DNA of 64,000 nucleotides, taken from Spirochaetia bacterium. Lineage in GTDB: Bacteria > Spirochaetota > Spirochaetia > SZUA-6 > Bin103. Below the pieces are notes generated by a model. That model made no database searches. It had not been told where the DNA came from and saw only the letters and a list, made by a program, of their open reading frames with translations. Shown piece by piece: positions 1-64,000 of this stretch. How positions within the stretch are numbered: position 1 is the first letter of the stretch; the number at the start of each line of letters is the position of its first letter. A program made the translations under genes and the position numbers. Location: contig OZ241863.1 of NCBI GenBank assembly GCA_965203055.1, positions 2,185,313-2,249,312 on the forward strand. The letters run 5' to 3'.

Positions 1-953
1 GTGCCCGCCTGCCAGAACACCGCGACCGCCTGCCCGGCCACCGTATCGTTGATCACCAGGCGCTCGGCCAGCACTTCGTACGGGTAGGCCACGGTGTCGC
101 CATCCAGGTCCACCGACAACACCCGCGCCAGCGGCCGCAGCGCCGCCGGCGTGCGCGGTCCGCGGTAGAGGAACGGCGTGTTGTTCACGTTGTCGTAGCC
201 GGCGTAGGGATTGCGCCCATAGGCGCGCTGGTAGCCGGTATCGCGCGACAGCACCTCGGCGTGCGGGTAGCTGGCGCGGAACTCCTCCCAACTGATGATG
301 TTGGCCGGATAGAACTCCAGCCGGCTGCCGGCGTAGCGGCCGGCGATCGCCTCACCGGTAGCCTGCTGCCACCAAGTCTCGGTCTGCCGGTCGTACATGA
401 TCAGGTTGCTGTAGCGCAGCCGCCCGGTGGTGCCGAAGTCGAGTATCTGCCCGTCGAACTCGCGCTTGAAGCCGATGGCGGTGTTGCACAGCGGGCAGAA
501 CGTGACGGTGACGGGCACCCCGCCCACCTCGTCGTTGACGATCTCGTGCCAGGTAAGCACCTGCAGCGGGTAGGCCTTGGCCGTCTCGCCGACCTCCACC
601 AGCACCACCGGTTCCTGCGCTCCGAGCCACGCCGCGGCGGCCTCGGCGGTGACGAAGCGAGGGGCGTCGAGCGCCGGAATCCCATCCTTGGGCGGTCCGC
701 CGGAGAGAACTTCGGCGTAGGGCACGGTATGCCGGCTGAAGTCGGTGCGGAACTCCCGCGCCGCGCCGCGCGGCGGCGCCTCCTCCTCGAGCAGCGCCGG
801 CGCCGGGGCGGCGGTGCCCGGGCGCGGCGCGGCGCCGGCCGGCGCTGCGCCGCCCGCCAGCAGCGCCAGGGCGAACAGCGGCAGCCCGCAGGCCCGAAAC
901 CAGCGGCCGGCGGGCGAAGCCGCGGCAACGCTTGTCGTCGTCGTACGTCTCAC
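1..953 (-). CDS. DUF3179-like secreted protein (C-terminal part lies beyond the window edge)
   Basis: Not in the ORF track because it has no stop in the window. My own reverse-complement translation from a GTG at 953 gives MRRTTTTSVAAASPAGRWFRACGLPLFALALLAGGAAPAGA (signal-peptide-like) followed by ...GETAKAYPLQVLTWHEIVNDEVGGVPVTVTFCPLCNTAIGF...RYSNLIMYDRQTETWWQQ. The FCPLCNT motif and overall pattern match DUF3179 proteins. An in-frame TGA lies just upstream of the GTG. The overlapping + ORF 261..1115 is low-complexity (A/R/G-rich) and judged spurious. Confidence 0.55.
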   Translation of the reverse strand, partial: MRRTTTTSVAAASPAGRWFRACGLPLFALALLAGGAAPAGAAPRPGTAAPAPALLEEEAPPRGAAREFRTDFSRHTVPYAEVLSGGPPKDGIPALDAPRFVTAEAAAAWLGAQEPVVLVEVGETAKAYPLQVLTWHEIVNDEVGGVPVTVTFCPLCNTAIGFKREFDGQILDFGTTGRLRYSNLIMYDRQTETWWQQATGEAIAGRYAGSRLEFYPANIISWEEFRASYPHAEVLSRDTGYQRAYGRNPYAGYDNVNNTPFLYRGPRTPAALRPLARVLSVDLDGDTVAYPYEVLAERLVINDTVAGQAVAVFWQAG

Positions 954-1057
954 GGAGTGACGAAAGCCTACTCAAGCGCCGCCGGGATTGCAAACGCACC
1001 GAGCATGCATGACAAAGACCTGCAACCAGCCACCCAAGCCAACCCGGCCGCGGCAGT

Positions 1058-1087
1058 TGACCAAGTGACGGTCGCGTTGAGATATTC
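1058..1087 (+). promoter_or_regulatory. Candidate sigma70-like promoter for tRNA-Glu
   Basis: TTGACC (1058-1063), a 17-nt spacer, then AGATAT/GATATT at 1081-1087, about 14 nt upstream of the tRNA 5' end at 1101. Pattern match only. Confidence 0.25.
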
Positions 1088-1100
1088 CGTTTGCCTGCGA

Positions 1101-1172
<72 letters not shown>

Positions 1173-1350
1173 TACCGCCAGCCATTCGATCACCTCATCG
1201 GCACCACTGCCCGGCGCAGCGCGGCTCCTGCGGGGGCGGCAGCGTCCCGCCGCGGCGGGACGCCGGGAACTCGTGCGCCCGCGCTGCTGCCGATATTGGA
1301 AGTATGCCCCGTAACGGTACGCCGTAGCGGGGGCCCGCGCAGGCCCGGCG

Positions 1351-2796
1351 ATGAGAGGACGGCACATTCACTTGGTAGGGGCGAAGGGCACGGGGATGGC
1401 GGCCCTGGCCGAGATCCTGGCCGCGCGCGGCGCGTTGCTGAGCGGCTCGGACGTGGCCGACACCTTCCAGACCCAGGAGATTCTGGATCGCCTGGGTCTG
1501 CGCCCCGGCGTCGGCTTTGCCGCCGCCGACCTGCCGGCGGACACCGATTGGGTGATTCATTCGGCCGCCTACGAACGCGGCGAGAATCCGCAACTGGTGG
1601 CCGCCGCGGCGCGCGGGATCCCGCTCTCCAGCTACCCCGAAGCGCTGGGCGAACTGTCCCGCGCGGCGACCTCGGTGGCGATTGCCGGGGTCCACGGCAA
1701 GACCACTACCACCGCGCTCTGCGGCCTGCTGGCGGCCGCCCTCGAGCTTCCGGCCACCGTGCTGACCGCCACCGGCGTGCCCAACTTCGGCGGCGGCGCT
1801 ACCCTGCAGCTCGGTTCCACCTACCTGGTGGCGGAGACCTGCGAGTACCGAAGCCACTTCGCCAACTTTCAGGCGCGCCACCTGGTGATCACGACGGTGG
1901 AGTTGGAGCACGTGGACGCGTTTCCGACGCGCGCCGCGGTGGAGGCCGCCTTCCTCGGCTTCGCCGGCTCGCTGCCGGCCGGGGGGTGCCTCATCTACTG
2001 CGCCGACGACCCCGGCGCGGCGCAGGTGGCGGCGGCGGTCGCCGGGCGGCGCCCCGACATCCGGCTGCGCCCCTACGGCGAGCGCGCGGCCGGCCCGCTG
2101 CGGATCAGCGGCGTGACGCTGGCGCCCGGCGCCACCCGCTTCCGCCTGGATTGCCTGCCGGACCCGATCACGCTGCGCGTCCCCGGGCGCCACAACACGG
2201 CCAACGCGGCCGCCGCGGTAGCGGCCGCCATGCTGTTGCTGGAGGAGGAGGGGCGCCCGCCGGACCGGGCCGCGCAGAGGGCCATGACCCGCGCGCTGGC
2301 CGACTACCGCGGCGGCAAGCGGCGTACGGAACTGGTCGGCGAGTGCCGCGGCGTCCTGATCATGGACGACTACGCGCATCACCCCACCGAGTTGACCACC
2401 ACGCTGGCCGGTCTGCGCGCGTTCTATCCCGGGCGCCGGATCGTGGTGGACTTCATGAGCCACACCGTCTCCCGCACGCTGGCGCTGCTGGCCGACTTCG
2501 GCGCCGCGTTCGCGGCCGCCGACGAGGTGCTCCTGCATCCGGTCTACGGCTCCGCGCGGGAGGAGGGGGCTGCAGCCGCGGCCGGCGCGCGCGCCGGCCG
2601 CGCGCTGTTCCGCGCGGTGGCGCGCCATCATCCGCGGGCGCGCTACTGCGAGACGCCGGACGCCGCCGCGGCCTACCTGGCCGCCACCCTGGGCCGCGGC
2701 GACCTGCTGGTCACCATGGGCGCGGGGGACAACTGGCGCGTCGGGCGCGAGGCGCTGCGGCGGCTGCGGCGCGCCGCCCGCGGAGGCGGCGGATGA
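1351..2796 (+). CDS. murC: UDP-N-acetylmuramate--L-alanine ligase-like Mur ligase (MurC/Mpl family)
   Basis: 481 aa. N-terminal Rossmann motif HIHLVGAKGTGMAALAEILAARGALLSGSD and Mur-ligase central motif IAGVHGKTTTTAL; the C-terminal domain ends before yicC. The long antisense ORF 1195..2631 and the frame-extended 1170..3653 are GC artefacts. Confidence 0.7.
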   Translation: MRGRHIHLVGAKGTGMAALAEILAARGALLSGSDVADTFQTQEILDRLGLRPGVGFAAADLPADTDWVIHSAAYERGENPQLVAAAARGIPLSSYPEALGELSRAATSVAIAGVHGKTTTTALCGLLAAALELPATVLTATGVPNFGGGATLQLGSTYLVAETCEYRSHFANFQARHLVITTVELEHVDAFPTRAAVEAAFLGFAGSLPAGGCLIYCADDPGAAQVAAAVAGRRPDIRLRPYGERAAGPLRISGVTLAPGATRFRLDCLPDPITLRVPGRHNTANAAAAVAAAMLLLEEEGRPPDRAAQRAMTRALADYRGGKRRTELVGECRGVLIMDDYAHHPTELTTTLAGLRAFYPGRRIVVDFMSHTVSRTLALLADFGAAFAAADEVLLHPVYGSAREEGAAAAAGARAGRALFRAVARHHPRARYCETPDAAAAYLAATLGRGDLLVTMGAGDNWRVGREALRRLRRAARGGGG

Positions 2797-3653
2797 AGAG
2801 CATGACCGGCTTTGGCCGCGCCGAGCACGCCGCGCCGCGGTGGCGCATAAGCGTGGAGATCAAGTCCTACAACAGCCGCTTCCTGGAGACCAGTCTCAGC
2901 GTCCCGGCGGGCTTCGCGGAGTTGGAACCGCGCCTGCGCAGCGCGGTCGCGGAACGGGTGGCGCGCGGGCGCGTCGAACTGTCGCTGGCGCTGCAGGATC
3001 TGACCGATGCGCTGCAGGTGACCGTCGATACCGCCTCCGCGCGGGCCTACTTCGCGGCGCTGCAGGATCTGGCGGCGCTGGTCGGCGGCGGTCCGGTGAC
3101 CTTGGGCCACCTGTTGGCCGTGGGCGGATTCTTCGGCGAGCAGCGCGCGCCGCGGGTCGAGGAAGCGTGGCGCGAATGCCAGCTACCGCTGCGGCAGGCG
3201 TTCGCCCGGCTGGAGGCCGCGCGCGCCCGCGACGGCGCCGTGACCGCCGAGGATCTGGCCCGGCTGCTGGCGCTGCTCGAGGAAGAGGTGGGCGTCATTG
3301 AACGCGAGGCGCCCCCGGCGGCGCAACGCATGCACGCCGCGATGGCGGCCCGGGTACGTGAATTGCTGGCCGAGTCGGTGGACGAGGGCCGGCTGATCGC
3401 GGCGCTGGCTGCGGTCCTCGCCAAGGCCGACGTCAACGAAGAACTGGTGCGGTTGCGCGGCCATCTGGACGCGTTCCGGCACGCGCTTGGCGCCGGCGAA
3501 CCCGCCAAGAAGCTGGAGTTCATCTGTCAGGAAATGATGCGCGAGGTCAACACGATCGCCGCCAAGGGTTCCGCCTACGCCATGAGCGCCGCGGCGGTGC
3601 GGGCCAAGACCGCCATCGAGCGCATGCGCGAGCACCTGCGCAACGTCGAGTAG
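2793..3653 (+). CDS. yicC: YicC/YloC family stress-induced endoribonuclease-like protein
   Basis: Starts MKSMTGFGRAEHAAPRWRISVEIKSYNSRFLE... (the YicC N-terminal signature MTGFGR...KSVNHRYLD-like) and ends ...FICQEMMREVNTIAAKGS...AKTAIERMREHLRNVE. The ATG at 2793 overlaps the murC stop (ATGA). Confidence 0.85.
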   Translation: MKSMTGFGRAEHAAPRWRISVEIKSYNSRFLETSLSVPAGFAELEPRLRSAVAERVARGRVELSLALQDLTDALQVTVDTASARAYFAALQDLAALVGGGPVTLGHLLAVGGFFGEQRAPRVEEAWRECQLPLRQAFARLEAARARDGAVTAEDLARLLALLEEEVGVIEREAPPAAQRMHAAMAARVRELLAESVDEGRLIAALAAVLAKADVNEELVRLRGHLDAFRHALGAGEPAKKLEFICQEMMREVNTIAAKGSAYAMSAAAVRAKTAIERMREHLRNVE

Positions 3654-4177
3654 TGCGCATCGCGATCTCCGGCAAGAGCGGGTGCGGGAACTCCACCGTG
3701 TCGCGCCTGGTGGCGCGGCGCCTTGGCCTGCGGTTGATCAACTTCACCTTCAAGGACCTGGCGGCGGAGTATCGGGTCAGCTTCGCCGAGCTGCACCGGC
3801 GGGCGGCGCACGACCCCTCGATCGACCGCCTCCTGGACCGGCGCCAACTGGCCGCGGCCGCGGCCGGTAACTGCGTGCTCGGTTCGCGGCTCGCCATCTG
3901 GTTGCTCGAGGACGCCGACCTGAAGGTGTATCTGGCGGGAGAGCCGCACGTACGGGCGCGGCGCATCGCGCGGCGCGAGGGCATACCGTACGCCGCGGCG
4001 CTGGCCGCCATGAACGCCCGCGACGACCAGGACCGCGCGCGTTACCTCGAGCGCTACGCCATCGACATCGACCGCTGCGAGCACGCCGATCTGACGTTGG
4101 ACACGGCAAGCCGGGACCAGTTCCAGGTGGCATCTGCCATCGTGGCCGCGGCCGAGGTACCCGACTGCGGCGAATAG
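3653..4177 (+). CDS. Cytidylate-kinase-like P-loop NMP kinase (AAA family)
   Basis: 174 aa. MRIAISGKSGCGNSTVSRLVARRLGL carries a Walker A motif; size and pattern fit (d)CMP-kinase-like proteins. GTG start overlaps the yicC stop. In many bacteria gmk sits between yicC and rpoZ; this one looks more CMP-kinase-like. Confidence 0.6.
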   Translation: MRIAISGKSGCGNSTVSRLVARRLGLRLINFTFKDLAAEYRVSFAELHRRAAHDPSIDRLLDRRQLAAAAAGNCVLGSRLAIWLLEDADLKVYLAGEPHVRARRIARREGIPYAAALAAMNARDDQDRARYLERYAIDIDRCEHADLTLDTASRDQFQVASAIVAAAEVPDCGE

Positions 4178-4192
4178 CGATATTGTATAGTC

Positions 4193-4384
4193 GTGATACT
4201 GCCACTCACGCTGCTCGTCCGCAACGTAGACAACCGCTACGAGCTCGCCGCCGCGGCCATGCGCCGGGCCCATCATCTCACGATCATCGGCGATGACGAC
4301 GTGGAGACCAACCGCGGCAAGGTGGTCTCCACCGCCGTCAAGCAGATCCTCACCCGCAAGGTAAAGTACGAGATCGAACGGTAG
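4193..4384 (+). CDS. rpoZ: DNA-directed RNA polymerase subunit omega
   Basis: 63 aa: ...VRNVDNRYELAAAAMRRAHHL... matches the RpoZ core motif (NRF/Y-L-V-AA-RAR-L). Confidence 0.8.
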   Translation: MILPLTLLVRNVDNRYELAAAAMRRAHHLTIIGDDDVETNRGKVVSTAVKQILTRKVKYEIER

Positions 4385-4415
4385 CGGCTCGGAGGGCGGG
4401 CGGCAGCAGCCGCCG

Positions 4416-5375
4416 GTGGCGTTGCTGATCGGCGCCACCGCGGTCGGCAAGTCGGCGCTGCTGCAGGAGCTGGCCGAGCGCCTGGAGGCCTGCCGCGTCG
4501 AGGTAATCAACGCCGACTCACGCCAAGTGTACCGCGGCCTGGACATCGGCACGGCCAAGCCGCCGCCCGGGCTGCGCCGCCGGGTGCCGCACCACTTGAT
4601 CGACGTCGCCGCGCCCGAGGCGCAGTTCACGGCCGGCGACTTCGTGCGCGCCGCGCACCGCCTGGTGGCCGACATCCACCGGCGCGGCGGGCTGCCGTTG
4701 ATCGCCGGCGGCGCGGCGTTCTACCTCTGGTCGTTCCTGCACGGTCTGCCGGCGGCGCCGCCGGCAGACCCGGAGTTGCGCGGGAAGCTGCAGCAGCGCG
4801 CCCGCCGCGAGGGAGCGGACGCGCTGCACCGCGAGTTGGCGCTGCGCGATCCCGCGGCCGCGGCCCGGCTTCCCGCCGCAGACACCAACCGCGTGGTGCG
4901 CGCCCTGGAGGTATACCGGCTCAGCGGACGACCCTGGTCGACCTTCCGCCCCCCGCAGGCCATGCGCCGCGACTACCCGCTGCTCATACTGGGGCTGCAG
5001 CGCGAGCGGCCCGCCCTGTATGCCCGCATCGACCGGCGGGTAGAGCAGATGTTCCGCGCCGGGCTGGCCGCCGAGGTGGCGGCGTTGCGCGCCCGCGGCT
5101 ACCACGCCGGCACCCCCGGCCTGCGCAGCATCGGCTACGCCGAGTTCTTCCACGAGCCCGCGCCGGCGGCGCGGCGCGCGCTGATTCAGCGCAACACCCG
5201 CCGCTTCGCCAAGCGGCAGATCACCTTCTTTCGCCGCTTCCCGGAGGTGCGCTGGTACCACGCCGACGACGCGCGCGGCGTGGCGGCTGCCCTGCAGAGC
5301 TTCCTCCGCGGCGCGCCGGCGGCACCGCCGGCGGAGGTCCCGCTCAGCCGCTCTTGCCGGCCTTCGGGGCGGTAA
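4416..5375 (+). CDS. miaA: tRNA dimethylallyltransferase
   Basis: N-terminal P-loop LLIGATAVGKSALLQELA, then DSRQVYRGLDIGTAKP, then ...HHLIDV... . The 3' end overlaps the convergent LOG gene by about 30 nt. Confidence 0.9.
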   Translation: MALLIGATAVGKSALLQELAERLEACRVEVINADSRQVYRGLDIGTAKPPPGLRRRVPHHLIDVAAPEAQFTAGDFVRAAHRLVADIHRRGGLPLIAGGAAFYLWSFLHGLPAAPPADPELRGKLQQRARREGADALHRELALRDPAAAARLPAADTNRVVRALEVYRLSGRPWSTFRPPQAMRRDYPLLILGLQRERPALYARIDRRVEQMFRAGLAAEVAALRARGYHAGTPGLRSIGYAEFFHEPAPAARRALIQRNTRRFAKRQITFFRRFPEVRWYHADDARGVAAALQSFLRGAPAAPPAEVPLSRSCRPSGR

Positions 5376-6159
5376 TGGTCCGGGTCAGAATCGCGAACGC
5401 CTCGTCGACGTCGTCCACCAGATGGATCAGCTTCCGGTCTTCGGCGCTGATCGTGCCCCACTCCAGGAGCTTCTCGAAGTTCACTACGTCGTTCCAGTAT
5501 TCGCGCCCGTAGACGATCACCTCCACCGGGCGCTGCACCTTGCGGGTCTGCAGCAGCGTCAACACCTCGAACAATTCGTCCATGGTGCCGTAGCCGCCGG
5601 GGAACACCACCAACGCGCGCGCCAGATACATGAACCAGAACTTGCGCATGAAGAAGTAATGGAACTCCACCGCCAGCCCCGGGCTGATGTAGCGGTTGGG
5701 CAGCGGCTCATGCGGCAGGCTGATGGTCAGTCCGACGCTCTGGCCGCCGGCCTCGGCGGCGCCGCGGTTGGCCGCCTCCATCATCCCGGGACCGCCCCCG
5801 GAGCACACCACCAGTTCGCCTTCCGCGCCGGACTCCTTGGTCCACGAGGTTACCTTGCGGGCCAGCGCGCGGGCGTCTTCGTAGTAGGCGGCGAGGCGGA
5901 TCTGGCGTTGCGCGTGGCGCATCTCGGCGCGCCCGGCGCCGGAGCGGCGGCCGGAAGCGAGCGCGCCGTAGCGCTCTTCCGCCTCCGCCAGCGAGCGGGC
6001 GCTGGTGGAACCGAAGAACACGATGGCGCTGCGGATCCGGCGGCGGCGCAGGCGCGCCTGCGGCTCCAGGTACTCGGACAGAATGCGCAGCTCGCGCGCG
6101 TCGCGGCTGCGCAGAAACGGCAGGTTCTCATATGCCTTCTTGATGCTGGAATCAGCCAT
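5344..6159 (-). CDS. LOG family protein (TIGR00730-type Rossmann-fold nucleotide-binding protein; possible cytokinin riboside 5'-monophosphate phosphoribohydrolase)
   Basis: [19 protein letters not shown] and [12 protein letters not shown] motifs are diagnostic for the LOG family. Confidence 0.85.
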
Positions 6160-7068
6160 GGGTGGGAAGCGCCCTCCTGGCGCCGGTCGGCTCCGGTCCG
6201 AGGCCCGCGAGCACCTCGCGCATGGTCTCGCCGATCGCCGCGGGTGACTCGACCACCGCGGCGCCGGCCGCGCGCAGCGCCTGCTGCTTGGCGCGGGCGG
6301 TGCCGGCGGCGCCCGCTATGATCGCCCCCGCATGCCCCATGCGGCGTCCGGGCGGGGCGCTCGCGCCGGCGATGAAGGCCACCACCGGCTTGCTCATGGC
6401 GGTGACGTACTCCGCCGCCTCCTGTTCCGCGGTACCGCCGATCTCGCCGATCAGCACCACCGCCCGGGTCGCCGGATCGGCCTCGAACAACTCCAGCGCC
6501 TCCCGCTGCGAGGTGCCGATCACCGGGTCGCCGCCAACCCCTACGCTCCCCGACTGCCCGATTCCGAGGCGCGTCAACTGGTCCACCGCCTCGTAGACCA
6601 GGGTGCCGGAGCGGGAGATCACGCCCACCTCGCCCGGCCGGTAGACCGCGGGCGGCATGATGCCGGCCCGAGCGCGGAACTTGGGCGCGATGACGCCGGG
6701 GCAGTTGGGGCCGACCAGCCGGGTCCCGCTACCCCGCAGGCAGCGCTTGACCTGCACCATGTCGCGGGTGGGGACGTACTCGGTGATGCAGATCACCACC
6801 GGGACGCCGGCGTCGGCGGCTTCCAGAATGGCGTCCGCGGCATGCGGGGCGGGGACGAAGATCAGCGCCACGTTGGCTCCCTGCTCCGCCGCGGCCGCGC
6901 GTACCGTGTCGTACACCGGCGTGTCCTCCAGCCGCTGGCCGCCGCGCCCGGGGGTGACGGCCGCCACCACCTTGGTGCCGTAGGCGCGGCTGATACGCGC
7001 CTGAAGCTGGCCGGCGCGGCCGAATCCCTGGATCAGGATGCGGCTCGATCGGTTCAGCAATACCGCCA
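6152..7068 (-). CDS. sucD: Succinyl-CoA synthetase alpha subunit
   Basis: [14 protein letters not shown]..., ...NCPGVIAP..., ...[10 protein letters not shown]..., ...MGHAGAII... . I trimmed the start to the GTG at 7068 ([16 protein letters not shown]), preceded by GGAGG inside the sucC 3' end. The 436-aa ORF extends further 5' but that part overlaps sucC in another frame. Confidence 0.85.
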
Positions 7069-7071
7069 CCT

Positions 7072-8241
7072 TCAGCCTCCTGCGCGCGCCGCCGCGACCG
7101 CGGCGCGCGCCGCCTCGGCGAACCCGTCGGCGCGGGTCAGCTCGACGCCGGCCGCGTCGAGCACCGCCAGGCCCTGGTCGACGTTGGTACCGGCGAGCCG
7201 TACCACGGTGGGCTGCGGCAGGTCGCCGCGCGACTTCGCCGCCACCAGCCCGGCCGCGATCACGTCGGTGCGCGCCAAGCCGCCGAAGACGTTGATCAGC
7301 ACGGCGCGCACCTCGGGGTCGGCGCCGATGATGCCGAGGGCGGCGACGACCGCTTCCTGCCGGTTGGCGGTGCCGATGTCCAGGAAGTTGGCCGGCTCCC
7401 CGCCCGCCAACTTGATCGCGTCCAGCGTAGCCATGGCCAGTCCGGCGCCATTCACCAGACAACCGATGCTACCCTCCAGCTTGACGTAGTTGTCGATGCC
7501 GGCGTCGTGCGCCTGCAGCTCCCGTTCCTCCTCCTGACTGCGGTCGCGCAGCCGGGCCAGCTCCGGCTGCCGGAACAGCGCGTTGTCGTCCACCGCGAAC
7601 TTGGCGTCGCCGGCCAGCAGGCGGCCGTCCGCGGCAACCACCAGCGGATTGACCTCTATCATGCTGGCATCGCTGGCCTCGAACGCGGCCACCAGCGCGC
7701 CGAGCAGCCGGGTGGCAGGCCGCAACAGGTCGCCGTCCAGCCCCAAGGCCCCGGCCAGCGCCCGGGCCTGAAACGGCTGCAGCCCGCAGGCAGGATCGAC
7801 GTACGCGCGCTCAAGCGCCTCCGGCCGCGCCGCGGCGACCTCTTCGATCTCCATGCCGCCCGCGGCCGAAGCGATCACCACCGGCAAGCCGACCGAGTTG
7901 TCGATGGCCACGCTGAGATAGAGTTCGCGCGCGATGGCGACCCGTTCCTCGACCAGCAGCGCGGCTACCGGCAGACCGCCGGGACCGGTCTGGTTGGTGA
8001 CCAGGCGCGCGCCCAGCAGGTCGCGCGCCGCGGCGCCCGCCTCCGCCGGCGTCGCCGCCAGTCTGATGCCGCCCGCCTTGCCACGCGCGCCGGTGTGCGC
8101 CTGCGCCTTGACCACGCAGCCGCGCGGCAGCTCGGCGGCGGCGGCCTCCGCCTGCGCGGCGCTGCGCGCCACGCGCCCGCGCGGCACGCTCACGCCATAC
8201 CGCGCCAACAGTTCCTTGGCCTGATACTCGTGCAGCTTCAC
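7072..8241 (-). CDS. sucC: Succinyl-CoA synthetase beta subunit
   Basis: ...[16 protein letters not shown]... ATP-grasp N-terminus, ...[15 protein letters not shown].... Start trimmed to the GTG at 8241 (VKLHEYQ), matching the canonical SucC N-terminus MNLHEYQ; the ORF as listed begins 17 codons earlier at an ATG. Confidence 0.85.
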
Positions 8242-8341
8242 CTTTGCACTCTCATCGCCGGGTATCCAATCCGGTCGGCGCGGGGCTGTCAACGCGCCCC
8301 GCCGGGGAGGACAGACGGCGGCCGCGCGCTGCGGGTGCCGC

Positions 8342-9862
8342 TTATGGCCGCAGGCCGATGGTCAGACGCCGGCCGCGGCGCAGGACGCGCACCAGGTACT
8401 CATCCTCGCCGCCGTCGCCCAGGATGCGGAAGAAGTCGGCGGCATCGCGGATGGCGGCGCCGTTGATGTGGGTGATCAGGTCCATCTGGCGGAAGCCGGC
8501 GATGGCCGCCGCCCCGGTCTCGTTGACTTGCCCCACCAGCACCCCGCGCCGGCTGCCGCCGATGCCGAGCTGCTCCCGCGCCCGATCGCTCAGATTGGCG
8601 GCCGCCACGTGGACCGGAAAGATACCCGGCCAATCGCGCACCGCGCGCTGGCCGTCGTCGTCCCGCAAGGCCACGCGCACCCGCAACCGGACCGGCCGGC
8701 CGTCGCGCACCACCTCGAAGTTGCTGTCCCGGCCCGGCTCCAGCGCGCCGACGGTTCGTATCAGCTCCGCGCTGCCGGTAACCGCGGCTCCGTCGACGTG
8801 GGTCACCCAGTCGCCGGGGCGCAAGCCGCCGCGCGCGGCCGGCGAGTTTTCGATCACGCTCCAGGCCAGCGCGCCGTCCACGTCGGCGACGCCCAGCGCG
8901 CTCCGCATCGCGTCGCTGGCCGAGCTGACGAACGCCCCCAGATACCCGTAACGCACGGCGCCGGATTCGATCAGATCGCGGACGCCGCGCTTGGCGGCGT
9001 TGATCGGCAGGGCAAACCCGACGCCGGCGCTGACACCGCTGCGGGACGCGATCCAGGTGTTGACGCCGATCACCTCCCCCTGCAGGTTGACCAGCGCGCC
9101 GCCCGAGTTGCCGGGGTTGATGGCGGCGTCGGTCTGGATGTACTGGGCGATGTTGAGACCGTCGAGACGGCTAGATGGTTCCCGTTCGAGCGCGCTCACG
9201 ATGCCGGACGTGACACTCGACTGGAACCCGAACGGGCTGCCGACCGCCAGCACCAGGTCGCCCACCAGCAGCCGGCTCGAGTCCCCGAGGCGGGCCAGGG
9301 GCAGCCCGTCCGGGCCGCGGAACGCGATCACGGCGATGTCCTGCCGCGGGTCGCGGCCCACCAGTTGGGCGCTGAAGTCGCGCCCGTCGTCCAGGGTCAC
9401 CGTGATGCCCTCCGCGGCCACGATCACGTGGTTGTTGGTCAGTACGTAGTAGAGGGTGCCGGTGTTGCTGACGATGATGCCCGAGCCGGTGCCGCCGGGC
9501 ACCTCCGGCCGGCCGAACTCCGGCACCCGGCGCGGCGCAAAGTCGAAGCGGCTGCGACTGCCGGGCGGCAGCGTGGTTTCGATCTTGACCACTACCGGCC
9601 GCACGGAAGCGGCGACCTGCCGAAACGAAGCCTGAATTTCCTGCAGCAACGCCATGCCGGAACTCTGTCCCGGCAACGCCGCTGCGGCCGGTGACGACAC
9701 CGGGACCTCCGCGGCCGGCGCCAGCGGCTCGAAGGAGGAGGGAGCGCTGTCGTTCGGGTCATCGAAGATGCCGGCCGCGGCCGCGGCGGCCGCGCTCAGC
9801 AAGAGCCCGGCGCCTACCGCAATGAGACGCGGCGACAAGCGGATACGTGCCTGGTCAACCAT
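8342..9862 (-). CDS. htrA: HtrA/DegP family periplasmic serine endopeptidase with PDZ domains
   Basis: Signal anchor (LIAVGAGLLLSAAAAA), trypsin-fold motifs ...TNNHVI... (His), ...DIAVIAF... (Asp), ...NPGNSGGALVN... (Ser), followed by PDZ-like regions. 506 aa. Confidence 0.85.
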   Translation of the reverse strand: MVDQARIRLSPRLIAVGAGLLLSAAAAAAAGIFDDPNDSAPSSFEPLAPAAEVPVSSPAAAALPGQSSGMALLQEIQASFRQVAASVRPVVVKIETTLPPGSRSRFDFAPRRVPEFGRPEVPGGTGSGIIVSNTGTLYYVLTNNHVIVAAEGITVTLDDGRDFSAQLVGRDPRQDIAVIAFRGPDGLPLARLGDSSRLLVGDLVLAVGSPFGFQSSVTSGIVSALEREPSSRLDGLNIAQYIQTDAAINPGNSGGALVNLQGEVIGVNTWIASRSGVSAGVGFALPINAAKRGVRDLIESGAVRYGYLGAFVSSASDAMRSALGVADVDGALAWSVIENSPAARGGLRPGDWVTHVDGAAVTGSAELIRTVGALEPGRDSNFEVVRDGRPVRLRVRVALRDDDGQRAVRDWPGIFPVHVAAANLSDRAREQLGIGGSRRGVLVGQVNETGAAAIAGFRQMDLITHINGAAIRDAADFFRILGDGGEDEYLVRVLRRGRRLTIGLRP

Positions 9863-10156
9863 GGTCCTGAACCTCGTTGCTCATTCGTGTCGATACCATT
9901 GTAGAGAACCGCGGCCACGTTGCCTCGCAGTTAACCTGCCGTTAAGGAGCGGCAACATCAGGCCGGCTCGGTGGCCGTCACGGCGGCGTCACGGCGGCCA
10001 ACGACACGACGCCGTACCGGCGATTGAGGCGCGGATAGTCGAGCGCCTCGCAGTCGGCCAGTGCGGTGACCACGGCTTCCTGAAAGAAGTTGGCGTCTCG
10101 CCACCCGCTTGCGAATCAGATAAAATCGTATACATGTTGTACCCGACCGAGTACGC

Positions 10157-11449
10157 ATGATTCGCGCTTGGCTCCTCGATTATCGACCCCTCGGCCAGTC
10201 TCTTGCAAGCGCCGCCGCGGCCGCCGCCGCTACCCTGCCGCAGCACTTCACCCGGCTCGCGCCGCCGGGCGACGGGCGGTGCGAGTGGGCGCTGCTCACC
10301 ACCTGCCACCGCTGCGAAGTGTACACCTTCCAGGCGCGCGGGGAGGCGGTGCAGGCCCTGTTGCGGGCGCACCTCCCATCCGCCGCGGCGCAAGCCTCGG
10401 TGGTGCGCTGCGGCTCCGCGGCGGCGCGCCACCTGATGCGCGTCGCCGCGGGCCTGGACTCGATGCTGCTCGGCGAGACCGACGTCCAGCACCAGGTGGT
10501 CGGGGCGCTGGCTCAGGCGGCGCAGGCGGGCGGCGCAGGCCCGGTGCTGGACGCCCTGTTTCGCGCCGCCATTCACGCCGGCAAGCGGGTGCGGACGGCC
10601 ACCGCGATCGGCCGCCACGCCACCTCCCTGGCGCCGGCGGCGGTCGATCTGGTGGCGACGCGGCTGGGCTCGATCAGGCAGGCGCAGGCCCTCGTGTTCG
10701 GCGCCGGCGCCATGGCGCAACGCGCCTGCGAGCGCCTGCGGGCGCTCGGCGTCGGCGGGCTGACCGTCGCCAACCGCACCCTTGCCCGCGCCCAGGAGCT
10801 GGCGCGCGCCTGCGGCGGCCGCGCCGTGCCGTGGGAAGGCGGCCTCACGGCGCTGGGCGCGGCCGACGTCGCCATTGCCGCCACCGCGGCCCCGGAACCG
10901 TTCATCGACAGCCGGATGCTGCGCGCGGCGACCGGCGCCCGGCCGCGGCGCCCGCTGCATCTGGTCGATCTGGCGCTGCCCCGCAACGTGCAACGGGACG
11001 CCGCTGCGCCGGCCGCGGTCCGCTACTACGACTTCGCCGATCTGGTGGAGGCCACGCGCGCCAGCCATGCGGCGCGCGCCGCGGAAGTGCCGCGCGCCGA
11101 AGCGGTCATCGACCAGGAGTTGGCGCGCTTCCGAGACTGGTTGCAGCACCGCGCCATTGCGCCTACCCTGCGCCTGCTCGGCGAACTCGGCAGCGCCGCC
11201 CGCGATGCCGAGTTGGAACGGGCCTGGCGGCGGCTGCCGGAACTTTCCGCCCGCGAGCGGCGGGTGGTCGAGTCACTGGCCCACAACGTGGCGCGGCGGC
11301 TCCTGCGCCGGCCGCTGCAGCGGCTGCGGGCGGCGGCCGGCAGCGCGCAGGCGGAACACTATCGGGCGGTGGTGGAGCACCTGTTCGCCGGCCCCGAATC
11401 CGTCGGCCGCCGCGGCGCCGGCTTGGCGCCGGACGATTCCACTACCTGA
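10157..11449 (+). CDS. hemA: Glutamyl-tRNA reductase
   Basis: ...ALLTTCHRCEVY... (the LSTCNRTEIY equivalent), ...LGETDVQHQV..., NAD-binding GAGAMAQRACERL. 430 aa. Confidence 0.85.
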   Translation: MIRAWLLDYRPLGQSLASAAAAAAATLPQHFTRLAPPGDGRCEWALLTTCHRCEVYTFQARGEAVQALLRAHLPSAAAQASVVRCGSAAARHLMRVAAGLDSMLLGETDVQHQVVGALAQAAQAGGAGPVLDALFRAAIHAGKRVRTATAIGRHATSLAPAAVDLVATRLGSIRQAQALVFGAGAMAQRACERLRALGVGGLTVANRTLARAQELARACGGRAVPWEGGLTALGAADVAIAATAAPEPFIDSRMLRAATGARPRRPLHLVDLALPRNVQRDAAAPAAVRYYDFADLVEATRASHAARAAEVPRAEAVIDQELARFRDWLQHRAIAPTLRLLGELGSAARDAELERAWRRLPELSARERRVVESLAHNVARRLLRRPLQRLRAAAGSAQAEHYRAVVEHLFAGPESVGRRGAGLAPDDSTT

Positions 11450-11464
11450 TCCGGGAGCACATTC

Positions 11465-12169
11465 ATGGCCGCCAGCGAGTCACCGCGCCGCACCCCCCGC
11501 ACCCTCAGTCACTTCGCGCTGCTGCGCTTCACCGATGCCTACTGGCAACTCGACGCGGCCCGGCGCCGGCAGCATCGCCAGGCGCTGTGGGAGGGGTTGG
11601 CGGGGGTGGCGGACGCCGTGCATCTCTACCAGACGTTCCCCCTGCACGACAGCGCCGACCTGGTGGTCTGGAGCGCGCTGCAGGCGGCGGAGCCGGAGCG
11701 CGTCCATGACTACTTTCGCGATCTCGCGCAGCTCCTGGCGCCGCTGCGCCCGCTGCTGGAAGTGAAGCGGCCGCTGTGGGGCTTCACGCGTCCCTCGACC
11801 TATACCAGGAGCCGCTCCACGCAGGAGATCGATCCCTTCAGCGCGGCCCGCAAGCGCTTCCTGATCGTCTATCCGTTCGTCAAGACCAGCGCCTGGTACG
11901 CGTTGAGCCGCGATACCCGGCAAGGGATGATGAACGGCCACATCCGGGTTGGGAAGGAGTACCCCGACGTTACCCAGTTGCTGCTCTATTCGGTGGGGGT
12001 GCAGGATCAGGAGTTCGTCGTGGTCTACGAGACCGATGACCTGACGCGGTTCTCCGATCTGGTGAACCAGTTGCGCAGCACCGAGGCGCGCGCCTACACC
12101 GAGCGCGACACGCCGCTGACCTGCGCGCTCCACCACCCCACGGCGAGCGCGCTCGAGTTGTTCGCGTGA
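11465..12169 (+). CDS. chdC: Coproheme decarboxylase / hydrogen-peroxide-dependent heme synthase (chlorite-dismutase-like, HemQ)
   Basis: ...KRFLIVYPFVKTSAWYALSRDTRQGMMNGHIRVGKEYPDVTQLLLYSVGVQDQEFVVVYETDDLTRFSDLVNQLRSTEARAY... matches the HemQ/ChdC family pattern. Confidence 0.8.
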   Translation: MAASESPRRTPRTLSHFALLRFTDAYWQLDAARRRQHRQALWEGLAGVADAVHLYQTFPLHDSADLVVWSALQAAEPERVHDYFRDLAQLLAPLRPLLEVKRPLWGFTRPSTYTRSRSTQEIDPFSAARKRFLIVYPFVKTSAWYALSRDTRQGMMNGHIRVGKEYPDVTQLLLYSVGVQDQEFVVVYETDDLTRFSDLVNQLRSTEARAYTERDTPLTCALHHPTASALELFA

Positions 12170-12188
12170 GCGCCGCCGGCGGGCGCGG

Positions 12189-13259
12189 GTGAGCGCCGTT
12201 CCGCTGCTCGCCGCCTGCCGCCGGCAGGCGGTGGCGCGCGTGCCGATCTGGCTGATGCGGCAGGCGGGACGCTACCTGCCGGAGTACCGCGAACTGCGCT
12301 CCCGGCATGGCATGCTGGAGCTGATCGGCAGCCCGGAGCTGGCCGCCAGGGTGACCTTGCAGCCGTTGCGGCGCTTCGACCTGGACGCGGCAATCATCTT
12401 CGCCGACATCCTGCCTCCGCTCATGGGCATGGGACTGGAACTGTCGTTCGGGCGCGGCGCCGGTCCCGCGATTCACAACCCGATTCGCGCGCCGGCCGAC
12501 GTGGACGCGCTGCGGGTGCCCGATCCGCACCGGCACGCGGCGGCGACGTTGCGCGCCCTGCAACTGGTGCGCGGCGAGCTGCCGCCGGCGGTAGCTCTGA
12601 TCGGCTTCGCCGGCGCTCCGTTCACCCTCGCGACCTACGCCATCGAGGGCGGCGCCTCGCGCCAGTTCACCCTCACCAAGCGGATGATGTTCGAGCAGCC
12701 GGCGGCGTGGCATGCGCTGATGACCAAGCTGGCGCGGATGGTGACCGAGTATCTGGCCGCCCAGGCCGCGGCCGGGGCGCAGGTGCTGCAGCTCTTCGAT
12801 AGCTGGGCGGGGGCGCTGAGCGCCGCCGACTACCGCGAGCACGTGCTGCCCTACGTGCAACAGATCGGCGCCGGCCTGCAGGCCGCGGGGGCGCCGTTGA
12901 TCTACTTCAGCACCGGCACCACCGGCCTGCTGCACCTGCTGGCCGGGCTGCGGTGCGCGGTCCTGAGCGTGGACTGGCGCGCCGACCTGGCCGCGGTGCG
13001 GCGCCTGCTGCCGGACGCCATGGCGCTGCAGGGCAACCTGGAGCCGGCGCTGTTGTTCGCGCCGCCGGAGGTGTTGGAGCGGCGCGCGCGCGCCATCCTC
13101 GCCGCGGCGGCGGCCACGCCGGGGTTCATCTTCAACCTCGGTCACGGCGTCCTGCCCCAGACCCCGCCCGCCGCGGTCGCGCGGCTGGTCGAGCTCGTCC
13201 ACGGCTTCCCGCTGCCGGCCGCGGCCGCCGGCGCCGCGCCGCGAGGGGCGGGCGCATGA
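12189..13259 (+). CDS. hemE: Uroporphyrinogen decarboxylase
   Basis: ...VPIWLMRQAGRYLPEYRELR... is the HemE N-terminal signature. GTG start. Confidence 0.9.
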   Translation: MSAVPLLAACRRQAVARVPIWLMRQAGRYLPEYRELRSRHGMLELIGSPELAARVTLQPLRRFDLDAAIIFADILPPLMGMGLELSFGRGAGPAIHNPIRAPADVDALRVPDPHRHAAATLRALQLVRGELPPAVALIGFAGAPFTLATYAIEGGASRQFTLTKRMMFEQPAAWHALMTKLARMVTEYLAAQAAAGAQVLQLFDSWAGALSAADYREHVLPYVQQIGAGLQAAGAPLIYFSTGTTGLLHLLAGLRCAVLSVDWRADLAAVRRLLPDAMALQGNLEPALLFAPPEVLERRARAILAAAAATPGFIFNLGHGVLPQTPPAAVARLVELVHGFPLPAAAAGAAPRGAGA

Positions 13260-14185
13260 GCCTGCTCGGGGTATTGGTGATGGCCTACGGCGGTCCCGAC
13301 TCGCTCGCTGACGTGCCCGCCTACCTGCAGGACATTCGCGGCGGCCGGCCGACCCCGCCTGCCCTGGTAGCGGAGGTTCGGGAGCGCTACCGCAGGATCG
13401 GCGGCCGCTCGCCCCTGCGCGCCGCCACCGAGCGGCAGGCCGCGGCCCTGGGTCAGGCCTTGCGCGAGCGCGGCGTCGAGGCGGTGGTGGCGGTGGGGAT
13501 GCGGCACTGGCAGCCGCGCATTGCCGCGGCGGTCGGCCGGCTGGCCGAGCAGGGCGTAACCCGGGCGGTCGGGGTGGCGCTGGCGCCGCACTATTCCCGG
13601 CGCAGCGTCGGCGCCTACCAGGAGCAGGTCCGCGCCGCGGCGGCCGGGCTGCCGGCGGCGCCGCGCTTCGCCTTCGTCTCCCACTTCGGCGACCACCCGC
13701 GCTTCATTGCCGCGGTAGCGCGCGGCCTGCTGCAGGTGCGGGCGGCGCTGCGCGATCCGGCTCGCGCCCGGGTGCTGTTCTCCGCCCACAGCCTGCCGGC
13801 CGCGTGGGTAGCGGGCGGCGACCCCTACCCCGCGCAGCTGCGCGCTTCGGCGGCCGCGGCGGCGGCGCGCGCCGGCCTGCAGCCATGGCAGTGGCGGCAG
13901 TGCTTCCAGTCGGCCGGAGCGCGCCCCGGGGCGTGGCTGGGGCCGTCGCTGGAGGAGGAGCTGCGCGCCGCGGCCGGCGCCGGCGTACGTGAGGTGACCG
14001 TGGCGCCGTTCGGCTTCGTGGCCGACCACGTCGAGATCCTGTTCGACATCGACCTCGAGCTGCGCGCGCTCGGCGAATCGCTTGGGGTACGGGTGACGCG
14101 TACCCCGGCGCTCGGCAGCGACCCGGAGCTGATCGCAGCGCTGGCCGACCGGGTGCAGGAGGCCGCGGCTGCGGGCCTGCGGTGA
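13256..14185 (+). CDS. cpfC: Ferrochelatase (coproporphyrin ferrochelatase type)
   Basis: MSLLGVLVMAYGGPDSLADVPAYLQDIRGG... ferrochelatase N-terminus and ...FSAHSLP.... The start ATG overlaps the hemE stop (ATGA) and lies in frame inside the longer ORF 12953..14185. Confidence 0.85.
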   Translation: MSLLGVLVMAYGGPDSLADVPAYLQDIRGGRPTPPALVAEVRERYRRIGGRSPLRAATERQAAALGQALRERGVEAVVAVGMRHWQPRIAAAVGRLAEQGVTRAVGVALAPHYSRRSVGAYQEQVRAAAAGLPAAPRFAFVSHFGDHPRFIAAVARGLLQVRAALRDPARARVLFSAHSLPAAWVAGGDPYPAQLRASAAAAAARAGLQPWQWRQCFQSAGARPGAWLGPSLEEELRAAAGAGVREVTVAPFGFVADHVEILFDIDLELRALGESLGVRVTRTPALGSDPELIAALADRVQEAAAAGLR

Positions 14186-14216
14186 CGGACCTGGGGGCCG
14201 GCGGCGCGCGCGGGTA

Positions 14217-15617
14217 GTGGTGGTGGGCGCCGGCATCACCGGTCTGGCCACCGCCTATTACCTGCAGCGCAGCGCCGCGGCCGAACAGTGCGAGGTGGCG
14301 GTGCTGGAGGCCGCGCCGCGGCCCGGCGGCAAGTTGCGCACCGAACGCCGCGACGGCTTTCTGCTGGAGGCCGGTCCCGACTCGTTCCTGACCGGCAAGC
14401 CGGACGCGGTCGAGCTGTGCCGCGAGCTGGGCCTTGCGCCCTCCCTGATCGCGCAGTCGCAGCCGCGCGCCGCCTTCGTGCTGCGCCGCGGCCGGCTGGT
14501 GCCGATCCCGCCCGGCATGCGGCTGGTCCACCCGACCCGGCCGTGGGCGCTGCTGCGTTCTCCGCTGCTGTCGCCGGGCGGGCGGATTCGGGCGTTGGCC
14601 CACCCCCTGGTGCCGCCGCGGCGCGGCGCCGGAGATGAGAGCGTCGGCGCCTTCGTGCAGCGCCGCTACGGGGCGGAGCTGCTGCGCGTGCTCGGCGAGC
14701 CGCTGTTGGCCGGCATCCATCTGGCCGACCCCTGGCGGCTCAGTTTGGCGGCCACCTTCCCGGCGCTGCGCAGCGCCGGGCGCCGGCCGGCCGCGCCGCC
14801 GCCGACCCCGCCGCCGGGCCCGCCGGAACTGGCGCACCTGCGCGGCAGCCCGTTCGCGAGCCTCACCGGCGGCATGGAGCAACTCGCCGGCGCGCTGGCG
14901 GCGCGGCTGGGCAAGTCGCTGCGCACCGGCGCCGCGGCGGCGGCCATCGATCGCGCGCCGCGCGGCTACCGCGTGCGCCTGCGGGCGCCGGCCAGGCGCG
15001 CCGCGGGCGAGGAGCTTGCCGCCGCGGCGGTGGTGGTCACCACGCCGGCGGCCGCCGCGGCGCCGCTGGTGAGGCGCGTCAACCCACCGCTGGCGCAGCT
15101 TCTCGCCGCCGCCGAGGCCGCCTCTTCGGCCATCGTCACGCTCGGCTACCGCGACCCGCGCGTTGCGCTGCCGCGGCCCGGCTCCGGGTTCGTGGTGCCG
15201 CGCGGCGAAGGCAGCCGCCTGTTGGCCTGCACCTGGAGCTCCGGCAAGTGGGCCGGGCGCGCTCCGGCGGGCGGCGTCCTGGTACGGGGGTTCGTCGGCG
15301 GCTGGCGCCAGCCGGAACTGCCGGCGCGCACCGACGCCGAGCTGATCGCGCTGGTCGAGGCCGAGCTCGGCGCCATCCTGGGCGGCGGCTTCGCCCACGC
15401 CCGCCGGCCGGCCGTCAGCGGCGTGCAGCGCTGGCCGGGCGGCACCCCGCTGTATCGCGTCGGCCATCACCGGTGGCTGGCCCAGGTGCGGGCGGCCGGC
15501 GCCGCCACGCCCGGCCTGTGGCTCGCCGGCGCGGCCTACGACGGCGCCGGCATCCCCGACTGCATCCGCCAGGCCCGCGCCGCCGCCGGCGCCGTAGCCG
15601 CCTTCCTCACCGCATGA
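14217..15617 (+). CDS. cgoX: Coproporphyrinogen/protoporphyrinogen oxidase (HemY-type FAD oxidase)
   Basis: N-terminal FAD motif VVGAGITGLATAYYL, ...GGKLRT...GFLLEAGPDSF..., 466 aa. Its position after the ferrochelatase fits the coproporphyrin-dependent branch. Confidence 0.8.
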   Translation: MVVGAGITGLATAYYLQRSAAAEQCEVAVLEAAPRPGGKLRTERRDGFLLEAGPDSFLTGKPDAVELCRELGLAPSLIAQSQPRAAFVLRRGRLVPIPPGMRLVHPTRPWALLRSPLLSPGGRIRALAHPLVPPRRGAGDESVGAFVQRRYGAELLRVLGEPLLAGIHLADPWRLSLAATFPALRSAGRRPAAPPPTPPPGPPELAHLRGSPFASLTGGMEQLAGALAARLGKSLRTGAAAAAIDRAPRGYRVRLRAPARRAAGEELAAAAVVVTTPAAAAAPLVRRVNPPLAQLLAAAEAASSAIVTLGYRDPRVALPRPGSGFVVPRGEGSRLLACTWSSGKWAGRAPAGGVLVRGFVGGWRQPELPARTDAELIALVEAELGAILGGGFAHARRPAVSGVQRWPGGTPLYRVGHHRWLAQVRAAGAATPGLWLAGAAYDGAGIPDCIRQARAAAGAVAAFLTA

Positions 15618-15630
15618 ACCGATTCGGCCT

Positions 15631-16359
15631 TCAGGGCACCAGCTCGGCGATCGCCCGGACGATGCGGTCGGGGCGTACCGCGGCCTGCGCCGGCAAGCCC
15701 TCGGCGCGGCTGTCCACCCATACCGTGCGCAGGCCGACGGCCTGGCCGCCGGCTATGTCCTTGGCCAAGTCATCGCCGACCATCCAGGCGTGCTCCGGCG
15801 GCGCGCGGAGCGCCGCCAGGGCGTGCTCGAACACCTCCGGCGACGGCTTGCCGATCCCGAACTCCCCCTCCACCACTACCACGTCGAAGCGCGGCGCCAG
15901 TTGCACCTGTTCGATCTTGGCGCGCTGACCGGCCGCCTCGCCGTTGGTGACCAGCGCCAGCGCCACCCCCCGGCGGCGCAGCTCGGCGAGCGTTTCCAGG
16001 GCGCCGGCGAACGGCTGCAGCGCCTCGATGCGGGCCTGCACCACGAATGGGCCAACCCAGCGCGAAATGCCGTCGTCGCGCAGCGCGAGCTGCCGCAGGG
16101 CGCGGCGGGCGATGCGGGAGCGCGCCTCGGCCTGTTGGAGGCGGCCCCAGTCGGCCCGCTCAGGGTCCTGCCAATACCAGCGGTCGGCGGTCAGAAACGC
16201 CTGCCGGAGCCGGCCCCGGTCCAGCCCGCGGGTGCGCGCCAGTTCGGCCGCCGCCCGCTCCCAGGCGGCGCGCGACGCGCGGTGGGTATCGACGACCGTG
16301 TCGTCCATGTCGAACAGGATGGCGGCGGGGAGCGCGGCGCCGGCGGCAGCATGATCCAC
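15631..16359 (-). CDS. HAD-superfamily hydrolase
   Basis: Motif I ILFDMDDTVVDT, then ...LALVTNGE..., then ...MVGDDLAKDIAGGQAVG... . The start is uncertain: the ORF runs to 16548, but that would overlap the CBS gene start at 16515. I placed it at the GTG at 16359, about 20 aa before motif I. Confidence 0.7.
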   Translation of the reverse strand: MDHAAAGAALPAAILFDMDDTVVDTHRASRAAWERAAAELARTRGLDRGRLRQAFLTADRWYWQDPERADWGRLQQAEARSRIARRALRQLALRDDGISRWVGPFVVQARIEALQPFAGALETLAELRRRGVALALVTNGEAAGQRAKIEQVQLAPRFDVVVVEGEFGIGKPSPEVFEHALAALRAPPEHAWMVGDDLAKDIAGGQAVGLRTVWVDSRAEGLPAQAAVRPDRIVRAIAELVP

Positions 16360-16514
16360 GCTGCCACGGTAGGCCACGACGGCGCCCTGTTCAACGGCCC
16401 GCGGCGCCGCCGCGCGCCGCGCGGTTGATCTTTCGCATGGTTGCGGCGACAATAGGGTTCTGAGAGAGCGCAGCTTGCCGGTCGCCGGTTGCAGCCCCGA
16501 GGAAACGAGAGCGC

Positions 16515-16982
16515 ATGACCATCTACCGTGAATTGCAACTTCAACCAATCAGCTCCGTCGCGCTGGAGACGGCGTTGACCGTCAGCAGCGACACCGCCGC
16601 CGGCGAGGTGGTGGCCGCCATGCGGGCCGCGCGGAGCAGTCACGCGCTGGTGCTGGACGGCGGGCGCTTGGCGGGTATCTTCACCTACCGCGATCTGCTG
16701 GTACGGGCGGTGACCCCCGACGGTCTGCCGGCCGCGCCGGTGCGCCAATTCATGACGCCCGACCCGACCACGCTGCCCGCCGCGGCGCCGCTGAGCGAGG
16801 CGATCGAACCGATGGCCGCGGGCGGCTACCGCCACCTCCCGGTCGCCGACGGCGCGGGCGGCTACCTCGGGGTCCTTACCAGCCACAACCTGTTCCAGTT
16901 TCTCGCCGAGCTGTTGCCCGACCGCATCCTCAATCTGCCGCCGCGGCCGCACCAGACGCTGCGCGTGCCGGACGGCGCGTGA
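16515..16982 (+). CDS. CBS-domain-containing protein
   Basis: 155 aa with two CBS-like repeats (...HALVLDGGRLAGIFTYRDLL... and ...HLPVADGAGGYLGVLTSHNLF...). RBS GAGGAAACGAGAGCGC precedes the ATG. Confidence 0.75.
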   Translation: MTIYRELQLQPISSVALETALTVSSDTAAGEVVAAMRAARSSHALVLDGGRLAGIFTYRDLLVRAVTPDGLPAAPVRQFMTPDPTTLPAAAPLSEAIEPMAAGGYRHLPVADGAGGYLGVLTSHNLFQFLAELLPDRILNLPPRPHQTLRVPDGA

Positions 16983-18862
16983 TGGCGGACAGCGGCCGAC
17001 CGGCGCGCGGCGGCACCCTCGACCGCTCCGAGCTGGACCGGGTAACGGTGCGCTTCGCCGGCGACTCCGGGGACGGCCTGCAAGTGGTCGGGGCGCAGTT
17101 GACCAACGTCTCGGCGGCGTTCGGCAACGATCTGTCGACCCTGCCCGACTACCCGGCGGAAATCCGCGCTCCGGCGGGGACCTTGCCGGGGGTGAGCGCG
17201 TTTCAGATCAGCTTCGCCAGCGAGGACATTCACACCCCCGGCGACGCCCCGGACGTGCTGGTGGCGCTCAATCCGGCGGCGCTCAAGGCCAACCTGCCGG
17301 ACATTCCCAGCGGCGGCACCCTGATCATCAACGAGGACGCCTTCACTGCCCAGGGTCTCAACAAGGCGGGCTACGACGGCAACCCGCTCGACGACGCCTC
17401 CCTGAGCAGCTACCGCGTGATCAGGCTGCCGATCACCTCGCAGAACGAGAAGGCGCTCGACCACCTCGGTCTGAGCCCGCGCCAGGCCGGGCGTTCCAAG
17501 AACTTCTACGCGCTCGGCATCATCTATTGGCTCTACGATCGTCCCGCGGAGCCCACCCTGCGCTGGTTCGAGCAGAAGTGGGGTTCGCGCCCGCAGGTGG
17601 TCGCCGCCAACAGCGCGGCGCTGAAGGCCGGCTACTCGTTCGCCGATACCACCGAACTGTTCACCTCCGCGTACCGCGTGCCGCCGGCCGCGCTCCCGCC
17701 CGGCACCTACCGCAACATCACCGGCAATCAGGCCACGGCGCTCGGCTTCATAACCGCGGCCCATCTCGCCGGCCGGCCATTGTTCTACGCCAGCTACCCG
17801 ATCACCCCGGCCAGCACGGTGCTGCATGAGCTGGCGCACCACCGCAACCTGGGCATCGTCACCTTCCAGGCGGAGGACGAAATCGCGGCGATCGGCGCGG
17901 CCATCGGGGCCGCGTTCGGCGGGTCGCTGGCGTTGACCGGTACCAGCGGTCCGGGGCTGGCGTTGAAGAGCGAGGCGCTGGGGCTGGCGGTGGTGGTGGA
18001 GCTGCCGCTGGTGGTGATCGACGTGCAGCGCGCCGGCCCCTCCACCGGCATGCCCACCAAGACCGAGCAGGCGGATCTGCTGCAGGCCATGTTCGGCCGC
18101 AACGGCGAGGCGCCGGTGGCCGTCGTCGCCCCGGCCACGCCCGGCGACTGCTTCGCCATGGCACTGGAGGCATTCCGCATCGCGGTCACCCACATGACCC
18201 CGGTGCTGTATCTCTCCGACGGCTACCTGGCGAACGGCTCCGAGCCGTGGCGCATCCCGGCGCTGGATGACCTGCCGTCGATACCGGTGCGGTTCCACAC
18301 CGACCCGGCGGGGTTCCAGCCCTACGCGCGCGACCCGCGCACCCTGGCCCGCCCGTGGGCGATTCCCGGCAGCGCGGGACTGGAGCACCGGGTCGGGGGG
18401 CTGGCGAAGGAGGACGTCACCGGCGACGTCAGCTACGACCCGGAGAACAACGAACGCATGGTGCGGCTGCGGGCGCGCAAGATCGCCGGCATCGCGGCCG
18501 GCATTCCGCCGGTGGAGGTGCGCGGCCCGGACCGCGGCCGGCTGCTGGTGCTCGGCTGGGGCAGCACCAGCGGCGCCATCACCACCGCCTGCGAAAAGCT
18601 GCGCGAGCAGGGCGTGGCGGTGTCCAACGCCCACCTGCGACACCTGAATCCGTTTCCGTCCAACCTGGGCGCGGTGCTGCAACGGTTCGAGCAGGTGCTG
18701 ATCCCGGAGTTGAACCTGGGCCAGCTTCGCATGCTCATCGCCGACGCCTATGGCGTCAATGCCCGGCGCCTCTCCAAGCTGCAGGGCAAGCCGTTCCTGG
18801 TGCGCGAGGTGCAGGCCGCCATCGTCGAGGAACTGGCGAGGATCGACCATCATGCCAACTGA
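16979..18862 (+). CDS. korA: 2-oxoglutarate:ferredoxin oxidoreductase alpha subunit (2-oxoacid:acceptor oxidoreductase, KorA)
   Basis: 627 aa; ...VRFAGDSGDGLQVVG..., ...ASYPITPASTVLHELA..., ...TGTSGPGLALKSEALGLAVVVELPLVVIDVQRAGPSTGMPTKTEQADL... are hallmark KorA/PorA motifs. Start overlaps the CBS gene stop. Confidence 0.85.
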   Translation: MMADSGRPARGGTLDRSELDRVTVRFAGDSGDGLQVVGAQLTNVSAAFGNDLSTLPDYPAEIRAPAGTLPGVSAFQISFASEDIHTPGDAPDVLVALNPAALKANLPDIPSGGTLIINEDAFTAQGLNKAGYDGNPLDDASLSSYRVIRLPITSQNEKALDHLGLSPRQAGRSKNFYALGIIYWLYDRPAEPTLRWFEQKWGSRPQVVAANSAALKAGYSFADTTELFTSAYRVPPAALPPGTYRNITGNQATALGFITAAHLAGRPLFYASYPITPASTVLHELAHHRNLGIVTFQAEDEIAAIGAAIGAAFGGSLALTGTSGPGLALKSEALGLAVVVELPLVVIDVQRAGPSTGMPTKTEQADLLQAMFGRNGEAPVAVVAPATPGDCFAMALEAFRIAVTHMTPVLYLSDGYLANGSEPWRIPALDDLPSIPVRFHTDPAGFQPYARDPRTLARPWAIPGSAGLEHRVGGLAKEDVTGDVSYDPENNERMVRLRARKIAGIAAGIPPVEVRGPDRGRLLVLGWGSTSGAITTACEKLREQGVAVSNAHLRHLNPFPSNLGAVLQRFEQVLIPELNLGQLRMLIADAYGVNARRLSKLQGKPFLVREVQAAIVEELARIDHHAN

Positions 18863-19898
18863 TACCGTAGCGACCGCTACCACGGCGGGGCCGGGCGCGG
18901 CGCGCCAGCCCCTGACGCGCAAGGACTTCGTCTCCGGCCAGGAGGTCCGCTGGTGCCCCGGGTGCGGCGACTACGCGATTCTGGCGCAGGCGCAACGGGT
19001 GCTGCCGGAGCTGGGCGTGCCGCGCGAGAACATCGTCTTCATCAGCGGCATCGGCTGCTCGAGCCGCTTCCCCTACTACATGGAAACCTACGGCTTCCAC
19101 TCGATCCACGGCCGCGCCGCCACCCTGGCGTCGGGGCTCAAGATCACCCGCCCGGAGCTGCTGGTGTTCGTCATTACCGGCGACGGTGACGGGCTGTCGA
19201 TCGGCGGCAACCACCTGATCCACGCGCTGCGGCGCAACATGGATCTGAACATCATCCTGTTCAACAATCGGATCTACGGCCTTACCAAAGGGCAATATTC
19301 ACCCACCAGCGAGGTGGGCAAGCAGACCGTCAGCTCGCCCGACGGGACCCTGGAGCTGCCGATCAGTCCGGCGCGCATCGCCCTGGCCGCGGAAGCGAGC
19401 TTCGTGGCGCGCACCGTGGCCACCGACACCAGGCATCTGACAGCGACCCTGGAGCGCGCGGCGCACCATCGCGGCGGCTGCTTCGTCGAGGTGTATCAGA
19501 ACTGCAACGTGTACAACGACGGCGCCTTCGACTACTTCGCCGAACGCAGCGTGCGGGCCGAGCAGAGCATCAACCTGGAACACGGCAAGCCGTTGATCTT
19601 CGGCAAGAACCGTGACAAGGGCATCCGGCTCGACGGTCTGCGGCCGGTGATCTGCGCCGCCGACCATCCCGACCTGTTGATTCACGACGAAAAGATTCCG
19701 AGCAACGTGCTGCCCTACGTGCTGGCCCACATGTCGCCGGCGGCCGGCGTGCCGCTGCCGCTCGGGGTGCTGCGTGCGGTGGACAAGCCCACCTACGAGG
19801 AGCGCATGGCCGGCCAGATCGAGGCCGCCCGGGAGCGGCAGGGCGACGGCGACGTGGCGGCGCTGCTGCGCGGCCCGGAGACCTGGACCATTGGCTGA
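18852..19898 (+). CDS. korB: 2-oxoglutarate:ferredoxin oxidoreductase beta subunit (TPP-binding, KorB)
   Basis: ...WCPGCGDYAIL..., ...ISGIGCSSRFP..., ...ITGDGDGLSIGGNHL... TPP-binding motifs. The start at the ATG at 18852 overlaps the korA stop by 11 nt; the ORF's upstream extension is judged non-coding. Confidence 0.85.
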   Translation: MPTDTVATATTAGPGAARQPLTRKDFVSGQEVRWCPGCGDYAILAQAQRVLPELGVPRENIVFISGIGCSSRFPYYMETYGFHSIHGRAATLASGLKITRPELLVFVITGDGDGLSIGGNHLIHALRRNMDLNIILFNNRIYGLTKGQYSPTSEVGKQTVSSPDGTLELPISPARIALAAEASFVARTVATDTRHLTATLERAAHHRGGCFVEVYQNCNVYNDGAFDYFAERSVRAEQSINLEHGKPLIFGKNRDKGIRLDGLRPVICAADHPDLLIHDEKIPSNVLPYVLAHMSPAAGVPLPLGVLRAVDKPTYEERMAGQIEAARERQGDGDVAALLRGPETWTIG

Positions 19899-19923
19899 CC
19901 GGACGGCCGCGGCCGCGGCGCTG

Positions 19924-20439
19924 GTGTGCGCCGAGTGCGGGTTCGCCAACGTGACGGAGAGCGCGGAATGCGAAGCCTGCGGCGACAGCCTGTACCGCGC
20001 GCCGCAGGCGGCGCCTCGGCACGCCGAGGACGACCACCTGCTGGCCGACCCGGTGGACGCGCTGGTCTCCGGCAGTCCGGTGTTGGTGGAGGCCGGCGCC
20101 TCGGTCGCCGCCGCCGCCGCGCTGATGCGCGAGTCGCGCCGCGGCTGCGTGCTGGTGGTGGACGCCGGCAAGGTCAGGGGAATCTTTACCGACGGCGACC
20201 TGCTGGAACGGGTGGTCGCCGCCGGCCGGGCGCCGCGCGCGGTGACGGTCGAACAGGTGATGACCCGCGACCCGGTGGTGTTGCGCCACGACGACAGCGT
20301 GGCCGTGGCGATCCACAAGATGGTATTGGGATCGTTTCACCACCTCCCGCTGGTCGACCCCTCCGGGCGCATCTACGCGGTAGTGTCCGAGCACGACGTC
20401 CTCAGGCATCTGCGCCGGGCAATGGAACGCCGGGAATGA
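19924..20439 (+). CDS. CBS-domain protein with N-terminal zinc-ribbon
   Basis: From the GTG at 19924: MCAECGFANVTESAECEACGDSLYR (a CxxC...CxxC ribbon), then a CBS pair (...GCVLVVDAGKVRGIFTDGDLL... and ...HLPLVDPSGRIYAVVSEHDVL...). The ORF's upstream extension would overlap korB. Confidence 0.65.
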   Translation: MCAECGFANVTESAECEACGDSLYRAPQAAPRHAEDDHLLADPVDALVSGSPVLVEAGASVAAAAALMRESRRGCVLVVDAGKVRGIFTDGDLLERVVAAGRAPRAVTVEQVMTRDPVVLRHDDSVAVAIHKMVLGSFHHLPLVDPSGRIYAVVSEHDVLRHLRRAMERRE

Positions 20440-22214
20440 GGCGCGCGCCGACCCGGCCCAACGTCATCCTCATCCTTACCGACGACCAGGGATACGGCGA
20501 TCTCTCCTATACCGGCAACCCGGTGCTGCGCACCCCGGCGCTGGACCGGCTGCAGGCCGAGAGCGCGCGCTTTACCGACTTCCACGTGTGCCCGGTGTGC
20601 ACCCCGACGCGCGGCGAGTTGATGACCGGCCGCGACGCGCTGCGCAACGGCGCCACCTTCGTATGCATGGGCCGCTCGCTGCTGCGCGCCGACCTCCCCA
20701 CCGCGGCCGACCTGTTCGCCGCCAACGGCTACCGCACCGGACACTTCGGCAAGTGGCACCTGGGCGACAACTACCCCTACCGGCCGCAGGACCGCGGCTT
20801 TCAGGAAACGATCTGGCACCCGAGCTGGGGGATCAGCTCGGCCGCGGACTACTACGGCAACGACTACTTCGACGACCGCTACCGGCACCGCGCCGAGCTG
20901 GAGGAGTTTCGCGGCTATTGCACCGACGTGTGGTTCGAGCAGGCCGGCGCCTGGATGCGGCGCTGCCGGCGCAGCGGCGACCCGTTCTTCGCCTACCTGG
21001 CCACCAACGCGCCGCACGGTCCGCTGTGGGTTCCCGACCACTATCGCGCGCCCTACCGGGACGCGGTCGCGCGCGGCGAGGTGACCGCGAACCACGCCAG
21101 CTTCTTCGCCATGATCGCCTGCATCGACGAGAACCTGGCGCGCCTGGACTGGTTCCTGCACCAGCACGACCTGTACGACGACACCATCCTGATCTTCCTG
21201 ACCGACAACGGCACCGCCTCCGGCGAGGCGGTGCACAACGCCGGGATGCGCGGCAAGAAGGCCTCGCTGTACGACGGCGGCCATCGGGTGCCCTGTCTGC
21301 TGCGCTGGCCGGCCGGCGGCATCGGCGGGCAGGGCGGCGGCCCGCGCCCGGCCCCGGCCGCCGGGCGCGCCACCACCGCCCGCGACGTGTCCGGCGTGGC
21401 GCGCGCCACCGATCTGCTGCCGACGCTGATCGACCTGTGCCAACTGCGCGTCGATCCCGGCGTGGAGTTCGACGGCGTGTCGCTGGCGGGCGCGGCGCGC
21501 GGCACCGAGGCAGCGCTGCCGGAGCGTATGACGGTGGTGCAGTACGGGCACCCCAACGAGCAGCCGGAGTTCGGCAAGAGCGGCAAGTACGCCGCCGCGG
21601 TGCTGTGGGGCCGCTGGCGGCTGGTGCACGGCGGCGAGCTGTACGACATCGCCGCCGACCCCGGGCAGGCGCGCGACGTCGCCGCCCAACACCCGGAGGT
21701 GGCGGCGCGCATGCGCGCTCACTACGAGGCGTGGTGGGCCGGAGTGGAGGGCAACCTGGAACGCTACCAGCCGCTCACCATCGGCGCCGCGGAGGAGAAT
21801 CCGATGCGGCTGTGCAGCGCCGACTGGGCCTGGGCCTACGCCGACAACCAGCGCGACATACGCACCCCCATGACCGGCAGCGGCACTTGGCACGTGCAGG
21901 CCGCGCGGGACGGCGCCTACTCCTTTACCCTGCGCCGCTGGCCGCAGGAGTCGGGCTTGGCCATCGCCGGGCCGGCGCCGCCGTGGCGCGGCGTGGACGG
22001 CGGCTGGCCGGCCGGCAACGCGCTGCCGGCGGCCTCGGCCTGGCTGCGCGCCGGCCCGGCCGAGGAGACCCTGCCGGTGCCGGACGGCGCCGCCGAAGTG
22101 ACCTTCCGGCTCCCCCTGGAACGCGGCCCGGCGCAGATCAGGAGCTGGTGGCTGGACGCCGCCGGCAACCACCTGGCCGGCGCCTTCTACCTCACCGCCG
22201 AACGGCTGACCTGA
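20436..22214 (+). CDS. Formylglycine-dependent sulfatase (arylsulfatase family)
   Basis: NVILILTDDQGYGDLSYTGNP...CPVCTPTRGELMTGR (the C-x-P-x-R FGly motif), ...GKWHLG.... ATG overlaps the stop of the preceding CBS gene. 592 aa. Confidence 0.85.
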   Translation: MRRAPTRPNVILILTDDQGYGDLSYTGNPVLRTPALDRLQAESARFTDFHVCPVCTPTRGELMTGRDALRNGATFVCMGRSLLRADLPTAADLFAANGYRTGHFGKWHLGDNYPYRPQDRGFQETIWHPSWGISSAADYYGNDYFDDRYRHRAELEEFRGYCTDVWFEQAGAWMRRCRRSGDPFFAYLATNAPHGPLWVPDHYRAPYRDAVARGEVTANHASFFAMIACIDENLARLDWFLHQHDLYDDTILIFLTDNGTASGEAVHNAGMRGKKASLYDGGHRVPCLLRWPAGGIGGQGGGPRPAPAAGRATTARDVSGVARATDLLPTLIDLCQLRVDPGVEFDGVSLAGAARGTEAALPERMTVVQYGHPNEQPEFGKSGKYAAAVLWGRWRLVHGGELYDIAADPGQARDVAAQHPEVAARMRAHYEAWWAGVEGNLERYQPLTIGAAEENPMRLCSADWAWAYADNQRDIRTPMTGSGTWHVQAARDGAYSFTLRRWPQESGLAIAGPAPPWRGVDGGWPAGNALPAASAWLRAGPAEETLPVPDGAAEVTFRLPLERGPAQIRSWWLDAAGNHLAGAFYLTAERLT

Positions 22215-22227
22215 GTTCCCGGCGCGC

Positions 22228-22245
22228 GCGGGCGGCGGCGCCCGC
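22228..22245. terminator. GC-rich hairpin between convergent genes (candidate bidirectional terminator)
   Basis: GCGGGCG-GCGG-CGCCCGC: a 7-bp perfect stem with a 4-nt loop, in the 52-nt gap between the sulfatase (+) and enolase-family (-) 3' ends. No U-tract, but these are often weak or absent in high-GC genomes. Confidence 0.35.
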
Positions 22246-22266
22246 TGCTCTGCCGCCCTGCCCGCG

Positions 22267-23430
22267 CTACCAGTTGGTAAAGGCGCCGTCGTCGCGGGAC
22301 AGCCGCGGCGGCCACTCCTGCGGGCGGAAGCGGGCGCGCTCGGCCGCCTCCAGGTCCAGGTCGACGCCGAGCCCCGGCGCGTCCGGGCAGTAGGCGAAGC
22401 CGTCCTCCCAGCCGATCTGCTGCGGAAACAGCTCGGTGGCGAAGGTGCCGGGGCGGCGCGGCATCTCCTGCACGCCGACGTTGGCCGCGGCCATGCACAG
22501 GGACACGCAGGCCGCGGCGCTCACCGGGCCGAGCGGATTGTGCGGCGCGATGTCGATGTAGTGGGTCTCCGCCCAGTGGGTGATCTTGAGCGCTTCGGTG
22601 ATTCCGCCGGCGATGCACAGGTCGATCCGGGCGTAGTCGATCAGCTCCTCCTCGATCACCTCGCGGAACGGCCACTTCGACGCCCACTGCTCGCCGGCGG
22701 CCAGCGGCAGCGAGACGTGGCGCGCCAGCTTGCGATAGCTGGCCGGGTTCTCCGAACGGATCGGATCCTCGATGAAGAAGGGTCGGAACTCCTCCAGCCA
22801 GCGGCACATCTGGATGACGTGCGGCGGCTCCAGCCGGGTGTGCACGTCGAAGCAGAGCTCGATCTCCGGCCCCACCGCGGCGCGCACCGCGCGCATCTGC
22901 TCGACGGCAAGGGCGATCGAGCGGCGCGGCTCCAGCGCCGCGCCGCCGGCCGCCTCGAACCGGCCCGAGGTCTCCGGCTGCCCCCAGCGCACGAACCGCC
23001 AGCCTTCGGCTGCCAGACCTTCGGCGTGCTCCACCAGCTCCCGGATGGTGGCGCCCTGAGCGTGGGGATAGCACACCACCTTGGGCCGCACCGGCCCGCC
23101 GAGCAGCTTGTACACCGGCAGGCCCGCGGCCTTGCCCTTGATGTCCCACAGCGCGATGTCGATCGCGCTCAAGGCGCAGGCGTACACCTTGTCGGCCGGG
23201 AAGAACCCGGCGCGGAACATCAACTGCCACAGCCGCTCCGTCTGCCACGGGTCGGCGCCGAGCACCAACTCGCCGAGGTGCTCCACCGCGCGGGCGATGG
23301 CCAGGCCCCAGTTGCGGATGCCGACCTCCCCCAGCCCGTGGATGCCGGCGTCGGTATCGACCCGGACGATGAAGTAGCCGCGGCCCTCCTCGTCCCGTAC
23401 CGGCAGGCTGGTGATTCGCGTCACTTTCAT
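22267..23430 (-). CDS. Enolase-superfamily enzyme (mandelate racemase/muconate lactonizing enzyme family; sugar-acid dehydratase-like)
   Basis: 388 aa from the ATG at 23430, preceded by GGGAGGAGG. ...GLGEVG..., ...DIALWDIKGK..., ...ELCFDVH..., ...FFIEDP..., ...IDLCIAGGITE... metal-binding and catalytic motifs typical of the MR/MLE family. The 683-aa ORF's 5' extension is a low-complexity artefact. Confidence 0.8.
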   Translation of the reverse strand: MKVTRITSLPVRDEEGRGYFIVRVDTDAGIHGLGEVGIRNWGLAIARAVEHLGELVLGADPWQTERLWQLMFRAGFFPADKVYACALSAIDIALWDIKGKAAGLPVYKLLGGPVRPKVVCYPHAQGATIRELVEHAEGLAAEGWRFVRWGQPETSGRFEAAGGAALEPRRSIALAVEQMRAVRAAVGPEIELCFDVHTRLEPPHVIQMCRWLEEFRPFFIEDPIRSENPASYRKLARHVSLPLAAGEQWASKWPFREVIEEELIDYARIDLCIAGGITEALKITHWAETHYIDIAPHNPLGPVSAAACVSLCMAAANVGVQEMPRRPGTFATELFPQQIGWEDGFAYCPDAPGLGVDLDLEAAERARFRPQEWPPRLSRDDGAFTNW

Positions 23431-24413
23431 TTCGTGGCCTCCTCCCGGCCCTCGTCCAGGCCGTGCTTGCGGCGGTAGGCGGGAATCTCGATCATCGGCG
23501 GGCGCTCCAGCTCGTTGATCTCGTGGGCCACCACCTCGTAGCGGCCCTGATCGACCATGAACTGGTGGAGGATGGTGTTCAGCTCCGGCAGCTCGCTGAC
23601 GATCTCCAGGGAGTCGATCCGCTTCAGAAAGGTCTGCAGGATGCGGAACGCCATGCGCCCCAGCGCCTCGGTCGGTTGATTGGTGTGCACGCGGCGGTCC
23701 AGGTCGGTCTGCGCGAAGGCGCCCATGCCCCAGCGGTGGTACACGTCGATGATGTGGGAGGTTTCCACGCCGTAGCCGATCGGGAACGGAATCTGCTCCA
23801 GCACCTTGCGCCGCACCGCGTATTCTCCCGACAGCGGCTGGATCAGCGCCGACAGCTCCGGGAAGAACAGCGCGAACAGGGGCCGGACCAGAATCTCGGT
23901 GACGCGCCCGCCGCCGGTGGGGCGCAGCCCGGCCGACTCCGCCAGCGGCCGGTCGTAGAACCCCTTGACGTAGGACACTTCCGGCATGTTCAGCAGCGGC
24001 CCCACCAAGCCGTACACGAAGCGCGGGTGGATGTTGCTGATGTCGGCATCGACGTAGACGATCACGTCGCCGGTCAACTGGTAGATCGCCTTCCACAGGT
24101 TCTCGCCCTTGCCGCGGTGATTGCCGCACTCCGGCAGTATCTCGGCCGCCGGGTAGACGTCGGCGCCGAAGGCGCGCGCCACTTCCGGGGTGGCGTCGTC
24201 GGAGCCGGAGTCGATCACCGCAATCTCGTCCAGCAGCCGGTAGCGGTCCATCAGCTCCGACTTGAGCACCACGATCTCCTTGCCGATCGTGCGCTCCTCG
24301 TTGAGGGTGGGGATGCACAGCGAGATGGTCACCCCCGCCTCCCGCTTGCGCCGCTCCAGCTCGCCGATGTCGAACTGGGCGTGGTGGAAGGTGTTGCTCG
24401 TCAACCAGCTCAT
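23427..24413 (-). CDS. gpgS: Glucosyl-3-phosphoglycerate synthase (GT81 family)
   Basis: From the ATG at 24413: MSWLTSNTFHH..., ...ISLCIPTLNEERTIGKEIVVL..., ...VYVDADISN..., ...GGGRVTEILVRPLFALFFPELSALIQPLSGEYAVRRKVLEQIPFPIGYGVETSHIIDVY... closely follows the GpgS family (mycobacterial-type) pattern. ATGA overlap with the upstream peptidase gene. Confidence 0.8.
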   Translation of the reverse strand: MSWLTSNTFHHAQFDIGELERRKREAGVTISLCIPTLNEERTIGKEIVVLKSELMDRYRLLDEIAVIDSGSDDATPEVARAFGADVYPAAEILPECGNHRGKGENLWKAIYQLTGDVIVYVDADISNIHPRFVYGLVGPLLNMPEVSYVKGFYDRPLAESAGLRPTGGGRVTEILVRPLFALFFPELSALIQPLSGEYAVRRKVLEQIPFPIGYGVETSHIIDVYHRWGMGAFAQTDLDRRVHTNQPTEALGRMAFRILQTFLKRIDSLEIVSELPELNTILHQFMVDQGRYEVVAHEINELERPPMIEIPAYRRKHGLDEGREEATK

Positions 24414-25590
24414 TCGCAGTAACCGCCGTCCATGGCCAGCATGATGCCCAGGAGTTGGGCCAGACCGGTGTAGATCGGGGCGATGCGCACCGCCTCGTTG
24501 CGCCGCCCCAGGGCCTCGCCGGAGGTGAGCCCCACGGTGACCGCGGGCACGCGGTGGTCGATGAAGGCCGACAGCTCGGAGGTGCTCGGCGACAGCCGCG
24601 GGGCCAGCGCGAGACTCTGCATCAGCCGGCGGGTACGGCGCACCAGCGGGTGAGTAAAGGCGATGCCGCCGGGGCGGCGGCGCGCGAAGACGTTCATCCT
24701 GATGTCCGCTCCGGTCTGCGACGAGACTTCCTCGATGATGTAGGAGATGTCCTGCAGCAGTTGGCGCACGGTGGCGCCCGACTCGCTGCGCACCTCGAAC
24801 TGCAGCGCGGCGCGGTTGGCCACCGTGCTCGCCGAGGTGCCGCCCTCGATGCGCCCCAGCACGATGGTGGTGCGCGGCCGGTCCGGCGTGGGAATCTCCA
24901 GCATGCGGCTGATGATGTCGTTGAGCGTGGAGATGGCGCCGCCGGCTCCGAACCGGGTCCAGTCGTACTCCTCCGGCACCTCGCAGGCGATCTCCCCGCG
25001 AATCATGCCGATCGAGGTGTAGCTGAGGCGGCCGAGCTGCACGCCCTCGACGCACAGTCCAAACTGCAGCGGCAGCTTGGCGTGATCGAGGAAGAACCGC
25101 ATCCCGGCCAGGTTGCCGCGGCCCAGGCCGCGGCTGCAGGCCAGCCCGAAGACGGTGGAGCGCAGGGTCAGTCCGAGCCGCTCCAGCACCGTGGGCAGCG
25201 CCGTGACCACCGCCACCCCCAGGGCGTTGTCCGCCACCGAGGGGCCGATCACGTAGTCCGGCTGCACCATCACCGTATGATCGACGGTAGCGGCCACCGG
25301 GGTGTCGAGGTGCGCCACCAGCAGGATGTTGCGGTCGGCGCTGGTGTCGCCGCCGCGCAGCACCCCGGCGACGTTGCCCACCTCATCCATGGAGCAGTCG
25401 GAGTACCCCAGCTCGGCGAACCGTTCCTGCACGAACGCGCCGCGCGCGCCCTCGTCGAACGTAGGCGCCGGGATCTCGGCGATCATCGCCAGGTTGGCCA
25501 GCAGCACGTCCTGCAGCGCCAGCAGCGCCTGCGGCAGGTCGCCGATGCGCTTGACGATGCTCTCGAATCCGGTAACAGACCTTTCGTTCA
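24410..25590 (-). CDS. M20-family metallopeptidase / deacylase (ArgE/DapE-like)
   Basis: ...IPAPTFDEGARGAFVQERFAELGY... N-terminal signature, ...LLVAHLDTP... metal-binding His, ...GGTSASTVANRA.... I placed the start at the GTG at 25590 (MNERSVTGFESIVKR...) so as not to overlap the divergent Rpn gene; the ORF as listed runs to 25777. Confidence 0.7.
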
Positions 25591-25706
25591 CGCTGCCCGC
25601 AATGTTATCCGGTGTCCCGCCCTTTGACCACCGGCGCACCGCACCGGGCGCATTTCCGAGGCTTGACGCCCCGAGTAGCGCGCGGCTACGGTCGCCGCGG
25701 GTCGCA

Positions 25707-26750
25707 ATGGCCGACGATAACGCATCCAACCAGCCACAATCTGCCGACCCGCCGCCGATCAGCCAGCGGCACGACAAGTACTTCTACCGCGTGTTCTCCG
25801 ACCCCGAGAACGCCGCCGGCCTGTTGCGCTCCTACCTCCCCCAGGAACTCGCCAGCACGCTGCGGTGGTCCACCCTCACCCACCGGCCCAGCCGCTTCGT
25901 CAGTGACGACTGGCGCAGCCGCGAGGCCGATCTGCTGTTCTCCGTCGAACGCGAGCTCTCCGGCCCGCCGGTGCTCGTCCTGGTGCTGCTCGAACATCAG
26001 TCCACGCCCGACCGCTGGATGCGGCTGCGGCTGCTGCATTACTGCCTGATGGCCTGGATGCAGTGGCACCGCGAGCACGAGCAGGAGCCGCAGTTGCCGC
26101 TCATCGTGCCGGTGGTATTCTATCAGGGAGCCGAACCGTGGCGTTTCCCGCGGCAGTTCGCGGAGTTGGTTGCCGGCGCGGAGTCCGACCCGGGTTGGGT
26201 GCCGCAGTTCGAGCACCTGCTGATCGACCAGACCGAGCAGAACCCGGAGTCGGTGGAGGGGACGCTGGTCGTGCGGCTGGCGCAGCTCGCGTTGATGACC
26301 GAGTACCGTCGCGCGGGCCGGGAGGAGTTGCTCAACCAATTGGTACAGTTGGTGGAGATGCTGCATCAGGACACAGGGATCGAAGGGGTGGCGCTGCACG
26401 TGGAGTACGTGCTGCTGGCGCTGAAGTCGAATGAGCAGCAGCAGGCGTTCGAGGAGGCGTTGCGACGGACCGTGTCGGGCCAAGGAGGAGAGGTAATGAC
26501 CTACGTGCACAAGATGATCGACGAGGGCATCCGAGAGGGCATCCGAGAGGCCCGCCGGGAGGCCCGCCGAGAGGCCCGCCGGGAGGCCCGCCGGGAGGGC
26601 GAACTGAGGGGGCGGTTGCATACCATCCAGGGACTTTTGGGAAGCGAGGTCCCATGGTCGACCATCGAGGCGGCCACCGGCATCGACGAGGCTGCCTTCC
26701 GGCGCCTCAAGCAGCAGCTCGACGACAACGGCGCCGGCCGCGCCGAGTGA
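25707..26750 (+). CDS. Rpn/YhgA-family recombination-promoting nuclease (PD-(D/E)xK transposase-like)
   Basis: From the ATG at 25707: ...HDKYFYRVFSDPENAAGLLRSYLP... and ...ADLLFSVERELSG...VLVLLEHQSTPDRWMRLRLLHYCLMAWMQWHRE... (the Rpn core with its D/E...K motif), then a C-terminal GIREGIREARREARRE repeat region. It sits at the left edge of the lower-GC island. Confidence 0.8.
   Translation: MADDNASNQPQSADPPPISQRHDKYFYRVFSDPENAAGLLRSYLPQELASTLRWSTLTHRPSRFVSDDWRSREADLLFSVERELSGPPVLVLVLLEHQSTPDRWMRLRLLHYCLMAWMQWHREHEQEPQLPLIVPVVFYQGAEPWRFPRQFAELVAGAESDPGWVPQFEHLLIDQTEQNPESVEGTLVVRLAQLALMTEYRRAGREELLNQLVQLVEMLHQDTGIEGVALHVEYVLLALKSNEQQQAFEEALRRTVSGQGGEVMTYVHKMIDEGIREGIREARREARREARREARREGELRGRLHTIQGLLGSEVPWSTIEAATGIDEAAFRRLKQQLDDNGAGRAE
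26523..26600 (+). repeat. Tandem 12-bp coding repeats (gagggcatccga x2; gaggcccgccgg/ga x4) inside the Rpn gene
   Basis: Direct reading of the sequence; encodes EGIREGIREARREARREARREARREG. Confidence 0.8.
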
Positions 26751-26974
26751 GTCCGCCCGGTACCGGACGTCAGGTACCGCACTTGCTTGGACGTTCCGTC
26801 CCGATCCCGAGGGACCGCACCGGCCGCGCCGGCGTCCGCGGCGACCGTGTTCCGTCCCGCGGCGCCATGGCCTGACCCACGGCGGCTGCCGTATCCATCT
26901 CTCGGTGGGCCAAGAAGATAGCGGCGGGCGCCCGGTGTTGGTAACGGCGCGCCGTCGTGGTACACTACGTGTAG

Positions 26975-29392
26975 ATGACCAAGGATCACGTCATGCGGAT
27001 GGACACGATAGGCGACGAAATCGCACAGATCCCGGTCTCCATCAACTACGACATCATCAGCCTGTTCTCCGAGGGGTTGTACAAGAGTCCGCACAAGGCC
27101 GTAGAGGAACTCGTAAGCAACTCCTATGACGCCGAGGCAGGGCGAGTCCACGTACTGTTGCCGGAAGCGGGAGACGGGACAGGCCCGCGCGATCCGCTGT
27201 GGGTAATCGACGACGGTCACGGGATGAACGAGGATGGATTTCGGCAGCTCTGGCGAGTTGCCGATTCTACCAAGAACCTACCTTCAGCACCGGGCAAAAG
27301 AGCCCCGATCGGACAATTCGGAATTGGTAAGCTGGCGTCCTACGTCCTCGCCTGGGAATTGACCCACATCAGCTGCGTAGCTGGCCGTCTGTTGTTGACC
27401 GTCATGGACTTTCACAAGTGTACCGGGCGGCGACAATATGATAACGCAAGTCCAGTCGAGATCACGTTGCGCGATGTGGATGAGGCAACGGCTCGGTCTC
27501 ACCTGCACGAGATCGCCAAGCGAGACCCGTCTGCGTGGGACATGATGTTCGGCAAGAACCGATCTTCGAGTTGGACCGCCGCCGGCTTGTCCGATTTCAA
27601 GGAGCTGTACAGCAAGCTGGTAGCCGGTACGCTGCGTTGGGTCCTGAGCACGGGACTTCCACTTCACTCGGACTTCGAGGTGCGCCTGAACGGAGACCGG
27701 GTTACGTCGAGCAAGGAAGCCAGGAATCCAATCAAGCGTATCGAGATCAACGACAGCCTGCCTGGTATTGGAAAAATAGAGGGCGCTGCGAGCATCTGGG
27801 GAAATCAATTGACTACTGGCAAATCGGAACAATTTGGCCGTAGTCATGGTTTCTTCGTGCGCGTCCGCAGGCGTGTCATCAACCTGGAAGATGAATTGTT
27901 CGGTATCGAGGCCGTCAACCACGCTGCTTGGTCCCGATTCGCTCTGGTGGTTCATGCCGAAGGGTTGCGTGACTACCTGCTCTCCTCACGCGAAGGAGTC
28001 CGAGATTGCGACCATATTCAGGCGTTTCGCGAGTTCCTCTTGAAGAAATTCAACGATTGTAGATCAGCCTATGAAGAGTGGGATCGTCGCACGAATGAAC
28101 CACTGGAAATGACCTCTCTGTCGGATGGCCATAGTATTCATATCACAGAACCGTTGGTGCGAAGCGTGCGCAACACCGTAGAAGCGGGTGAAGATTCCTT
28201 CTACATCGAAGTTCCGAGTAATGTGGACATAGATGGGCGTCATAAGTGGCTTGATAAGTACGAGAACGAGGTCTCGGAAAGACCGATAGACAAGAGAATC
28301 TTCGAGCGCCAAGGGCCGAATGCCCCCGCACTGCGCTATGATCCAGGCTTGCGCCGTCTGGTCGTGAATCTCGACCATCCGTTCGTCGATAAACTCACGG
28401 CGGGCGGAAAGCGCCGGAATCCGGCCAAGCTCTTCGCGGCGTCCGAAGTCTTCCTGGAAGGACAACTCCAGGTACAGGGCGTTTCCCCGCTTACCATCAA
28501 CAATTTTCTACGGGACCGGGACCGGATATTGAGGTTGACGGCCGGCGATGCTCCTCCTACAGCCGCGGAGGTGGTGCGTCGTCTGGCCGCCGCCCGTAAT
28601 GACTCTCTCGATCTCGAACGGGCGGTCGGTGCGGTCTTCCGTTTACTGGGTTTCGAGTACGAACGGAAGGGGGGGAACAAATCGGGGCCGGACGGGATAT
28701 TATATGCCCGTCTTGGGCGCCGCAAACGTGAGTCGGCAAACTTCAGCGTCGTTTACGACGCGAAGCAGACCAACCATCCGTCAGTACCGGCCGACAAGCT
28801 AGACTTTGCCAGTCTCGAAGACTTCAGAACGCAAGAACATGCCGATTATGGCTTCTTCATCGCCAACGCCTATGCAGCGGAGATGGCGCCCGATGGGGCA
28901 CTCAATCGACGGATTTCACAGGTCGGTGAGAGCCTTACGTTGCTCAAGGTCGAGCATCTACAACGGTTGGTATGGCTGCATTATCACCAGGGAATAACGC
29001 TCACCGTACTTCGTACCCTGTTCGAGAGGGCGCGCACGGTGCCAGATGTGAACTCCTGGATCGATGATCTGAAGAAGACACTGGATGAGCAAGGGGAGGT
29101 TCCGGTGCGAGTTCTTCTCGAAGGCCTCGAACGGGAGAGGAAGGACGACAATAAGGCTATTCCGAACATCGTTGCCGTTCGAGCAAAGCTCCAGTTATTG
29201 CAGCAGTTCGAGCCGGAACGCCTCATCGCGCGATTGAAAGCAGCGGAAAATATCATTGGCAACCGCTGGATCGAGGTAGATGATTCCGGTGAAGTCATCA
29301 TGCACCACACCGCGGAGCAGATCCTCTCGGAGCTGGAGCGTAACATTGCCGGTCTCATGCCCGAGGCGGAACAGATTCCCGAGACGACCTGA
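26975..29392 (+). CDS. MORC-like GHKL ATPase fused to a C-terminal Mrr-like PD-(D/E)xK endonuclease-like domain
   Basis: 805 aa. GHKL N-box ELVSNSYDAEA, G1 box VIDDGHGM, G2 box GQFGIGKLASYV. Near residues 560-610: ...AVFRLLGFEYERKGGNKSGPDGILYA...ANFSVVYDAKQT... (D...D-x-K) resembles the Mrr catalytic-domain pattern. Codon usage and GC are lower than in flanking core genes. Confidence 0.7.
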   Translation: MTKDHVMRMDTIGDEIAQIPVSINYDIISLFSEGLYKSPHKAVEELVSNSYDAEAGRVHVLLPEAGDGTGPRDPLWVIDDGHGMNEDGFRQLWRVADSTKNLPSAPGKRAPIGQFGIGKLASYVLAWELTHISCVAGRLLLTVMDFHKCTGRRQYDNASPVEITLRDVDEATARSHLHEIAKRDPSAWDMMFGKNRSSSWTAAGLSDFKELYSKLVAGTLRWVLSTGLPLHSDFEVRLNGDRVTSSKEARNPIKRIEINDSLPGIGKIEGAASIWGNQLTTGKSEQFGRSHGFFVRVRRRVINLEDELFGIEAVNHAAWSRFALVVHAEGLRDYLLSSREGVRDCDHIQAFREFLLKKFNDCRSAYEEWDRRTNEPLEMTSLSDGHSIHITEPLVRSVRNTVEAGEDSFYIEVPSNVDIDGRHKWLDKYENEVSERPIDKRIFERQGPNAPALRYDPGLRRLVVNLDHPFVDKLTAGGKRRNPAKLFAASEVFLEGQLQVQGVSPLTINNFLRDRDRILRLTAGDAPPTAAEVVRRLAAARNDSLDLERAVGAVFRLLGFEYERKGGNKSGPDGILYARLGRRKRESANFSVVYDAKQTNHPSVPADKLDFASLEDFRTQEHADYGFFIANAYAAEMAPDGALNRRISQVGESLTLLKVEHLQRLVWLHYHQGITLTVLRTLFERARTVPDVNSWIDDLKKTLDEQGEVPVRVLLEGLERERKDDNKAIPNIVAVRAKLQLLQQFEPERLIARLKAAENIIGNRWIEVDDSGEVIMHHTAEQILSELERNIAGLMPEAEQIPETT

Positions 29393-30561
29393 TGGCGCTG
29401 CTATCGATCCATCCGTTTCCCGCTCGCATGGCCCCGGAACTGGCCAGTCGTTCGATTGAAGCCGTGCCGGACGGTGGACTGGTGCTCGATCCGATGTGCG
29501 GCTCCGGCACCGTCGCCCGCGCCGCGGTGGAGGAAGGGCTGCGGTGCGTTGGCACCGATGTCGATCCATTGGCGGTCCTGATGGCAAGGGCATGGACTAC
29601 CCCGGTGGAACCTGAGGAGATTCGGAATGATGCGGAGCGGATCATACGGGAAGCCGGGAAGCTTGAAGATCTAGAGGTCGAACGGACGGCGGATGCGGAG
29701 ACAAGGGAATTCATCTCCTACTGGTTCGCGCCGCGACAGGAGTCGGCGCTGGCGCGCATCGCAACCGTGCTGCGGCGTTGGCAACGTCCGACAAGGGACG
29801 CACTGGCGGTCGCCGTGAGTCGGATCATCGTATCCAAGGAACGGATGGCGTCTCTGGCTCGTGACACCTCTCATAGTCGGCCCCACAAGGTTGCCGACTC
29901 CAATGACTTTGACGTCCCTTCCGGCTTTCTGCGCTCCGCCCGGTACGTGGCCGCACGGCTCGCACCGGATCGAATAACGGGGCAGGCCGATATTCGCCAA
30001 GCCGACGCGCGGCTACTCGACGGGGTCGACGACGCGAGCATCGACCTCGTGCTTACCTCGCCGCCGTACCTCAATGCCATAGACTACCTGCGCGGCCACC
30101 GGCTGGCTCTCGTCTGGTTGGGTCACGAATTGAGACCGCTGAGGGAAATCCGGGCGAACAGCGTCGGAGCGGAGCGCGTGATACCGGCGACCGATACGAA
30201 TCGCGACGTTCGGCGTTTCGTGGGAAATGTCGAATGGTCGAACATTGCTGCTCGGCATCTCGGCTGGATACGGCGTTACGCATCCGACATGGACGCGGTA
30301 CTCCGTCAGATCGTGCGCGTCATCAAGCGGACCGGCCAAGTGGTTCTGGTGCTTGGCAATTCGTTCCTCCGCGGGGCGACCATCGACAACGCGCGGCTCA
30401 TCAAGGAACTTGCCGAAAACGTCGGATTACGTCTCCAGGGCCAACACGTGCGGGAGATCCCTGCTCGGCGACGGTATCTTCCTCCGCCCGGTGTTGGTGA
30501 CGGCTCGCTCGACTCTCGCATGCGCCAGGAGACCGTCCTTACGTTCGCGTCCGATGCATGA
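29392..30561 (+). CDS. Site-specific DNA methyltransferase (amino-MTase, motif I before motif IV: alpha-class-like)
   Basis: Motif I LVLDPMCGSGTVARAA near the N-terminus and motif IV LVLTSPPYLNAIDY about 200 aa later. The start ATG overlaps the GHKL gene stop (TGATG). Confidence 0.75.
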   Translation: MALLSIHPFPARMAPELASRSIEAVPDGGLVLDPMCGSGTVARAAVEEGLRCVGTDVDPLAVLMARAWTTPVEPEEIRNDAERIIREAGKLEDLEVERTADAETREFISYWFAPRQESALARIATVLRRWQRPTRDALAVAVSRIIVSKERMASLARDTSHSRPHKVADSNDFDVPSGFLRSARYVAARLAPDRITGQADIRQADARLLDGVDDASIDLVLTSPPYLNAIDYLRGHRLALVWLGHELRPLREIRANSVGAERVIPATDTNRDVRRFVGNVEWSNIAARHLGWIRRYASDMDAVLRQIVRVIKRTGQVVLVLGNSFLRGATIDNARLIKELAENVGLRLQGQHVREIPARRRYLPPPGVGDGSLDSRMRQETVLTFASDA

Positions 30562-30648
30562 TAGACTACCCCCTCACTGCCCATGGTCAGCGTGCCGCCG
30601 GCGCCACTGCCAAGGTGCAGATGATCTACGTGAACCCGCTCTGCGGAA

Positions 30649-31623
30649 ATGGAGAATATGGACTACTTCAGTGATCGCGAGCGCCCGCCGCCACCACCAA
30701 CGATTACAGAATTTACGAACGCCTCCTGGCGGGGCGTCGCTGCCGCTATCGACACTCGGATTAGAGACGGATCGTTTGGTGCACGTTACCCCGAAATTTG
30801 TCAAGATGGACCATATCCATATGGCACTGATATAGACTCTTTTTGGTGCGCTTTAGCAGGTGATATACCGGAACTCAGTGAACGATGCGAGCGGTTCACA
30901 GAGACCGAACAACCTTCGTTGTTCGCAGCCATGGACTTGATTGAATTCTGCTGGCGTGCCGTAGGCAAACCTCAGAAGACATGGTATCATAAATTCTTTG
31001 ATCACCATCATCTGAAATTCGACGAGGACGCAGGAAAGAGTGAGTTTCGTGAAGATATAAATAGAATATTCCGTCGCAACGGAATGGCATATGAGTTAAC
31101 GACGAATGGAATCGTTGAACGGTTGGTGCCGGAGCAGATTTCGGCGATGGTTCATACGGAATACCGCACGAGTGACAGCGATCTGGACAGGATGCTCGAT
31201 AGTGCTCGTAGAAAATATCTGAGTCCTAACGATGACGAACGCCGTGATTCGCTCCAGTTCTTATGGGACGCATGGGAACGGATCAAAACGATAGACGGTC
31301 CCGACAAGAAATCGGGTGTAAAGAGTCTTCTTGATCAGGCTGCGGGGACGAGTGCATCGAAATTTCGCGCTACTTTGGAAGAGGAGGCAAAGAAATTGAC
31401 GTCGATCGGCAATAGTTTTCAGATACGACACTCGGAGACGAATCAGGAGCGTCTTGACTCCCCGCAGCACGTCGACTATGTCGCCTGCAGGATGTTTTCG
31501 TTCATCTACCTAATTCTTCGGCGTTTTCGTAGTGTTCCGGCGGGTCAATCGTATCATGACAACGGCGATGAAGAAGCCAGCGCTCTCCGCGCGGCTGCAG
31601 CCGATGACGCACTTCCGTTTTGA
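30649..31623 (+). CDS. Hypothetical protein (island gene between the GHKL–MTase pair and Type III mod)
   Basis: 324 aa, non-repetitive composition, lower GC; no motif I can name with confidence (an R-x(n)-H stretch, RRFRSVPAGQSYH, near the C-terminus is only suggestive of a HEPN-like fold). The 3' end overlaps the mod start by 4 nt. Confidence 0.5.
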   Translation: MENMDYFSDRERPPPPPTITEFTNASWRGVAAAIDTRIRDGSFGARYPEICQDGPYPYGTDIDSFWCALAGDIPELSERCERFTETEQPSLFAAMDLIEFCWRAVGKPQKTWYHKFFDHHHLKFDEDAGKSEFREDINRIFRRNGMAYELTTNGIVERLVPEQISAMVHTEYRTSDSDLDRMLDSARRKYLSPNDDERRDSLQFLWDAWERIKTIDGPDKKSGVKSLLDQAAGTSASKFRATLEEEAKKLTSIGNSFQIRHSETNQERLDSPQHVDYVACRMFSFIYLILRRFRSVPAGQSYHDNGDEEASALRAAAADDALPF

Positions 31624-34600
31624 GTATGCGGGACAAGAGAACACCGAAACCGGGGGCCGCCGATAGCGTTAGGTCGATCACGTATCCGGCGAAGCGGAAG
31701 AACATTCCGCCGGCGGGGTTGGAGGCGCAAGGGGTGGTTCGGGAGACGCCGACGGTGCGGTACGACTACAACCCGCATCTGCCGCCGGCGTTGCGCTCCG
31801 CGCCGGACGCCGCGGTCGAGGACCGGCTGCCGGAGTTGCTGGCGGCGGCGCGGCGGCGGGCGCTCTCCGAAGAAGAGGCGGCGCTGCTGGCAGCCGCGCT
31901 GCGCCGGCATGAGCCGTGGCTGGAGTGGAGCGGCAAGCGGGAGCGTCCGTGGTTCGAGGTCGATCCGGTGGCGCTGCACATGCACGAACGGGTCTCCACG
32001 CAGGCGATCCTGCGCGTGCTCAAGCGGCAGGACGCGCAGCGCGACCTGTTCGCCGATCCGCAACTCGACTACGCCCGGGCGGTGCAGTTCTACCGGCACG
32101 ACGTGGATTGGGCGAACCGGATGATCCTCGGCGACTCGCTGCAGGTGATGGCAAGCCTCGCCCGCCGCGAGGACTTGGCCGGCAAGGTGCAGATGATCTA
32201 CGTCGACCCGCCCTACGGGATCAGGTTCGCCTCCAACTTCCAGCCGCAGCTCGGCCAGCGCGACGTCAAGGACCGCCGGCAGGACCTGACCCGCGAGCCG
32301 GAGATGGTCAAGGCGTACCGCGACACCTGGACGCTGGGCGTCCACTCCTACCTGGCCTACCTGCGCGACCGGCTGGCGATGGCGCGCGAGCTGCTCACCG
32401 CCACCGGCAGCATCTTCGTCCAGATCAATGACGAGAATCTTCATCGTGTACGCTCTGTTATGGATGAAATCTACGGAGCGGATAACTTCATCGCGATCAT
32501 AGCATTCAAGAAGACAAGTGGACTGGGGACTTTCGGCGTCGGAAGCGTCTTGGACTTTCTACTCTGGTACGGTAAGGATAAGCAGCAGACAAAGACTAGA
32601 GACCTGCTCGAGGACAAGAATCCTGGCACCTCCGGAAGATTCTACGATCATGTGTTGTTTCCTACAGGGGAACTTAGGCGATTCTCAACATCTGAGAAAG
32701 ATAGCATAGGAGAGGAAGATGGAAAATTGTTACAGGGGAGTGTTCTTTACTCCGAAGGGGCTACGGAAACAGGTAAATTCGAGATCCAGGTAGGACCATA
32801 CAAGTTTCGTCCACCCGCCAATGCCCATTGGAAGACAACTCAAGATGGGATGAATCGTCTCCTCAGCGCCGATCGCGTATTCCTTAAAGGAAAAACCCCT
32901 CGCTATGTCCGTTATCTCGACGATTATCGATGCTATCCACTGACAAACGTCTGGACAGATACGGGATTTGGGGGGTTCGTCGGCGATCAATCAAAGACTT
33001 ACGTGGTTCAAACTTCGTCGTTGATCGTAGCGCGATGCATGTTGATGACTACCGATCCGGGCGATTTGGTGCTCGATCCGACCTGCGGCAGCGGCACGAC
33101 GGCCTACGTCGCCGAGCAGTGGGGGCGGCGCTGGATCACCATCGACACCAGCCGGGTGGCGCTGACGTTGGCCAAGCACCGGCTGATGACCGCCCGGTTC
33201 GACTACTACCGGCTGCGGGCGCTGAGCGCGGAGGACGTGGCGCGCAACCCGAACGGCACCTGGATCGAGGGCACGGACGGCAACGGCGGGCCGAACGGCG
33301 CGCGGCTGACGCTCGATTGCCGGACGGTGCCGCACATAACGCTGCGCAGCATCGCCCGTAACACCTCGCTCGATCCGATCTTCGCCCGCCACGAACCGAT
33401 ACTGGCCCAGGCGCTCGAAGCCCTGAACCGTGCGCTCGCCGCGGTCACCGCCGAGACGCGGCGGAAGCTGGTCGAGAAGTTGATCGCCAAGCACCGCCGC
33501 GACGGCGCCAACGCGGTCACCGATGCCGACGTGCGGCGCTGGCTGCTGCCGGACACGCCGGGCGACCGGCTCCGCCCGGTCGGGGCGCGCCGGCCGCTCA
33601 AGGCGGTCACCGCGCGGCAGGCAGCCCGGTACCGCGACCGGATTCCGGCGCGGGAATGGCGCGCGTGGCAGGCGCCGTTCGACGCCGACCCGGATTGGCC
33701 GCCGCCGCTGCAGGAGGCGCTGGCCGCCTACCGCGCCGCGTGGCGCGCGAAGATGGAGGAGGTCAACGCCGGCATCGCCGCCAACGCCGACGTCGAGGAG
33801 CTGGTCGACCAGCCGGCCGTCGTCAAGGGCACCGTCCGCGTCGCCGGACCGTTCACCATGGAAGGGGTGATCGCGCTGGAGGAAGGGCCGGATTCGCCCA
33901 TCGGCGGCGCGCCGGAGGAGTTGGACGACTTCGGCGCCGAAGACGGCGCCGCGGCGGTCGCCAACGCCGAGGCGCATCTGGACAAGATGATCCGCCTGCT
34001 CAAGGCGAGCGGCGTCCAGTTCCCCGGCAACAAGCACCAGCGCTTCGAGCGGCTCGACCCGATCACCGGGCCGGCGCTGATCCACGCCGAAGGCGAGTGG
34101 CTGAACGGCGCCGGCGCGGCTCGCACCGTGGCGGTCAGCGTCGGCCCGGAGGCCGGCAACGTCACCACGTGGCAGGTCGAGGAGGTGGTGCGCGCCGCCA
34201 ACCGGGCCGGCTACGACGACGTGGTGTTCGCCGGCTTCGGCTTCGACGCCGCGGCGCAGGCCGCCATCGAGCACGCCGCGCATCCCCATCTGCGCCTGCA
34301 CATGGCGCTGATCAGCCCCGACGCGGCCATGGCCGACCTGCTCAAGACCCAGCCCGGCAGCCAGATATTCACCGTGTTCAGCGCCCCGCGCGTGGCCGGC
34401 CCCACCCGCCGGGAGGACGGCGATTACGAAGTCGAGGTAGAAGGAATGGACGTCTACGATCCGGTCTCCAACACCCTCGCCCCCACCGAATCGGCGCGCA
34501 TCGCCGCCTGGTTCCTGGACACCGACTACGACGGGCGCACCTTCTGCATCTGCCAGGCGTTCTTCCCCGACAAGAGCAAGTGGCGCCGGCTGGCCAAGGC

Positions 34601-34781
34601 GCTCGGCAGCGCCGGCGTGGTGGACAAGGCCGCCTTCGACGACCTGAGCGGCCTGCGCAGCCTGCCGTTCGCCCCGCCGCCCGACCGGCGCGTCGGCGAA
34701 CCGTGGCGCATCGCGGTCAAGGTGATCGACCCGCGCGGCAACGAGGGTCTGCGCGTGCTGACCGTCGAGGCCCCGGCATGA
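31620..34781 (+). CDS. mod: Type III restriction-modification methyltransferase (Mod; beta-class N6A/N4C MTase with long C-terminal extension)
   Basis: Motif IV MIYVDPPYGIRF (about residue 195) precedes motif I LVLDPTCGSGTTAYVA (about residue 515): beta-class order as in Type III Mod and pfam N6_N4_Mtase. 1053 aa. The high-GC antisense ORF 32991..34301 is judged spurious. Confidence 0.75.
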   Translation: MSMRDKRTPKPGAADSVRSITYPAKRKNIPPAGLEAQGVVRETPTVRYDYNPHLPPALRSAPDAAVEDRLPELLAAARRRALSEEEAALLAAALRRHEPWLEWSGKRERPWFEVDPVALHMHERVSTQAILRVLKRQDAQRDLFADPQLDYARAVQFYRHDVDWANRMILGDSLQVMASLARREDLAGKVQMIYVDPPYGIRFASNFQPQLGQRDVKDRRQDLTREPEMVKAYRDTWTLGVHSYLAYLRDRLAMARELLTATGSIFVQINDENLHRVRSVMDEIYGADNFIAIIAFKKTSGLGTFGVGSVLDFLLWYGKDKQQTKTRDLLEDKNPGTSGRFYDHVLFPTGELRRFSTSEKDSIGEEDGKLLQGSVLYSEGATETGKFEIQVGPYKFRPPANAHWKTTQDGMNRLLSADRVFLKGKTPRYVRYLDDYRCYPLTNVWTDTGFGGFVGDQSKTYVVQTSSLIVARCMLMTTDPGDLVLDPTCGSGTTAYVAEQWGRRWITIDTSRVALTLAKHRLMTARFDYYRLRALSAEDVARNPNGTWIEGTDGNGGPNGARLTLDCRTVPHITLRSIARNTSLDPIFARHEPILAQALEALNRALAAVTAETRRKLVEKLIAKHRRDGANAVTDADVRRWLLPDTPGDRLRPVGARRPLKAVTARQAARYRDRIPAREWRAWQAPFDADPDWPPPLQEALAAYRAAWRAKMEEVNAGIAANADVEELVDQPAVVKGTVRVAGPFTMEGVIALEEGPDSPIGGAPEELDDFGAEDGAAAVANAEAHLDKMIRLLKASGVQFPGNKHQRFERLDPITGPALIHAEGEWLNGAGAARTVAVSVGPEAGNVTTWQVEEVVRAANRAGYDDVVFAGFGFDAAAQAAIEHAAHPHLRLHMALISPDAAMADLLKTQPGSQIFTVFSAPRVAGPTRREDGDYEVEVEGMDVYDPVSNTLAPTESARIAAWFLDTDYDGRTFCICQAFFPDKSKWRRLAKALGSAGVVDKAAFDDLSGLRSLPFAPPPDRRVGEPWRIAVKVIDPRGNEGLRVLTVEAPA

Positions 34782-35968
34782 TCGACCGCATCGTCATCGA
34801 GAACTTCAAGAGCTTCCGCAAGGTCGATCTCTCGCTCGGCCCGATGAATCTGTTCATCGGCACCAATGCCAGCGGCAAGTCCAACTTCCTCGACGCGCTG
34901 CGCGTGCTGCAGGGGATCGGCAACGGCTTCACCATCGGCGAGATTCTCGACGGCAAACCGAGAAGCGCGACCAGCGAAGTATGGGAAGGGATTCGAGGCG
35001 GCAGCTCACTGACCTGCTTCGCCGGCAGCGATGGCAATGCGACGCTTGAGGTAAGTGGAATCACGTCAGCACGCTGGGAGTACACAATATCGTTCTCGCC
35101 GGCGCACGGACGAGTCACCCGTGAACGTCTTAGGGTGGACGGAGAAGACATTTACGACTCTATTCCGGTTAGCAACAAGAACGAAAATCCTATCCTCTCG
35201 GTACAACACTACGCGGGAACACTAGAAAGGCCGTCGATGATGGAGTTTGACAGCTCCCGGCCGGTGCTCGGACAGCTTGCCAGTAGTTTGTTCGATTTTG
35301 GCGAATTCGCCGCGCGGACTCTCGTACTCTTGGCAAACTCCCAACGGATCGACCCGTCGCCGCCGGTGTTGCAGCAGTATTCGCAAGCCCGTCACGTGCA
35401 ACGTCTTGGGGAGCACGGAGAGAACTTCGCTGCGCTCGTGCGGACGATATGTAAGGATAAGCGAAAAAAGGGCGCCTACCTGGCATGGCTCCAGGAACTT
35501 CGGCCGGACGAGGTGCAAGACGTAGGGACGTTGAGAGGTGCTGTCGGCGAGGCGTTATTCATGATCCGGGAAGGCGGCCGGGTATTCCCCGCGCCGGTGC
35601 TGAGCGACGGCACCCTGCGGTTCGCGGCGATTACCGCCGCGTTCTTTCAGCCGGCAATGCCTAAAGTCATGACGATCGAGGAGATCGAGAACGGCATCCA
35701 CCCCAGTCGCCTGAGGTTGCTCATAGAGCTGCTGCGAAGTCAGACTGAATCGGGCGCAACGCAAGTCTTCGCCACTACGCATTCTCCGACCGTACTCGAA
35801 TGGCTCGAAGAGTCCGAGCACCGGACGACGTTCCTGGCCGCCCGTGACGAGTCCACGGGCGAGTCGACGATCCGACCGGTGATCGACGTGCCCCACTTCA
35901 AGGAGGTGGTGGAGAAGTATCCGTTGGCGGACCTGCTTGCGGAAGGCTGGCTGGAAGCCGTGCTGTGA
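34778..35968 (+). CDS. AAA/ABC-type ATPase of the OLD/AbiLi/AriA-like class (AAA_15/AAA_21-like)
   Basis: From the ATG at 34778 (ATGA overlap with the mod stop): MIDRIVIENFKSFRKVDLSLGPMNLFIGTNASGKSNFLDAL (Walker A), ...VMTIEEIENGIHP (Walker B/D-loop), ...FATTHSP (H-loop). 396 aa. Confidence 0.8.
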   Translation: MIDRIVIENFKSFRKVDLSLGPMNLFIGTNASGKSNFLDALRVLQGIGNGFTIGEILDGKPRSATSEVWEGIRGGSSLTCFAGSDGNATLEVSGITSARWEYTISFSPAHGRVTRERLRVDGEDIYDSIPVSNKNENPILSVQHYAGTLERPSMMEFDSSRPVLGQLASSLFDFGEFAARTLVLLANSQRIDPSPPVLQQYSQARHVQRLGEHGENFAALVRTICKDKRKKGAYLAWLQELRPDEVQDVGTLRGAVGEALFMIREGGRVFPAPVLSDGTLRFAAITAAFFQPAMPKVMTIEEIENGIHPSRLRLLIELLRSQTESGATQVFATTHSPTVLEWLEESEHRTTFLAARDESTGESTIRPVIDVPHFKEVVEKYPLADLLAEGWLEAVL

Positions 35969-36525
35969 AGGTGCTCGTGATCGCGGAAGATCCGGTCCAC
36001 AACGGTCAAGTCCTGAAGCCGCTGGCGCAGGCGCTGCTGGCTGACGCCGGCCGGGAATCGGCTCGGGTCCAGATCATGGGGAACCCAAGGATTCGCGGCT
36101 ACGCGCATGCGCTGCGAGCCATCCGCAACGAGATCGTCGGTCGTTATCGATGGTACGACCTCTGGTTGTTCTTCCCGGATGCCGATCGTGGTAGTCGTGA
36201 TGCGATGGAGCGGCTGGAGGCCGATCTCGCAGCGCAGGGTGTCTCGCTTCTCTGTTGTCCCGCGCAGCCCGAGGTGGAGATATACGCTTGCGCAGCGTTC
36301 CGCGGCGATATGACGGAGACCTGGAACGAAGCGCGAACAAATCCTCGAATGAAGGAAGAAGTATTCCAACCGCTTCTCGATCTGCACGGTGACCAAAGAC
36401 GGCCCGACAGAGGTAGAGGGCTGATGATCAATCAGTCGTTGAGGAATCTTCCGTTGCTGTTTCAGCTGTGCCCGGAACTGAAGTGTCTGCGCGACCGGAT
36501 CGCGGCGCATCTGAGCGAACATTGA
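35965..36525 (+). CDS. Small TOPRIM-like partner protein (RloB/AbiLii/DUF4276-like)
   Basis: 186 aa. The GTG start overlaps the ATPase stop (GTGA). A conserved-Glu motif KVLVIAEDP and a DxD motif LWLFFPDADRG fit the TOPRIM catalytic pattern seen in small partners of OLD-type ATPases. Confidence 0.55.
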   Translation: MKVLVIAEDPVHNGQVLKPLAQALLADAGRESARVQIMGNPRIRGYAHALRAIRNEIVGRYRWYDLWLFFPDADRGSRDAMERLEADLAAQGVSLLCCPAQPEVEIYACAAFRGDMTETWNEARTNPRMKEEVFQPLLDLHGDQRRPDRGRGLMINQSLRNLPLLFQLCPELKCLRDRIAAHLSEH

Positions 36526-39500
36526 GCGCTTCCGATACCGATACCGATACGCAGCTTCCGCTGCAGCCGGTCGAGGAGCCGATCATCTGCTCGCCCTACG
36601 CCGAGCCGGCGGCGCACTGGCTGTACGACACCGGCACCGGCCTGCCGTCGAAGATCGAGGGGCGGCGCGAGGCCGGCTACTGGTTCAAGACCGAGCGGGC
36701 GGGGAGCGCTCAGCAGGCGCTGTTCGCGGAGGAGGAACGGGACGATCTGCCGCTGGTGAACGTGCTGCGCGCCGACGTGCGCCGCTGGCGGCGGGCCGGC
36801 TGGCCCGGCTCGTCGCCGATCACCAAGAAGCTGCTGCGCCACTGGTGGCGCGAGGACCGCTCGCGGCGGCTGTTCTTCTGCCAGCTCGAAGCGGTGGAGA
36901 CCGTCATCTACCTGCGCGAGCTGCTGGCGCGGGGCAGGAAGCCGCGCTGGACGCCGCGGCTCTCGCTGCGCGAGTTCGAGCTGCTCGGCAAGGGCCGCAA
37001 TCCCCGCCCTGAAGAGTGGGTGGCCAAGGTGGCGCAGCCGCCCAAGCTCGCCGACTTCCCGAACAGCAGCGGCGGTCGGCCGATCCCGCGCTACGCCTGC
37101 AAGATGGCGACCGGCAGCGGCAAGACCGTGGTCATGGCGATGCTCGCCGCCTGGAGCTTCTGCAACCGCGGCGCGGCGCCCGCCGACCCGCGCTTCCCGC
37201 GCCGCGCGCTGGTGGTCTGTCCCAACCTCACCATCAAGGAGCGGCTGCAGGTGCTGCGCCCGGCCGCGCCCGGCAACTACTACGAGGAGTTCGACCTGGT
37301 GCCGTCCGCGCTGCGCCCGGAGCTGGCCAAAGGCAGGGTGCTGGTCACCAACTGGCACCGGCTCAGCCCCGACTCCGAGGAGATCCGCGTCGGCACGGTG
37401 GCGGTCGGCCGGATCGGCGAGGAGACCCCGGAGGCGTTCGCCCGCAACCGCCTGGGCGACCTGTACGACGGCGAGCCGCTGCTGGTGCTCAACGACGAAG
37501 GCCACCACGCCTACCGCCCGGCGCCCGCCGCCGACGACCTGCCGGCAACCGCGCGGGCCGAGCGCGAGGCGGCCACGGTGTGGGTGGACGGACTGGACCG
37601 GATCAACGCCGCCTGCGGCATCGACGTCTGCATCGACCTGTCGGCCACGCCGTTCTACCTGCAGGGCAGCGGCTATCCCGAAGGCTCCCCGTTCCCGTGG
37701 ATCGTCAGCGACTTCAGTCTGGTCGACGCCATCGAGTGCGGCATCACGAAAATTCCGCGGCTGCCCGCGGCGGACAACACCGGGCAGCCCGACCCCAAGT
37801 ACTTCCGGCTGTGGGAACACGTCACCCGCGACCTGCGACCGGGCGAACGGTTGACTCGGGGGCGGCCGAAGCCGGAGGTGGTCTACCGCAAGGTCGAAGA
37901 CGCCCTGCTCACCCTCGCCGGCGAATGGAAGGAGCGGTTCGAGCAGGCGCAGGCGGCCGCGCCCGGCCAGGACCGCACCCCGCCGGTGATGATCGTGGTG
38001 TGCGACAACACCGCCATCGCCACCCACTTCCACCGCATGATCTCCGGCGAGGAACCGGACGCGGACCACCCGCAGCAAAAGCGCTACGGCTCCGGCATCA
38101 AGGGATTCCCCGAGCTGTGGAACGCCGCCGGCGGCCAGTACACGCTGCGCATCGACTCCAAGCTGCTCGAAGCCGCCGAGAGCGGCGATCCCGCGGCCAC
38201 CAGGAAGGACGCCGCTGAGGAGTTGCGCCGCATCGTCGCGACCATCGGCCGGCCCGGCGCGCCCGGGGCGCGCATCCGCTGCGTAATCAGCGTGAACATG
38301 CTCAGCGAAGGGTGGGACGCCAACAACGTGACCCACATCCTGGGGCTGCGCGCGTTTTCGAGTCAGTTGCTGTGCGAGCAGGTGGTCGGCCGCGGCCTGC
38401 GCCGCATGGACTACACGCCGGACCCGGAGACCGGCCTGCTCACCGCGGAGTACGTCGACATCTTCGGCGTGCCGTTCTCGCTGATCCCGTTCAAGGGCCG
38501 CGCGCCGGGCGCGCCGGCGCCGGCGGACGATTCGGCCCCCAAGCATGAGGTGACCGCGCTCCCGGAGCGGCAGGCGTTCGAGATTCGCTTCCCGGTGGTG
38601 GAAGGCTACGTCATCTCGCTGGAGCGCCACCGCGTCACCTGCGACGTCGCCCAGGTGGAGCGCACGGCGCTCGATCCGGCGAGCGTGCCGGTCGACACCT
38701 TCGTGCGGCCGCAGGTCGGCTACAAGGTCGGCGCGCCGGGCCACTACGGCGGCTTCGGATTCGAGTCCGTCGACCGGCAGCAGTACTACGCCGCGCACCA
38801 TCCGCAGACGATCGCCTTCGAGATCGCCCGCGACGTGGTGCGCCAGCTCACCGACGCGGCGGACGGCGGCAACGGCGCAGCCAACGGCAACGGCGCGGCC
38901 CGGCAGGTCGCGCGCCACGCGCTGTTCCCGCAGGCGCTGCGGATCGTGCAGGCGTATCTCCGGGAGCGCGTTGACCTGCGCGGCTGCCACCCGTGCGAGA
39001 TCGGCCTGCAGACCTACGCCGAACGGATCGCCGCGCTGCTGGCCGCCGCGATCCGGCCGCACGACTCCCAAGGGGAACGGCCGCCGCTACCGCGCTTGAA
39101 CCGCTACCAGCCGCTCGGCAGCACCGCGCGGGTCCGCTTCAAGACCGCGCGCCCGGTGCAGGCGACGCAGGCCAGCCACCTCAATTACGTGGCCTGCGAC
39201 ACCGGCAGTTGGGAGCAGGCCGCGGCGGTCCGGCTCGAACGGCTGGCCGGGCAGGGCATCGTCGAGTGCTACGCGCGCAACGACCACCTGGAGTTCACCA
39301 TCCCCTACCAGCACTACGGCGACGGCGAACCGCGCGCCTACGAGCCCGACTTCATCGTGCGGCTGACCAACGGCCTCCACGTGGTGCTGGAGATCAAGGG
39401 CCAGTCCCGCGCGGACACCGACGCCAAGCACGAAGCGGCCAAGCGCTGGGTGCGCGCCGTCAATCACTGGCGCCGACTCGGCGAGTGGCGCTTCCTGGTA

Positions 39501-39554
39501 TGCCGCGACCCGCAGACCCTCGGCCAGCACCTGACGGCAGTTCATTCACGGTAG
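36468..39554 (+). CDS. res: Type III restriction endonuclease Res subunit (SF2 helicase + C-terminal PD-(D/E)xK nuclease)
   Basis: Helicase motif I CKMATGSGKTVVMAM, motif II LVLNDEGHHAY, motif VI EQVVGRGLRRMDY; C-terminal nuclease motif ...YEPDFIVRLTNGLHVVLEIKGQ... . The start is ambiguous: the ATG at 36468 would overlap the TOPRIM gene by 58 nt; a TTG at 36521 (LSASDTDTDT...) would overlap by only 5 nt. Confidence 0.8.
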   Translation: MPGTEVSARPDRGASERTLSASDTDTDTQLPLQPVEEPIICSPYAEPAAHWLYDTGTGLPSKIEGRREAGYWFKTERAGSAQQALFAEEERDDLPLVNVLRADVRRWRRAGWPGSSPITKKLLRHWWREDRSRRLFFCQLEAVETVIYLRELLARGRKPRWTPRLSLREFELLGKGRNPRPEEWVAKVAQPPKLADFPNSSGGRPIPRYACKMATGSGKTVVMAMLAAWSFCNRGAAPADPRFPRRALVVCPNLTIKERLQVLRPAAPGNYYEEFDLVPSALRPELAKGRVLVTNWHRLSPDSEEIRVGTVAVGRIGEETPEAFARNRLGDLYDGEPLLVLNDEGHHAYRPAPAADDLPATARAEREAATVWVDGLDRINAACGIDVCIDLSATPFYLQGSGYPEGSPFPWIVSDFSLVDAIECGITKIPRLPAADNTGQPDPKYFRLWEHVTRDLRPGERLTRGRPKPEVVYRKVEDALLTLAGEWKERFEQAQAAAPGQDRTPPVMIVVCDNTAIATHFHRMISGEEPDADHPQQKRYGSGIKGFPELWNAAGGQYTLRIDSKLLEAAESGDPAATRKDAAEELRRIVATIGRPGAPGARIRCVISVNMLSEGWDANNVTHILGLRAFSSQLLCEQVVGRGLRRMDYTPDPETGLLTAEYVDIFGVPFSLIPFKGRAPGAPAPADDSAPKHEVTALPERQAFEIRFPVVEGYVISLERHRVTCDVAQVERTALDPASVPVDTFVRPQVGYKVGAPGHYGGFGFESVDRQQYYAAHHPQTIAFEIARDVVRQLTDAADGGNGAANGNGAARQVARHALFPQALRIVQAYLRERVDLRGCHPCEIGLQTYAERIAALLAAAIRPHDSQGERPPLPRLNRYQPLGSTARVRFKTARPVQATQASHLNYVACDTGSWEQAAAVRLERLAGQGIVECYARNDHLEFTIPYQHYGDGEPRAYEPDFIVRLTNGLHVVLEIKGQSRADTDAKHEAAKRWVRAVNHWRRLGEWRFLVCRDPQTLGQHLTAVHSR

Positions 39555-40196
39555 AAGACGCGCCTGAACCACGCCACGAATGCCAAGGCCGCGGCGCTGT
39601 CGTGGCCGAAGTACTTGGCTCGAATGGCCGTGCCATAGGGCACCCCGGGTCTCTCTTGCCAGGCGAGCCACGCGTGCAGGACGGCCTTGCGCCGTGCGCT
39701 GTCGGGAAAGCGTGCGCCTCGCTCCTGCGCATGTTGGGTCGAGGTATCCGCGAGCGGCAGCAGCGGGTCCTTACTCTCGACGAGGTCGCGCAAGAACTCC
39801 TCCAAGGCGCCCGACCGCTGGTTGTCCGGCATCAACCAGACGCCTACGCGCGCCTGCACCAAGCCCGCATCGCCGGCCTTCCGGGGGAATCTCGTCTGGC
39901 AGCGTCACGCCGACTGGTTTGAGTCGGCCACAAACGGCACTCCATCGATCTCCCGGGACCTCGTCGGCATCCAGTACGAACCCTATCGATCGACCGGTAC
40001 TGGCATTCACATCGGTCTGCATCCCTGCAAGCAGCCGATCTGCTCCGCCGGACGGATCCTCTTCATCACCACGGGCGTGTTTGATGCGGACCGGGATGCT
40101 CTCGCAGTCGACGCCGTGCCTCAACAGCAGATGAACGATGGCGTGAGTATCGTCATTGCCTTCGACGCGGAGGATAGACGGCTCGATTTGGGGCAC
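39542..40196 (-). pseudogene. Second TOPRIM-like partner gene, apparently frameshifted (ORFs 39771..40196 and 39542..39862 in different frames)
   Basis: The upstream ORF has ...ILRVEGNDDTHAIVHLL... (Glu) and ...SIGFVLDADEVPGD... (DxD). The two ORFs overlap by 92 nt in different frames and together are about 218 codons, the size of a single DUF4276/RloB-like protein. Either a genuine frameshift or an indel error. Confidence 0.45.
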
Positions 40197-40199
40197 CGG

Positions 40200-41282
40200 T
40201 CAGCGGAGCTCGATCTCTTGGTCGCCGGCTATTGCGATCTCTTCGCCGGCGAAGCACACGGCGCGCTCCAGCGACGGGTGCACTTTCTGTATGGAGACTT
40301 CCCCGGCGAGATCAGGCCGCGACTTCACCAGCGACCCGAGCCCTCGAATGGAGTCATAGCTGTGCGTCGTCGCGAAAACCTGCACGTCGGACTCTTTCGC
40401 CACTTGGATGAGAAGCCGCCACACGTCTTCCATGACGGTCCAGTGCAGGCCGGCATCGATCTCGTCGATCAGCAGGAATCCATGGTTCGCTCCGTGCAGG
40501 GCAAGCCGCAACGCGAGCAAGCGCCGCAAACCGTCTCCGTAACTGCCGATCGGCATCCGCCGGCCTCCTTCACGGCGTCCCACCAGGATCGTTTTGCCCC
40601 TCGTTCTGTCCCCCGTCAGGAAATAGATCGAGGCGATCTCCGGCACGAGGAGCTGCATGTCCCGCGCGATTTCGTCCTCGCGTCCCTCGGCAATCACTTC
40701 GTCCCATGCGTCGCTCATCCTGGCATCCACCAGAGAACCCATATCCAGAAAGCGGACCGGAGGTTCGGAGGAGCCGTTGCGCCGGTATCTCGGCCAGAGC
40801 TGATACAAGAGCGTACCTTCCTTGTCCACCGGCAACACGGTCGATCTCTCGGTCCCGGTGGCGATGCGCAGGCCAAATTCCGGATCGGTCTCGTCTTCTA
40901 CATCAAGCGCACGCTGCCGCGTTCGACTTCTCATTAGGTCCCAGCGTTCGGCATCTTCCCCGACGTCATCAAGCGAAAGAATCGTCGCTGATATATCGTG
41001 CTGCTCCGACTTCAACACGAAACGAGTTCCGGGTTGGCACACATGGCCGGAGAACAGATGGGAGATGTCCACTCCATACCGCAACGAGCCAGTTTCGCGC
41101 CGCCGCCGGGCGACCTCTGCGAAGGCTGAGGGCCGGCCGTTGGAGACGAGCAGCTCGACCGCTTCGAGGACGGTCGTCTTGCCGCAGTTGTTCTTGCCGA
41201 CGATCAGGTTCACCCTCGTCAAGTCAGTCAGCCGATAGGAATCGAAGCCGCGGAATCCGCGCAGCTCAAGCGTCTTCATCAT
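40200..41282 (-). CDS. Second AAA/ABC-type ATPase of the OLD/AbiLi-like class
   Basis: From the ATG at 41282 (MMKTLELRGFRGFDSYRLTDLTRVNLIVGKNNCGKTTVLEAV, Walker A), ...GFLLIDEIDAGLH (Walker B), ...VFATTHS (H-loop). The ORF's 5' extension to 41411 would overlap the DinB-like gene and is low-complexity. Confidence 0.75.
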   Translation of the reverse strand: MMKTLELRGFRGFDSYRLTDLTRVNLIVGKNNCGKTTVLEAVELLVSNGRPSAFAEVARRRRETGSLRYGVDISHLFSGHVCQPGTRFVLKSEQHDISATILSLDDVGEDAERWDLMRSRTRQRALDVEDETDPEFGLRIATGTERSTVLPVDKEGTLLYQLWPRYRRNGSSEPPVRFLDMGSLVDARMSDAWDEVIAEGREDEIARDMQLLVPEIASIYFLTGDRTRGKTILVGRREGGRRMPIGSYGDGLRRLLALRLALHGANHGFLLIDEIDAGLHWTVMEDVWRLLIQVAKESDVQVFATTHSYDSIRGLGSLVKSRPDLAGEVSIQKVHPSLERAVCFAGEEIAIAGDQEIELR

Positions 41283-41779
41283 CAGGCGCGGGCGACCCAC
41301 GCTACGCCGGTGCCGGTGGTTTGGCGGATGCGTTCGCTGAGCTGGCCGGTGTGGTGCTGGAGATGGCGCAGATTGTAGGCCAGCCGCTCCACCGGGCCGA
41401 ACGGCAGCCACGAGAAGCCCGACTCGGCGCCCAGGTCCAGCGCCGCGATCTGCCGGCGCGCGTGGCCGCGGCAGAACTCCAGGAACTCCAGGATATTCTC
41501 CCGCGTATAGGCGGCCGCCTCCTTACCGAGATCCTCGGCGCCGTCGCGGTGTCCGCTCCAGGGGCGGTGCTCCGCTACGGTCCGAAACAGGTAGAGATGC
41601 GCGTAGAACAGGGCACGGTAGGCGATGTGCCAGAACCGGTTGACCTGCTCGGCGCTGTCCCAGGCGTCATCCGGGCACGCCCGCACCGCCGCCTCCAGCA
41701 TGTTCAGGCCGGCCCGGAATTGGGCATCGAACGCGGTACGAATGGAATCTTCTGCTGCCACGGTTCGATGGTAGGCCAC
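41282..41779 (-). CDS. DinB_2/DinB-YfiT-like family protein (copy 1)
   Basis: ...FRAGLNMLEAAVRACPDDAWDSAEQVNRFWHIAYRALFYAHLYLF...HRDGAEDLGKEAAAYTRENILEFLEFCRGHARRQIAALDL...LAYNLRHLQHHTGQLSE... has the His-rich four-helix pattern of the DinB_2 family. The start is uncertain (GTG at 41779 or ATG at about 41702). Confidence 0.55.
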   Translation of the reverse strand: MAYHRTVAAEDSIRTAFDAQFRAGLNMLEAAVRACPDDAWDSAEQVNRFWHIAYRALFYAHLYLFRTVAEHRPWSGHRDGAEDLGKEAAAYTRENILEFLEFCRGHARRQIAALDLGAESGFSWLPFGPVERLAYNLRHLQHHTGQLSERIRQTTGTGVAWVARA

Positions 41780-41857
41780 AACGGGGGTACTATCAACAGC
41801 GAACCGATGGACGCCGCCAGCGCCAGCCTGCCGATCAACCTTGCCAACCTGCTCCAC
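41297..41857. repeat. Direct repeat copy 1 (about 561 bp, about 97% identical to 43649..44210)
   Basis: Manual alignment of the two stretches shows only scattered single-base differences. Both copies carry the DinB_2-like gene. Confidence 0.8.
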
Positions 41858-41949
41858 GGCCGCGGTGTCGAGTCGGTATCGCTCGGCGCCCGCAGCCGAC
41901 GACCTGCCGGCGGCCACGCGGACCGGGCGCGAGGCGGCCACGGAGCAGG

Positions 41950-43308
41950 TCAGTAGAGGCGGTCGGATACGAACGGCGTGTTGTCTCGAGCGATGCGGCC
42001 CTTGTTCACCAGCAGAGTCCGAATCGCCAGCGGCGAAACCTGAAAGTGCTCGGCGACCTCCGTCTGTCTTTCCTCCGAAATGTCGATGTCCAACATGTCG
42101 TCCACCGCATCGTATGGACACAACAGCTCGGCCGCAAACGCACGCTGCGCCTTCTGGCGGTAGCTGTGCGCCCGGGTCGCGGGCAAGAGACGTTCAACGC
42201 CGTCGACCAGCCGATCGCCGATCAACCGAGCGAGATCGAAGCGGCGGCCGGTCTCCCACTTCGGCCTGAGCGCCAAGCGCGACCGATTGCCGTCGCCGGC
42301 GATGAAAAATGACAGTTCGTCGGAGCACACCGAGATATTCTCGATGGCGCTCATGGTCGTTCCCGCAAGGTCTGCAAGGCGGGCGTTGCAGACAGGATCG
42401 GTGCCGAGATTCTCTTGACGGCGGATCGCGCGAGCAGCGTCTTCTCCGGTCTGCCAGGCCGGGTTCTCGGCCCACTCCCGGTTCTCGAAATTCAACCGAA
42501 CCGCGGCGCCGGCATTCGCATCGAAACCGCGATCGATCGAAATTTGCCGGAGCGCGGAAGCGGACGCCACGTTTGCCCCCCTGTCAAGATGGGCGGCATG
42601 GGCAGCCAACTCTTCCACCGCATTGTCACCTATTTCTTTCGCATCGTCGAGATAGCTGCTGATGGTCCGTTCGTCGATCTCGTCCGGGTCAAAGCCAAGC
42701 CGCGCTTCCAGCCGACGAAAGCGGGTGCTGTCAGGATCTGTGCGCTCCGTCCGGAGATCGTTCCAGAGTCGATGAAGATTGGTATCGTGGACGTTGGCGT
42801 TGTCGAGAATCCCCAGAACCTGACGGGCGAACCGGTCGATTTCCGCTTCCAGGTCACCGGCTGGGACGACCTCCATCCTCGCGGCTCCCAAATACCGAAA
42901 CGGCACCGCCTTGAGTTCTTGCGAAGGTTCGGCGATCACGGCGCATCGAAACCCGTCCGAAGAAATCACGACATTAGGCCACACGTAGCCTTCGCCAATC
43001 GTGGCGGTACGGTGCGCCGAGTCCCAGCGACGGAGGACGTCCCGGCCATGTTTTCCCGGAGGCCCCGGAGGACCAGGTTCCCACCGCAGGCGCCACCAGT
43101 TCCAGATCAGCCATTCGGCGAAGTGGTAGCCGGAAACCCTCGGTCCTGTGGCGTATCCTTGGACATGATCATCGAATCCCTCGGTCATGAGCCGGCCGTT
43201 CACGGTGATCTCAAGCAGACCGAACCCTGCTCTTTCTTCTTCTTGTCCGTGATCGAGCGGTTGCGGGTCGAGGCGAAAAGTCACGGTGTCCTGCTTCTGG
43301 CGAGCCAC
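41950..43308 (-). CDS. Hypothetical protein with ImmA/IrrE-like C-terminal segment (no HExxH found)
   Basis: 452 aa, non-repetitive. The C-terminus ...RAFAAELLCPYDAVDDML...VSPLAIRTLLVNKGRI resembles the conserved tail of the ImmA/IrrE (COG2856) family, but no HExxH zinc motif is visible upstream. The N-terminal 350 aa is unrecognised. Confidence 0.5.
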   Translation of the reverse strand: MARQKQDTVTFRLDPQPLDHGQEEERAGFGLLEITVNGRLMTEGFDDHVQGYATGPRVSGYHFAEWLIWNWWRLRWEPGPPGPPGKHGRDVLRRWDSAHRTATIGEGYVWPNVVISSDGFRCAVIAEPSQELKAVPFRYLGAARMEVVPAGDLEAEIDRFARQVLGILDNANVHDTNLHRLWNDLRTERTDPDSTRFRRLEARLGFDPDEIDERTISSYLDDAKEIGDNAVEELAAHAAHLDRGANVASASALRQISIDRGFDANAGAAVRLNFENREWAENPAWQTGEDAARAIRRQENLGTDPVCNARLADLAGTTMSAIENISVCSDELSFFIAGDGNRSRLALRPKWETGRRFDLARLIGDRLVDGVERLLPATRAHSYRQKAQRAFAAELLCPYDAVDDMLDIDISEERQTEVAEHFQVSPLAIRTLLVNKGRIARDNTPFVSDRLY

Positions 43309-43652
43309 TCTCGAATCACCTCTTCACGCATTGCCCTGTCGTCCACACCCAGTCGATACCCGTGATAGCTTCGTCCTTCGTGCCCCAGTTTCGCCTCGTA
43401 AGGCTCTCCGTCCTGATCTACTGACCAGACATATTTCGGGTAACCACTCATGCGATACGTGCTCACCATTCCAAGCCTCAGACCATCGATGAGGAGCCTC
43501 TTAGCTTCGTCCCTTCTGATCACCCGCTTACTGTCGCACAGTGATTTGTGTGGTCGTGGACTGGGCGGACCGTGGAATCCATAGTCGGCGGGTATCGTTT
43601 CGGCATTCGCAGCCTCCTGACGCGGGGGCCGGATCAGTCGGGGCCGAGCCAC
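43281..43652 (-). CDS. Small hypothetical protein upstream of, and overlapping, the 452-aa gene
   Basis: 123 aa. ...MVSTYRMSGYPKYVWSVDQDGEPYEAKLGHEGRSYHGYRLGVDDRAMREEVIREWL... . No family recognised. The 3' end overlaps the next gene by 28 nt. The start is uncertain (the 5' end overlaps the DinB copy-2 stop region; an internal ATG at about 43469 is possible). Confidence 0.4.
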   Translation of the reverse strand: MARPRLIRPPRQEAANAETIPADYGFHGPPSPRPHKSLCDSKRVIRRDEAKRLLIDGLRLGMVSTYRMSGYPKYVWSVDQDGEPYEAKLGHEGRSYHGYRLGVDDRAMREEVIREWLARSRTP

Positions 43653-44131
43653 GGTACGCCGGTGCCGGTGGTTTGGCGGATGCGTTCGCTGAGCTGGCCG
43701 GTGTGGTGCTGGAGATGGCGCAGATTGTAGGCCAGCCGCTCCACCGGGCCGAACGGCAGCCAGGAGAAGCCCGACTCGGCGTCCAGGTCCAGCGCCGCGA
43801 TCTGCCGGCGCGCGTGGCCGCGGCAGAACGCCAGGAACTCCAGGATATTCTCCCGCGTATAGAGGGCCGCCTCCTTACCGAGATCCTCGGCGCCGTCGCG
43901 GTGTCCGCTCCAGGGGCGGTGCTCCGCTACGGTCCGGAACAGGTAGAGATGCACGTAGAACAGGGTGTGGTAGGCGATGTGCCAGAACCGGTTGACCTGC
44001 TCGGCGCTGTCCCAGGCGTCGTCCGGGCACGCCCGCACCGCCGCTTCCAGCATGTTCAGGCCGGCCCGAAATTGGGCATCGAACGCGGTACGAATGGAAT
44101 CTTCTGCTGCCACGCTTCGATGGTAGGCCAC
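43634..44131 (-). CDS. DinB_2/DinB-YfiT-like family protein (copy 2)
   Basis: Near-identical to copy 1 (...HIAYHTLFYVHLYLF...EAALYTREN...AFCRGH...DLDAESG...). The ORF's extension to 44572 is antisense to the HATPase_c_4 fragment and judged artefactual. Confidence 0.55.
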   Translation of the reverse strand: MAYHRSVAAEDSIRTAFDAQFRAGLNMLEAAVRACPDDAWDSAEQVNRFWHIAYHTLFYVHLYLFRTVAEHRPWSGHRDGAEDLGKEAALYTRENILEFLAFCRGHARRQIAALDLDAESGFSWLPFGPVERLAYNLRHLQHHTGQLSERIRQTTGTGVPWLGPD

Positions 44132-44210
44132 AACGGGGGTACTATCAACAGCGAGCCCATGGACGCCGCCAGCGCCAGCCTGCCGATCGACCTTGCCAAC
44201 CTGCTCCACG
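43649..44210. repeat. Direct repeat copy 2 (about 561 bp)
   Basis: See copy 1. Confidence 0.8.
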
Positions 44211-44212
44211 CG

Positions 44213-45248
44213 CGCGTGCCGTGGGACGACCGCCGGGCGCTGCAGGGGAGCCTCGCCGACCTGCGCGAAATGACGGTACGGGAGCACCTGCACGAGATCG
44301 GCAGCGGCCTGATCGCGGAGTCCGATGCAGCGGAGATCTACCGTCGCATGGGGATCACCATGCGGGTCAACGACCACGACGTGCCGCGCCACGTCGGGCT
44401 GCTGTTCTTCGCCGCCGAGCCGACCCGCTGGTTTCGCGGCGCCTGGATCGACTGCGCGCTGTTCGCCGCCGGCGGCAGCGGTGACGTCCAGGACGAGCGG
44501 GAGTTTCGCGGCGCGCTGGCGCAGCAGGCGCGCGACTGCCTGCAGTACCTGTACGCGCGGTCGCCGGTCCACCTGCGCAAGGTGCCGGAACGGATCGAGG
44601 CGCGCCGCTGGCGCGCCTGGCCGGAGACGGCGCTGCGCGAGACTCTGGTGAACGCGCAGCTACGAACCCGACGCGGTGGAGCCTACCAAGGTGTACCTGT
44701 ACCCGGACCGCGTGGAGATCATCAGCTATCCGGGGCCGGCGGCGGGGCTGGAGGCGGAACACTTTGCGCTGCGCTCCCCGTTCCCGATGGTACCGGCGCG
44801 CAACCGCCGCATCGGCGAGTTCTTCAAGGAGCTGGGCCTGGCCGGGGCGCGGCTGACCGGGCTGCGCAAGGTGGCCGCGGCGATGGCCGCCAACGGCTCC
44901 CCTGCGCCGCGTTACGACTTCGACCCGCAGCGCACCTACTTCCGCGCCACGCTGCCGGCGCATGCGGAATACGCCGCGCTGTCCGCGGTGCGAGACGCCG
45001 CCGAGCTGCGCGCCCTGGGCGACGCGGAGGCGGCGCACGCCCTGCTCGAGTCGGCCTGGGAATCGAACCCGGCGTCGGCGGCGCTGGCCGCCGAGCTGAT
45101 CCGGTCGCACGCCGCGCGCGGCGAGCCGGACCGGGCGGAGCGGGTGCTGGACCGCTTCGGGGAGCGCGCGCCGGACGGCGCGCGGCGCGCGCTAGCGGAA
45201 GCGCTGGCCGCGGTCCGCCGCGGGCGCCGGACGCCGCCGCGCGCTTGA
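44213..45248 (+). pseudogene. Truncated and frameshifted AlbA_2/HATPase_c_4-type putative regulator (RecG-C-terminal-like ATP-binding protein)
   Basis: The coding frame begins abruptly at the repeat boundary with no AlbA_2 N-domain, then shifts frame near 44680. The second frame carries the HATPase_c_4 signature ...PARNRRIGEFFKELGLAGARLTGLRKV... . Confidence 0.55.
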
Positions 45249-45282
45249 CGGACGGCGCGCGCCCGCCCACGCTGCAGCCAGC

Positions 45283-47988
45283 ATGACCAACCACCCTCTG
45301 AGCGACGCCACCCGCAGCCACTTCACCTACCGCGGCGCTCGGCTCAATGAGATCTCGTTTCCCCTGGGCGGGATCGGCTCCGGCGCGATCGGCCTGGCCG
45401 GCAACGGCCGGCTGATCGACTGGGAGATCTTCAACCGTCCCAACAAAGGCAGCGTGAACGGCTTCAGCCACTTCGCCGTCAAGGCCGAGCGGGACGGCGA
45501 AGTGGTTGACGCGCGGGTACTGCACGGCGACCTCGCCGGCCCTCTCTCCGGCAGCCTGCGCTCCACGTGGCTGGACAGCTTCGGCTTCGGGCCGACCCGC
45601 GCCTCGCTGGCCGGCCTGCCCCACTTCGCGGAGGCGGTGTTCGAGGGCACCTTCCCGGTGGCCACCCTCTCCTTCGCCGACGAGCAGTTCCCCGGCCGCA
45701 TCACCCTGAGCGCCTTCAATCCCTTCATCCCCGGCAATTCCGACGACTCCAGCATTCCTGCCGCCTGCTTCGAGGTGCAGGTGACCAATCCGGGCGGGGC
45801 CGACCTCGACTACACCGCGGCGCTGGCGGTCACCAACCCGGCCGGTCCGGGCAAGTCGGTCAACCGCGCCCGGCGCGCCGGCCCGGCGCAGTTGCTCACC
45901 CTGGGGAGCACCGGCATCGCCGCCGACCACCCGCGCTACGGCGACCTCACCATCGCCACCGACCTCGGCGCCGACGCCGAGGTCAGCTTCCAGGAATACT
46001 GGTTCCGCGGCATGTGGTTCGACGACCTCACCATCTACTGGCGCGACTTCACGGCGCCGGGCGGCTTCGCCAACCGCAGCTACCCGGAGCCGCGCGCCAG
46101 CGCGGGCGGCGGCTTCGACCGCCACGACACCGGGGTGCTGGCGGCGCGGATCAGCGTTCCCGCGGGGGCAACGCGCAGCGCGCGCTTCGTGCTGACCTGG
46201 AGCTACCCCAACTGCGTCAACTACTGGCATCCAGTCGGGGTCGAGCATGAGCAGCGCGACGCGCCGCCGCCGGCGCTCGACACCGCGGAATGGCGCAACT
46301 ACTACGCTACCCGCTTCCCCGATTCCGCAGCCAGCGCCGGCTACTGCCTGCGGGAATGGGAGCGGCTGCAGCGCGATACCCTGGCGTTCCGCGACGCGCT
46401 GTACGCCAGCAGCGTCCCTCCCGCCATATTGGACGCCGCGGCCTCCACCCTGTCGGTGCTCAAGAGCCCCACCGTGCTGCGGCTGGAAGACGGCACCTTC
46501 TACGGCTTCGAAGGGGTGCGCGTCGACCAGGGCTGCTGCGAGGGAAGCTGCACCCACGTGTGGAACTACGCCTACGCGCTGCCGTTTCTGTTCCCCGACC
46601 TGGAGCGCTCGATGCGCGACGCCGACTTCCGCTACAACGCCGGCCCGGACGGCGGCATGACCTTCCGCCTGCAGTTGCCGCTGGGGCGGGAGCGGCTCGG
46701 CTTCCGGCCGTGCGCGGACGGCCAGTTCGGCGGCGTGATCAAGGCGTACCGGGAATGGAAGATCAGCGGCGATTCCGAGTGGCTGCGCGGCCACTGGGAG
46801 ACGATCAAGAAGAACATTTCCTTCGCCTGGGCCGAGAGCAACCCCGACCGCTGGGACGCCGACCGCGACGGCGTGCTGGAGGGGCGCCAGCACCACACCC
46901 TGGACATGGAGCTGTTCGGGCCCAATTCGTGGCTCAGCGGCTTCTACCTGGCGGCGCTGGCGGCCGGCGCCGAGATGGCCGAGCACTTCGGCGAGGCCGC
47001 CACCGCGGCGGAGTACCGAGCCCTGTGCGCGCGCGGGCGGCAGTGGGTGGACCGCAACCTGTTCAACGGCGAGTACTACCAGCAGCGGATCGACCTCACC
47101 GACCGCGCCATCCTCGCAGCATACGCCGCCGGCGGCGCCGAGGAGCGTTACCGCGGCGGGCGCAGCCAAGTGTGGAACTACTGGGACGGCGAGCACGGCG
47201 AGATCAAGTATCAGGTCGCCGAGGGGTGCGGGATCGATCAGGTGGTGGCCCAGTGGCACGCCAACATCTGCGGTCTCGGCGCGGTGTTCGACGGCGCGCA
47301 GACGCGCTCCGCCCTGGCGTCGATCTACCGCTACAACTTCAAGCGTTCGTTCCGGCAGCACTTCAACCCGGCGCGGCTGTACGCGGTGGATGACGAGGCC
47401 GGCACCATCATCTGCTCCTACCCGCGCGCCCTGCCGGTGGTGCCGCTGACCTACGCCCAGGAGAGCATGCACGGCTTCGAGTACCAGGCCGCCGGACACA
47501 TGATTCAGGAGGGGATGCTGGCCGAGGGCCTGGAGCTGGTGCGGGCGGTGCGCGACCGCTACGACGGCAGCCGGCGCAATCCCTGGAACGAGATCGAGTG
47601 CGGCAGCAACTACGCGCGCTCGATGGCCGCGTTCGCGCTGCTGCCGGCGTACGCCGGGTTCGAGTTCGACGCGGTGCGCGGCCACCTCGGGTTCAGCCCC
47701 AAGGTGCCGGATACGCCGTTCACCGCCTTCTGGAGCCTCGGCTCCGGCTGGGGCACCTGCACGCTGGACCTGGGGGAGATCCGGCTGCAGGTGGAACGCG
47801 GCGAGCTGCGGCTGTCCAGCTTCGCCAGCGACCGGCTGGCGGGCGCCGCCGGCGGCGCGGTGACCGGCGTCCGGCTCGGCGCCGCCGAGACCGCGTTCCA
47901 CCAGGAGGGGACCATCCTCACCTTCCCCGACCCGCTGCGGGTCACCGCCGGCGCGCCGCTCGGCATCGCCCTCGCCGCCCACGTCTGA
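45283..47988 (+). CDS. GH116-family glycoside hydrolase (GBA2-like beta-glucosidase)
   Basis: 901 aa. ...EISFPLGGIGSGAIGLAGNGRLIDWEIFNRPNKG... N-terminal beta-sandwich signature, and a catalytic region with ...CCEGSCTHVWNYAYALPFLFPDLERSMRDADF... typical of GH116. The 1084-aa antisense ORF 44824..48078 is a GC artefact. Confidence 0.8.
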   Translation: MTNHPLSDATRSHFTYRGARLNEISFPLGGIGSGAIGLAGNGRLIDWEIFNRPNKGSVNGFSHFAVKAERDGEVVDARVLHGDLAGPLSGSLRSTWLDSFGFGPTRASLAGLPHFAEAVFEGTFPVATLSFADEQFPGRITLSAFNPFIPGNSDDSSIPAACFEVQVTNPGGADLDYTAALAVTNPAGPGKSVNRARRAGPAQLLTLGSTGIAADHPRYGDLTIATDLGADAEVSFQEYWFRGMWFDDLTIYWRDFTAPGGFANRSYPEPRASAGGGFDRHDTGVLAARISVPAGATRSARFVLTWSYPNCVNYWHPVGVEHEQRDAPPPALDTAEWRNYYATRFPDSAASAGYCLREWERLQRDTLAFRDALYASSVPPAILDAAASTLSVLKSPTVLRLEDGTFYGFEGVRVDQGCCEGSCTHVWNYAYALPFLFPDLERSMRDADFRYNAGPDGGMTFRLQLPLGRERLGFRPCADGQFGGVIKAYREWKISGDSEWLRGHWETIKKNISFAWAESNPDRWDADRDGVLEGRQHHTLDMELFGPNSWLSGFYLAALAAGAEMAEHFGEAATAAEYRALCARGRQWVDRNLFNGEYYQQRIDLTDRAILAAYAAGGAEERYRGGRSQVWNYWDGEHGEIKYQVAEGCGIDQVVAQWHANICGLGAVFDGAQTRSALASIYRYNFKRSFRQHFNPARLYAVDDEAGTIICSYPRALPVVPLTYAQESMHGFEYQAAGHMIQEGMLAEGLELVRAVRDRYDGSRRNPWNEIECGSNYARSMAAFALLPAYAGFEFDAVRGHLGFSPKVPDTPFTAFWSLGSGWGTCTLDLGEIRLQVERGELRLSSFASDRLAGAAGGAVTGVRLGAAETAFHQEGTILTFPDPLRVTAGAPLGIALAAHV

Positions 47989-48046
47989 CCGCTTCCCGCC
48001 GGCGCCGCCGCCGGCCGCCGCCGGCCCTGAGTCAAGCGGGCATGGT

Positions 48047-49186
48047 ATGGTGACCGCAACGGCGATGTATCCGTCCAACCTGTTCCGGCCCGGTGACGGC
48101 GACCGGCCCCCCTACCTGGCGGGCCGGCGCCGGGAGCTGGACGCCGCGGCGCCGCCGGCGGCCGACCTGCAGGCGCGGCGGGCGCCGAGCGCCAACGTCA
48201 TCCTGTACGGCCCGCGCGGCAACGGCAAGACCGTGCTGCTGAACGTCATTGGCGACCGCTTGCAGCGGGCCGGCGCGGCGGTGGTGCAGGCGACCGCCAA
48301 GGGCGCGGCGGCGTCCCGGGAGGCGCTGGCGAAGGCGCTGGCCCCGACCGGCGGCTGGCGCGGCGCCCTGCGCCGCCTGGCGGAGCAGACCGGCGCCGCG
48401 CCCAGCCGCCTGTCCCTGTTCGGCGTCCGGCTGGAGCTGGATCGGTCGGCAGGTCCGTCGGTGGAGCAGATGTTGGCAGCCCGCTGCGCCGCCGGAGCGC
48501 TGGCGCTGCTGGTGGACGAGGCGCACGTGCTGGACGCGGAGGTGGGCGGCGCACTGCTGGACGCTTCCCAAAGCATTCGCCGGCAGGGGGCTCCCTTCCT
48601 GCTGGTACTGGCCGGGACCCCGGGACTCCAACATACCTTGCAGGAGATGAAGGCCAGTCACTGGGAGCGATCCCGGCGCGTCCCGGTCGGGCGCCTCGAG
48701 CCGGGTGAGGACCGGGAGGCGCTGCTGCGGCCGCTGGCGGAGTTTGGCGGCGCGGCTGACGAAAGCGCGCTGGCGCGGCTGCTGCAGGCGGCGAACCGCT
48801 ACCCCTACTTCCTCCAGGAAGTGGGCCACGCCGCGGTGGCCGCGCTGAACCGGAGCGGCGCGCGGCGCGTGGACGCCGCCATTGCGGATCAGGCCCTGGC
48901 GGCGTTCGGGCCGCTCAAGAACGCGTTCTACGACAGCCGCGTCGACGAACTGGAAGACGCCGGACTGCTGGCGCCCGCGGCGGCTGCCGCGCGGGCGTTC
49001 GGCGACGCCGAGTGGCTGCCCCGCGCCCGGTTGGCGGCGGCGTTGGCCGGGCCGGACGCCGGGCGCGCGCGCCGCGGGCTGGTGGCGCGCGGCGTGGTGT
49101 GGCCGAAGGACGGCGGCTACGAGCCCGGCATCCCCTCCCTGCTGGCCATGCTCGCAGCCCCCGGCGGCGCCGCCCCGCCGCCATGA
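48047..49186 (+). CDS. AAA-domain ATP-binding protein (ORC/Cdc6-like AAA_16-type)
   Basis: ...VILYGPRGNGKTVLLNVIGD (Walker A) ...LALLVDEAHVLD (Walker B) ...; 379 aa. Confidence 0.6.
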   Translation: MVTATAMYPSNLFRPGDGDRPPYLAGRRRELDAAAPPAADLQARRAPSANVILYGPRGNGKTVLLNVIGDRLQRAGAAVVQATAKGAAASREALAKALAPTGGWRGALRRLAEQTGAAPSRLSLFGVRLELDRSAGPSVEQMLAARCAAGALALLVDEAHVLDAEVGGALLDASQSIRRQGAPFLLVLAGTPGLQHTLQEMKASHWERSRRVPVGRLEPGEDREALLRPLAEFGGAADESALARLLQAANRYPYFLQEVGHAAVAALNRSGARRVDAAIADQALAAFGPLKNAFYDSRVDELEDAGLLAPAAAAARAFGDAEWLPRARLAAALAGPDAGRARRGLVARGVVWPKDGGYEPGIPSLLAMLAAPGGAAPPP

Positions 49187-49207
49187 CGCACGACCCGCGC
49201 GTCCGAG

Positions 49208-49780
49208 TTACCGGTCGAACCCACGCCGGGCGGCGGCCAGGGAGAAGTCATCAGGCTTCCAGCTCCCTCTCCACGTTGCCAACTCGTCGTCGCCGTTCCC
49301 CGTCTCCAGGGACTCGACAAGCTGATAGTACCCACTGACCCCGCCGCAATCTTCAAGCGGGGCCCTGCGGCGGCCGGCCAACAGGCGCCGTTTGAAGCGA
49401 TCGCCGGACGACACCCGTTCGCGCAGCTCTACGGTATGCTGCCAGTCATCACCGAAGTCGTACCAATACACGCACTTCGTCCTCGCGTTGCGGAAGTACC
49501 GCGTAAGCCTGACCAAGCGGGCGGCGGGAGCATCATCTTCATCCCCCCACGTCCTTTCCTCCGGAGGTATCCCGGCAATGACCTCTCGATCTCGTCCGGG
49601 GGTATGAAACTCCCACAGGTGACAGCGCCCCCAGCGGAAGCTGTCCTGAATCGCGTCATGCAGATCGAAGAACGACGCGTTGGCGGTAATCTGAAAGCGG
49701 CGCCAGATGCGCGGCTTGATCAAACGTAGTGAAACCTCGAACTCCAGGTACGAGTACATCGCGCCCGCAGGATAGACCAC
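49208..49780 (-). CDS. Plasmid pRiA4b ORF-3-like family protein (IS-associated passenger family)
   Basis: ...YLEFEVSLRLIKPRIWRRFQITANASFFDLHDAIQDSFRWGRCHLWEFH... matches the pfam PRiA4_ORF3 signature (Y-x-L-K-V-x-L...P-x-I-W-R-R...LH-x-x-IQ...W...HL-x-EF). Confidence 0.7.
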   Translation of the reverse strand: MVYPAGAMYSYLEFEVSLRLIKPRIWRRFQITANASFFDLHDAIQDSFRWGRCHLWEFHTPGRDREVIAGIPPEERTWGDEDDAPAARLVRLTRYFRNARTKCVYWYDFGDDWQHTVELRERVSSGDRFKRRLLAGRRRAPLEDCGGVSGYYQLVESLETGNGDDELATWRGSWKPDDFSLAAARRGFDR

Positions 49781-49971
49781 CGGCGGCAGTTCCGCTACCG
49801 GCGCGCCGCTGGACCGGGCGGCTGCCCGACGTAACTTGTGAGCCGGAGGGCGTAAGAAATGTTGACGGCGGCGGGATACGGCGAGTTGCTGGAGGTAACC
49901 CGAGGAGCCTCCCTCGCGCCGCAGGCGTTCCCGGACGCGGCGGTGGGCGTCGACGATCTGCTGGGGCCGCG

Positions 49972-50769
49972 CTAAATCGGTCGCGGCTCGACTGCGCCGC
50001 CGGCGGGCCCGGCGGCGGCGCGGAAGCGCGGCGCGTAGTGGCGCTCACTGGCGGCCAGCGCGCGGTAGTATTCGTCGCGCAACGAGACCGGCTTGGCGAG
50101 CAGCTCGATCAGCGCCACCGCCAGCCAACTGCGCCGGCCCTGGCGCGGATGGTAGCGGTTGAGCTGCGCGCCGGTCACCGGCGCCGCGCCGTGGAACGAC
50201 GCCACGTAGCGCAGCGCTGGCGAGTGCGCCAGATCCGCCGGCGCCTGCAGCGACTGCGGGCGCTCCGGCACCAGGATCATTCCCGCCTGGCGGTAGGCCC
50301 AGGCGACGTGTTCGGAGCAGATGTAGCCGCGGTTGGCGGCGCGGCGCAGCACGGCGCGGCGCGCCAGGTAGGGGAATCCGAACAGCAGCGTGAACTCGTA
50401 GCGGCGCGCCAGCGTGGCGCGCGCCGCGGCCAGCAGCCGGCGTGTTTGCGCGGCGCTCAGACCGGGGTGGCGGCACACGTCCACGAACGCCCGCCCGCCG
50501 CGGTCAGTGGCGGCGAAGGCGATGCCGTGGGCTTCCGCCGACAGCGACCAGCCGCCGCCGTAGTACAGCTCGGCGTGCGAATAGGGCGACGCCGTGAAGT
50601 GTCCGATGAGGCCGCCGAGCAGATCGCCCTGGTCGCGGTGCAGCACCACGTCGCCGGGCCGCAGCGCCGCGCTCAGCGCGGAAGCCCGCGGCGGTCCCGG
50701 CCGCGCGCCGCGGCCGGGGAACAGAATTCGCCGCAGCGCGCCGCTCAGGCTCAAACGATCACCCCTCAT
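49972..50769 (-). CDS. YiiX-like permuted papain-fold (NlpC/P60-superfamily) protein
   Basis: ...PGDVVLHRDQGDLLGGLIGHFTASPYSHAELYYG... and ...GYICSEHVAWAY... (His and Cys motifs in permuted order). The start was placed at the ATG at 50769 to avoid the divergent membrane-protein gene. Confidence 0.55.
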   Translation of the reverse strand: MRGDRLSLSGALRRILFPGRGARPGPPRASALSAALRPGDVVLHRDQGDLLGGLIGHFTASPYSHAELYYGGGWSLSAEAHGIAFAATDRGGRAFVDVCRHPGLSAAQTRRLLAAARATLARRYEFTLLFGFPYLARRAVLRRAANRGYICSEHVAWAYRQAGMILVPERPQSLQAPADLAHSPALRYVASFHGAAPVTGAQLNRYHPRQGRRSWLAVALIELLAKPVSLRDEYYRALAASERHYAPRFRAAAGPAGGAVEPRPI

Positions 50770-50827
50770 CCGCCCCGATCCGCCGGGGTTGTACTCCGCG
50801 CCGCAGTTCTTCATCAATGGAGGGGGT

Positions 50828-51280
50828 ATGCTCCGGGTATTGTCATACGTGTTCACCCTGCTCAACTTCGCCCTGTTTCTGCTGGCGTTCGTCGTCACCC
50901 GCGATCTGTACCAGACGCTGTTTGCATTCTTCTACCGCTTGGCCACGGCCGGGGAGATGAGCGCCTTTCGCGTATCGGCGCTGCTGCGCACCTTCGACAT
51001 GGTGAGCCTGTTCGTCCTGGGGCTGGCGATGATCGTGCTGACCATCGTGATCCAGGCGGCCTACGAGCGGGCGCGCGGCGGCACCCGGCTCGGCGCCCGG
51101 TTCGCCCTGGTGACCGGGCTGCAGTTGACATGGATCGGCGCCACCCGCGTGCTGGTCTGGCTGATCCCCGCGAACGAGCGCAACCTGATCCTGGACGGCT
51201 ACGCCCTGCTGCCGCTGGCCGCTGGCGGAGCGGCGGTCGTTGCCGGTATCATGCTGCGCCGGCGCCCGTCGGCGTCATGA
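50828..51280 (+). CDS. Small integral membrane protein (about 4 TM helices)
   Basis: GGAGGGGGT-ATG RBS. MLRVLSYVFTLLNFALFLLAFVV... plus three further hydrophobic segments. The stop overlaps the ABC ATPase start (ATGA). Confidence 0.6.
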   Translation: MLRVLSYVFTLLNFALFLLAFVVTRDLYQTLFAFFYRLATAGEMSAFRVSALLRTFDMVSLFVLGLAMIVLTIVIQAAYERARGGTRLGARFALVTGLQLTWIGATRVLVWLIPANERNLILDGYALLPLAAGGAAVVAGIMLRRRPSAS

Positions 51281-51987
51281 CTCGATACCGCACCAGCATG
51301 CCACCGCTCATTCGCGCCTCCAGTGTCTCCCGTGAGTTCGTGCTCGGCCAGGAACGGGTACAGGCGGTCCGGTCCGTCTCCATGGAGTTGACCCGGGGCC
51401 GCTTCGTCCTGATCCGCGGCAAGTCGGGGTCGGGCAAGACCACCCTGCTCAATCTGCTCGGCGGGCTGGACCGGCCCACCTCGGGAGCGGTGTACTATCA
51501 CGAACGCGATCTGCACCATTTCTCGGAGCGGGAGATGACCCGCTGGCGCCGCACCAAGGCGGCCTTCATCTTTCAGGCGTTCGCGTTGATCCCGGGCCTC
51601 ACCGCGGCGGAGAACGTGGACCTGCCGTTGCGCATCGCCGGCGCCGGCCCGCGCGCCGCCGGCCAGCGCGCGCTGCACTATCTTGACCTGGTGGGACTCG
51701 CGCCGCGCGCTCATCACCGCATCTACGAGCTCAGCGGCGGCGAACAGCAACGCGTCGCCATCGCCCGCGCCCTGGTCAAGGAGCCGGAGCTGCTGTTGGC
51801 GGACGAGCCCACCGGCGAGCTCGATCAGACCACCGGCCATGGCGTACTGGCGCTGCTGCGCGGCATGGCGCGGGAACGCAACATCGCGGCGTGCGTCACC
51901 AGCCACGATCCGACCGCCGCCGACTTTGCCGACGAGGTGTACGGAATGCGAGACGGAATCCTCAGCGCCGAACGGAGGGCCGCGTGA
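51277..51987 (+). CDS. ABC transporter ATP-binding protein (MacB/LolD/FtsE-like)
   Basis: Walker [18 protein letters not shown]-loop, signature [15 protein letters not shown], Walker [14 protein letters not shown]-loop TSHD. Confidence 0.85.
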
Positions 51988-53015
51988 CCCCGCCGCGGCA
52001 CCGGGGCCGCGTTGCGCGCGCCGGGATGGGCGCCGCGGCGCTGGCGCTGGCCGCGCTGCTGACCGCCTGCAGCGCGCTGCCCGAGGACGCCGAGGAGGGC
52101 CTGCGCGAGCTGCCGCCGATCCCGCTGCGGTCGCGCGCCGTCACCTACGAGGTGGAGCGCGTCGATCTGGCGGTGGAGGTGCGCGGCACCGCGGTGGTGA
52201 CCCCGACCCGCGAGGTGGAGCTCTACTTCCGGGAGCCGGGCCGCCTCACCGTGCTCAACGTGGGAGTGCGCGACGAAGTGCGGGCCGGTCAGGTGCTGGC
52301 GCGGCTGGAGAGCGCCGACCTGGAGCAGGAGCTGCGGCTGGCCGAGTTCGACCTGGAGATCGCCCGCCTCAGCCACCAGGCGTTGAGCGCCGGCAACGTG
52401 ACCCGCACCGCTCTCGCCATCAACCAACTGGAGGTCTCCAAGCAGGAAGCCCGCACTGCCTACCTGCGCGACCGCGTCGCGGCGTACGTGATCAGCTCGC
52501 CCTACGACGGCTACGTGAAGACCGTGCGCGGCAAGGTGGGGGAACTGACCCAGGAATACAAGACCATCATCGAGGTATCCGACCCCACCGAGCTGGAGTT
52601 GCAGATGCGGGTCAACGTGGACGAGTTCGAGCGCGTGGTGACCGGCCAGCCGGCGCTGGTGGAGGTGACCCGCGGCGCGTGGCAGCCGGGTACGGTGACC
52701 GCGGTCACCAGCCGCAACCAGGCCACCGATCCGACCCTGCGCCGCGACGAGTACATCGCCCATCTCGCCCTGGAGGACACCGCCATCGAGCTGCGCGCGC
52801 AGGCCCGCCTGACCGCCCGCGTGGTGGTCGAGAGCCGCCCGCAGACGCTGGTGATCCCCGCGGCCGGGCTGCGCGAATTCCGCGAGCGCACCTACGTGCG
52901 CGTGCTCGACGGCGAGCAGCGGCGCGAGGTGGACGTGCGGGTGGGGGTTCGTACCGACACCCAGGTGGAGATTCTGAGTGGCCTGGAGGCCGGCGAACTG
53001 GTGATCGGCAAGTGA
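51984..53015 (+). CDS. HlyD/MacA-family periplasmic adaptor (membrane fusion) protein, probable lipoprotein
   Basis: Signal with lipobox ...AALLTACSA; coiled-coil region ...LEQELRLAEFDLEIARL...; C-terminal beta-barrel ...VDVRVGVRTDTQVEILSGLEAGELVIG. GTGA overlap with the upstream gene. Confidence 0.75.
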   Translation: MTPPRHRGRVARAGMGAAALALAALLTACSALPEDAEEGLRELPPIPLRSRAVTYEVERVDLAVEVRGTAVVTPTREVELYFREPGRLTVLNVGVRDEVRAGQVLARLESADLEQELRLAEFDLEIARLSHQALSAGNVTRTALAINQLEVSKQEARTAYLRDRVAAYVISSPYDGYVKTVRGKVGELTQEYKTIIEVSDPTELELQMRVNVDEFERVVTGQPALVEVTRGAWQPGTVTAVTSRNQATDPTLRRDEYIAHLALEDTAIELRAQARLTARVVVESRPQTLVIPAAGLREFRERTYVRVLDGEQRREVDVRVGVRTDTQVEILSGLEAGELVIGK

Positions 53016-55984
53016 CCGACCGCGCCGCCCCGACGGTCAGCTACGGGCGCCTGCGGCCGCGCCGCGAACGCGGTCTGCCGGCGGCCGCGGCGATCCGCTA
53101 TCCGCTGACCGTGCTGTGGATCACGCTGCAGCGGATGGCGCGCAACTGGCGGCTGCTCGGAGCCCTGCTGGCCGGCCTGGTGCTGGTCGCCGGGCTTGCC
53201 GCGGCGGTGCCGATCTACACCTCCGCCGGCCTGCAGCGCAGCTTCATCGAGCATTGGCATCGGGAGGACGACTTCCGGCCGCCCTTCGCCGTCATCGTCG
53301 CGCACCGCAACAGCCGCCGCCGCGAACCGGTCACCGCCGAGCACCTGCAGCGCCTGCAGCGCTATCTGGACGGCGAGCTGCGCGGGCGGATCGGTCACCC
53401 TCCCCTCGCCACCTCCTTCTACGGCACCTTCGGCAGCGACTTCGTGCTGCTCAACGAGGCCGCCGACCCGGGCGGGCGCGCCACCCGCGCGGAGCTCTCC
53501 TTCATGAGCAACCTCGCCGCGCATGCCGACGTGCGCCTCGGCCGCTGGTACGCGGCGCGCGACGACGGCGTGCTGGAGGTGGTGGCCGACGAGAAGACCC
53601 TGGATGACCTGGAACTGGTGGTGGGCGGCCGCTACGTGTGGGCCTACCAGCTCCTGCCGGGCGAAGAGTTGACCGGCCTGCGCGTGGAGCCGTACCGGCA
53701 GCAGCGCTTCGCCCTGACGCCGATCGAAGTGGTGGGGATGTTTCAACCGGGCAACTCCGTTACCACCCGCGAATGGATCTATCCGCCGCTGCCGGGACGC
53801 CTGTTCATGCTGCCGGAGAGCTTCGCCGACCTGCAGCGCGCGGGACTGCGCACCTCCACCTTCGACCTGCAATGGGTGTTCGACGACCGGCTGGTGCGGG
53901 TCGATCAGCTCGGCGGCCTGATCGCCGACCTGCGGGCGGTCGAGGCGCGCGCCGCGGAGCTGGTCCCCTACACCACCGAGGACCCCAACACCAGGTATTG
54001 GCTGGCGCCGCTGGAGTTCTTCGAGCGCTTCCGGATCAGACTGGACCAGGTGGCGCTGTTCCTGTTCTCGCTGGCGGCCCCCACCATCGGCATGATCCTG
54101 GTGTACGTGATGCTGATCGCCGCCCTGGCGGTGGAACGGCGCGTGAACGAGATTTCGGTGCTGCACAGCCGCGGCGCCGGGCGCGTCCAGGTACTGGCCA
54201 GCTTTACCCTGGAGTGGATTCTGCTGGCCGCCGCGGCAGCGCTGATCGGCCCCCACCTGGGGCTCCTCATCGGCCGCCTGGTGGGCAACGCTCAGGGCTT
54301 TCTCCAGTTCACCGCCAATACCGGCGACCAGGCCGCGCAGCTCCCGCTGGTGGTCACCGAACAGTCGCAGCGCTTCGCGCTGCTGGCCACGCTGGTGGCG
54401 GTGGCGGCCGCGGTCGCCCCGGTGGTCGCCAGCTCCCGCTTTTCGATCGTGACCCTGCGCCAGGTGCAGGCGCGCGGCCTGCGGCGCTCCTTCTGGCACC
54501 GCTACTTCCTCGACGTGATCCTGCTCGGCCTCGCCTTCTACGGCTACAGCGCGCTGCGCTGGCAGCAGGTGCGGCTGGCCTCCGAGGCCACGGTGGATGC
54601 CGATCCGATCCTGTTCCTGGTGCCGGTGGCGTTCTTCATCGGCGGCGGGCTGCTGCTGCTGCGCCTCTATCCGCTGGCGATGTCCGGGCTCGGCTGGCTC
54701 AGCAACCGCTTCCGCGGCATCGTGCTGCAGCTCACCCTGCGCCGCCTGGGCCGCAGCAGCGGCCAGTACGTGTCGCTGCTGGTGCTGCTGATCCTGACCG
54801 TGGCGATGGGCATCTACAACGGCTCGGCGGCGCGCACCCTGCTGGCCAACTTCGAAGACCGCATCCGCTACCAACACGGGGCCGACCTGGTGGTGCGCGA
54901 GGCATGGGAGCCGCCGGAGGAGCTGCAGGCGGCCCAGCGCGGCGGGGCCCCCGCGCCCACCTCGCCCGATCAGCCGCGGCCCACCGCGGCCGCGGAGCCG
55001 CCATTCTTCAAGCGGCTGGAGATCGACGGCGTGGAAGCCGCGGCGCGGGTACTGATGCGCCGCGCCGAGGCGCGCAACGCCTCGCTGCACGCCGGCTCGG
55101 TCACCATGATGGCGATCATGCCGCACGAGTTCGCGCCGGTCGCCTGGCGCCGCAGCGACCTGTTCGCCCCCTACCACTTCTACGACTACCTGATTCAGCT
55201 CGGCAAGCACCGCGAGGGCGCCCTGGTCAGCTCGGAGCTGCAGCGCCGCGGCAAGCTGAAGCTGGGCGACCGGCTCACCATCAACTACAACAACCAGCCA
55301 ATCGAGACCTACGTCGTGGGCACGCTGCCCTATTGGCCGTCGCTGAACCCGGAACGGCGCCCGTTCGTGATCCTCAATCTCGATCACGTGCAGGACTTCA
55401 CCGCGCTGGAACCGTACGACTCGTGGTACACGGTGGCCTCGCCGGAGCTCATTCCCCAAATCAAGGAGCGGCTGCCGTCGATGGGGGTGTGGCCGCAGGA
55501 ACTGCTCGATACCGAGAAGATCCTCGCCGAGCTGCACCGGGAGCCGTACCGGCGCGGCTTCTTCGGCATCCTCACGATCGGCTTCCTGGCCGCGGCGGTG
55601 GTGGCGGTGCTGGCCTTCGTGGTGTACACCATCTATGCCACCCGCCAGCGGCTGATCCAGTTCGGGGCGCTGCGCGCCAACGGTCTGTCGCTGTTGCAGA
55701 CCCTCGGCGTGGTCGGTCTGGAACAGGCGCTGACGGTCGGCATCGGGCTGGCGATCGGCATCGGCGCCGGCAACGCCGCCACCACGCTGTTCCTGCCGTT
55801 CCTGCGCGACCGCGCCAGCGAGACGCAGCCGGTGCCGCCGTTCCTGATCGTCACCGACCTGACCGATCTGACCCGGATCGTGGCCATCGTCAGCGCCGCG
55901 TTTCTGGCCGGCGTGGTCGCCCTGGCGCTGTTCCTGGTGCGCGCCCGGTTGGCCAGCGCCCTGCGGCTCGGCGAGGAGGCGTAG
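53012..55984 (+). CDS. ABC transporter permease with two FtsX-like domains (MacB/DevC-like)
   Basis: 991 aa from the GTG at 53012: ...WITLQRMARNWRLLGALLAGLVLVAG..., two 4-TM FtsX-type modules (...GMILVYVMLIAALAVERRVNEISVLHSRGAG... and ...VYTIYATRQRLIQFGALRANGLS...) separated by large extracytoplasmic regions. The 1653-aa antisense ORF 52892..57853 is judged spurious. Confidence 0.8.
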   Translation: MTDRAAPTVSYGRLRPRRERGLPAAAAIRYPLTVLWITLQRMARNWRLLGALLAGLVLVAGLAAAVPIYTSAGLQRSFIEHWHREDDFRPPFAVIVAHRNSRRREPVTAEHLQRLQRYLDGELRGRIGHPPLATSFYGTFGSDFVLLNEAADPGGRATRAELSFMSNLAAHADVRLGRWYAARDDGVLEVVADEKTLDDLELVVGGRYVWAYQLLPGEELTGLRVEPYRQQRFALTPIEVVGMFQPGNSVTTREWIYPPLPGRLFMLPESFADLQRAGLRTSTFDLQWVFDDRLVRVDQLGGLIADLRAVEARAAELVPYTTEDPNTRYWLAPLEFFERFRIRLDQVALFLFSLAAPTIGMILVYVMLIAALAVERRVNEISVLHSRGAGRVQVLASFTLEWILLAAAAALIGPHLGLLIGRLVGNAQGFLQFTANTGDQAAQLPLVVTEQSQRFALLATLVAVAAAVAPVVASSRFSIVTLRQVQARGLRRSFWHRYFLDVILLGLAFYGYSALRWQQVRLASEATVDADPILFLVPVAFFIGGGLLLLRLYPLAMSGLGWLSNRFRGIVLQLTLRRLGRSSGQYVSLLVLLILTVAMGIYNGSAARTLLANFEDRIRYQHGADLVVREAWEPPEELQAAQRGGAPAPTSPDQPRPTAAAEPPFFKRLEIDGVEAAARVLMRRAEARNASLHAGSVTMMAIMPHEFAPVAWRRSDLFAPYHFYDYLIQLGKHREGALVSSELQRRGKLKLGDRLTINYNNQPIETYVVGTLPYWPSLNPERRPFVILNLDHVQDFTALEPYDSWYTVASPELIPQIKERLPSMGVWPQELLDTEKILAELHREPYRRGFFGILTIGFLAAAVVAVLAFVVYTIYATRQRLIQFGALRANGLSLLQTLGVVGLEQALTVGIGLAIGIGAGNAATTLFLPFLRDRASETQPVPPFLIVTDLTDLTRIVAIVSAAFLAGVVALALFLVRARLASALRLGEEA

Positions 55985-55993
55985 CGCGCGAGC

Positions 55994-56986
55994 ATGGCCG
56001 CGGACGACTTCATTCGCTGCGAGGGTCTGGTCAAGATCTACAAGATCGAGGACGTGGAGGTGGTGGCGCTGCAGGGGCTGGACCTCACCATCCGGCGCGG
56101 CGAGGTGATGGGCATCATCGGTCCCAGCGGCAGCGGCAAGACTACCCTGATGAACGTCCTCGGCGGGCTGGACGTGCCGTCCGCCGGCAAGGCGGTGGTG
56201 GACGGCGTCGACCTGATCCGCATCTCGGAGCGGCAGCGGCTGCGCTACCGGCGCCGCAGCGTCGGCTTCGTGTGGCAGAACGTGGGCCGCAACCTGATCC
56301 CCTACCTCAGCGCGCTGGAAAACGTGCAACTGCCGATGATCCTGTCGGGCCGCTTCGACCACCGCCGGGCGCAGCGGCTGCTGGAGCTGGTCGGTCTCGG
56401 CCACCGCCTGAACCACCGGCCGGTGACCATGTCGGGCGGCGAACAGCAGCGGGTGGCGATCGCCATCGGTCTGGCCAACGAGCCGCCGGTGCTGCTGGCC
56501 GACGAGCCTACCGGTTCGCTCGATACCGAGAACACGATCCGGCTGCTGGAGGTGTTCGACACGGTGCGCACCGAGTTGGGGGTGACGGTGGTGATCGTCA
56601 CGCACGATACGTCGATGGCGCGGGTGCTGGATCGGTACGTGCAGATCCGGGACGGCAAGACCAGCACCGAGTCGGTGCGGCGGGTGGCGGTCACCTACAC
56701 CGAGCGGGGCACCGCCGAAGCGGCGGCGGCGCTGCAGGCCGGCGCGGACGGCGCCGCCGCGGCGGCCGGGGCGGCGAGCGGCGGGGCGGATGACTCCGGC
56801 GCGGCCCAGGCTGACGGCGCCGGCAGCGCGGGCGCGGAGGACGCCAGCCACGAGCACTTCACGTTGCTGGATTCGGCCGGGCGGCTGCAGATCCCGGCGG
56901 ACATGCGCGACGCCTACCGTATCGGCGGGCGCGTGAAGCTGGTGGAAGAGGAGGGCCGCATCCTCATCGTCCCCGACGAGCGGTAG
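55994..56986 (+). CDS. Second ABC transporter ATP-binding protein (with Ala/Gly-rich C-terminal tail)
   Basis: Walker [17 protein letters not shown], signature [15 protein letters not shown], Walker [13 protein letters not shown]-loop VTHD; about 90 aa of low-complexity C-terminal tail. Confidence 0.85.
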   Translation: MAADDFIRCEGLVKIYKIEDVEVVALQGLDLTIRRGEVMGIIGPSGSGKTTLMNVLGGLDVPSAGKAVVDGVDLIRISERQRLRYRRRSVGFVWQNVGRNLIPYLSALENVQLPMILSGRFDHRRAQRLLELVGLGHRLNHRPVTMSGGEQQRVAIAIGLANEPPVLLADEPTGSLDTENTIRLLEVFDTVRTELGVTVVIVTHDTSMARVLDRYVQIRDGKTSTESVRRVAVTYTERGTAEAAAALQAGADGAAAAAGAASGGADDSGAAQADGAGSAGAEDASHEHFTLLDSAGRLQIPADMRDAYRIGGRVKLVEEEGRILIVPDER

Positions 56987-57007
56987 CGGGCCGCGGGAGC
57001 GCGCGCC

Positions 57008-58405
57008 ATGACCCGGTTCCCGGAGCGCTTTCGGCGGGGCGCCGCGGGCGCCGCGCAGCCGCGGCGCGCGGCGCTGGAGGCCTTCTTCGCCGCCGGGGTG
57101 AAGCGCGTCGACCCGGAGGCGATGGTCGCCGCGCGCCTGCGCCTGCAGGGCGGAACCCTTGTCGTAGACGCCGGCGGCGGCCCGCTGAGCGTCGACCTGG
57201 AGCAGTTTCGCGCCCTGCGGCTGCTGGCGGTCGGCAAGGCCGCGGGGGCGATGGCGCGCGGGGTGGAGGCGCTGCTGGGCGAACGGATCGGCGGCGGGGT
57301 GGCGGTCACCAAACGCGGTCACGAACGCCGCGGCGGCGGGCTGCGCCGCATCCGGCTGCTGGAGGCCGGCCATCCGGTGCCGGACCGGGACAGCGTAGCC
57401 GCGGGCCGGGCGCTGGCCGCCGAGTGCCGGGACGCGGGCGCGGACACGCTGCTGATCAGCGTGCTGTCGGGCGGCGGCTCGGCGCTGCTGGCAGCTCCGG
57501 CCGCGGGCGTCACCCTGGCCGACAAGCAGGAGACCACGCGCCTGCTGCTGGCGGCCGGGGCCACCATCGGGGAGCTGAACTGCGTGCGCAAGCACCTGTC
57601 CGCCCTCAAGGGAGGGCGCCTGGCGGAACTGATGTACCCGGCCCACTCGCTCAACCTGATTCTGTCGGACGTGGTGGGCGACCGGCTCGACATCATCGCT
57701 TCCGGGATTACCGCCCCGGACCCCACCACCTTTGCCGACGCGGCCGCGACCCTGCGCCGCTACGGGCTGTGGGAGGCGGCGCCGGCGGCGGTGCGCGGCG
57801 TCCTGGAGGCCGGCTTGGCCGGCGCCCTGGCCGACACGCCCGGCGCCGCGCATCCGGCCTTCGCGCGCACCCGCAACGTACTCCTCGGCTCCGGGCGGGC
57901 GGCGGTGGCGGCCGCCGCGGACGCCGCCCGCGGCGCCGGCTATGACACGCTGGTGCTGACCACCCAGCTCACCGGCGAGGCGCGCGAGATCGCCAAGGTG
58001 TTCTACGGCATGGCGCGCGACCTCCGCAGCGGGCGCCTGGCGCTGCGCCTGCCCGCCTGCGTGGTGGCCGGCGGCGAGACCACGGTGACCGTCACCGGCA
58101 GCGGCCGCGGCGGCCGCTGCCAGGAGCTGGCGGCGGCGTTCCTGGCCGAGCTGGCCGCCGACTCCGACCCGCCGCTCGGCGCCACCCTGCTGGCCGCCGG
58201 CACCGACGGCAACGACGGCCCCACCGACGCCGCCGGCGCCTTCGCCGACGCCGCCGCGCTGGCCGCCGGGGGCGCCTCAGATCCGCGCGCCGCGCTCGCC
58301 GGCAACGACTCCTACCACTTCTGCAAGGCGTGCTCGGCGCTGTTCCAACCGGGCCCGACCAACACCAACGTCGCCGACCTCTACCTGCTCACCGTCCACC
58401 CGTAG
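57008..58405 (+). CDS. Glycerate kinase (MOFRL/glycerate 2-kinase, TtuD family)
   Basis: ...LLAVGKAAGAMA..., ...GHPVPD..., ...LISVLSGGGSALL..., ...LNCVRKHLSALKGGRL..., ...LILSDVVGD..., ...AGTDGNDGPTD... are hallmark MOFRL-family motifs. Confidence 0.85.
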   Translation: MTRFPERFRRGAAGAAQPRRAALEAFFAAGVKRVDPEAMVAARLRLQGGTLVVDAGGGPLSVDLEQFRALRLLAVGKAAGAMARGVEALLGERIGGGVAVTKRGHERRGGGLRRIRLLEAGHPVPDRDSVAAGRALAAECRDAGADTLLISVLSGGGSALLAAPAAGVTLADKQETTRLLLAAGATIGELNCVRKHLSALKGGRLAELMYPAHSLNLILSDVVGDRLDIIASGITAPDPTTFADAAATLRRYGLWEAAPAAVRGVLEAGLAGALADTPGAAHPAFARTRNVLLGSGRAAVAAAADAARGAGYDTLVLTTQLTGEAREIAKVFYGMARDLRSGRLALRLPACVVAGGETTVTVTGSGRGGRCQELAAAFLAELAADSDPPLGATLLAAGTDGNDGPTDAAGAFADAAALAAGGASDPRAALAGNDSYHFCKACSALFQPGPTNTNVADLYLLTVHP

Positions 58406-58431
58406 CCGGGGGAAGGAATCGGTCACGGCGG

Positions 58432-59718
58432 ATGAAGTGGCACGAGAAGCGCATCGAGGAGATCGCCGAGAAGGTAGCAATGGGTCCGTTCGGGTCAGCC
58501 ATTCGCGTCCGTACGTTCGTGCCGGACGGCGTACCGATAATCAGCGGTCAGCATCTCCATGGAATGAGGGTCGACGACAGCCCGGGATTCAACTTCATCA
58601 CTGAAGAACACGCGAAGCGGCTGAGGACCGCGAACGTAGAACGGGGCGACGTAGTATTCACTCACGCTGGAAACATCGGTCAGGTGTCCTACGTGCCAGA
58701 GGCATCTGCCTACGATCGCTACGTTATTTCCCAGCGTCAGTTCTACATGCGCTGTGATCGACGCCAAGTGCTCCCGCAGTTCGTGACGTATTACTTCAAG
58801 ACACCTGAAGGCCGGCACAAGTTACTTGCGAACACGTCCCAGGTTGGCGTCCCATCGATAGCGCAGCCGGTCTCCTATCTTCGCTCCATATCGATACCGC
58901 TGCCGCCCCTCGACGTGCAATGCGCCATCGTCCGCGTACTTGAACCACTTGACGAAAATATCGAGCTGAACCGCCGCATGAACGACACGCTGGAGGCAAT
59001 GGTGCGAGCGCTGTTCAAGTCGTGGTTCGTAGACTACGAGCCGGTACGCGCCAAAGTGGACGGCCGCAGCACCGGCTTGCCGAAGCAGATCGCCGATCTG
59101 TTCCCCGATGCGATGACCGGCTCCGAAGTCGGGCAGCTCCCGGAAGGGTGGCGCGTTGGCTGCGTTGGGGATGTCGTGAGCGCCAAGCGCCAGGGCGTAG
59201 ATACGAAGGTTCTGCGGGCCTGCTTGCCGTACATTGGTCTTGAACACATGCCGCGCCGGTCAATCGCCATAGCTGAATGGGGAAGCTCAGACGAGGTTTC
59301 GAGTAGCAAGTTCGCGTTCTCGAAGGGCGAGCTGCTCTTTGGCAAGCTCAGGCCCTACTTCCGCAAGGCCGGTCTGGCGCCGGTCAGCGGCGTGTGTTCC
59401 ACTGATATTGTCGTTATGTGCCCCAAGAAGATCATGTGGTCGGCGTTCGCGTTGATGGTGATTTCGTCAGCCGAGTTCGTCAACTATGCAGACCGGACTT
59501 CAACCGGGACGAGAATGCCCCGAACGAGTTGGAAGACGATGAAGTCCTATCCGCTTGCCTTGCCTTCTGAGCGAGTTGCAAGAGCGTTCCAGAACGTCGT
59601 CGGTCCCATGTTGGAGCGGATCGTTGCCAACGTTCACGGCAATCAGAAATTGCGGGGCATGCGCGACCTGCTGCTCCCGGAACTGGTCTCCGGAGCGTTG
59701 CCGGTGACAGCGAAGTGA
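58432..59718 (+). CDS. hsdS: Type I restriction-modification specificity subunit (HsdS), orphan
   Basis: From the ATG at 58432: two target-recognition domains, each followed by conserved-region motifs (...FVTYYFKTPEGRHKLLANTSQVGVPSIAQPVSYLRSISIPLPPLDVQCAIVRVLEPLDENIE... and ...SWKTMKSYPLALPSERVARAFQNVVGPMLERIVANVHGNQKLRGMRDLLLPELVSG). GC is visibly lower than the core. No hsdM or hsdR in the window. Confidence 0.8.
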   Translation: MKWHEKRIEEIAEKVAMGPFGSAIRVRTFVPDGVPIISGQHLHGMRVDDSPGFNFITEEHAKRLRTANVERGDVVFTHAGNIGQVSYVPEASAYDRYVISQRQFYMRCDRRQVLPQFVTYYFKTPEGRHKLLANTSQVGVPSIAQPVSYLRSISIPLPPLDVQCAIVRVLEPLDENIELNRRMNDTLEAMVRALFKSWFVDYEPVRAKVDGRSTGLPKQIADLFPDAMTGSEVGQLPEGWRVGCVGDVVSAKRQGVDTKVLRACLPYIGLEHMPRRSIAIAEWGSSDEVSSSKFAFSKGELLFGKLRPYFRKAGLAPVSGVCSTDIVVMCPKKIMWSAFALMVISSAEFVNYADRTSTGTRMPRTSWKTMKSYPLALPSERVARAFQNVVGPMLERIVANVHGNQKLRGMRDLLLPELVSGALPVTAK

Positions 59719-59839
59719 CGAAGGAAGCAGATAGTCGTTCGTTGCCGAGGTGTTGCTACCGGACTGACTCGCGGCGGCCCTCCGGTCGGCGCACGCTACC
59801 GGCTACGGGCCTCGCGACAGCCGCCCGTCAGCCAACCAC

Positions 59840-59868
59840 TTGACAATCTCTGCATGTGCCGATAAGAT
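59840..59868 (+). promoter_or_regulatory. Near-consensus sigma70 promoter (TTGACA-17-TAAGAT)
   Basis: ttgaca (59840-45), 17-nt spacer, taagat (59863-68). It lies upstream of the Rpn-C-terminal remnant ORFs. Confidence 0.45.
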
Positions 59869-60009
59869 AGCGGCAGGATAACGTTCCATTTGGGAGAGCA
59901 GAATGACAGGGAAGCCAAGGGAGGCAGCGACGACAGAGCATCCATCTTCGGGGTGGCGAAGACGCGGCTGCCGGGGTATTTGGGTACCTTCTCCCTGGCT
60001 TCGGTATCC

Positions 60010-60324
60010 ATGCTCGTCTATTCGATATGGCATGGTTGGGACGGTATTGAGAATATCATAAGGCTCTATTCCGGGCTATTGAGTCGATATATTCCCACGG
60101 TTGTCGCGATGCTGATCACCGTGGAGGGAGGCATTATGGGAGGAACAGCTCTTCTACTCAAACTCCAGCGCCGTAAGGCCAGAGAGGAAGGCAGGGAGGA
60201 AGGCCGTCAGCAGGGCCGCCAGGAAGGCCGTCAGGAAGGCATCGAGAGAGCCATCCAGATACTGGAGCAGTCCGGTAAGAGCGACGAAGCCCGGCTTCTG
60301 CGGGAATCCAACGGGAACCCATAG
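60010..60324 (+). pseudogene. Remnant of an Rpn-family gene C-terminus (copy A; contains 62-codon ORF 60136..60324 with GGAGGGAGG RBS)
   Basis: ...GGIMGGTALLLKLQRRKAREEGREEGRQQGRQEGRQEGIERAIQILEQSGKSDEARLL... parallels the C-terminus of the Rpn protein at 25707..26750 (...GGEVMTYVHKMIDEGIREGIREARREARRE...) and the Rpn/YhgA C-terminal EGIEQG-repeat module. Confidence 0.5.
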
Positions 60325-60534
60325 ATTGTATTGTAGGGCTCTATTCCGGACTGCTGGATCACCGTGGAGGGAGGCATTATGAGAGGAACAGATCTTCTAC
60401 TCAAACTCCAGCGCCGTAAGGCCAGGGAGGAAGGCCGCCAAGAAGGCATCGAGAAGGCGATCCGGATACTGGAGCAGGCCGGTATGAGCGACGAAGCCCG
60501 GCTTCTTCGGGAATTCAACGACTGGCGCCCATAG
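60111..60534 (+). repeat. Tandem duplication (two copies, about 215 and about 175 bp) of the Rpn C-terminal remnant, each with its own RBS and ATG
   Basis: atcaccgtggagggaggcattatgggagg... (60116..) recurs as atcaccgtggagggaggcattatgagagg... (60358..). The second copy has internal deletions and ends at cccatag (60534), matching the first copy's cccatag (60324). Confidence 0.75.
60379..60534 (+). pseudogene. Rpn C-terminal remnant copy B (51-codon ORF)
   Basis: MRGTDLLLKLQRRKAREEGRQEGIEKAIRILEQAGMSDEARLLREFNDWRP. Confidence 0.45.
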
Positions 60535-60601
60535 CGCCTTCGTGGGCAGATATCGCCGAACAACCCACTGTATGAAAACTGTGGCTGAAGTGCGGCCACT
60601 T

Positions 60602-61318
60602 TCATGTCCTGCGAACTACTAGGATGTAACCAAATCTCAGGCTGTCGACGCGCAGGACTCGGCACGAATTCGACTCGTTCAGATGTTCCAGAACCACTCT
60701 CCAATCGAATCCGAGGTGCTGTCCCCAGCCGTCTGCCTCCGGGTCCCGAAACACCGAGACCGATTTTCCCGTGAGGAGGTGCCGCACATAATCGGCTTCG
60801 CTCCGCTCACGGAAGAAGCTGTCATAGGGCCGTCGCCGGACGACCTTTCTCGCAACGTACTTGAACAACCCAGGCAGGCCGATCTCGTTCGGTACCGAGA
60901 TGATCAGGGTCCCGCCGGGCTTGCATGAGGCGAGCAGCGTTTCAATCGCATTGTGGACCTTGCCTACATGCTCCAAGGTCTCGAAGCAGGTTACGATGTC
61001 GAACAGTCGCTCGCGGGCGCGCGGCGGCTCGTTGAGATCGACGTATCCGAAGACCGCGTTGCGGATGTTGCGGGACCTCGCTGCGGCCAGCAACTCGGTC
61101 GAGTGGTCAAAGCCGAACAGATTCATCGAACCAGCCTCGGGCAGCGCTCGCAACAGCTCGGCGAAGAAGAACCCGTTCGAGCACCCGAAGTCAGCTATAC
61201 CCCCCCCCCCCCCCGGTAACGGCAGCGACCGTATCGTGTCGAGAATGCGACGCAGCCGGGTACGATGAAAAAAGCTGAACGGATGGAGTCCCCGGTATGA
61301 TCGCTCGTGTACGAACAC
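60602..61318 (-). CDS. Class I SAM-dependent methyltransferase
   Basis: ...IADFGCSNGFF... (motif I, GxGxG-like), ...FDIVTCFETLEHV..., ...PGGTLIISVP... . Lower GC. Contains a 15-nt homopolymeric tract. Confidence 0.7.
   Translation of the reverse strand: MFVHERSYRGLHPFSFFHRTRLRRILDTIRSLPLPGGGGGIADFGCSNGFFFAELLRALPEAGSMNLFGFDHSTELLAAARSRNIRNAVFGYVDLNEPPRARERLFDIVTCFETLEHVGKVHNAIETLLASCKPGGTLIISVPNEIGLPGLFKYVARKVVRRRPYDSFFRERSEADYVRHLLTGKSVSVFRDPEADGWGQHLGFDWRVVLEHLNESNSCRVLRVDSLRFGYILVVRRT
61200..61214. repeat. Homopolymeric C15 tract (G15 on the coding strand; encodes Pro-Gly5) inside the SAM-MTase gene
   Basis: Direct count: tatac + cccccccccc + cccc + ggtaac. A +/-1 change would shift the frame shortly after the start codon. 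Confidence 0.8.
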
Positions 61319-61505
61319 CTCCGGAACCTACCGCACGGCCCGGCAGGCTACAAGGTACGTGCGGCCAGGACCAACGGTGGGAGCGCCGCCGCCGCCGGGC
61401 GGCCGCGTCAGCTTGACGGCGGATCGGGCGGCCTCTACCATCGGCGGCGGAGCATAGGGCGGCGTACCTGCTTTCGGAACACGCCGCCTGTAAGGAGATA
61501 CGACG

Positions 61506-63557
61506 ATGACCTTGATCTGTCGAGTAGCGCTGGCCGCGGGGCTGGCGGCGCTGGCCGCCGGCACGGCGTTCGGCGGCGGCGCGGAGGAGCAGTCCGGGGC
61601 GCAGGCGGGCGCCGAGGCCGCGGCGGCCGCCTCCGGCCTGGAGGTGCTGGTGCCGGGACGCACCGTAGTATGGGGCTCGCAGGCCGCCTTCGAGGCCGAC
61701 ACCGGCAAGCGGCTGCCGGCCTTTACCGAAGCGCCGGCGCTGGCCGCGCTGGTGGCCGCCGGCGACCTGCCGCCGGTGGAGGATCGGCTGCCGGACGAGG
61801 TGGTGGTCGTCGACCCGCTCGATGAGATGGGCGTGTACGGCGGCGAATACCGCGCCGCAACCACCACGCCCGGGTGCTGCGGCGACTTCGAAGTGATGTT
61901 CACCCGCTTCCAGAACCTGCTCACGGTCAATCCGGAGATCGACGCCACGCTGCCCAACGCGGTGCTCGACTGGGACCTGACCGAGGACTTCAGGACCTTG
62001 ACCCTGACGCTGCGCAACAACATGAAGTGGAGCGACGGCGCGCCGTTCACGGCCGACGACTTCCTGTTCTGGTGGGAGGACTTCACCACCAACGACCAGC
62101 TCAGCGACGCGGTCAACGTGGCCTGGAAGCCGGGCGGCACGCCGATGACCGTGACCAAGGTGAACGACACCACGGTGCGGATGCAGTTCGCGGCGCCCTA
62201 CCCCATCGTGGTGGACAAGATCGCCTTCTCTCCCTACGCCCGCAACCGGGCGACGTTTCCGGTCACCCCCAAGCACTACCTGAGCCGGTTCCACGCCGAT
62301 TACAACGCCGAGGCCGACGCCAACGCCAAGGCGGCCGGCTTCGAGGACTGGACGCAGCAGTTCCTGTCGATTCTCGCCGGCGAGTCGGACAATCGGAACG
62401 ACGTCGACTTCCCCACCATCGAGGGTTGGGACTTGGCCCGCGAAGATGAATTCGGCAGCCGCTTCTTCCACCGCAACCCCTACTACTGGAAGGTGGACAG
62501 CGCCGGCCGGCAGCTCCCCTATTTGGACAGCATGGCGCGGATTCTGGTGGAGAACCGCGAGGTGGCGGAGTTGAAGACCATCGCCGGCGAGTTTCACACC
62601 GGACGCGCCCACCTGCAGCTCAAGAACTGGACCCTGTACAAGGAGAACGAGGCCCAGGGCGGGTATCGGGCGCTGCTGTGGAACTCTCCGGTAGGCAACG
62701 AAATGCGCTTCGCCTTCAACCAGCTCTACGAGGACGACCCGGTGCTGCGCGGCCTGTTCCGGGATCTCCGCTTCCGGCAGGCGATGTCGCTGGCCATCAA
62801 CCGCGGCGAGATCAACGACCTGGTGTTCTTCGGGCGCGCCGTGCCGAGTCAGGTGGCGCCGCCGCCGCTGGCCACCTACCACGAGCCGTGGATGACCTCC
62901 CACTTCGCCGCCTACGACCTCGACCAGGCGAATGCGCTCCTCGACGAAATCGGCTTGGCCTGGGACGAAAATCGCCAGTGGCGGACCCGTCCCGACGGCG
63001 CCACCCTCAGCCTGCTGCTGGAGTACTACAACCGCGGGGACCGTAAGCCGATCTTCGAGCTGGTCAAGGAGTACTGGGAAGCGGTCGGCGTCCAAATCAC
63101 GCTGAAGGAACAGGAGGATCGGCTCTATTCGACGCGCAACGCGACCGGCCTGGTGCAGGTGGCCCATCACCCGGCGCATCTGACCACCGACGTAGGCTTC
63201 GCGTTGCGCGAGGCCGGCCAGTTCCGTCCCGGCGACATCACCAACAACGGCTGGGACGAGTGGTGGACCTCTGGCGGCGCCTCCGGCACGCCGCCGCCGC
63301 AGGAGGCGCAGGAGATCTACGCGCTGCTCGACCGCTACCTGCAGACCCCGTTGTTCACTCCGGAGTCGACCGCAATCGGCAATGAGTATTCCGCCCGGAT
63401 GGTGCGCCAGCTCTACGGGATCGGCACCGTATCGCAGGCCCCGGTGCCGGTGATCGTGCGCAACGACCTGCGCAACGTGCCCGACGTGGACTGGTGGTGG
63501 CCGGAGGGCCGCTGGTTCAACAACACCATCCCGGAACAGTGGTTCATCCGCCAATAG
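61506..63557 (+). CDS. ABC transporter substrate-binding protein, family 5 (peptide/oligosaccharide/nickel type)
   Basis: Signal/lipobox-like N-terminus MTLICRVALAAGLAALAAG; 683 aa; ...NPYYWKVDSAGRQLPYLD... and overall architecture typical of SBP_bac_5. Confidence 0.75.
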   Translation: MTLICRVALAAGLAALAAGTAFGGGAEEQSGAQAGAEAAAAASGLEVLVPGRTVVWGSQAAFEADTGKRLPAFTEAPALAALVAAGDLPPVEDRLPDEVVVVDPLDEMGVYGGEYRAATTTPGCCGDFEVMFTRFQNLLTVNPEIDATLPNAVLDWDLTEDFRTLTLTLRNNMKWSDGAPFTADDFLFWWEDFTTNDQLSDAVNVAWKPGGTPMTVTKVNDTTVRMQFAAPYPIVVDKIAFSPYARNRATFPVTPKHYLSRFHADYNAEADANAKAAGFEDWTQQFLSILAGESDNRNDVDFPTIEGWDLAREDEFGSRFFHRNPYYWKVDSAGRQLPYLDSMARILVENREVAELKTIAGEFHTGRAHLQLKNWTLYKENEAQGGYRALLWNSPVGNEMRFAFNQLYEDDPVLRGLFRDLRFRQAMSLAINRGEINDLVFFGRAVPSQVAPPPLATYHEPWMTSHFAAYDLDQANALLDEIGLAWDENRQWRTRPDGATLSLLLEYYNRGDRKPIFELVKEYWEAVGVQITLKEQEDRLYSTRNATGLVQVAHHPAHLTTDVGFALREAGQFRPGDITNNGWDEWWTSGGASGTPPPQEAQEIYALLDRYLQTPLFTPESTAIGNEYSARMVRQLYGIGTVSQAPVPVIVRNDLRNVPDVDWWWPEGRWFNNTIPEQWFIRQ

Positions 63558-63575
63558 CGCGGCGCTGAAGACCAT

Positions 63576-63603
63576 GGGCCGCCCGCCGGCCGGCGGGCGG
63601 CCC
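63576..63603 (+). promoter_or_regulatory. Perfect 12-bp GC stem-loop (gggccgcccgcc-ggcc-ggcgggcggccc) between the SBP and permease genes
   Basis: Inverted repeat read directly from the sequence. Typical position for the intercistronic hairpin that raises SBP transcript stability or stoichiometry in ABC operons. Confidence 0.5.
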
Positions 63604-63612
63604 ATGCCGTAA

Positions 63613-64000
63613 ATGCTCAACTACTTCCTGCGGCGTTCGTTCTACCTGCTGCTCACCCTGGCGCTGGTGTCGGTGGTGGCGTTCGTGCTGATCCAGCTCC
63701 CGCCCGGCGACTACCTCACCACCTACGTCATTCAACTCGAAAACCAGGGATCGACCGTGTCCGAGGCGGAGCTGGCGGGCCTGCGGCGCCAGTTCGGGCT
63801 CGACCAGCCCGTGCTGGTGCAGTACCTGCGGTGGATCTGGAACATCGTCAGCCGCGGCAACTTCGGGCGCTCGCTGCTCTGGAACGTGGCGGTGAGCGAG
63901 CTGATCTGGGAGCGCATGGGGTGGACCATGGTGGTCGCCCTGGGCTCGCTGCTGTTCACCTACGCGGCGGCGATTCCGATCGGCATCTACTCGGCGCTGC
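63613..64000 (+). CDS. ABC transporter permease (DppB/OppB-like), N-terminal part; continues beyond the window
   Basis: MLNYFLRRSFYLLLTLALVSVVAFVLIQLPPGDYLTTYV... is the canonical N-terminus of BPD-type peptide permeases. It has no stop in the window, so it is not in the ORF track. Confidence 0.75.
   Translation, partial: MLNYFLRRSFYLLLTLALVSVVAFVLIQLPPGDYLTTYVIQLENQGSTVSEAELAGLRRQFGLDQPVLVQYLRWIWNIVSRGNFGRSLLWNVAVSELIWERMGWTMVVALGSLLFTYAAAIPIGIYSAL

Follow-up and report, generated by a model that had tools for sequence, protein, structure and literature searches.

A stretch of 64,000 nucleotides from a Spirochaetia bacterium (hereafter the window) carries two adjoining genes, together 3.6 kb, that form a genuine module of the restriction-modification (R-M) type. 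The first encodes a GHKL ATPase fused to a PD-(D/E)xK nuclease, and the second encodes a DNA methyltransferase (MTase). They are best explained, with a probability of roughly 75%, as a two-gene R-M module in a defence island, in which the MTase would mark the host and the GHKL-nuclease would restrict unmethylated DNA. The pair is regarded as a genuine R-M-type module because a homologous MTase adjoins the nuclease gene in nearly all loci and the two proteins diverge in a correlated manner. Both genes are real rather than chance open reading frames (ORFs), since the nuclease protein has more than 1396 homologues and the MTase has over 7000.

Organization of the locus

The ORF listing places the three genes of the locus where the original prediction had them. 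Their features, with domain boundaries approximate, are as follows:

26962..26967, +, TACACT, a tentative -10-like hexamer upstream of the operon, read directly from the sequence
26975..29392, +, GHKL-ATPase/PD-(D/E)xK nuclease gene, 805 aa ORF (Pfam HATPase_c_3; homologues; AF2 model)
27014..28099, +, GHKL (Bergerat) ATPase and S5/transducer-like middle domain, residues ~14-375
28100..28561, +, helical/mixed linker, residues ~376-529 (AF2 secondary structure)
28562..28954, +, PD-(D/E)xK nuclease domain of FokI/HindIII/BspD6I/Mrr_cat type, residues ~530-660
28616-28618, 28691-28693, 28757-28759 and 28763-28765, +, catalytic codons E548, D573, D595 and K597, respectively
28955..29359, +, C-terminal helical region, possibly winged-helix, residues ~661-795 (helices of pLDDT 85-95, then a beta-hairpin)
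29392..30561, +, DNA methyltransferase gene, 389 aa (N6_N4_Mtase; PADLOC MTase_II; motif order; junction)
30649..31623, +, AbiJ_NTD4 / PDC-S32 gene, 324 aa (Pfam, PADLOC)

All of the motifs previously quoted are present in the translations: ELVSNSYDA (residues 45-53), DDGHGM (79-84), GQFGIGK (113-119) and FRLLGFEYERKGG...PDGILYA...VVYDAKQT (555-599) in the large protein, and DPMCGSGT (33-40) and TSPPY (222-226) in the MTase.

The nuclease gene probably starts at ATG 26993 (M7), giving a product of 799 aa, because an identical database protein (P0001) and relatives in two other loci (L006 and L003) begin there. A Shine-Dalgarno sequence, AAGGA, lies at 26982-26986, 6 nt 5' of this codon. At the other end, the junction with the MTase gene reads ...ACC TGATGGCG, where the TGA stop and the ATG start have one base in common (TGATG), as the original prediction of an overlap had it. 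This 1-nt overlap is also kept in five related loci (L005-L009), and the two genes are likely to be translationally coupled. Upstream of the operon, the CGTGGTACACTnnGTnTAGATG block is kept in L005. The TACACT hexamer, likewise kept in L005, was not called by a generic sigma-70 scan, and generic promoter and terminator scanning gave background levels only.

The whole block forms an island with a GC content of 56-61%, against ~71% for the genome. Type III-like mod/res genes are neighbours of the pair in three loci (the window, L005, L006), and in L007 and L008 it is embedded in Type I hsd operons. The R-M cassette is a horizontally acquired, mobile element carried in a defence island. A MADS-like multi-gene system extending from the GHKL gene to Res was considered and rejected: the PADLOC mad models miss the GHKL protein, which has no match to the mandatory MAD6-8, and the composition differs from that described for MADS (10.1101/2023.03.30.534895). 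The mad matches obtained were to generic mad2 and mad3 only, and fell on the MTase and the neighbouring AAA_21 gene.

The 324 aa gene had been proposed as a third component of the system, and this suggestion was abandoned. Its product matches AbiJ_NTD4 (PF18863; E = 2.2e-14, 54.6 bits against a cut-off of 34) and PADLOC PDC-S32 (E = 7.1e-52, over 298 of 301 positions). As to a C-terminal HEPN domain, only a conserved IRHSE...H...D...R motif was seen. The gene is variable between relatives: L005 lacks it, L006 has a DUF3800 gene in its place, and no homologue lies beside the pair in any of 80 metagenome loci. Its family (919 or more proteins) is not co-distributed with the R-M pair. It is a candidate abortive-infection gene that stands apart from the pair and occupies a slot in which the cargo varies.

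The GHKL-nuclease protein

The N-terminal half of the large protein is a GHKL/MORC-like ATPase, as originally proposed. HATPase_c_3 (PF13589) matches the 805 aa protein at E = 1.3e-16 (61.3 bits against a cut-off of 25), and the Bergerat motifs are E45/N49/D52, D79xGxG83 and G113QFGIGK119. An S5-fold transducer domain follows the GHKL domain, which is required of MORC and paraMORC proteins (Iyer et al., 2008). The linker behind it has no Pfam match, and conservation in the alignment is lowest here, with an identity of 0.23-0.24 for residues 376-450. The AF2 model of the protein has a pLDDT of 74.

The predicted Mrr-type PD-(D/E)xK domain is also present. It has the alpha-beta-beta-beta-alpha-beta core with E...PD...(D/E)xK that characterizes the Mrr_cat/FokI clade, and phmmer, run with residues 525-700 on 1.8 billion representatives, retrieves proteins of the Mrr_N+Mrr_cat and HARE-HTH+Mrr_cat types. 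The sequence match to FokI is weak (hhalign E = 0.088). When the C-terminal part was modeled alone from a 14-sequence alignment, the nuclease core was of low confidence (pLDDT about 40-47), and a Foldseek search with this model returned no significant match, only winged-helix-type ones (best E = 0.77). Residues of both active sites are conserved across 73 relatives down to 27% identity, namely E45, N49, D52, D79, G81, G83, G113 and F115-K119 in the ATPase, and E548, D573, G574, [D/E]595 and K597 in the nuclease. This pattern of conservation indicates that both sites are under selection.

The region that follows the nuclease domain (residues ~661-795) is tentatively a candidate DNA-binding or dimerisation module. 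A Pfam scan of 44 family members, with matches taken at E<=1, gave a weak HTH_20 match to this region in 7 of the 44. No sequence-recognition domain was confidently identified in the nuclease protein, the C-terminal region having no significant structural match, and a search for hypervariable specificity regions, meant to tell which protein reads DNA, found none in either protein of the pair.

The methyltransferase and its pairing with the nuclease

The 389 aa protein matches Pfam N6_N4_Mtase (E = 6.4e-10) and PADLOC MTase_II (E = 2.3e-31). Its motifs run in the order X and I (HPFPA at residues 7-11, DxxxGxGT at 33-40), then ~180 aa, then IV (TSPPY), an order that is permuted in alignment to the beta-class enzyme TTHA0409. 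The original assignment to the alpha class is upheld by this motif order. The motifs are invariant in 65 relatives, with S223 present in 65/65. Motif IV of the form SPP[YF] is associated with N4-cytosine MTases and D/NPPY with N6-adenine MTases, a trend with exceptions. The alpha motif order and the invariant SPPY hint at N4-cytosine methylation by this enzyme. No characterised close homologue of the MTase was found.

The case for a dedicated pair had been made to depend on its co-occurrence in other genomes, and a homologous MTase adjoins the nuclease gene in 68 of 70 decidable loci. One of the two loci that do not have it is disrupted by IS21. The MTase gene lies downstream on the same strand in 39 loci, precedes the nuclease gene on that strand in 26 and is convergent with it in three, mostly within 350 bp, and no other gene recurs beside the pair. 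The identities of the two proteins to those of the window co-vary (Pearson r = 0.85, n = 61). A single-protein search of genome contigs yielded three loci, and this was compensated by a metagenome scan, in which the nuclease family occurs at more than 500 loci. Records that contain the family bear the labels Gamma- and Alphaproteobacteria and Spirochaetia, and it is also present on human-gut metagenome contigs. No full-length relative of the nuclease was found in a plasmid collection, which held five partial GHKL matches, all annotated 'ATP-binding protein'. In one syntenic relative (L003) the nuclease gene is intact, none of its catalytic residues being lost, but no MTase lies within 8 kb, which is unexpected for a free-standing lethal restriction endonuclease (REase).

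Proposed mechanism and alternatives

GHKL domains with a transducer of this kind dimerise upon ATP binding in MutL, MORC, Hsp90 and GyrB. In the preferred reading, a two-gene R-M module, the MTase, probably an N4-cytosine enzyme, would mark host DNA at a specific sequence. The restriction enzyme would be the 799-805 aa protein, composed of the GHKL domain and S5-like transducer, the linker, the FokI/Mrr_cat-type cleavage domain and the C-terminal helical region. On an unmethylated target, the GHKL heads would dimerise or clamp, driven by ATP, and thereby join two cleavage domains. Each domain would cut a single strand, as FokI and BspD6I do, and the pair would produce a double-strand break, possibly after capture of a DNA loop between sites. 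We infer a recognition site, a polypeptide that reads it, and cleavage that would be sensitive to methylation, dependent on ATP and gated by dimerisation.

A GHKL domain in an REase is by itself no proof of ATP-dependent cleavage, HgiDII being an example. That ATP-dependent restriction by this family forms a class of its own in mechanism, with a GHKL clamp in place of the helicase or translocase, is offered tentatively and at odds well below even. The clamp would dimerise or trap a loop of DNA, in the manner of MutL and MORC, and so join two FokI-like half-site cutters on unmethylated DNA. Such a clamp enzyme, if real, would be neither a classical Mg2+-only Type II enzyme nor a Type I/III translocase, and it would provide a tractable bacterial model for the reading of DNA methylation by MORC/SMCHD1-type ATPases.

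The strongest competitor, possible and yet doubtful, is an arrangement similar to Type III systems, in which the MTase would be the sole reader of sequence and would recruit the GHKL-nuclease as a 'Res' subunit with a GHKL motor instead of a helicase, the nuclease alone being inert. Tolerance of the intact orphan nuclease gene in L003 would be accounted for, as would a nuclease protein with no significant DNA-recognition domain, and the ~180 aa between MTase motifs I and IV could serve as the target-recognition domain. Tight co-inheritance and translational coupling of the two genes also agree with it, and paraMORCs have been proposed to join recognition and cleavage sites via DNA looping (Iyer et al., PMC2292703). 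However, gene order varies and includes convergent pairs, as is usual for Type II R and M genes that act independently and less usual for obligate complexes, and the C-terminal helical region with its weak HTH signal could bind DNA on its own.

The orphan gene in L003 also fits an immune nuclease of the Shedu type, in which the GHKL domain would sense a phage cue and license a non-specific nuclease, with the MTase as an accessory or passenger. A FokI-type cleavage domain is intrinsically non-specific. VcSduA, similar in its broad architecture, needs no second gene (PMC12137116). This explanation is considered improbable. Less probable still, and by a wide margin to be doubted, is a modification-dependent (Type IV, Mrr-like) or MutL/Vsr-like repair nuclease that would act on the product of the linked MTase. 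Outside the family, the nuclease domain is closest in sequence to the Mrr_N+Mrr_cat proteins, Mrr being a Type IV enzyme. Iyer et al. described MORC-methylase-Vsr neighbourhoods and made an analogy with MutL (PMC2292703). For a Type IV enzyme, however, translational coupling to an MTase that produces its substrate would amount to suicide; the Mrr_N reader of modified DNA is absent, with no Pfam match in the window protein or the 44 homologues; and the genes are mobile and lie in defence islands inside Type I/III operons, not in housekeeping contexts.

Bacterial restriction nucleases with a fused GHKL domain were predicted 18 years ago, and eukaryotic MORC ATPases were proposed to descend from them. 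The present family is abundant and compact and has both active sites conserved, and it is therefore a convenient system in which to test methylation-responsive GHKL gating of a nuclease. An ATP-controlled FokI-like cleavage domain may also interest enzyme engineers. Censuses of R-M and defence systems probably undercount the family, because neither PADLOC nor NCBIfam has a dedicated model for it and its distant plasmid relatives carry a generic NCBI label.

Comparison with known systems

The combination of GHKL and PD-(D/E)xK domains is not new. Putative Type II REases of this architecture were catalogued as the R.VeiORF1182P subfamily (Orlowski and Bujnicki, 2008; PMC2441816) and as paraMORC3 (Iyer, Abhiman and Aravind, 2008; PMC2292703). 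Likened by description, these share with the window protein an N-terminal GHKL domain (with S5), a C-terminal PD-(D/E)xK domain, R-M contexts, mobility and a computation-only basis. The original prediction of a self-contained module distinct from Types I-IV therefore holds as to the two-gene R-M module and overstated its distinctness. The descriptions differ in that paraMORC3 has an E-D-ExK signature and a RecB-like domain, frequently occurs by itself and has since been identified with DUF4263/Shedu, whereas the window family has E-D-[D/E]xK, belongs to the Mrr_cat/FokI/HindIII clade and is nearly always paired with an MTase.

The statement that few or none of these proteins have been characterised was likewise too strong, given HgiDII, BbrUII and VcSduA; no biochemical study of the window family itself was found in the searched literature. 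VcSduA, the GHKL-Shedu of the Vibrio cholerae WASA lineage, has been tested genetically, and its defence against phage depends on the residues of the ATPase as well as on those of the nuclease (PMC12137116). It resembles the window protein in having a GHKL ATPase, a middle domain and a PD-(D/E)xK nuclease on one polypeptide, but it is a single gene with a DUF4263 nuclease and no MTase. DUF4263 is absent from the Pfam matches of the 44 family members, and PADLOC models, SduA included, did not match the nuclease protein. HgiDII and BbrUII are genuine restriction enzymes that begin with a GHKL domain and have a cognate MTase. Their NCBIfam model (NF050001) covers only residues 34-147 of the window protein (39.2 bits against a cut-off of 550; profile positions 16-132 of 659), which by this measure is not a full-length member. 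No known fold could be assigned to the C-terminal domain of HgiDII in 2008 (PMC2441816).

Among nucleases, FokI, BspD6I and HindIII differ from the window protein, which has no FokI-type recognition domain and places its cleavage domain behind a GHKL ATPase. Unlike Mrr, it is fused to an ATPase and paired with an MTase, and for this reason the logic would be opposite, with methylation blocking rather than triggering cleavage. The fold of its N-terminal ~375 residues is that of MutL, MORC and SMCHD1, and MutL also carries or recruits a nuclease. It is set apart from these by another C-terminal nuclease, by its defence-island context and by having no CW, coiled-coil or MutL C-terminal domain. 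The window pair itself has the organization of Type II R-M systems, with separate, adjacent and co-inherited REase and MTase genes.

The GHKL nuclease gene and its methyltransferase partner

The three ORFs of the original prediction were recovered on the + strand with the coordinates and lengths it had given, and every motif quoted for them was found in the translations.

Features of the paired genes and the adjoining island (coordinates, strand where recorded, description and evidence)
~25760-26750: YhgA/Rpn-like Transposase_31 gene, upstream of the pair and flanking the low-GC island (Pfam, 1.7e-38)
26975-29392, +: R, GHKL-ATPase/PD-(D/E)xK nuclease gene, 805 aa ORF (ORF reading of the window)
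29392-30561, +: M, DNA methyltransferase (MTase) gene, 389 aa (ORF reading of the window)
30649-31623, +: AbiJ_NTD4 gene, 324 aa (Pfam, 54.6 bits; cut-off, 34)
31620-34781: Type III-like mod gene (PADLOC MTase_III, 5.6e-169)
34778-35968: embedded AAA_21 ATPase, PDC-M07A-like (PADLOC PDC-M07A, 6e-64)
35965-36525: 186-aa ORF, no family match
36468-39554: Res-like endonuclease (NCBIfam BPTD_3080 family, 8.7e-276)
40200-41411, minus: second AAA_21/AAA_15 ATPase

The R stop and M start overlap, as had been claimed, and have one base in common (TGATG). The same one-base coordinate overlap is present in related loci L005-L009, and translational coupling of R and M is likely. The true start of R is probably ATG 26993 (M7), giving 799 aa, because an identical database protein (P0001) has this length, the relatives in loci L006 and L003 start at the equivalent ATG, and AAGGA is found 6 nt upstream together with a TACACT hexamer at 26962-26967. 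This -10-like hexamer is kept in L005. It is overlapped by an imperfect inverted repeat, TACAC-TAC-GTGTA (26950-26975), which lies directly upstream of the operon and is partially conserved in L005. The repeat could be an operator, although a gene for a controller (C) protein is lacking.

Domain architecture of R and M

HATPase_c_3 is the sole Pfam match to R (1.3e-16). PADLOC gave no match, and the single NCBIfam match, N-terminal and below threshold, was to the BbrUII/HgiDII restriction-enzyme model. In an AlphaFold2 model based on 44 homologues (mean pLDDT 74), the N-terminal half matches Hsp90/TRAP1, MORC2/3/4 and SMCHD1 in the PDB by Foldseek, in agreement with Pfam and with the proposed GHKL ATPase. 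With residues 525-700 as query, phmmer found 185 hits among 1.84 billion cluster representatives; those of ~800 aa have HATPase_c_3, and in the shorter proteins Mrr_N+Mrr_cat or HARE-HTH+Mrr_cat exceeds the Pfam thresholds, providing independent sequence evidence for the predicted nuclease domain. Within the R family, Mrr_cat matched 11 of 44 members weakly and FokI_cleav_dom gave a weak hit on two homologues. Across 73 relatives (27-100% identity), the ATPase residues E45, N49, D52, D79, G81, G113 and F115-K119 and the nuclease residues E548, D573, G574 and K597 are kept, with D or E at position 595 throughout. The Mrr_cat relatives and conserved E548/D573/K597 bear out the suggested Mrr-like PD-(D/E)xK domain. 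The C-terminal helical region shows weak HTH signals (Pfam, 44 homologues) and no significant structural match by Foldseek. Together, the Pfam, AlphaFold2/Foldseek, phmmer and conserved-residue evidence gives an architecture of a GHKL domain followed by an S5-like transducer, a linker, a FokI/Mrr_cat-type PD-(D/E)xK domain and the helical region.

M matches Pfam N6_N4_Mtase and PADLOC MTase_II (2.3e-31). Its motif order is permuted relative to the beta-class enzyme TTHA0409; the arrangement is alpha, as anticipated, because motif X/I is N-terminal in this alignment and motif IV follows ~180 residues later. HPFPA, DxxxGxGT and TSPPY do not vary in 65 relatives. An SPPY motif IV is generally associated with N4-cytosine methylation, which suggests that M may be an N4-cytosine MTase.

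Pairing across loci

Ten further contexts and eighty metagenome loci were compared, with one of the ten, a low-coverage copy of the window (L004), excluded from counts. An M homologue adjoins the R gene in 68 of the 70 loci whose flanking DNA was long enough for a decision, so the expected co-occurrence in other genomes is observed. In 39 of these loci M follows R on the same strand, in 26 it precedes R on that strand and in 3 the two genes converge; they are mostly no more than 350 bp apart. R and M correlate in their identity to the window proteins (Pearson r = 0.85, n = 61), and 40 of the 120 best R hits are on contigs equal in size to those of the 120 best M hits. When all neighbouring ORFs were clustered, no third gene recurred.

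There are two exceptions. In L025 (1660-6408), a truncated R of 755 aa is flanked by IS elements, with an IS21-type istA/istB pair occupying the expected M position and an IS3-like fragment upstream; this module is inactivated by insertion sequences. In L003 (8001-12211, OZ251575.1, labelled a Spirochaetia MAG), R is intact, 71% identical and has all catalytic residues, and no cognate MTase is present within 8 kb. This locus comes from a relative of the organism of the window and occupies the same chromosomal slot; its R gene is followed directly by an AAA_21 gene, a homologue of the 186-aa ORF and a Type III-like mod gene. Such an orphan restriction nuclease is unexpected.

The third gene and the defence island

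PDC-S32, a single-gene candidate in PADLOC, matches the AbiJ_NTD4 gene from end to end (7.1e-52). The C-terminal half of the gene product has GN-FQ-IRHSE...H274-x-D276...R281 conserved in 25 homologues, possibly a HEPN-like RNase site; no HEPN profile matched the protein. In L005 (R 85% identical), M is directly followed by a Type III-like mod gene, in L006 a DUF3800 gene occupies the slot, and none of the 80 metagenome loci has the gene. The family of this gene comprises at least 919 proteins, and just 1 case in 120 puts it on a contig with R hits. The observation behind the original prediction stands, and its interpretation is supported in part: the GHKL-nuclease/MTase pair is upheld and the suggested third component is rejected, the gene being separate cargo in a slot of variable content.

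From 26.9 to 43.4 kb the window forms an island with a GC content of 56-66%, against ~71% for the genome. Transposase_31 homologues also flank the pair in L005; in the window's Transposase_31 protein, a short peptide repeat of the form (REAR)n is present at the C-terminus, EGIREGIREARREARREARREARREGELR. Downstream, the first AAA_21 gene and the 186-aa ORF form a defence pair nested in a Type III-like R-M operon (31620-39554). The second AAA_21 gene is followed, up to ~43.4 kb, by long ORFs that overlap, occupy both strands (416 aa +, 452 aa -, 316 aa +) and match nothing in Pfam. GC is still reduced (61-67%) over 40200-43365, which is probably further defence cargo ahead of the host GH116 gene at 45283. 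In L007 (4511-18544) and L008 (5161-18421), the pair, an AAA_21 gene and a ~220 aa gene lie between hsdM/hsdS and hsdR, a further instance of Type I operons as landing pads for defence cassettes. The window's flanking host genes for the M20 peptidase and glycosyltransferase are also found in L006, L003 (upstream of R) and L004, and L006 additionally has its MR_MLE and sulfatase genes. Despite the common flanks, the island contents of these three are different, which marks the slot as an integration hotspot with cassette turnover.

Proposed mechanism

The evidence best supports reading the pair as a restriction-modification module in which the GHKL ATPase gates the nuclease. The analysis shows its domain identities, catalytic-residue conservation, near-obligate pairing, likely translational coupling and mobility. 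The GHKL proteins MutL, MORC, Hsp90 and GyrB undergo N-terminal dimerisation driven by ATP, and the FokI/BspD6I cleavage domain cuts one strand, a double-strand break requiring a partner. By analogy, ATP binding would cause R to dimerise or clamp on unmethylated target DNA and would assemble a two-domain cutter.

How the target is recognised admits a Type III-like model, in which M supplies sequence recognition; it is kept alive by the L003 orphan and by R having no clear recognition domain. The 97% MTase linkage and the lack of DUF4263 in R and 44 homologues weigh against action of R independent of methylation, as in Shedu. A modification-dependent Type IV enzyme is likewise disfavoured, as R is coupled to an MTase and Mrr_N is absent.

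Comparison with known systems

The R family has no PADLOC model and no dedicated NCBIfam model, and no experimental study of the R-M family was found in the literature searched. The kind itself is already known. Five GHKL-bearing REase subfamilies have been catalogued, including R.VeiORF1182P with a PD-(D/E)xK C-terminus (Orlowski and Bujnicki, 2008; PMC2441816). paraMORC3 was defined as GHKL+S5 plus a RE-fold nuclease, with DNA looping proposed from recognition to cleavage site (Iyer et al., 2008; PMC2292703). GHKL-Shedu architectures were noted by Gu et al., and the GHKL+DUF4263 protein VcSduA of Vibrio cholerae is anti-phage, requiring both ATPase and nuclease residues (Adams et al., 2025; PMC12137116). 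The family described here, abundant and experimentally tractable, thus belongs to a kind previously predicted by computation. It is set apart by the particulars of its nuclease clade and by an MTase partner that is close to obligate.

Follow-up and report, generated by a model that had tools for sequence, protein, structure and literature searches.

By its sequence, the locus described here can be classified as a Type III-like restriction-modification (R-M) system of the BPTD_3080 family. It is found in a DNA stretch of 64,000 nucleotides (the window), and its mod and res genes are separated by two other genes, which code for an ABC-type ATPase and for a protein of 186 amino acids. The best explanation we have, with a probability of about 0.6, is that these two genes are an autonomous defence cassette, a sensor ATPase with a nuclease, which occupies a cargo slot between mod and res and is co-expressed with the R-M genes. 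This would be a new example of a known habit, the nesting of defence genes inside other defence systems. The features of the locus are the following:

30649..31623, + strand: AbiJ_NTD4/PDC-S32-like gene, abuts the mod start
31620..34781, + strand: mod, 1053 aa, DNA methyltransferase of Type III class (beta, N6/N4); alternative start ATG 31626
34778..35968, + strand: ATPase of 396 aa, ABC-type (RecF/SMC/OLD-like), presumed to act as the pair's sensor/regulator
35018..35317, + strand: variable insert of the ATPase (aa 81–180), between Walker A and the signature motif
35965..36525, + strand: partner of 186 aa from a family without annotation; putative metal-dependent nuclease, remotely DUF4276/RloB-like (TOPRIM-like)
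36522..39554, + strand: res, SF2 helicase and C-terminal PD-(D/E)xK restriction subunit; alternative start GTG 36468

Gene arrangement and the host R-M system

The four genes from mod to res are arranged head to tail. They had been predicted to overlap, and the reading frames are indeed found at these coordinates. Mod and the ATPase gene share an ATGA (34778–34781, GGCATGATC), the ATPase and partner genes share a GTGA (35965–35968, CTGTGAAGG), and the partner gene and res probably share a TTGA. The start of the 186-aa protein, MKVLVI, agrees with the N-termini of its homologues. Two starts are possible for res with respect to the partner's stop at 36525: GTG 36468, with a 58-nt overlap, and TTG 36522, with a 4-nt overlap. 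The second one is likelier, since res in related embedded loci starts 3–12 nt past the stop of the small gene and aligns from about residue 27 of the long reading frame. Res overlaps the 186-aa gene whichever start is used. Matches to promoter-like or terminator-like sequences between 26500 and 40500 are no commoner than in shuffled sequence. The cassette would be transcribed with the R-M genes and translationally coupled to them.

Mod matches the Pfam family N6_N4_Mtase (5.5e-27) and the PADLOC profile MTase_III PDLC03632 (5.6e-169), as well as Type III Mod chains in the PDB (6k0w, 5.7e-18; EcoP15I Mod, 1.2e-11). Its DPPY motif at residue 196 is followed by DPTCGSG at 486. This order, motif IV before motif I, is that of the beta class, so that Mod is a beta-class N6/N4 enzyme akin to known Type III Mods. 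No known domain is found in its C-terminal 500 or so amino acids. The original prediction considered this protein unusually long, which is only true against classical Type III Mods: The EcoP15I Mod chain has 644 residues. A length of about 1000 aa is normal in its own family, where annotated plasmid Mods found beside BPTD_3080-family Res genes have about 900–1080 aa; the best PADLOC model has 983 positions.

Res is assigned by NCBIfam to the BPTD_3080 family of restriction endonucleases (917.6 bits, cut-off 800) and matches ResIII in Pfam (3.7e-7). It contains GSGKT, DEGHH and QVVGR, followed by EPD at 941 and EIK at 957, that is, the SF2 helicase motifs and the C-terminal PD-(D/E)xK motif of a Type III restriction subunit. 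Its match to the classical profile is weak (PADLOC REase_III, 1.5e-11, 43 residues only), and no sequence-detectable relative is found in the PDB. Compared with the classical systems EcoP15I and EcoP1I, the locus has the same beta-class Mod and the same SF2 plus PD-(D/E)xK Res in one operon. On the other hand, Mod exceeds the classical enzymes by some 400 aa and its C-terminal half is uncharacterised, NCBI gives Res, which has no PDB relative, a family of its own, the two genes can come in either order (mod-res or res-mod), and cargo is frequent at the junction. These results bear out the view of the locus as a Type III-like system whose mod and res genes are separated by those of an ABC-type ATPase and a small partner with acidic motifs.

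The ATPase and its small partner

The ATPase was correctly recognized as an ABC protein. Pfam assigns it to AAA_21 (2.5e-35) and AAA_15 (4.6e-20), and all the expected motifs are found: Walker A (GTNASGKS at 28), signature (LSDG at 275), Walker B (VMTIEEIE at 297) and H-loop (THS at 334). Its best PADLOC match is PDC-M07A (6.3e-64), where residues 2–393 cover profile positions 6–424 of 443. Further matches are HEC-01A (2.9e-40), AriA (1.3e-36), AbiLi (5.4e-27) and mad3 (2.6e-21), so that all the profiles closest to it represent defence families or candidates for such families. In comparisons with Thermus OLD (6p74, 6e-6) and GajA chains, only the N-terminal 45 or so residues align. The region of amino acids 81–180 is an insert of low conservation: Among 52 homologues, mean column conservation is 0.28–0.58 in the insert and 0.74–0.94 in the ABC motifs. 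The ATPase may sense an infection cue through this insert and control its partner.

The 186-aa protein has no match in Pfam, PADLOC or NCBIfam, with PADLOC (B components included) searched to E≤10, and does not itself match DUF4276, DUF4435 or RloB. Its family is large, with 508 cluster representatives at E≤1e-3. Acidic motifs are found at 8 (ED), 72 (DAD) and 103 (EVE). In 85 diverse family members E8 and D72 are invariant, and D9, D74, E103 and E105 nearly so. The AF2 model (pLDDT 90.5) has strands at 2–6, 34–37, 66–69 and 95–97, and the acidic residues lie directly past strands 1, 3 and 4; from these positions, E8/D9 follow strand 1 and D72/D74 follow strand 3. A Glu after strand 1 and a DxD after strand 3, in an alpha/beta fold of four strands, is the TOPRIM pattern. 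The cluster E8/D9, D72/D74 and E103/E105 would then be a TOPRIM-like metal site which cuts nucleic acid.

DUF4276 and RloB have both been assigned to the TOPRIM superfamily (PMC12065111). DUF4276 is matched at E≤1 by 35 of the 85 family members. Among ten distant members tabulated singly, the best match (28.2 bits, E 2.7e-6) is collinear with the 192-position model and falls under the gathering cut-off of PF14103, 30.2 bits; the window protein has no match even at E≤10. RloB is weakly matched by only three of the 85 members, and DUF4435 is absent among the 25 most frequent of the 28 Pfam families matched by these relatives. Fold searches with the partner give only generic Rossmann-like matches in the PDB, and the top BFVD match is an RloB-like protein (TM 0.53). 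The family reads as a remote sister of DUF4276, not as a member of it, and the 186-aa protein as a remote, putative TOPRIM-like protein. The acidic pattern originally proposed is therefore kept, while the link to DUF4276 and TOPRIM is transitive and below threshold, and PDB folds are generic. We note that the remoteness of the nuclease assignment, with all DUF4276 matches under the gathering score, speaks against the cassette reading.

Distribution of the pair and the mod-res junction

The ATPase is accompanied by its partner in all 58 loci, which represent many phyla. Their internal junction is conserved: By alignment, the genes are 2 nt apart in 47 of 56 pairs and overlap by 4 nt in seven. 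The 2-nt cases would become 4-nt overlaps if two extra N-terminal residues of the homologues were counted. The pair lies between mod and res in 18–20 of the 58 loci, which belong to at least six phylum- or class-level groups. In 39 loci there is no mod or res like those of the window, and the pair stands alone among housekeeping genes; its upstream neighbours are unrelated, for example ThiF, MacB or amidohydrolases. Free-standing pairs are also found in plasmids of Rathayibacter and Brasilonema. Because of these 39 loci, the pair cannot depend on the mod and res of this R-M system. We infer a defence role for the pair family.

The adjacency of mod and res, which had been taken as the normal arrangement, was checked by comparison: Homologues are found both without an insert and with the pair. 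The two genes are directly adjacent, without the pair, in Shinella, Agrobacterium pusense, Rhodococcus, Chondrocystis and two metagenome loci (L074 and L076). In other genomes the junction has different cargo: DUF3800, UPF0175+DUF3368, DUF3883, NERD, 8xMP with a trypsin-like protein, DUF6978+DUF1828, an M78 peptidase with a second ORF, a HEC-02 pair, or an NsnB/PDC-M55A-like (Menshen-like) ATPase with a small ORF. Some of this cargo resembles toxin-antitoxin pairs, UPF0175+DUF3368 by annotation and the two-ORF inserts of loci L081 and L083 by eye; M78 is confirmed in the L083 insert. The mod-res gap would thus act as a cargo slot throughout the BPTD_3080-family Type III-like systems, and the pair would be a self-contained two-gene cassette, of the type with an ABC ATPase sensor and a small nuclease effector, lodged in it. 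Co-expression would add a second layer, mechanistically different, beside restriction, and the pair would need neither Mod nor Res.

The embedded pair might instead monitor Mod-Res, or sense phage anti-restriction proteins, and release a suicidal or growth-arresting nuclease once restriction is disabled. There are precedents: PrrC guards EcoprrI and PARIS senses Ocr (PMC12707154; 10.1101/2024.01.29.577857). The tight translational coupling of the pair with mod and res, its recurrence at the same junction and the hypervariable insert of the ATPase, which resembles AriA IS1, a predicted trigger recogniser (PMC11464382), are consistent with such a guard. Nevertheless, we consider it unlikely, given that most pairs have no such mod or res nearby, that the junction also holds unrelated cargo, toxin-antitoxin-like pairs included, that the DUF4435 of AriB is not detected and the ATPase matches PDC-M07A better than AriA, and that no anti-restriction trigger is known for the BPTD_3080 family. 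To our knowledge, no trigger is known for the pair either. The coupled backup for sensing Ocr-type proteins that had been suggested is not supported by the evidence: An R-M partner is missing for two thirds of the pairs, many unrelated cargos are found at the junction, and the arrangement can be explained at least equally well by hitch-hiking in a permissive slot. Against the cassette reading, one in three pairs lies in the same spot of the same R-M family, which is beyond the obvious expectation for a random sink, and there may be a functional tie. A bolder version is improbable: The gap would be a dedicated slot, ATPase-nuclease modules wired to the Res-Mod state would be PrrC-style guards for Type III systems, and the mosaic of hypervariable patches, found in the partner and in the insert of the ATPase, would record an arms race against phage anti-restriction factors.

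The composition of the pair supports a foreign origin relative to its flanks. GC3 is 0.74 in the ATPase and 0.68 in the partner, compared with 0.93 in the C-terminal half of mod and 0.94 in res. In a neighbour-joining tree of ATPase plus partner, embedded and stand-alone pairs are interspersed. A near-identical locus, L002, has flanks with 96–99% DNA identity to the window, whereas patches within the ATPase and partner genes drop to 63–74%. At the protein level, ATPase identity with L002 is 66% in amino acids 92–220 and 94% outside. The divergent patch of the partner is closer to L001 than to L002.

Foreign GC3 and interspersed states would also fit an addiction-type or merely mobile module without any role in phage defence, kept by linkage to a selected R-M system. 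The toxin-antitoxin-like cargo of related loci and the arguments about genomic sinks and linkage (10.1101/2024.01.29.577857) point in the same direction. We regard this as very improbable: The family is conserved over many phyla, its catalytic-looking residues are invariant and its ATPase motifs are intact, the profiles nearest to the ATPase come from defence or candidate defence families, and other genes of defence type lie around the locus. A scan of viral contigs with two peptide patterns, both taken from the close family, found no homologue.

Comparison with known defence systems

The original prediction likened the pair to PARIS, OLD and AbiL; by the tests we have run, the 186-aa protein does not belong to PARIS or OLD, and AbiL membership is doubtful. 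PARIS and OLD share the logic of an ABC ATPase with a TOPRIM-type nuclease; the variable insert recalls AriA, and the N-terminal similarity of the ATPase extends to Thermus OLD and GajA. The 186-aa partner differs in having neither a DUF4435 nor a Toprim_Old signal, and the ATPase has better matches than AriA. The partner has no AriB match, which leaves it outside PARIS. OLD classes 1 and 2 do not fit either: The two reading frames are separate and unfused, with no Toprim_Old match. As for AbiL, the AbiLi match is well under the best ones, and the partner has no PADLOC match.

In MADS, an ABC-type ATPase is also followed by a small DUF4276-type protein inside an operon which contains a methyltransferase. 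The embedded proteins could be working parts of the restriction machinery, like Mad3 and Mad4. The ATPase partially matches MAD3 (NCBIfam 6.7e-34; PADLOC mad3), Mad4 is a DUF4276 protein (PMC12065111), deletions of mad3 and mad4 reduce MADS defence (10.1101/2023.03.30.534895), and the four genes are packed as a unit in at least six lineages. The methylated plasmid stock of the MADS study came from a mad3 deletion strain (10.1101/2023.03.30.534895). We find this reading improbable. The MAD3 score, 117.8 bits, is far under the cut-off of 420 bits, and MAD6-8, mandatory for the detection of MADS (10.1101/2023.03.30.534895), are not among the PADLOC matches of the nine window proteins scanned, where the only MADS components to appear are mad2 and mad3, as weak matches. 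The locus is therefore not assigned to MADS. The partner is only a remote relative of DUF4276, and the conventional Res is a further difference from MADS. Many genomes have a complete R-M system of this family but no pair, the pair is likewise complete where the R-M system is missing, and the composition of the pair differs from that of the flanks.

Accessory ABC ATPase genes also lie between R-M subunit genes in Type I loci, in the case of PrrC and of rloA-rloB, the latter with an RloB-type TOPRIM protein. PrrC has been proven to guard its host R-M system (PMC12707154) and has been reported almost exclusively within Type I R-M (10.1101/2024.01.29.577857). The host is here Type III-like, and two thirds of the loci have a free-standing pair.

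The closest parallel to an autonomous cassette in a cargo slot is the "guilt-by-embedding" described by Payne et al. (10.1101/2024.01.29.577857), in which defence genes are nested in Type I R-M, BREX, DISARM and Hma. Here too, genes of the same orientation, an ABC ATPase and a small TOPRIM-like protein, are nested inside a methylation-based system. The ATPase matches PDC-M07A and HEC-01A of that study, and related junctions hold HEC-02 and PDC-M55A/NsnB-like cargo; the difference is in the host, a Type III-like R-M of the BPTD_3080 family. For the PDC-M07 candidate, only the A component is matched, and the 186-aa protein does not correspond to B in PADLOC. HEC-01, an ABC ATPase with a TOPRIM protein, is the closest architecture that has been assayed. 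It gave no protection (10.1101/2024.01.29.577857), an observation against the cassette reading.

Other defence-type genes surround the locus. The gene upstream of mod matches AbiJ_NTD4 in Pfam (2.2e-14) and PDC-S32 in PADLOC (7.1e-52), and its stop overlaps the TTG at 31620 where mod starts. It has a GC3 of 0.51 and is missing from an otherwise collinear locus, L041. It is probably further cargo in the same transcription unit as mod.

Gene order and junctions in the locus

Seven tightly packed open reading frames occupy the plus strand of the window between positions 26975 and 39554.

Open reading frames of the packed block (window coordinates, strand, product).
26975-29392, +, GHKL-type ATPase (HATPase_c_3), 805 aa
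29392-30561, +, DNA methylase, N6/N4, 389 aa; PADLOC MTase_II 2.3e-31
30649-31623, +, AbiJ_NTD4 protein, PDC-S32-like (7.1e-52), 324 aa
31620-34781, +, mod, 1053 aa
34778-35968, +, ATPase, 396 aa
35965-36525, +, small protein (partner of the ATPase), 186 aa
36468 or 36522 to 39554, +, res, 1028 or 1010 aa

The mod and ATPase genes overlap by ATGA, and the ATPase and small protein genes by GTGA. The res reading frame begins with GTG 36468. Among related loci with an embedded pair, seven have res starting 3–12 nt past the stop of the small gene, its product aligning only from residue ~27 of our longer reading frame. TTG 36522 is therefore the likelier start, and it generates a third overlap of 4 nt, TTGA. 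Between 26500 and 40500, promoter-like and terminator-like matches show no excess over the shuffled expectation. The original prediction described mod and res as separated by two genes, all four overlapping, and this physical description is correct as regards coordinates, junction sequences and the promoter and terminator scan.

Two other embedded loci, L009 and L046, have res starts 412 and 579 nt beyond the stop of the small gene, versus the usual 3–12 nt, which may reflect a further insertion at this junction. A CGATAC unit is found three times in tandem at 36534-36551, just past the likely res start. The three copies encode DTDTDT, and because the unit preserves the reading frame this is no obvious phase-variation switch.

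The GHKL-type ATPase and the 389-aa methylase (26975-30561) overlap by one base, and the same two genes are found directly upstream of mod in the related loci L003 and L041, which suggests a recurrent module adjoining R-M systems of this type. The stop of the AbiJ_NTD4 gene overlaps the mod start. This gene is missing from the collinear L041, and a related AbiJ_NTD4+DUF7014 gene (7618-8529) closely precedes a stand-alone pair in L029.

The ATPase and its small partner

The inserted ATPase had been predicted to be ABC-type with Walker motifs, and this is borne out: Pfam matches are AAA_21 (2.5e-35), AAA_15 (4.6e-20) and SMC_N (1.4e-10), and the Walker A, signature, Walker B and H-loop motifs are intact. 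Among 52 homologues the ABC motifs are strongly conserved, residues 81–180 are variable. The top match in the PADLOC defence library is PDC-M07A (6.3e-64), nearly full length, followed by HEC-01A (2.9e-40), AriA (1.3e-36), AbiLi (5.4e-27) and mad3 (2.6e-21). The score against NCBIfam MAD3 is 117.8 bits, under the 420-bit cut-off. On membership tests we do not class the pair as PARIS, OLD or MADS, nor, less firmly, as AbiL. Our literature search found no publications on PDC-M07, DUF3226 or BPTD_3080.

The 186-aa partner belongs to a family of 537 proteins in 90% clusters, with 508 representatives at 50% identity; the members listed have mostly about 180–215 aa, fragments aside. E8 and D72 are invariant across 85 diverse members, and D9, D74, E103, E105, R124, K130, G150, R151, C169 and E171 are nearly so. 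A TOPRIM-like nature had been proposed for this protein, and the proposal stands in part. Permissive searches of Pfam, PADLOC and NCBIfam give no match for the protein itself, but the Glu and DxD pattern is present and distant members have sub-threshold matches to DUF4276. In individual Pfam scans, 35 of the 85 members match DUF4276 at E<=1, three match RloB and one Toprim_4. For ten distant members that we have tabulated, the DUF4276 matches are collinear with the 192-position model, all of them under the gathering score; the best of these ten has 28.2 bits (E 2.7e-6), the gathering score being 30.2. The TOPRIM superfamily has been taken to include both DUF4276, to which Mad4 of MADS belongs, and RloB (PMC12065111).

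The confident AlphaFold2 model of the partner (pLDDT 90.5) has strands at 2–6, 34–37, 66–69 and 95–97, with acidic residues just beyond strands 1, 3 and 4, which is the TOPRIM pattern. Foldseek gives no significant match in the PDB, and the top BFVD match is an RloB-like protein (E 7.2e-3, TM 0.53). Profile searches of PDB sequences with alignments of the close family and of a more diverse set only give matches at chance level. We read the partner as a putative remote sister of DUF4276; it is probably a TOPRIM-like metal-dependent nuclease.

The mod/res junction in related systems

Mod contains an N6_N4_Mtase domain (Pfam, 5.5e-27) and matches the PADLOC MTase_III model PDLC03632 (5.6e-169). 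It is also similar to Type III Mods of solved structure, with 5.7e-18 for 6k0w and 1.2e-11 for EcoP15I Mod. The DPPY motif (196) precedes the AdoMet motif DPTCGSG (486). Res has a ResIII helicase domain (Pfam), with GSGKT, DEGHH and QVVGR motifs and EPD...EIK near the C-terminus. It exceeds the cut-off of the NCBIfam equivalog "BPTD_3080 family restriction endonuclease" (917.6 bits versus 800), and no sequence relative was found in the PDB. We call the predicted R-M system Type III-like, not classical Type III. The 1053 aa of Mod had been considered unusually long. This is no anomaly: the PADLOC model has 983 positions, and the Mods annotated beside BPTD_3080 res genes on plasmids have about 900–1080 aa.

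In plasmids and metagenome contigs, BPTD_3080-type res and long mod genes are found in either order. They are directly adjacent or overlapping in Shinella, Agrobacterium pusense, Chondrocystis, Rhodococcus and the metagenome loci L074 and L076. Comparison of homologues with and without the insert was proposed in the original prediction: The pair is found between mod and res in 18 loci, and is absent from those of Shinella, Rhodococcus, L074/L076 and others. Other genes are found at the same junction elsewhere.

Genes found between mod and res in other BPTD_3080-type systems (L numbers are metagenome loci).
Thermus: DUF3800
Methylomagnum: 173-aa hypothetical protein
Picosynechococcus pAQ5: UPF0175+DUF3368
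Sphingomonas: DUF3883
L075: NERD protein
L078: 8xMP membrane protein and trypsin-like protease
L088: DUF6978+DUF1828
L083: M78 peptidase and a second ORF, PIN-like by eye
L081: two small ORFs, DUF433/PIN-type pair by eye
L090: HEC-02 pair (ATPase 1.6e-94; partner against HEC-02 models 7.8e-15 and 2.6e-14)
L089: NsnB/PDC-M55A-like ATPase and 179-aa ORF

Given these varied contents, the mod/res junction of BPTD_3080-type R-M behaves as a cargo slot, and the pair in our window is one among many cargos. The small ORFs at the L089 and L090 junctions are not members of the 186-aa family, as determined by HMM.

Nesting of defence genes in Hma, BREX, DISARM and Type I R-M has already been described, the nested genes being predominantly ABC ATPases with TOPRIM, NERD or PIN partners (10.1101/2024.01.29.577857). 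The classic example is that of PrrC in EcoprrI (PMC12707154), and Menshen operons have been noted adjoining Type III R-M (PMC12065111). The hosts of this Payne-type nesting are Type I R-M, BREX, DISARM and Hma, whereas the host here is a BPTD_3080-type Type III-like system. Three points are new: the type of host, the evidence for its mod/res junction as a slot with recurrent cargo, and a partner family that has no annotation. Nesting is thereby extended to a widespread R-M family, whose junction, with at least ten cargo types, may be mined for new defence candidates. A PDC-M07A-like ATPase probably has its effector in this unannotated family of ~190-aa proteins (about 500 cluster representatives).

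Distribution, exchange and possible role of the pair

Scanning one genome per species, we detected 62 loci, all in metagenome-assembled genomes, whose labels include Spirochaetia, Acidobacteriota, Gammaproteobacteria, Betaproteobacteria, Verrucomicrobiota, Binatota and Cyanobacteria. ATPase and partner co-occur in every locus where both can be scored. In alignments of 56 pairs, the two genes lie 2 nt apart in 47 and overlap by 4 nt in seven. Most partner homologues have two additional N-terminal residues; counting these, the 2-nt junctions would become 4-nt overlaps. Free-standing pairs with 28–31% identity are found on Rathayibacter and Brasilonema plasmids. No relative was found in viral contigs scanned with two peptide patterns from the close family alignment.

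Window-like mod upstream and res downstream are present in 18 loci, mod only in one, res only in one and neither in 39. Upstream of these 39 pairs there are unrelated housekeeping genes, for example ThiF/MoaE, MacB/FtsX and amidohydrolases. Clustering and Pfam scanning of the upstream ORFs revealed lineage-specific housekeeping synteny only, with no hidden conserved neighbour; for downstream ORFs the analysis covered clustering and spot checks. A neighbour-joining tree built from the concatenated pair shows embedded pairs intermingled with stand-alone ones, therefore the association with R-M has been gained or lost several times. One related locus, L001 (10-13644), is arranged as pair, mod, mod, pair, res, with two pairs and two mod genes to a single res.

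Base composition is not uniform. GC3 is 0.94 in res, 0.93 in the C-terminal half of mod and 0.77 in its N-terminal half, 0.74 in the ATPase, 0.68 in the partner and 0.51 in the AbiJ-like gene. The closest locus, L002, has 96–99% DNA identity over the 3' half of mod and res. Identity is 72–74% at 35053-35437 (ATPase residues ~92–220) and 63.5% at 36038-36237 (partner residues ~25–91). The ATPase proteins are 66% identical in the ATPase patch and 94% outside it. In the partner patch our window resembles L001 (79%) more than L002 (65%). This mosaic is consistent with allelic exchange affecting both the ATPase insert and the partner; diversifying pressure on a surface would produce such a pattern and may be its cause. 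L002 (7258-8802) only has the C-terminal half of mod (residues 546–1053), followed by the pair and an intact res. Its homology begins at window position 33253, where GC3 of our mod shifts from 0.77 to 0.93; apparently the methylase half can be exchanged or has been lost.

We consider, with a probability of roughly 60%, that the pair is an autonomous ABC-ATPase/nuclease cassette in a permissive slot, co-expressed with the R-M genes. The ATPase would be sensor and gatekeeper through its variable insert, and the partner the effector, with its acidic cluster as a metal site; both roles are proposed by analogy with PARIS, Gabija, Septu and HEC systems (PMC11464382; 10.1101/2024.01.29.577857). The pair might instead be a guardian which senses anti-restriction or R-M failure, like PrrC or PARIS, in line with the backup role first proposed. 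We find this unlikely: Nothing observed supports it directly, and a window-like R-M partner does not adjoin two thirds of the pairs. An integrated role in R-M, as in MADS, is slightly less probable still, because the pair and the R-M system each occur complete without the other. Least probable is a purely selfish stabiliser. Cassettes with and without R-M are a natural experiment, in which embedding as functional coupling may be compared with linkage alone.

Other genes flank the block. At the left edge of this low-GC defence region, an ORF at 25302-26750 contains a run of REARREARREARRE repeats, and its N-terminal half is Rpn/transposase_31-type PD-(D/E)xK-like by eye. Convergent with res, a second ABC ATPase (39771-41411, minus strand; PDC-M38A 1.4e-62, AbiLi 1.8e-43) precedes a 141-aa ORF with similarity to PDC-M38B (2.4e-8), not a member of the 186-aa family according to HMM; the two form another candidate two-gene defence system. 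The C-terminal region of a 452-aa ORF (41950-43308, minus strand) is weakly M78/IrrE-like (Pfam 0.0048; PADLOC RmrA 1.6e-4), and the ORF has 96% identity to its L002 counterpart.

Follow-up and report, generated by a model that had tools for sequence, protein, structure and literature searches.

A conserved two-gene module and a duplicated DinB-family gene in a decaying spirochaetal defence island

Genes and repeats at the locus

The window, a stretch of 64,000 nucleotides from the genome of a Spirochaetia bacterium, contains a defence island in which two direct repeats bracket a small and a large gene (Table 1). Both repeat copies are 578 nt long and alignment of one copy to the other gives 556 identical positions (96.2%), close enough to the 561 bp and about 97% identity that the original prediction had reported for two repeats carrying a DinB_2-family gene each. 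The substitutions, described there as scattered, amount to 22 mismatches, yet five of them sit within the first 22 nt. As comparison with the start of AlbA_2 in relatives indicates, the ancestral repeat was about 20 nt longer, reaching to 41878 and taking in 24 AlbA_2 codons, and the repeat appears to end earlier at this gene because the 444-nt internal deletion of the pseudogene starts there. The AlbA_2/HATPase_c_4 gene had been thought to be cut exactly at the repeat boundary and frameshifted as well; the frameshift is real and due to an 11-nt deletion, whereas the gene retains its ATG (44160) and 17 codons and is deleted internally.

Table 1: Features of the locus, with positions counted from the first nucleotide of the window.
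Feature	Position	Strand	Remarks
M20/GT2 genes, island flank	23466-25631		
Defence island, ~19.6 kb	25632-45238	no strand	limits taken from comparison with the empty site (L171/L172)
DUF3226 gene, partner of the ATPase	39542-40196	-	split over two reading frames (frameshift); matches with E 6e-33 and 4e-16
AbiLi-like AAA_21/AAA_15 ATPase	40200-41282	-	PADLOC PDC-M38A E 9e-63, AbiLi E 1e-43; translationally coupled to DinB_a
Direct repeat copy 1	41281-41858	no strand	DinB_a, promoter-like region and first codons of the AlbA_2 5' fragment
DinB_a, DinB_2-family, 159 aa	41282-41761	-	GTG start; 3' end of native type (…VAWVARA)
Sigma-70-like promoter match	41768-41796	-	TTGATA-17-TACCAT, just upstream of DinB_a; consensus match only
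Duplicated AlbA_2 5' fragment, 24 codons	41808-41879	+	MDAASASLPINLANLLHGRGVESV; stranded downstream of the large gene
Large gene, 452 aa	41950-43308	-	intact; conserved W-rich N-terminal domain, helical middle, IrrE/ImmA/CapP-like C-terminal part and helix-turn-helix
Small gene remnant (presumed toxin)	43281-43606	-	native RBS and ATG kept; 112-nt deletion after codon 4
Direct repeat copy 2	43633-44210	no strand	DinB_b, promoter-like region and first 17 codons of the AlbA_2 pseudogene
DinB_b, DinB_2-family, 159 aa	43634-44113	-	3' end derived (…VPWLGPD)
AlbA_2/HATPase_c_4-TPR pseudogene	44160-45248	+	in-frame loss of 444 nt after codon 17; frameshifting loss of 11 nt near 44655
GH116 gene, island flank	45239-47972		

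As in other DinB_2/DinB-family four-helix-bundle proteins, the product of each repeat copy belongs to the DinB family, and the two are 92% identical. DinB_b scores above the gathering cutoff of Pfam DinB_2 (PF12867; E 2.5e-6, 28.4 bits, cutoff 24.8) and DinB_a below it (E 0.004, 18 bits). Homologues carry PF12867 and are named DinB family protein by NCBI; exact-sequence look-ups of the two window proteins returned no record. In contrast to other genes of this family, DinB is duplicated here and leads two different defence-type operons, and its linkage to the two-gene module is restricted to this lineage. The stop codon of DinB_a overlaps the start of the ATPase gene (TGATG) and 27 nt separate DinB_b from the native start of the small gene downstream. 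An identical copy of the promoter-like sequence before DinB_a lies at 44120-44148 upstream of DinB_b, likewise as a consensus match only. With one match per repeat these are just two in the region 41200-44400, and none precedes the small gene.

The module in the window is dead, as the small gene is a pseudogene carrying a frameshifting deletion, while the large gene is left as an intact orphan. The native ATG of the small gene at 43606-43604 now opens a 28-aa out-of-frame peptide and the conserved C-terminal 105 codons are out of frame with it; intact homologues have 141-145 aa. A 123-aa and a 452-aa gene on the same strand with an overlap of 28 nt had been predicted, an arrangement that is found as described, but the 123-aa ORF (43281-43652, minus strand) begins at a GTG inside the 3' end of DinB_b and is a by-product, not a gene. 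Because of this pseudogene, toxicity or defence assays on the exact sequences would test a dead module, and an intact relative is the suitable material.

That the surroundings form a defence island agrees with the gene content. The ATPase and the DUF3226 gene fit an AbiLi/AbiLii-type (PDC-M38A/AbiLi) gene pair, and the island also holds a ResIII helicase, methylases, an AbiJ-like gene and AlbA_2. Beside the module AlbA_2 and DUF3226 are broken, too.

The two-gene module in other genomes

The module occurs in 384 genome loci, which belong to Spirochaetia, Binatia, Alpha- and Gammaproteobacteria, Nitrospirales, Dehalococcoidia, Latescibacterota and Pirellulales, and neither Pfam nor NCBIfam has a name for the pair. 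Of the 86 loci found via the large gene, 75 have the two intact genes side by side in a constant order, and the large gene is present in every metagenome locus that was found via the small gene and has room downstream (0 of ~50 absent). A small gene that is absent or grossly truncated beside an intact large gene was seen in the window and in 6 of 80 genome loci found via the large gene, with L008, L015 and L053 having an intact large gene without any small gene. This asymmetry (6/80, plus the window, versus 0/~50) gives a Fisher p of ~0.04-0.08 and, with frameshifts counted (8/80 versus 2/50), a p of 0.3, and is statistically modest. The original prediction had considered that the two ORFs might show no conservation; this is not the case, as both belong to a strongly conserved module.

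Among the genome loci compared there is no third conserved neighbour gene, and DinB was rejected as such a component since its linkage to the module is limited to close relatives. The nearest neighbours elsewhere are mostly housekeeping genes, which makes guilt by association with defence weak; they differ in every genome, and a defence-island setting is only a minority pattern in other genomes. One IMG/VR contig has the module flanked by an IS110 transposase and a serine recombinase, and it also occurs on conjugative or mobilizable plasmids. Direct repeats of 90-350 bp enclose the pair in five other genomes as well, a setting commoner than at control positions. The small and large genes are a self-contained, mobile two-gene operon, and the repeated bracketing by long direct repeats in unrelated genomes may show how it moves or amplifies.

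Homologues of the large protein number more than 1,400, and its ~50% identity across phyla is an unusually high conservation for an antitoxin. The window gene, with a dN/dS of ~0.25 against the gene from L001, is under purifying selection, and a comparison of the large protein with 50,697 phage records gave no match. The ImmA/IrrE-like C-terminal tail lacking HExxH that had been noticed from the sequence was confirmed. Pfam Peptidase_M78 (PF06114) matches residues 383-429 below its gathering threshold (E 0.005, 17.1 bits versus a cutoff of 22) and is found at E ≤ 0.01 in just 3 of 33 family members. The PADLOC model RmrA PDLC03949 matches the window protein weakly (E 1.6e-4, 18.7 bits), and RmrA models match 18 of the 33 members at E ≤ 0.01 (best 4.7e-8), covering only the C-terminal ~150 residues. 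Where HExxH is expected the window copy has ARLIGD; the family motif A-R-[LIVM]-[LIV]-[GA]-D is present in ~115 loci and HExxH in none of them, and the third zinc ligand is replaced as well in every member examined (Q where E is expected). Using an AF2 model (pLDDT 81) as query, Foldseek gave CapP 7t5t (E 0.05, probability 1.0), IrrE 3dti/3dte (probability 0.90-0.93) and PprI 8slm/8sln as top matches in the PDB, together with homeodomain-like matches for the C-terminal helices. The E-values are weak yet the matches agree, and the C-terminal third is predicted to have an IrrE-like fold. Outside the pseudo-peptidase W66, W69, N70, W72, R73, E77, W95, H99, G105, G107, Y108, W110, P111 and D118 are invariant, and the conserved 280-aa N-terminal region could itself be an effector.

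In the small protein, which forms 679 clusters at 50% identity, many charged and aromatic residues are invariant (R11, R12, H39, K40, C61, D62, E108, K110, Y118, H119, Y121). A profile search against 1.84 billion representatives returned only stand-alone family members of ~140-150 aa and no informative fusions. No family emerged from Pfam, NCBIfam, PHROGs or PADLOC, not even in scans of all 54 aligned members at E ≤ 5, and the intact homologue P0121 from L001 had no match in PADLOC at E ≤ 1, the RmrT models included. PDB sequence-profile searches with the small- and large-protein families gave nothing meaningful. When the small-protein model was compared with PDB and BFVD by Foldseek, no match fell below E 0.1, and there was only a scatter of weak RelE/HigB-like matches (E > 0.5, probability ~0.1). 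With hhalign the profile reached probabilities below 4% against RNase Sa, RelE and HicA, a lead test only, as the reference sequences were entered by hand; this result led us to drop both a HicA-like dsRBD fold and a "YHEY" motif as in barnase/RNase Sa.

Proposed function of the module

Millman et al. reportedly described RosmerTA in 2022 as a pair of the toxin RmrT and the Zn-peptidase antitoxin RmrA. From its weak profile matches, the large protein may be regarded as a distant relative of RmrA, which belongs to the known hub of ImmA-domain antitoxins. The module shares with RosmerTA and the NetFlax ImmA/Rosmer antitoxin hub D25 an overlapping two-gene operon with the small gene first, a large partner with an ImmA/IrrE-type domain, and mobility with an occasional place in defence islands. 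The partner toxins of hub D25 are diverse and often without a known domain, like the small protein here. In contrast to RosmerTA, the zinc site is replaced in every module member examined (R-x-x-G-D), the helix-turn-helix is C-terminal as in IrrE and not N-terminal, the large protein has the extra conserved N-terminal region, and the small protein matches no RmrT model. An undescribed toxin–antitoxin or defence pair had been proposed originally; such a character fits this conserved and unnamed module, whereas the probable distant relationship to RmrA suggests that it is not of a wholly undescribed kind. No deletion of rmrA was obtainable (10.1101/2022.05.11.491447), the toxins that partner ImmA-domain antitoxins are many and unrelated and come first in 58% of cases (PMC10440598), and COG2856-HTH proteins share operons with RelE and PIN toxins (PMC2701414).

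The best reading of the pair is a RosmerTA-like toxin–antitoxin or abortive-infection module, in which we infer the small protein to be the toxin and the large pseudo-peptidase to be the antitoxin. As the toxin, the ~145-aa protein would have a new fold, and the ~450-aa protein would act as antitoxin, sensor and autoregulator. The latter keeps a predicted IrrE/CapP-like fold and the C-terminal helix-turn-helix without any of the zinc ligands, and therefore would neutralise its partner by binding and not by proteolysis. The assignment of the two roles is supported only by the asymmetry in orphan genes. The window resembles orphan antitoxins and decaying toxin–antitoxin loci in genomic islands in that the presumed toxin gene is broken, its partner is intact and neighbouring island genes are pseudogenes, and differs from them in that the roles of its two genes are presumed. 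Tentatively, the pair might represent a new and widespread toxin–antitoxin or anti-phage family of hundreds of mostly uncultured lineages, with a family-wide catalytically dead ImmA/IrrE-like pseudo-peptidase as sensor or antitoxin (conserved R…G-D in place of the zinc site) and a toxin fold unseen in solved structures.

It is unlikely that the roles are reversed, with the 450-aa protein being the effector through its W-rich N-terminal domain and the small basic protein being the antitoxin or regulator. The many invariant residues of the large protein outside the pseudo-peptidase region and its high conservation would fit an effector, and the basic N-terminus of the small protein (KRxGNNPKRR) could bind nucleic acid. 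However, the large gene is intact without the small gene in L008, L015, L053 and the window, where an unneutralised toxin would be lethal, no small gene was seen without its large partner, and an RmrA-like domain with a helix-turn-helix is typical of antitoxins.

The best structural matches, CapP, IrrE and PprI, are all regulators, and the COG2856/Peptidase_M78 regulators (ImmA-ImmR, IrrE/PprI-DdrO, CapP-CapH) share with the large protein the C-terminal fold, a peptidase-like domain followed by helix-turn-helix-type helices. That the pair is no toxin–antitoxin system but has a regulatory or sensory role as in ImmA/ImmR, IrrE/DdrO or CapP/CapH, with neighbouring genes or a mobile element under its control, is nevertheless quite unlikely. 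The three zinc ligands are lost family-wide, so that without a metal site no cleavage is possible and the defining proteolytic switch cannot work. Furthermore, the partner is not an XRE/HTH repressor, and there is no conserved third gene or regulon neighbour, the neighbours varying by genome.

History and meaning of the island

The original prediction had suggested looking in related genomes for an island lacking the cassette, with a single DinB gene and an intact HATPase_c_4 gene, and both such an island and an empty site were found. The empty site is seen in L171 and L172 from a related species, which match the two island flanks of the window at 86-88% and in which GT2-M20, one DinB and GH116 all lie within 1.3 kb. 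The island variant L170 contains a single DinB and an intact 515-aa AlbA_2 gene and no cassette. The two-DinB architecture is present in Spirochaetia MAGs from other samples (L001/L007, L002, L004); the arrangement, carried by at least four independent assemblies of relatives, is inherited, and the truncated loci L003 and L005 have remnants of both DinB copies.

The history of the locus could be shown for the most part. In this lineage a defence island has grown around a chromosomal DinB between the M20/GT2 and GH116 genes. A segment of ~0.6 kb, consisting of DinB, the promoter-like region and 24 initial codons of the divergent AlbA_2, is present twice in direct orientation, one DinB copy preceding the two-gene module and the other the AbiLi-like ATPase and DUF3226, so that either of these downstream modules has a DinB copy and a promoter-like region to itself. 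The duplication predates the split from relatives which are ~95% and ~92% identical. It could have originated from recombination between island variants sharing DinB, or from a circle with the segment that integrated by a single crossover. As the last 22 nt of DinB_b are unusually diverged, the duplication may be older, or the allele foreign, with later homogenisation by gene conversion.

The original prediction had seen an insertion or duplication event that delivered the module, and the mobility of the cassette elsewhere together with its bracketing by shorter direct repeats in the five other genomes would fit a recent insertion of a mobile element into the DinB-ATPase operon, the repeats being the target duplication. 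This is very unlikely: the event is not a fresh one here, since the same duplication is common to relatives that are ~5-8% diverged, its 578-598 nt far exceed the target duplications of transposition, and divergence at the end of DinB_b far exceeds that elsewhere in the repeat. Within the bracket there is no transposase, integrase or recombinase ORF and no border inverted repeat, and the lack of a recombinase and a duplication holding a whole gene do not fit a transposon, insertion sequence or integron cassette. An assembly artefact with collapsed or duplicated contig ends can practically be dismissed for the repeats, as nothing was found in its favour, 22 scattered mismatches and different flanks set the copies apart, and the architecture recurs in the independent assemblies; the window-specific deletions might still be of such origin.

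Taken as a whole, the explanation by the locus history, the toxin–antitoxin reading of the module and its decay in the window is one that we hold with slightly better than even confidence. The locus is a clear example of a defence island built and decaying around one chromosomal gene, DinB, with the empty site, island variants and pseudogenised members all at hand for comparing island growth and decay. If the module works as proposed, it would add a large unnamed family to the RosmerTA/ImmA-antitoxin network, and the small protein would be a toxin without a recognisable fold. It would also be a natural test of the need for the peptidase activity of such antitoxins, as this is lost in every member although the domain is strongly conserved, and would mean that the hub of ImmA-domain antitoxins can work without proteolysis.

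Repeat, island and inheritance

The two direct repeats agree at 556 of 578 positions (96.2%), close to the 561 bp and about 97% identity of the original prediction, and the relatives of both enclosed genes (DinB_a in copy 1, DinB_b in copy 2) are annotated as DinB family proteins. As the two overlapping same-strand ORFs between them were also located, that description was correct in substance. The order on the minus strand is DinB_b, 123-aa ORF, 452-aa ORF, DinB_a, ATPase and DUF3226 gene, and repeat and ORF analysis of the window revealed no transposon-like features inside the bracket. Only two sigma-70-like promoter matches occur in 41200-44400, identical to each other and each directly upstream of one DinB copy, and merely 27 nt separate DinB_b from the ATG of the small gene, from which we infer that each repeat provides DinB and a promoter for the module behind it.

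Features of the window and of repeat-bracketed modules in other genomes (positions in the window or in the locus named)
Feature	Position	Strand	Remark
Direct repeat, copies 1 and 2	41281-41858 / 43633-44210		578 nt
DinB_b	43634-44113	minus	DinB_2 score above Pfam gathering score
123-aa ORF	43281-43652	minus
452-aa ORF	41950-43308	minus	28-nt overlap with 123-aa ORF
DinB_a	41282-41761	minus	DinB_2 score below Pfam gathering score; 92% identical to DinB_b
AAA_21/AAA_15 ATPase	40200-41282	minus	ATG overlaps DinB_a stop (TGATG)
DUF3226 gene	39542-40196	minus	two reading frames: N-terminal part 39771-40196, C-terminal part 39542-39862
AlbA_2/HATPase_c_4-TPR gene	44160-45248	plus	start inside repeat 2
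Matches to empty-site flanks	23466-25631; 45239-47972		88%; 86%
Bracketing repeats, L025	5501-5694 / 7354-7547
Bracketing repeats, L078	5245-5406 / 7352-7513
Bracketing repeats, L039	4155-4332 / 7604-7781
Bracketing repeats, L063	5034-5122 / 7646-7735
Bracketing repeats, L041			352-bp multi-copy array

Using DinB homologues we reached a 7.0-Mb Spirochaetia MAG (L171/L172) with the empty site that had been proposed for relatives, a single DinB in the 1.3 kb that separate M20/GT2 genes from a GH116 gene. Because the window matches both flanks of this site, positions 25632-45238 (about 19.6 kb) are, by sequence comparison, an island with DinB at its core. The remaining island genes encode a HATPase_c_3 protein, two DNA methylases, an AbiJ_NTD4 protein, an AAA_21 ATPase, a ResIII helicase and the AbiLi-like ATPase with DUF3226, in agreement with the predicted defence context. 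A cassette-less island with an intact AlbA_2 gene, likewise anticipated, was found in the variant L170 (515-aa AlbA_2, HNH and AAA_21 genes, single DinB, amidase and the same ResIII). The empty-site DinB is flanked only by a Phd/YefM-like 87-aa ORF (L172 6688-6951) and a 48-aa PIN-domain fragment (L172 7754-7900), which suggests that in this clade the DinB locus generally attracts DNA of the toxin-antitoxin or defence type. Within the island, the stretches 30600-31400 and 32400-33000 have a G+C content of 0.47-0.52 compared with about 0.69 for the window and sit around the AbiJ_NTD4-like gene (30649-31623) and where a large methylase ORF begins. Elsewhere in the window, ARAGORN reports a 90-nt tRNA-Tyr (18694-18783, minus strand) with the unusual anticodon ATA, a call that may be either spurious or an odd tRNA.

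The original prediction was of an insertion/duplication event that delivered the cassette, and the related Spirochaetia MAG contigs reached through the 452-aa protein do not bear out a recent event of this kind in the window genome. L001 and L007, which are the same locus (OZ241907.1, 4.1 Mb), have a 12-kb block in common with the window (33250-45285, 94-97% identical) including both DinB copies around the same cassette, two DinB copies are also present in each of the about 92% identical L002 and L004, and L003 and L005 hold remnants of them. Thus the duplication is inherited and is neither a recent event in the window genome nor an assembly artefact, the latter being ruled out by the presence of both copies in L001/L007, L002 and L004. 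Native DinB proteins, DinB_a among them, end in WVARA or WVGRG and DinB_b ends in VPWLGPD, with five of the 22 repeat mismatches falling within its last 22 nt; this clustering suggests either homogenisation of the repeat interior, gene conversion being one possible route, or descent of DinB_b from a more distant allele. The observed repeat structure could result from recombination between island variants having DinB in common or from single-crossover integration of a circle bearing a DinB segment. Beyond both ends of the 12-kb block the DNA of the window and L001 (19580-7457) differs, AlbA_2 being neighboured by Antibiotic_NAT and Peptidase_M19 genes in L001 and by GH116 in the window. The empty-site genome has about 46 nt (45239-45285) in common with both the window and L001, a hint that the block may have moved from a GH116-adjacent site.

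A conserved and mobile two-gene module

Both ORFs belong to a conserved pair. Homologues of the large protein number more than 1,400 (90% clustering), and those of the small protein form 679 clusters at 50% identity, almost all of them stand-alone proteins of 140-150 aa. A scan of one genome per species yielded 384 module loci in Spirochaetia, Binatia, Alpha- and Gammaproteobacteria, Nitrospirales, Dehalococcoidia, Latescibacterota, Bryobacterales and Pirellulales, and the identity of about 45-53% across phyla points to horizontal spread. Of 86 loci, 75 have the two genes intact and next to each other in a constant order, and among 80 metagenome loci retrieved with the small gene, each one with room downstream also has the large gene. 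The genome loci compared showed no third conserved neighbour, DinB linkage being confined to close relatives.

On an IMG/VR contig, distant members (28-31% identity) are flanked by an IS110 transposase and a serine recombinase; others are carried by Massilia, Sphingomonas, Allorhizobium and Rhizobium plasmids that are conjugative or mobilizable, where RefSeq labels both genes "hypothetical protein"; the phage records searched gave no match. On the Massilia sp. H6 plasmid (L174, NZ_CP103373.1, 3678-5242) a 31%-identical module stands directly downstream of dptH, a gene of DNA phosphorothioation-dependent restriction, and also adjoins a patatin-like phospholipase gene. The 130 nearest neighbours elsewhere include the defence genes AbiLi, ThsB-like TIR, BrxL, pAgo and Cas1, and most are housekeeping genes. 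Defence-island association outside the window is therefore a minority pattern, which makes the module a candidate for a mobile toxin-antitoxin cassette of the ordinary type, which enters islands in some cases.

In unrelated genomes, too, direct repeats of high identity, 90-350 bp long, stand on both sides of the module (see table). In a sliding control such bracketing was seen at the module position in 5 of 65 loci versus 0-3 at 23 other virtual positions. The second copy in L025 is a truncated module restart (upstream region and 40 small-gene codons) followed by an IS5-like fragment.

The two proteins and the decay of the window copy

In the AF2 model of the large protein (pLDDT 81), a conserved N-terminal region rich in W is followed by a helical middle and then by a C-terminal third whose best structural matches are CapP (7t5t, prob 1.0), IrrE (3dti, 3dte) and PprI (8slm, 8sln), with last helices resembling homeodomain or HTH folds. 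Sequence profiles weakly agree with such a fold, Peptidase_M78 of Pfam reaching E 0.005 for the window protein (under cutoff) and the PADLOC RmrA models E 1.6e-4, the latter matching 18 of 33 family members (best 4.7e-8). The proposed ImmA/IrrE-like tail without HExxH was thus confirmed, and the zinc site is lost in every member examined: the HExxH position reads A-R-[LIVM]-[LIV]-[GA]-D in about 115 loci and the third ligand position is Q, within YRQKAQRAFAAELLSP. The conserved R and D argue for a pseudo-site that is not decaying and may be retained for a different role.

In the small protein (AF2 model, pLDDT 84) a basic, partly extended N-terminal half precedes a helix-strand-strand-strand-helix domain with invariant W98, E108, K110, Y118, G120 and Y121. 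This domain matched none of the family, structure or toxin profiles searched, and it is all that plasmid relatives retain, with the motif YHGYP or YHAYP. In L054, a locus of another genome, a divergent paralogue of about 30% identity (5383-5838, minus strand, motif YKGYPL) sits inverted in the place expected for the N-terminus-encoding part of the regular small gene, and only a C-terminal remnant of the latter is left (5810-6028).

The window copy of the module is decaying, its presumed toxin gene being already destroyed. Compared with L001, the small gene has lost 112 nt straight after the fourth codon, so that its native RBS and ATG (43606-43604) are kept and now encode a 28-aa out-of-frame peptide. 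L001 itself has an intact small gene (9591-10028, protein P0121), with its large gene at 10001-11350. In the window, the 123-aa ORF starts at a GTG within the DinB_b 3' end and its product misses the conserved N-terminal 40 residues, including invariant R11, R12, Y33, H39 and K40. For the large gene, dN/dS against L001 is about 0.25, indicating purifying selection. Also relative to L001, AlbA_2 carries a frameshifting 11-nt deletion, as predicted, and an in-frame 444-nt deletion after codon 17; its start is present, and this internal deletion accounts for the apparent truncation at the repeat boundary. Repeat 1 still aligns with the AlbA_2 5' end of relatives over 24 codons, to 41878. A third lesion is the frameshift in DUF3226, the partner of the AbiLi-like ATPase; in L001 the region equivalent to window 39637-40137 is wholly missing and the ATPase is also split.

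Proposed function and relation to RosmerTA

RosmerTA is a phage-defence toxin-antitoxin system in which RmrA is a Zn-peptidase antitoxin that could not be deleted and the toxin has no known function (10.1101/2022.05.11.491447). ImmA-domain antitoxins form a hub pairing with many unrelated toxins, the toxin coming first in 58% (PMC10440598), and COG2856-HTH proteins have long been found in operons with RelE and PIN toxins (PMC2701414). By analogy with these systems, a RosmerTA-like module is the best reading of the pair; the small protein would act as toxin and the large pseudo-peptidase, by binding, as antitoxin, sensor and autoregulator, all functional steps being inferred.

Less probably, the roles of the two proteins could be reversed, or the pair could be a regulator without a toxin. 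An independent hint at the small protein as toxin comes from orphans. Of the 80 genome loci retrieved with the large gene, L008, L015, L053, L011, L038 and L054 have an intact large gene beside an absent or grossly truncated small gene, as does the window; of the about 50 loci retrieved with the small gene that leave room downstream, none lacks the large gene (Fisher p 0.04-0.08, an asymmetry that fades once frameshifts, possibly sequencing errors, are counted).

The RosmerTA-like module would resemble RosmerTA or COG2856-type antitoxin systems in its mode of working; however, its large protein lacks the zinc site that defines a Zn-peptidase and its small protein is not any known RmrT, and we therefore set it beside RosmerTA rather than counting it as a member. 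From the predicted undescribed toxin-antitoxin or defence pair, the conserved two-gene module with an RmrA-like partner stands, but the kind of system is already known and so far nothing in it is mechanistically surprising. In the cassette we see a good candidate for an uncharacterised family of RosmerTA-like type whose peptidase is dead; the family is new to annotation and raises a clear question on pseudo-peptidase antitoxins.
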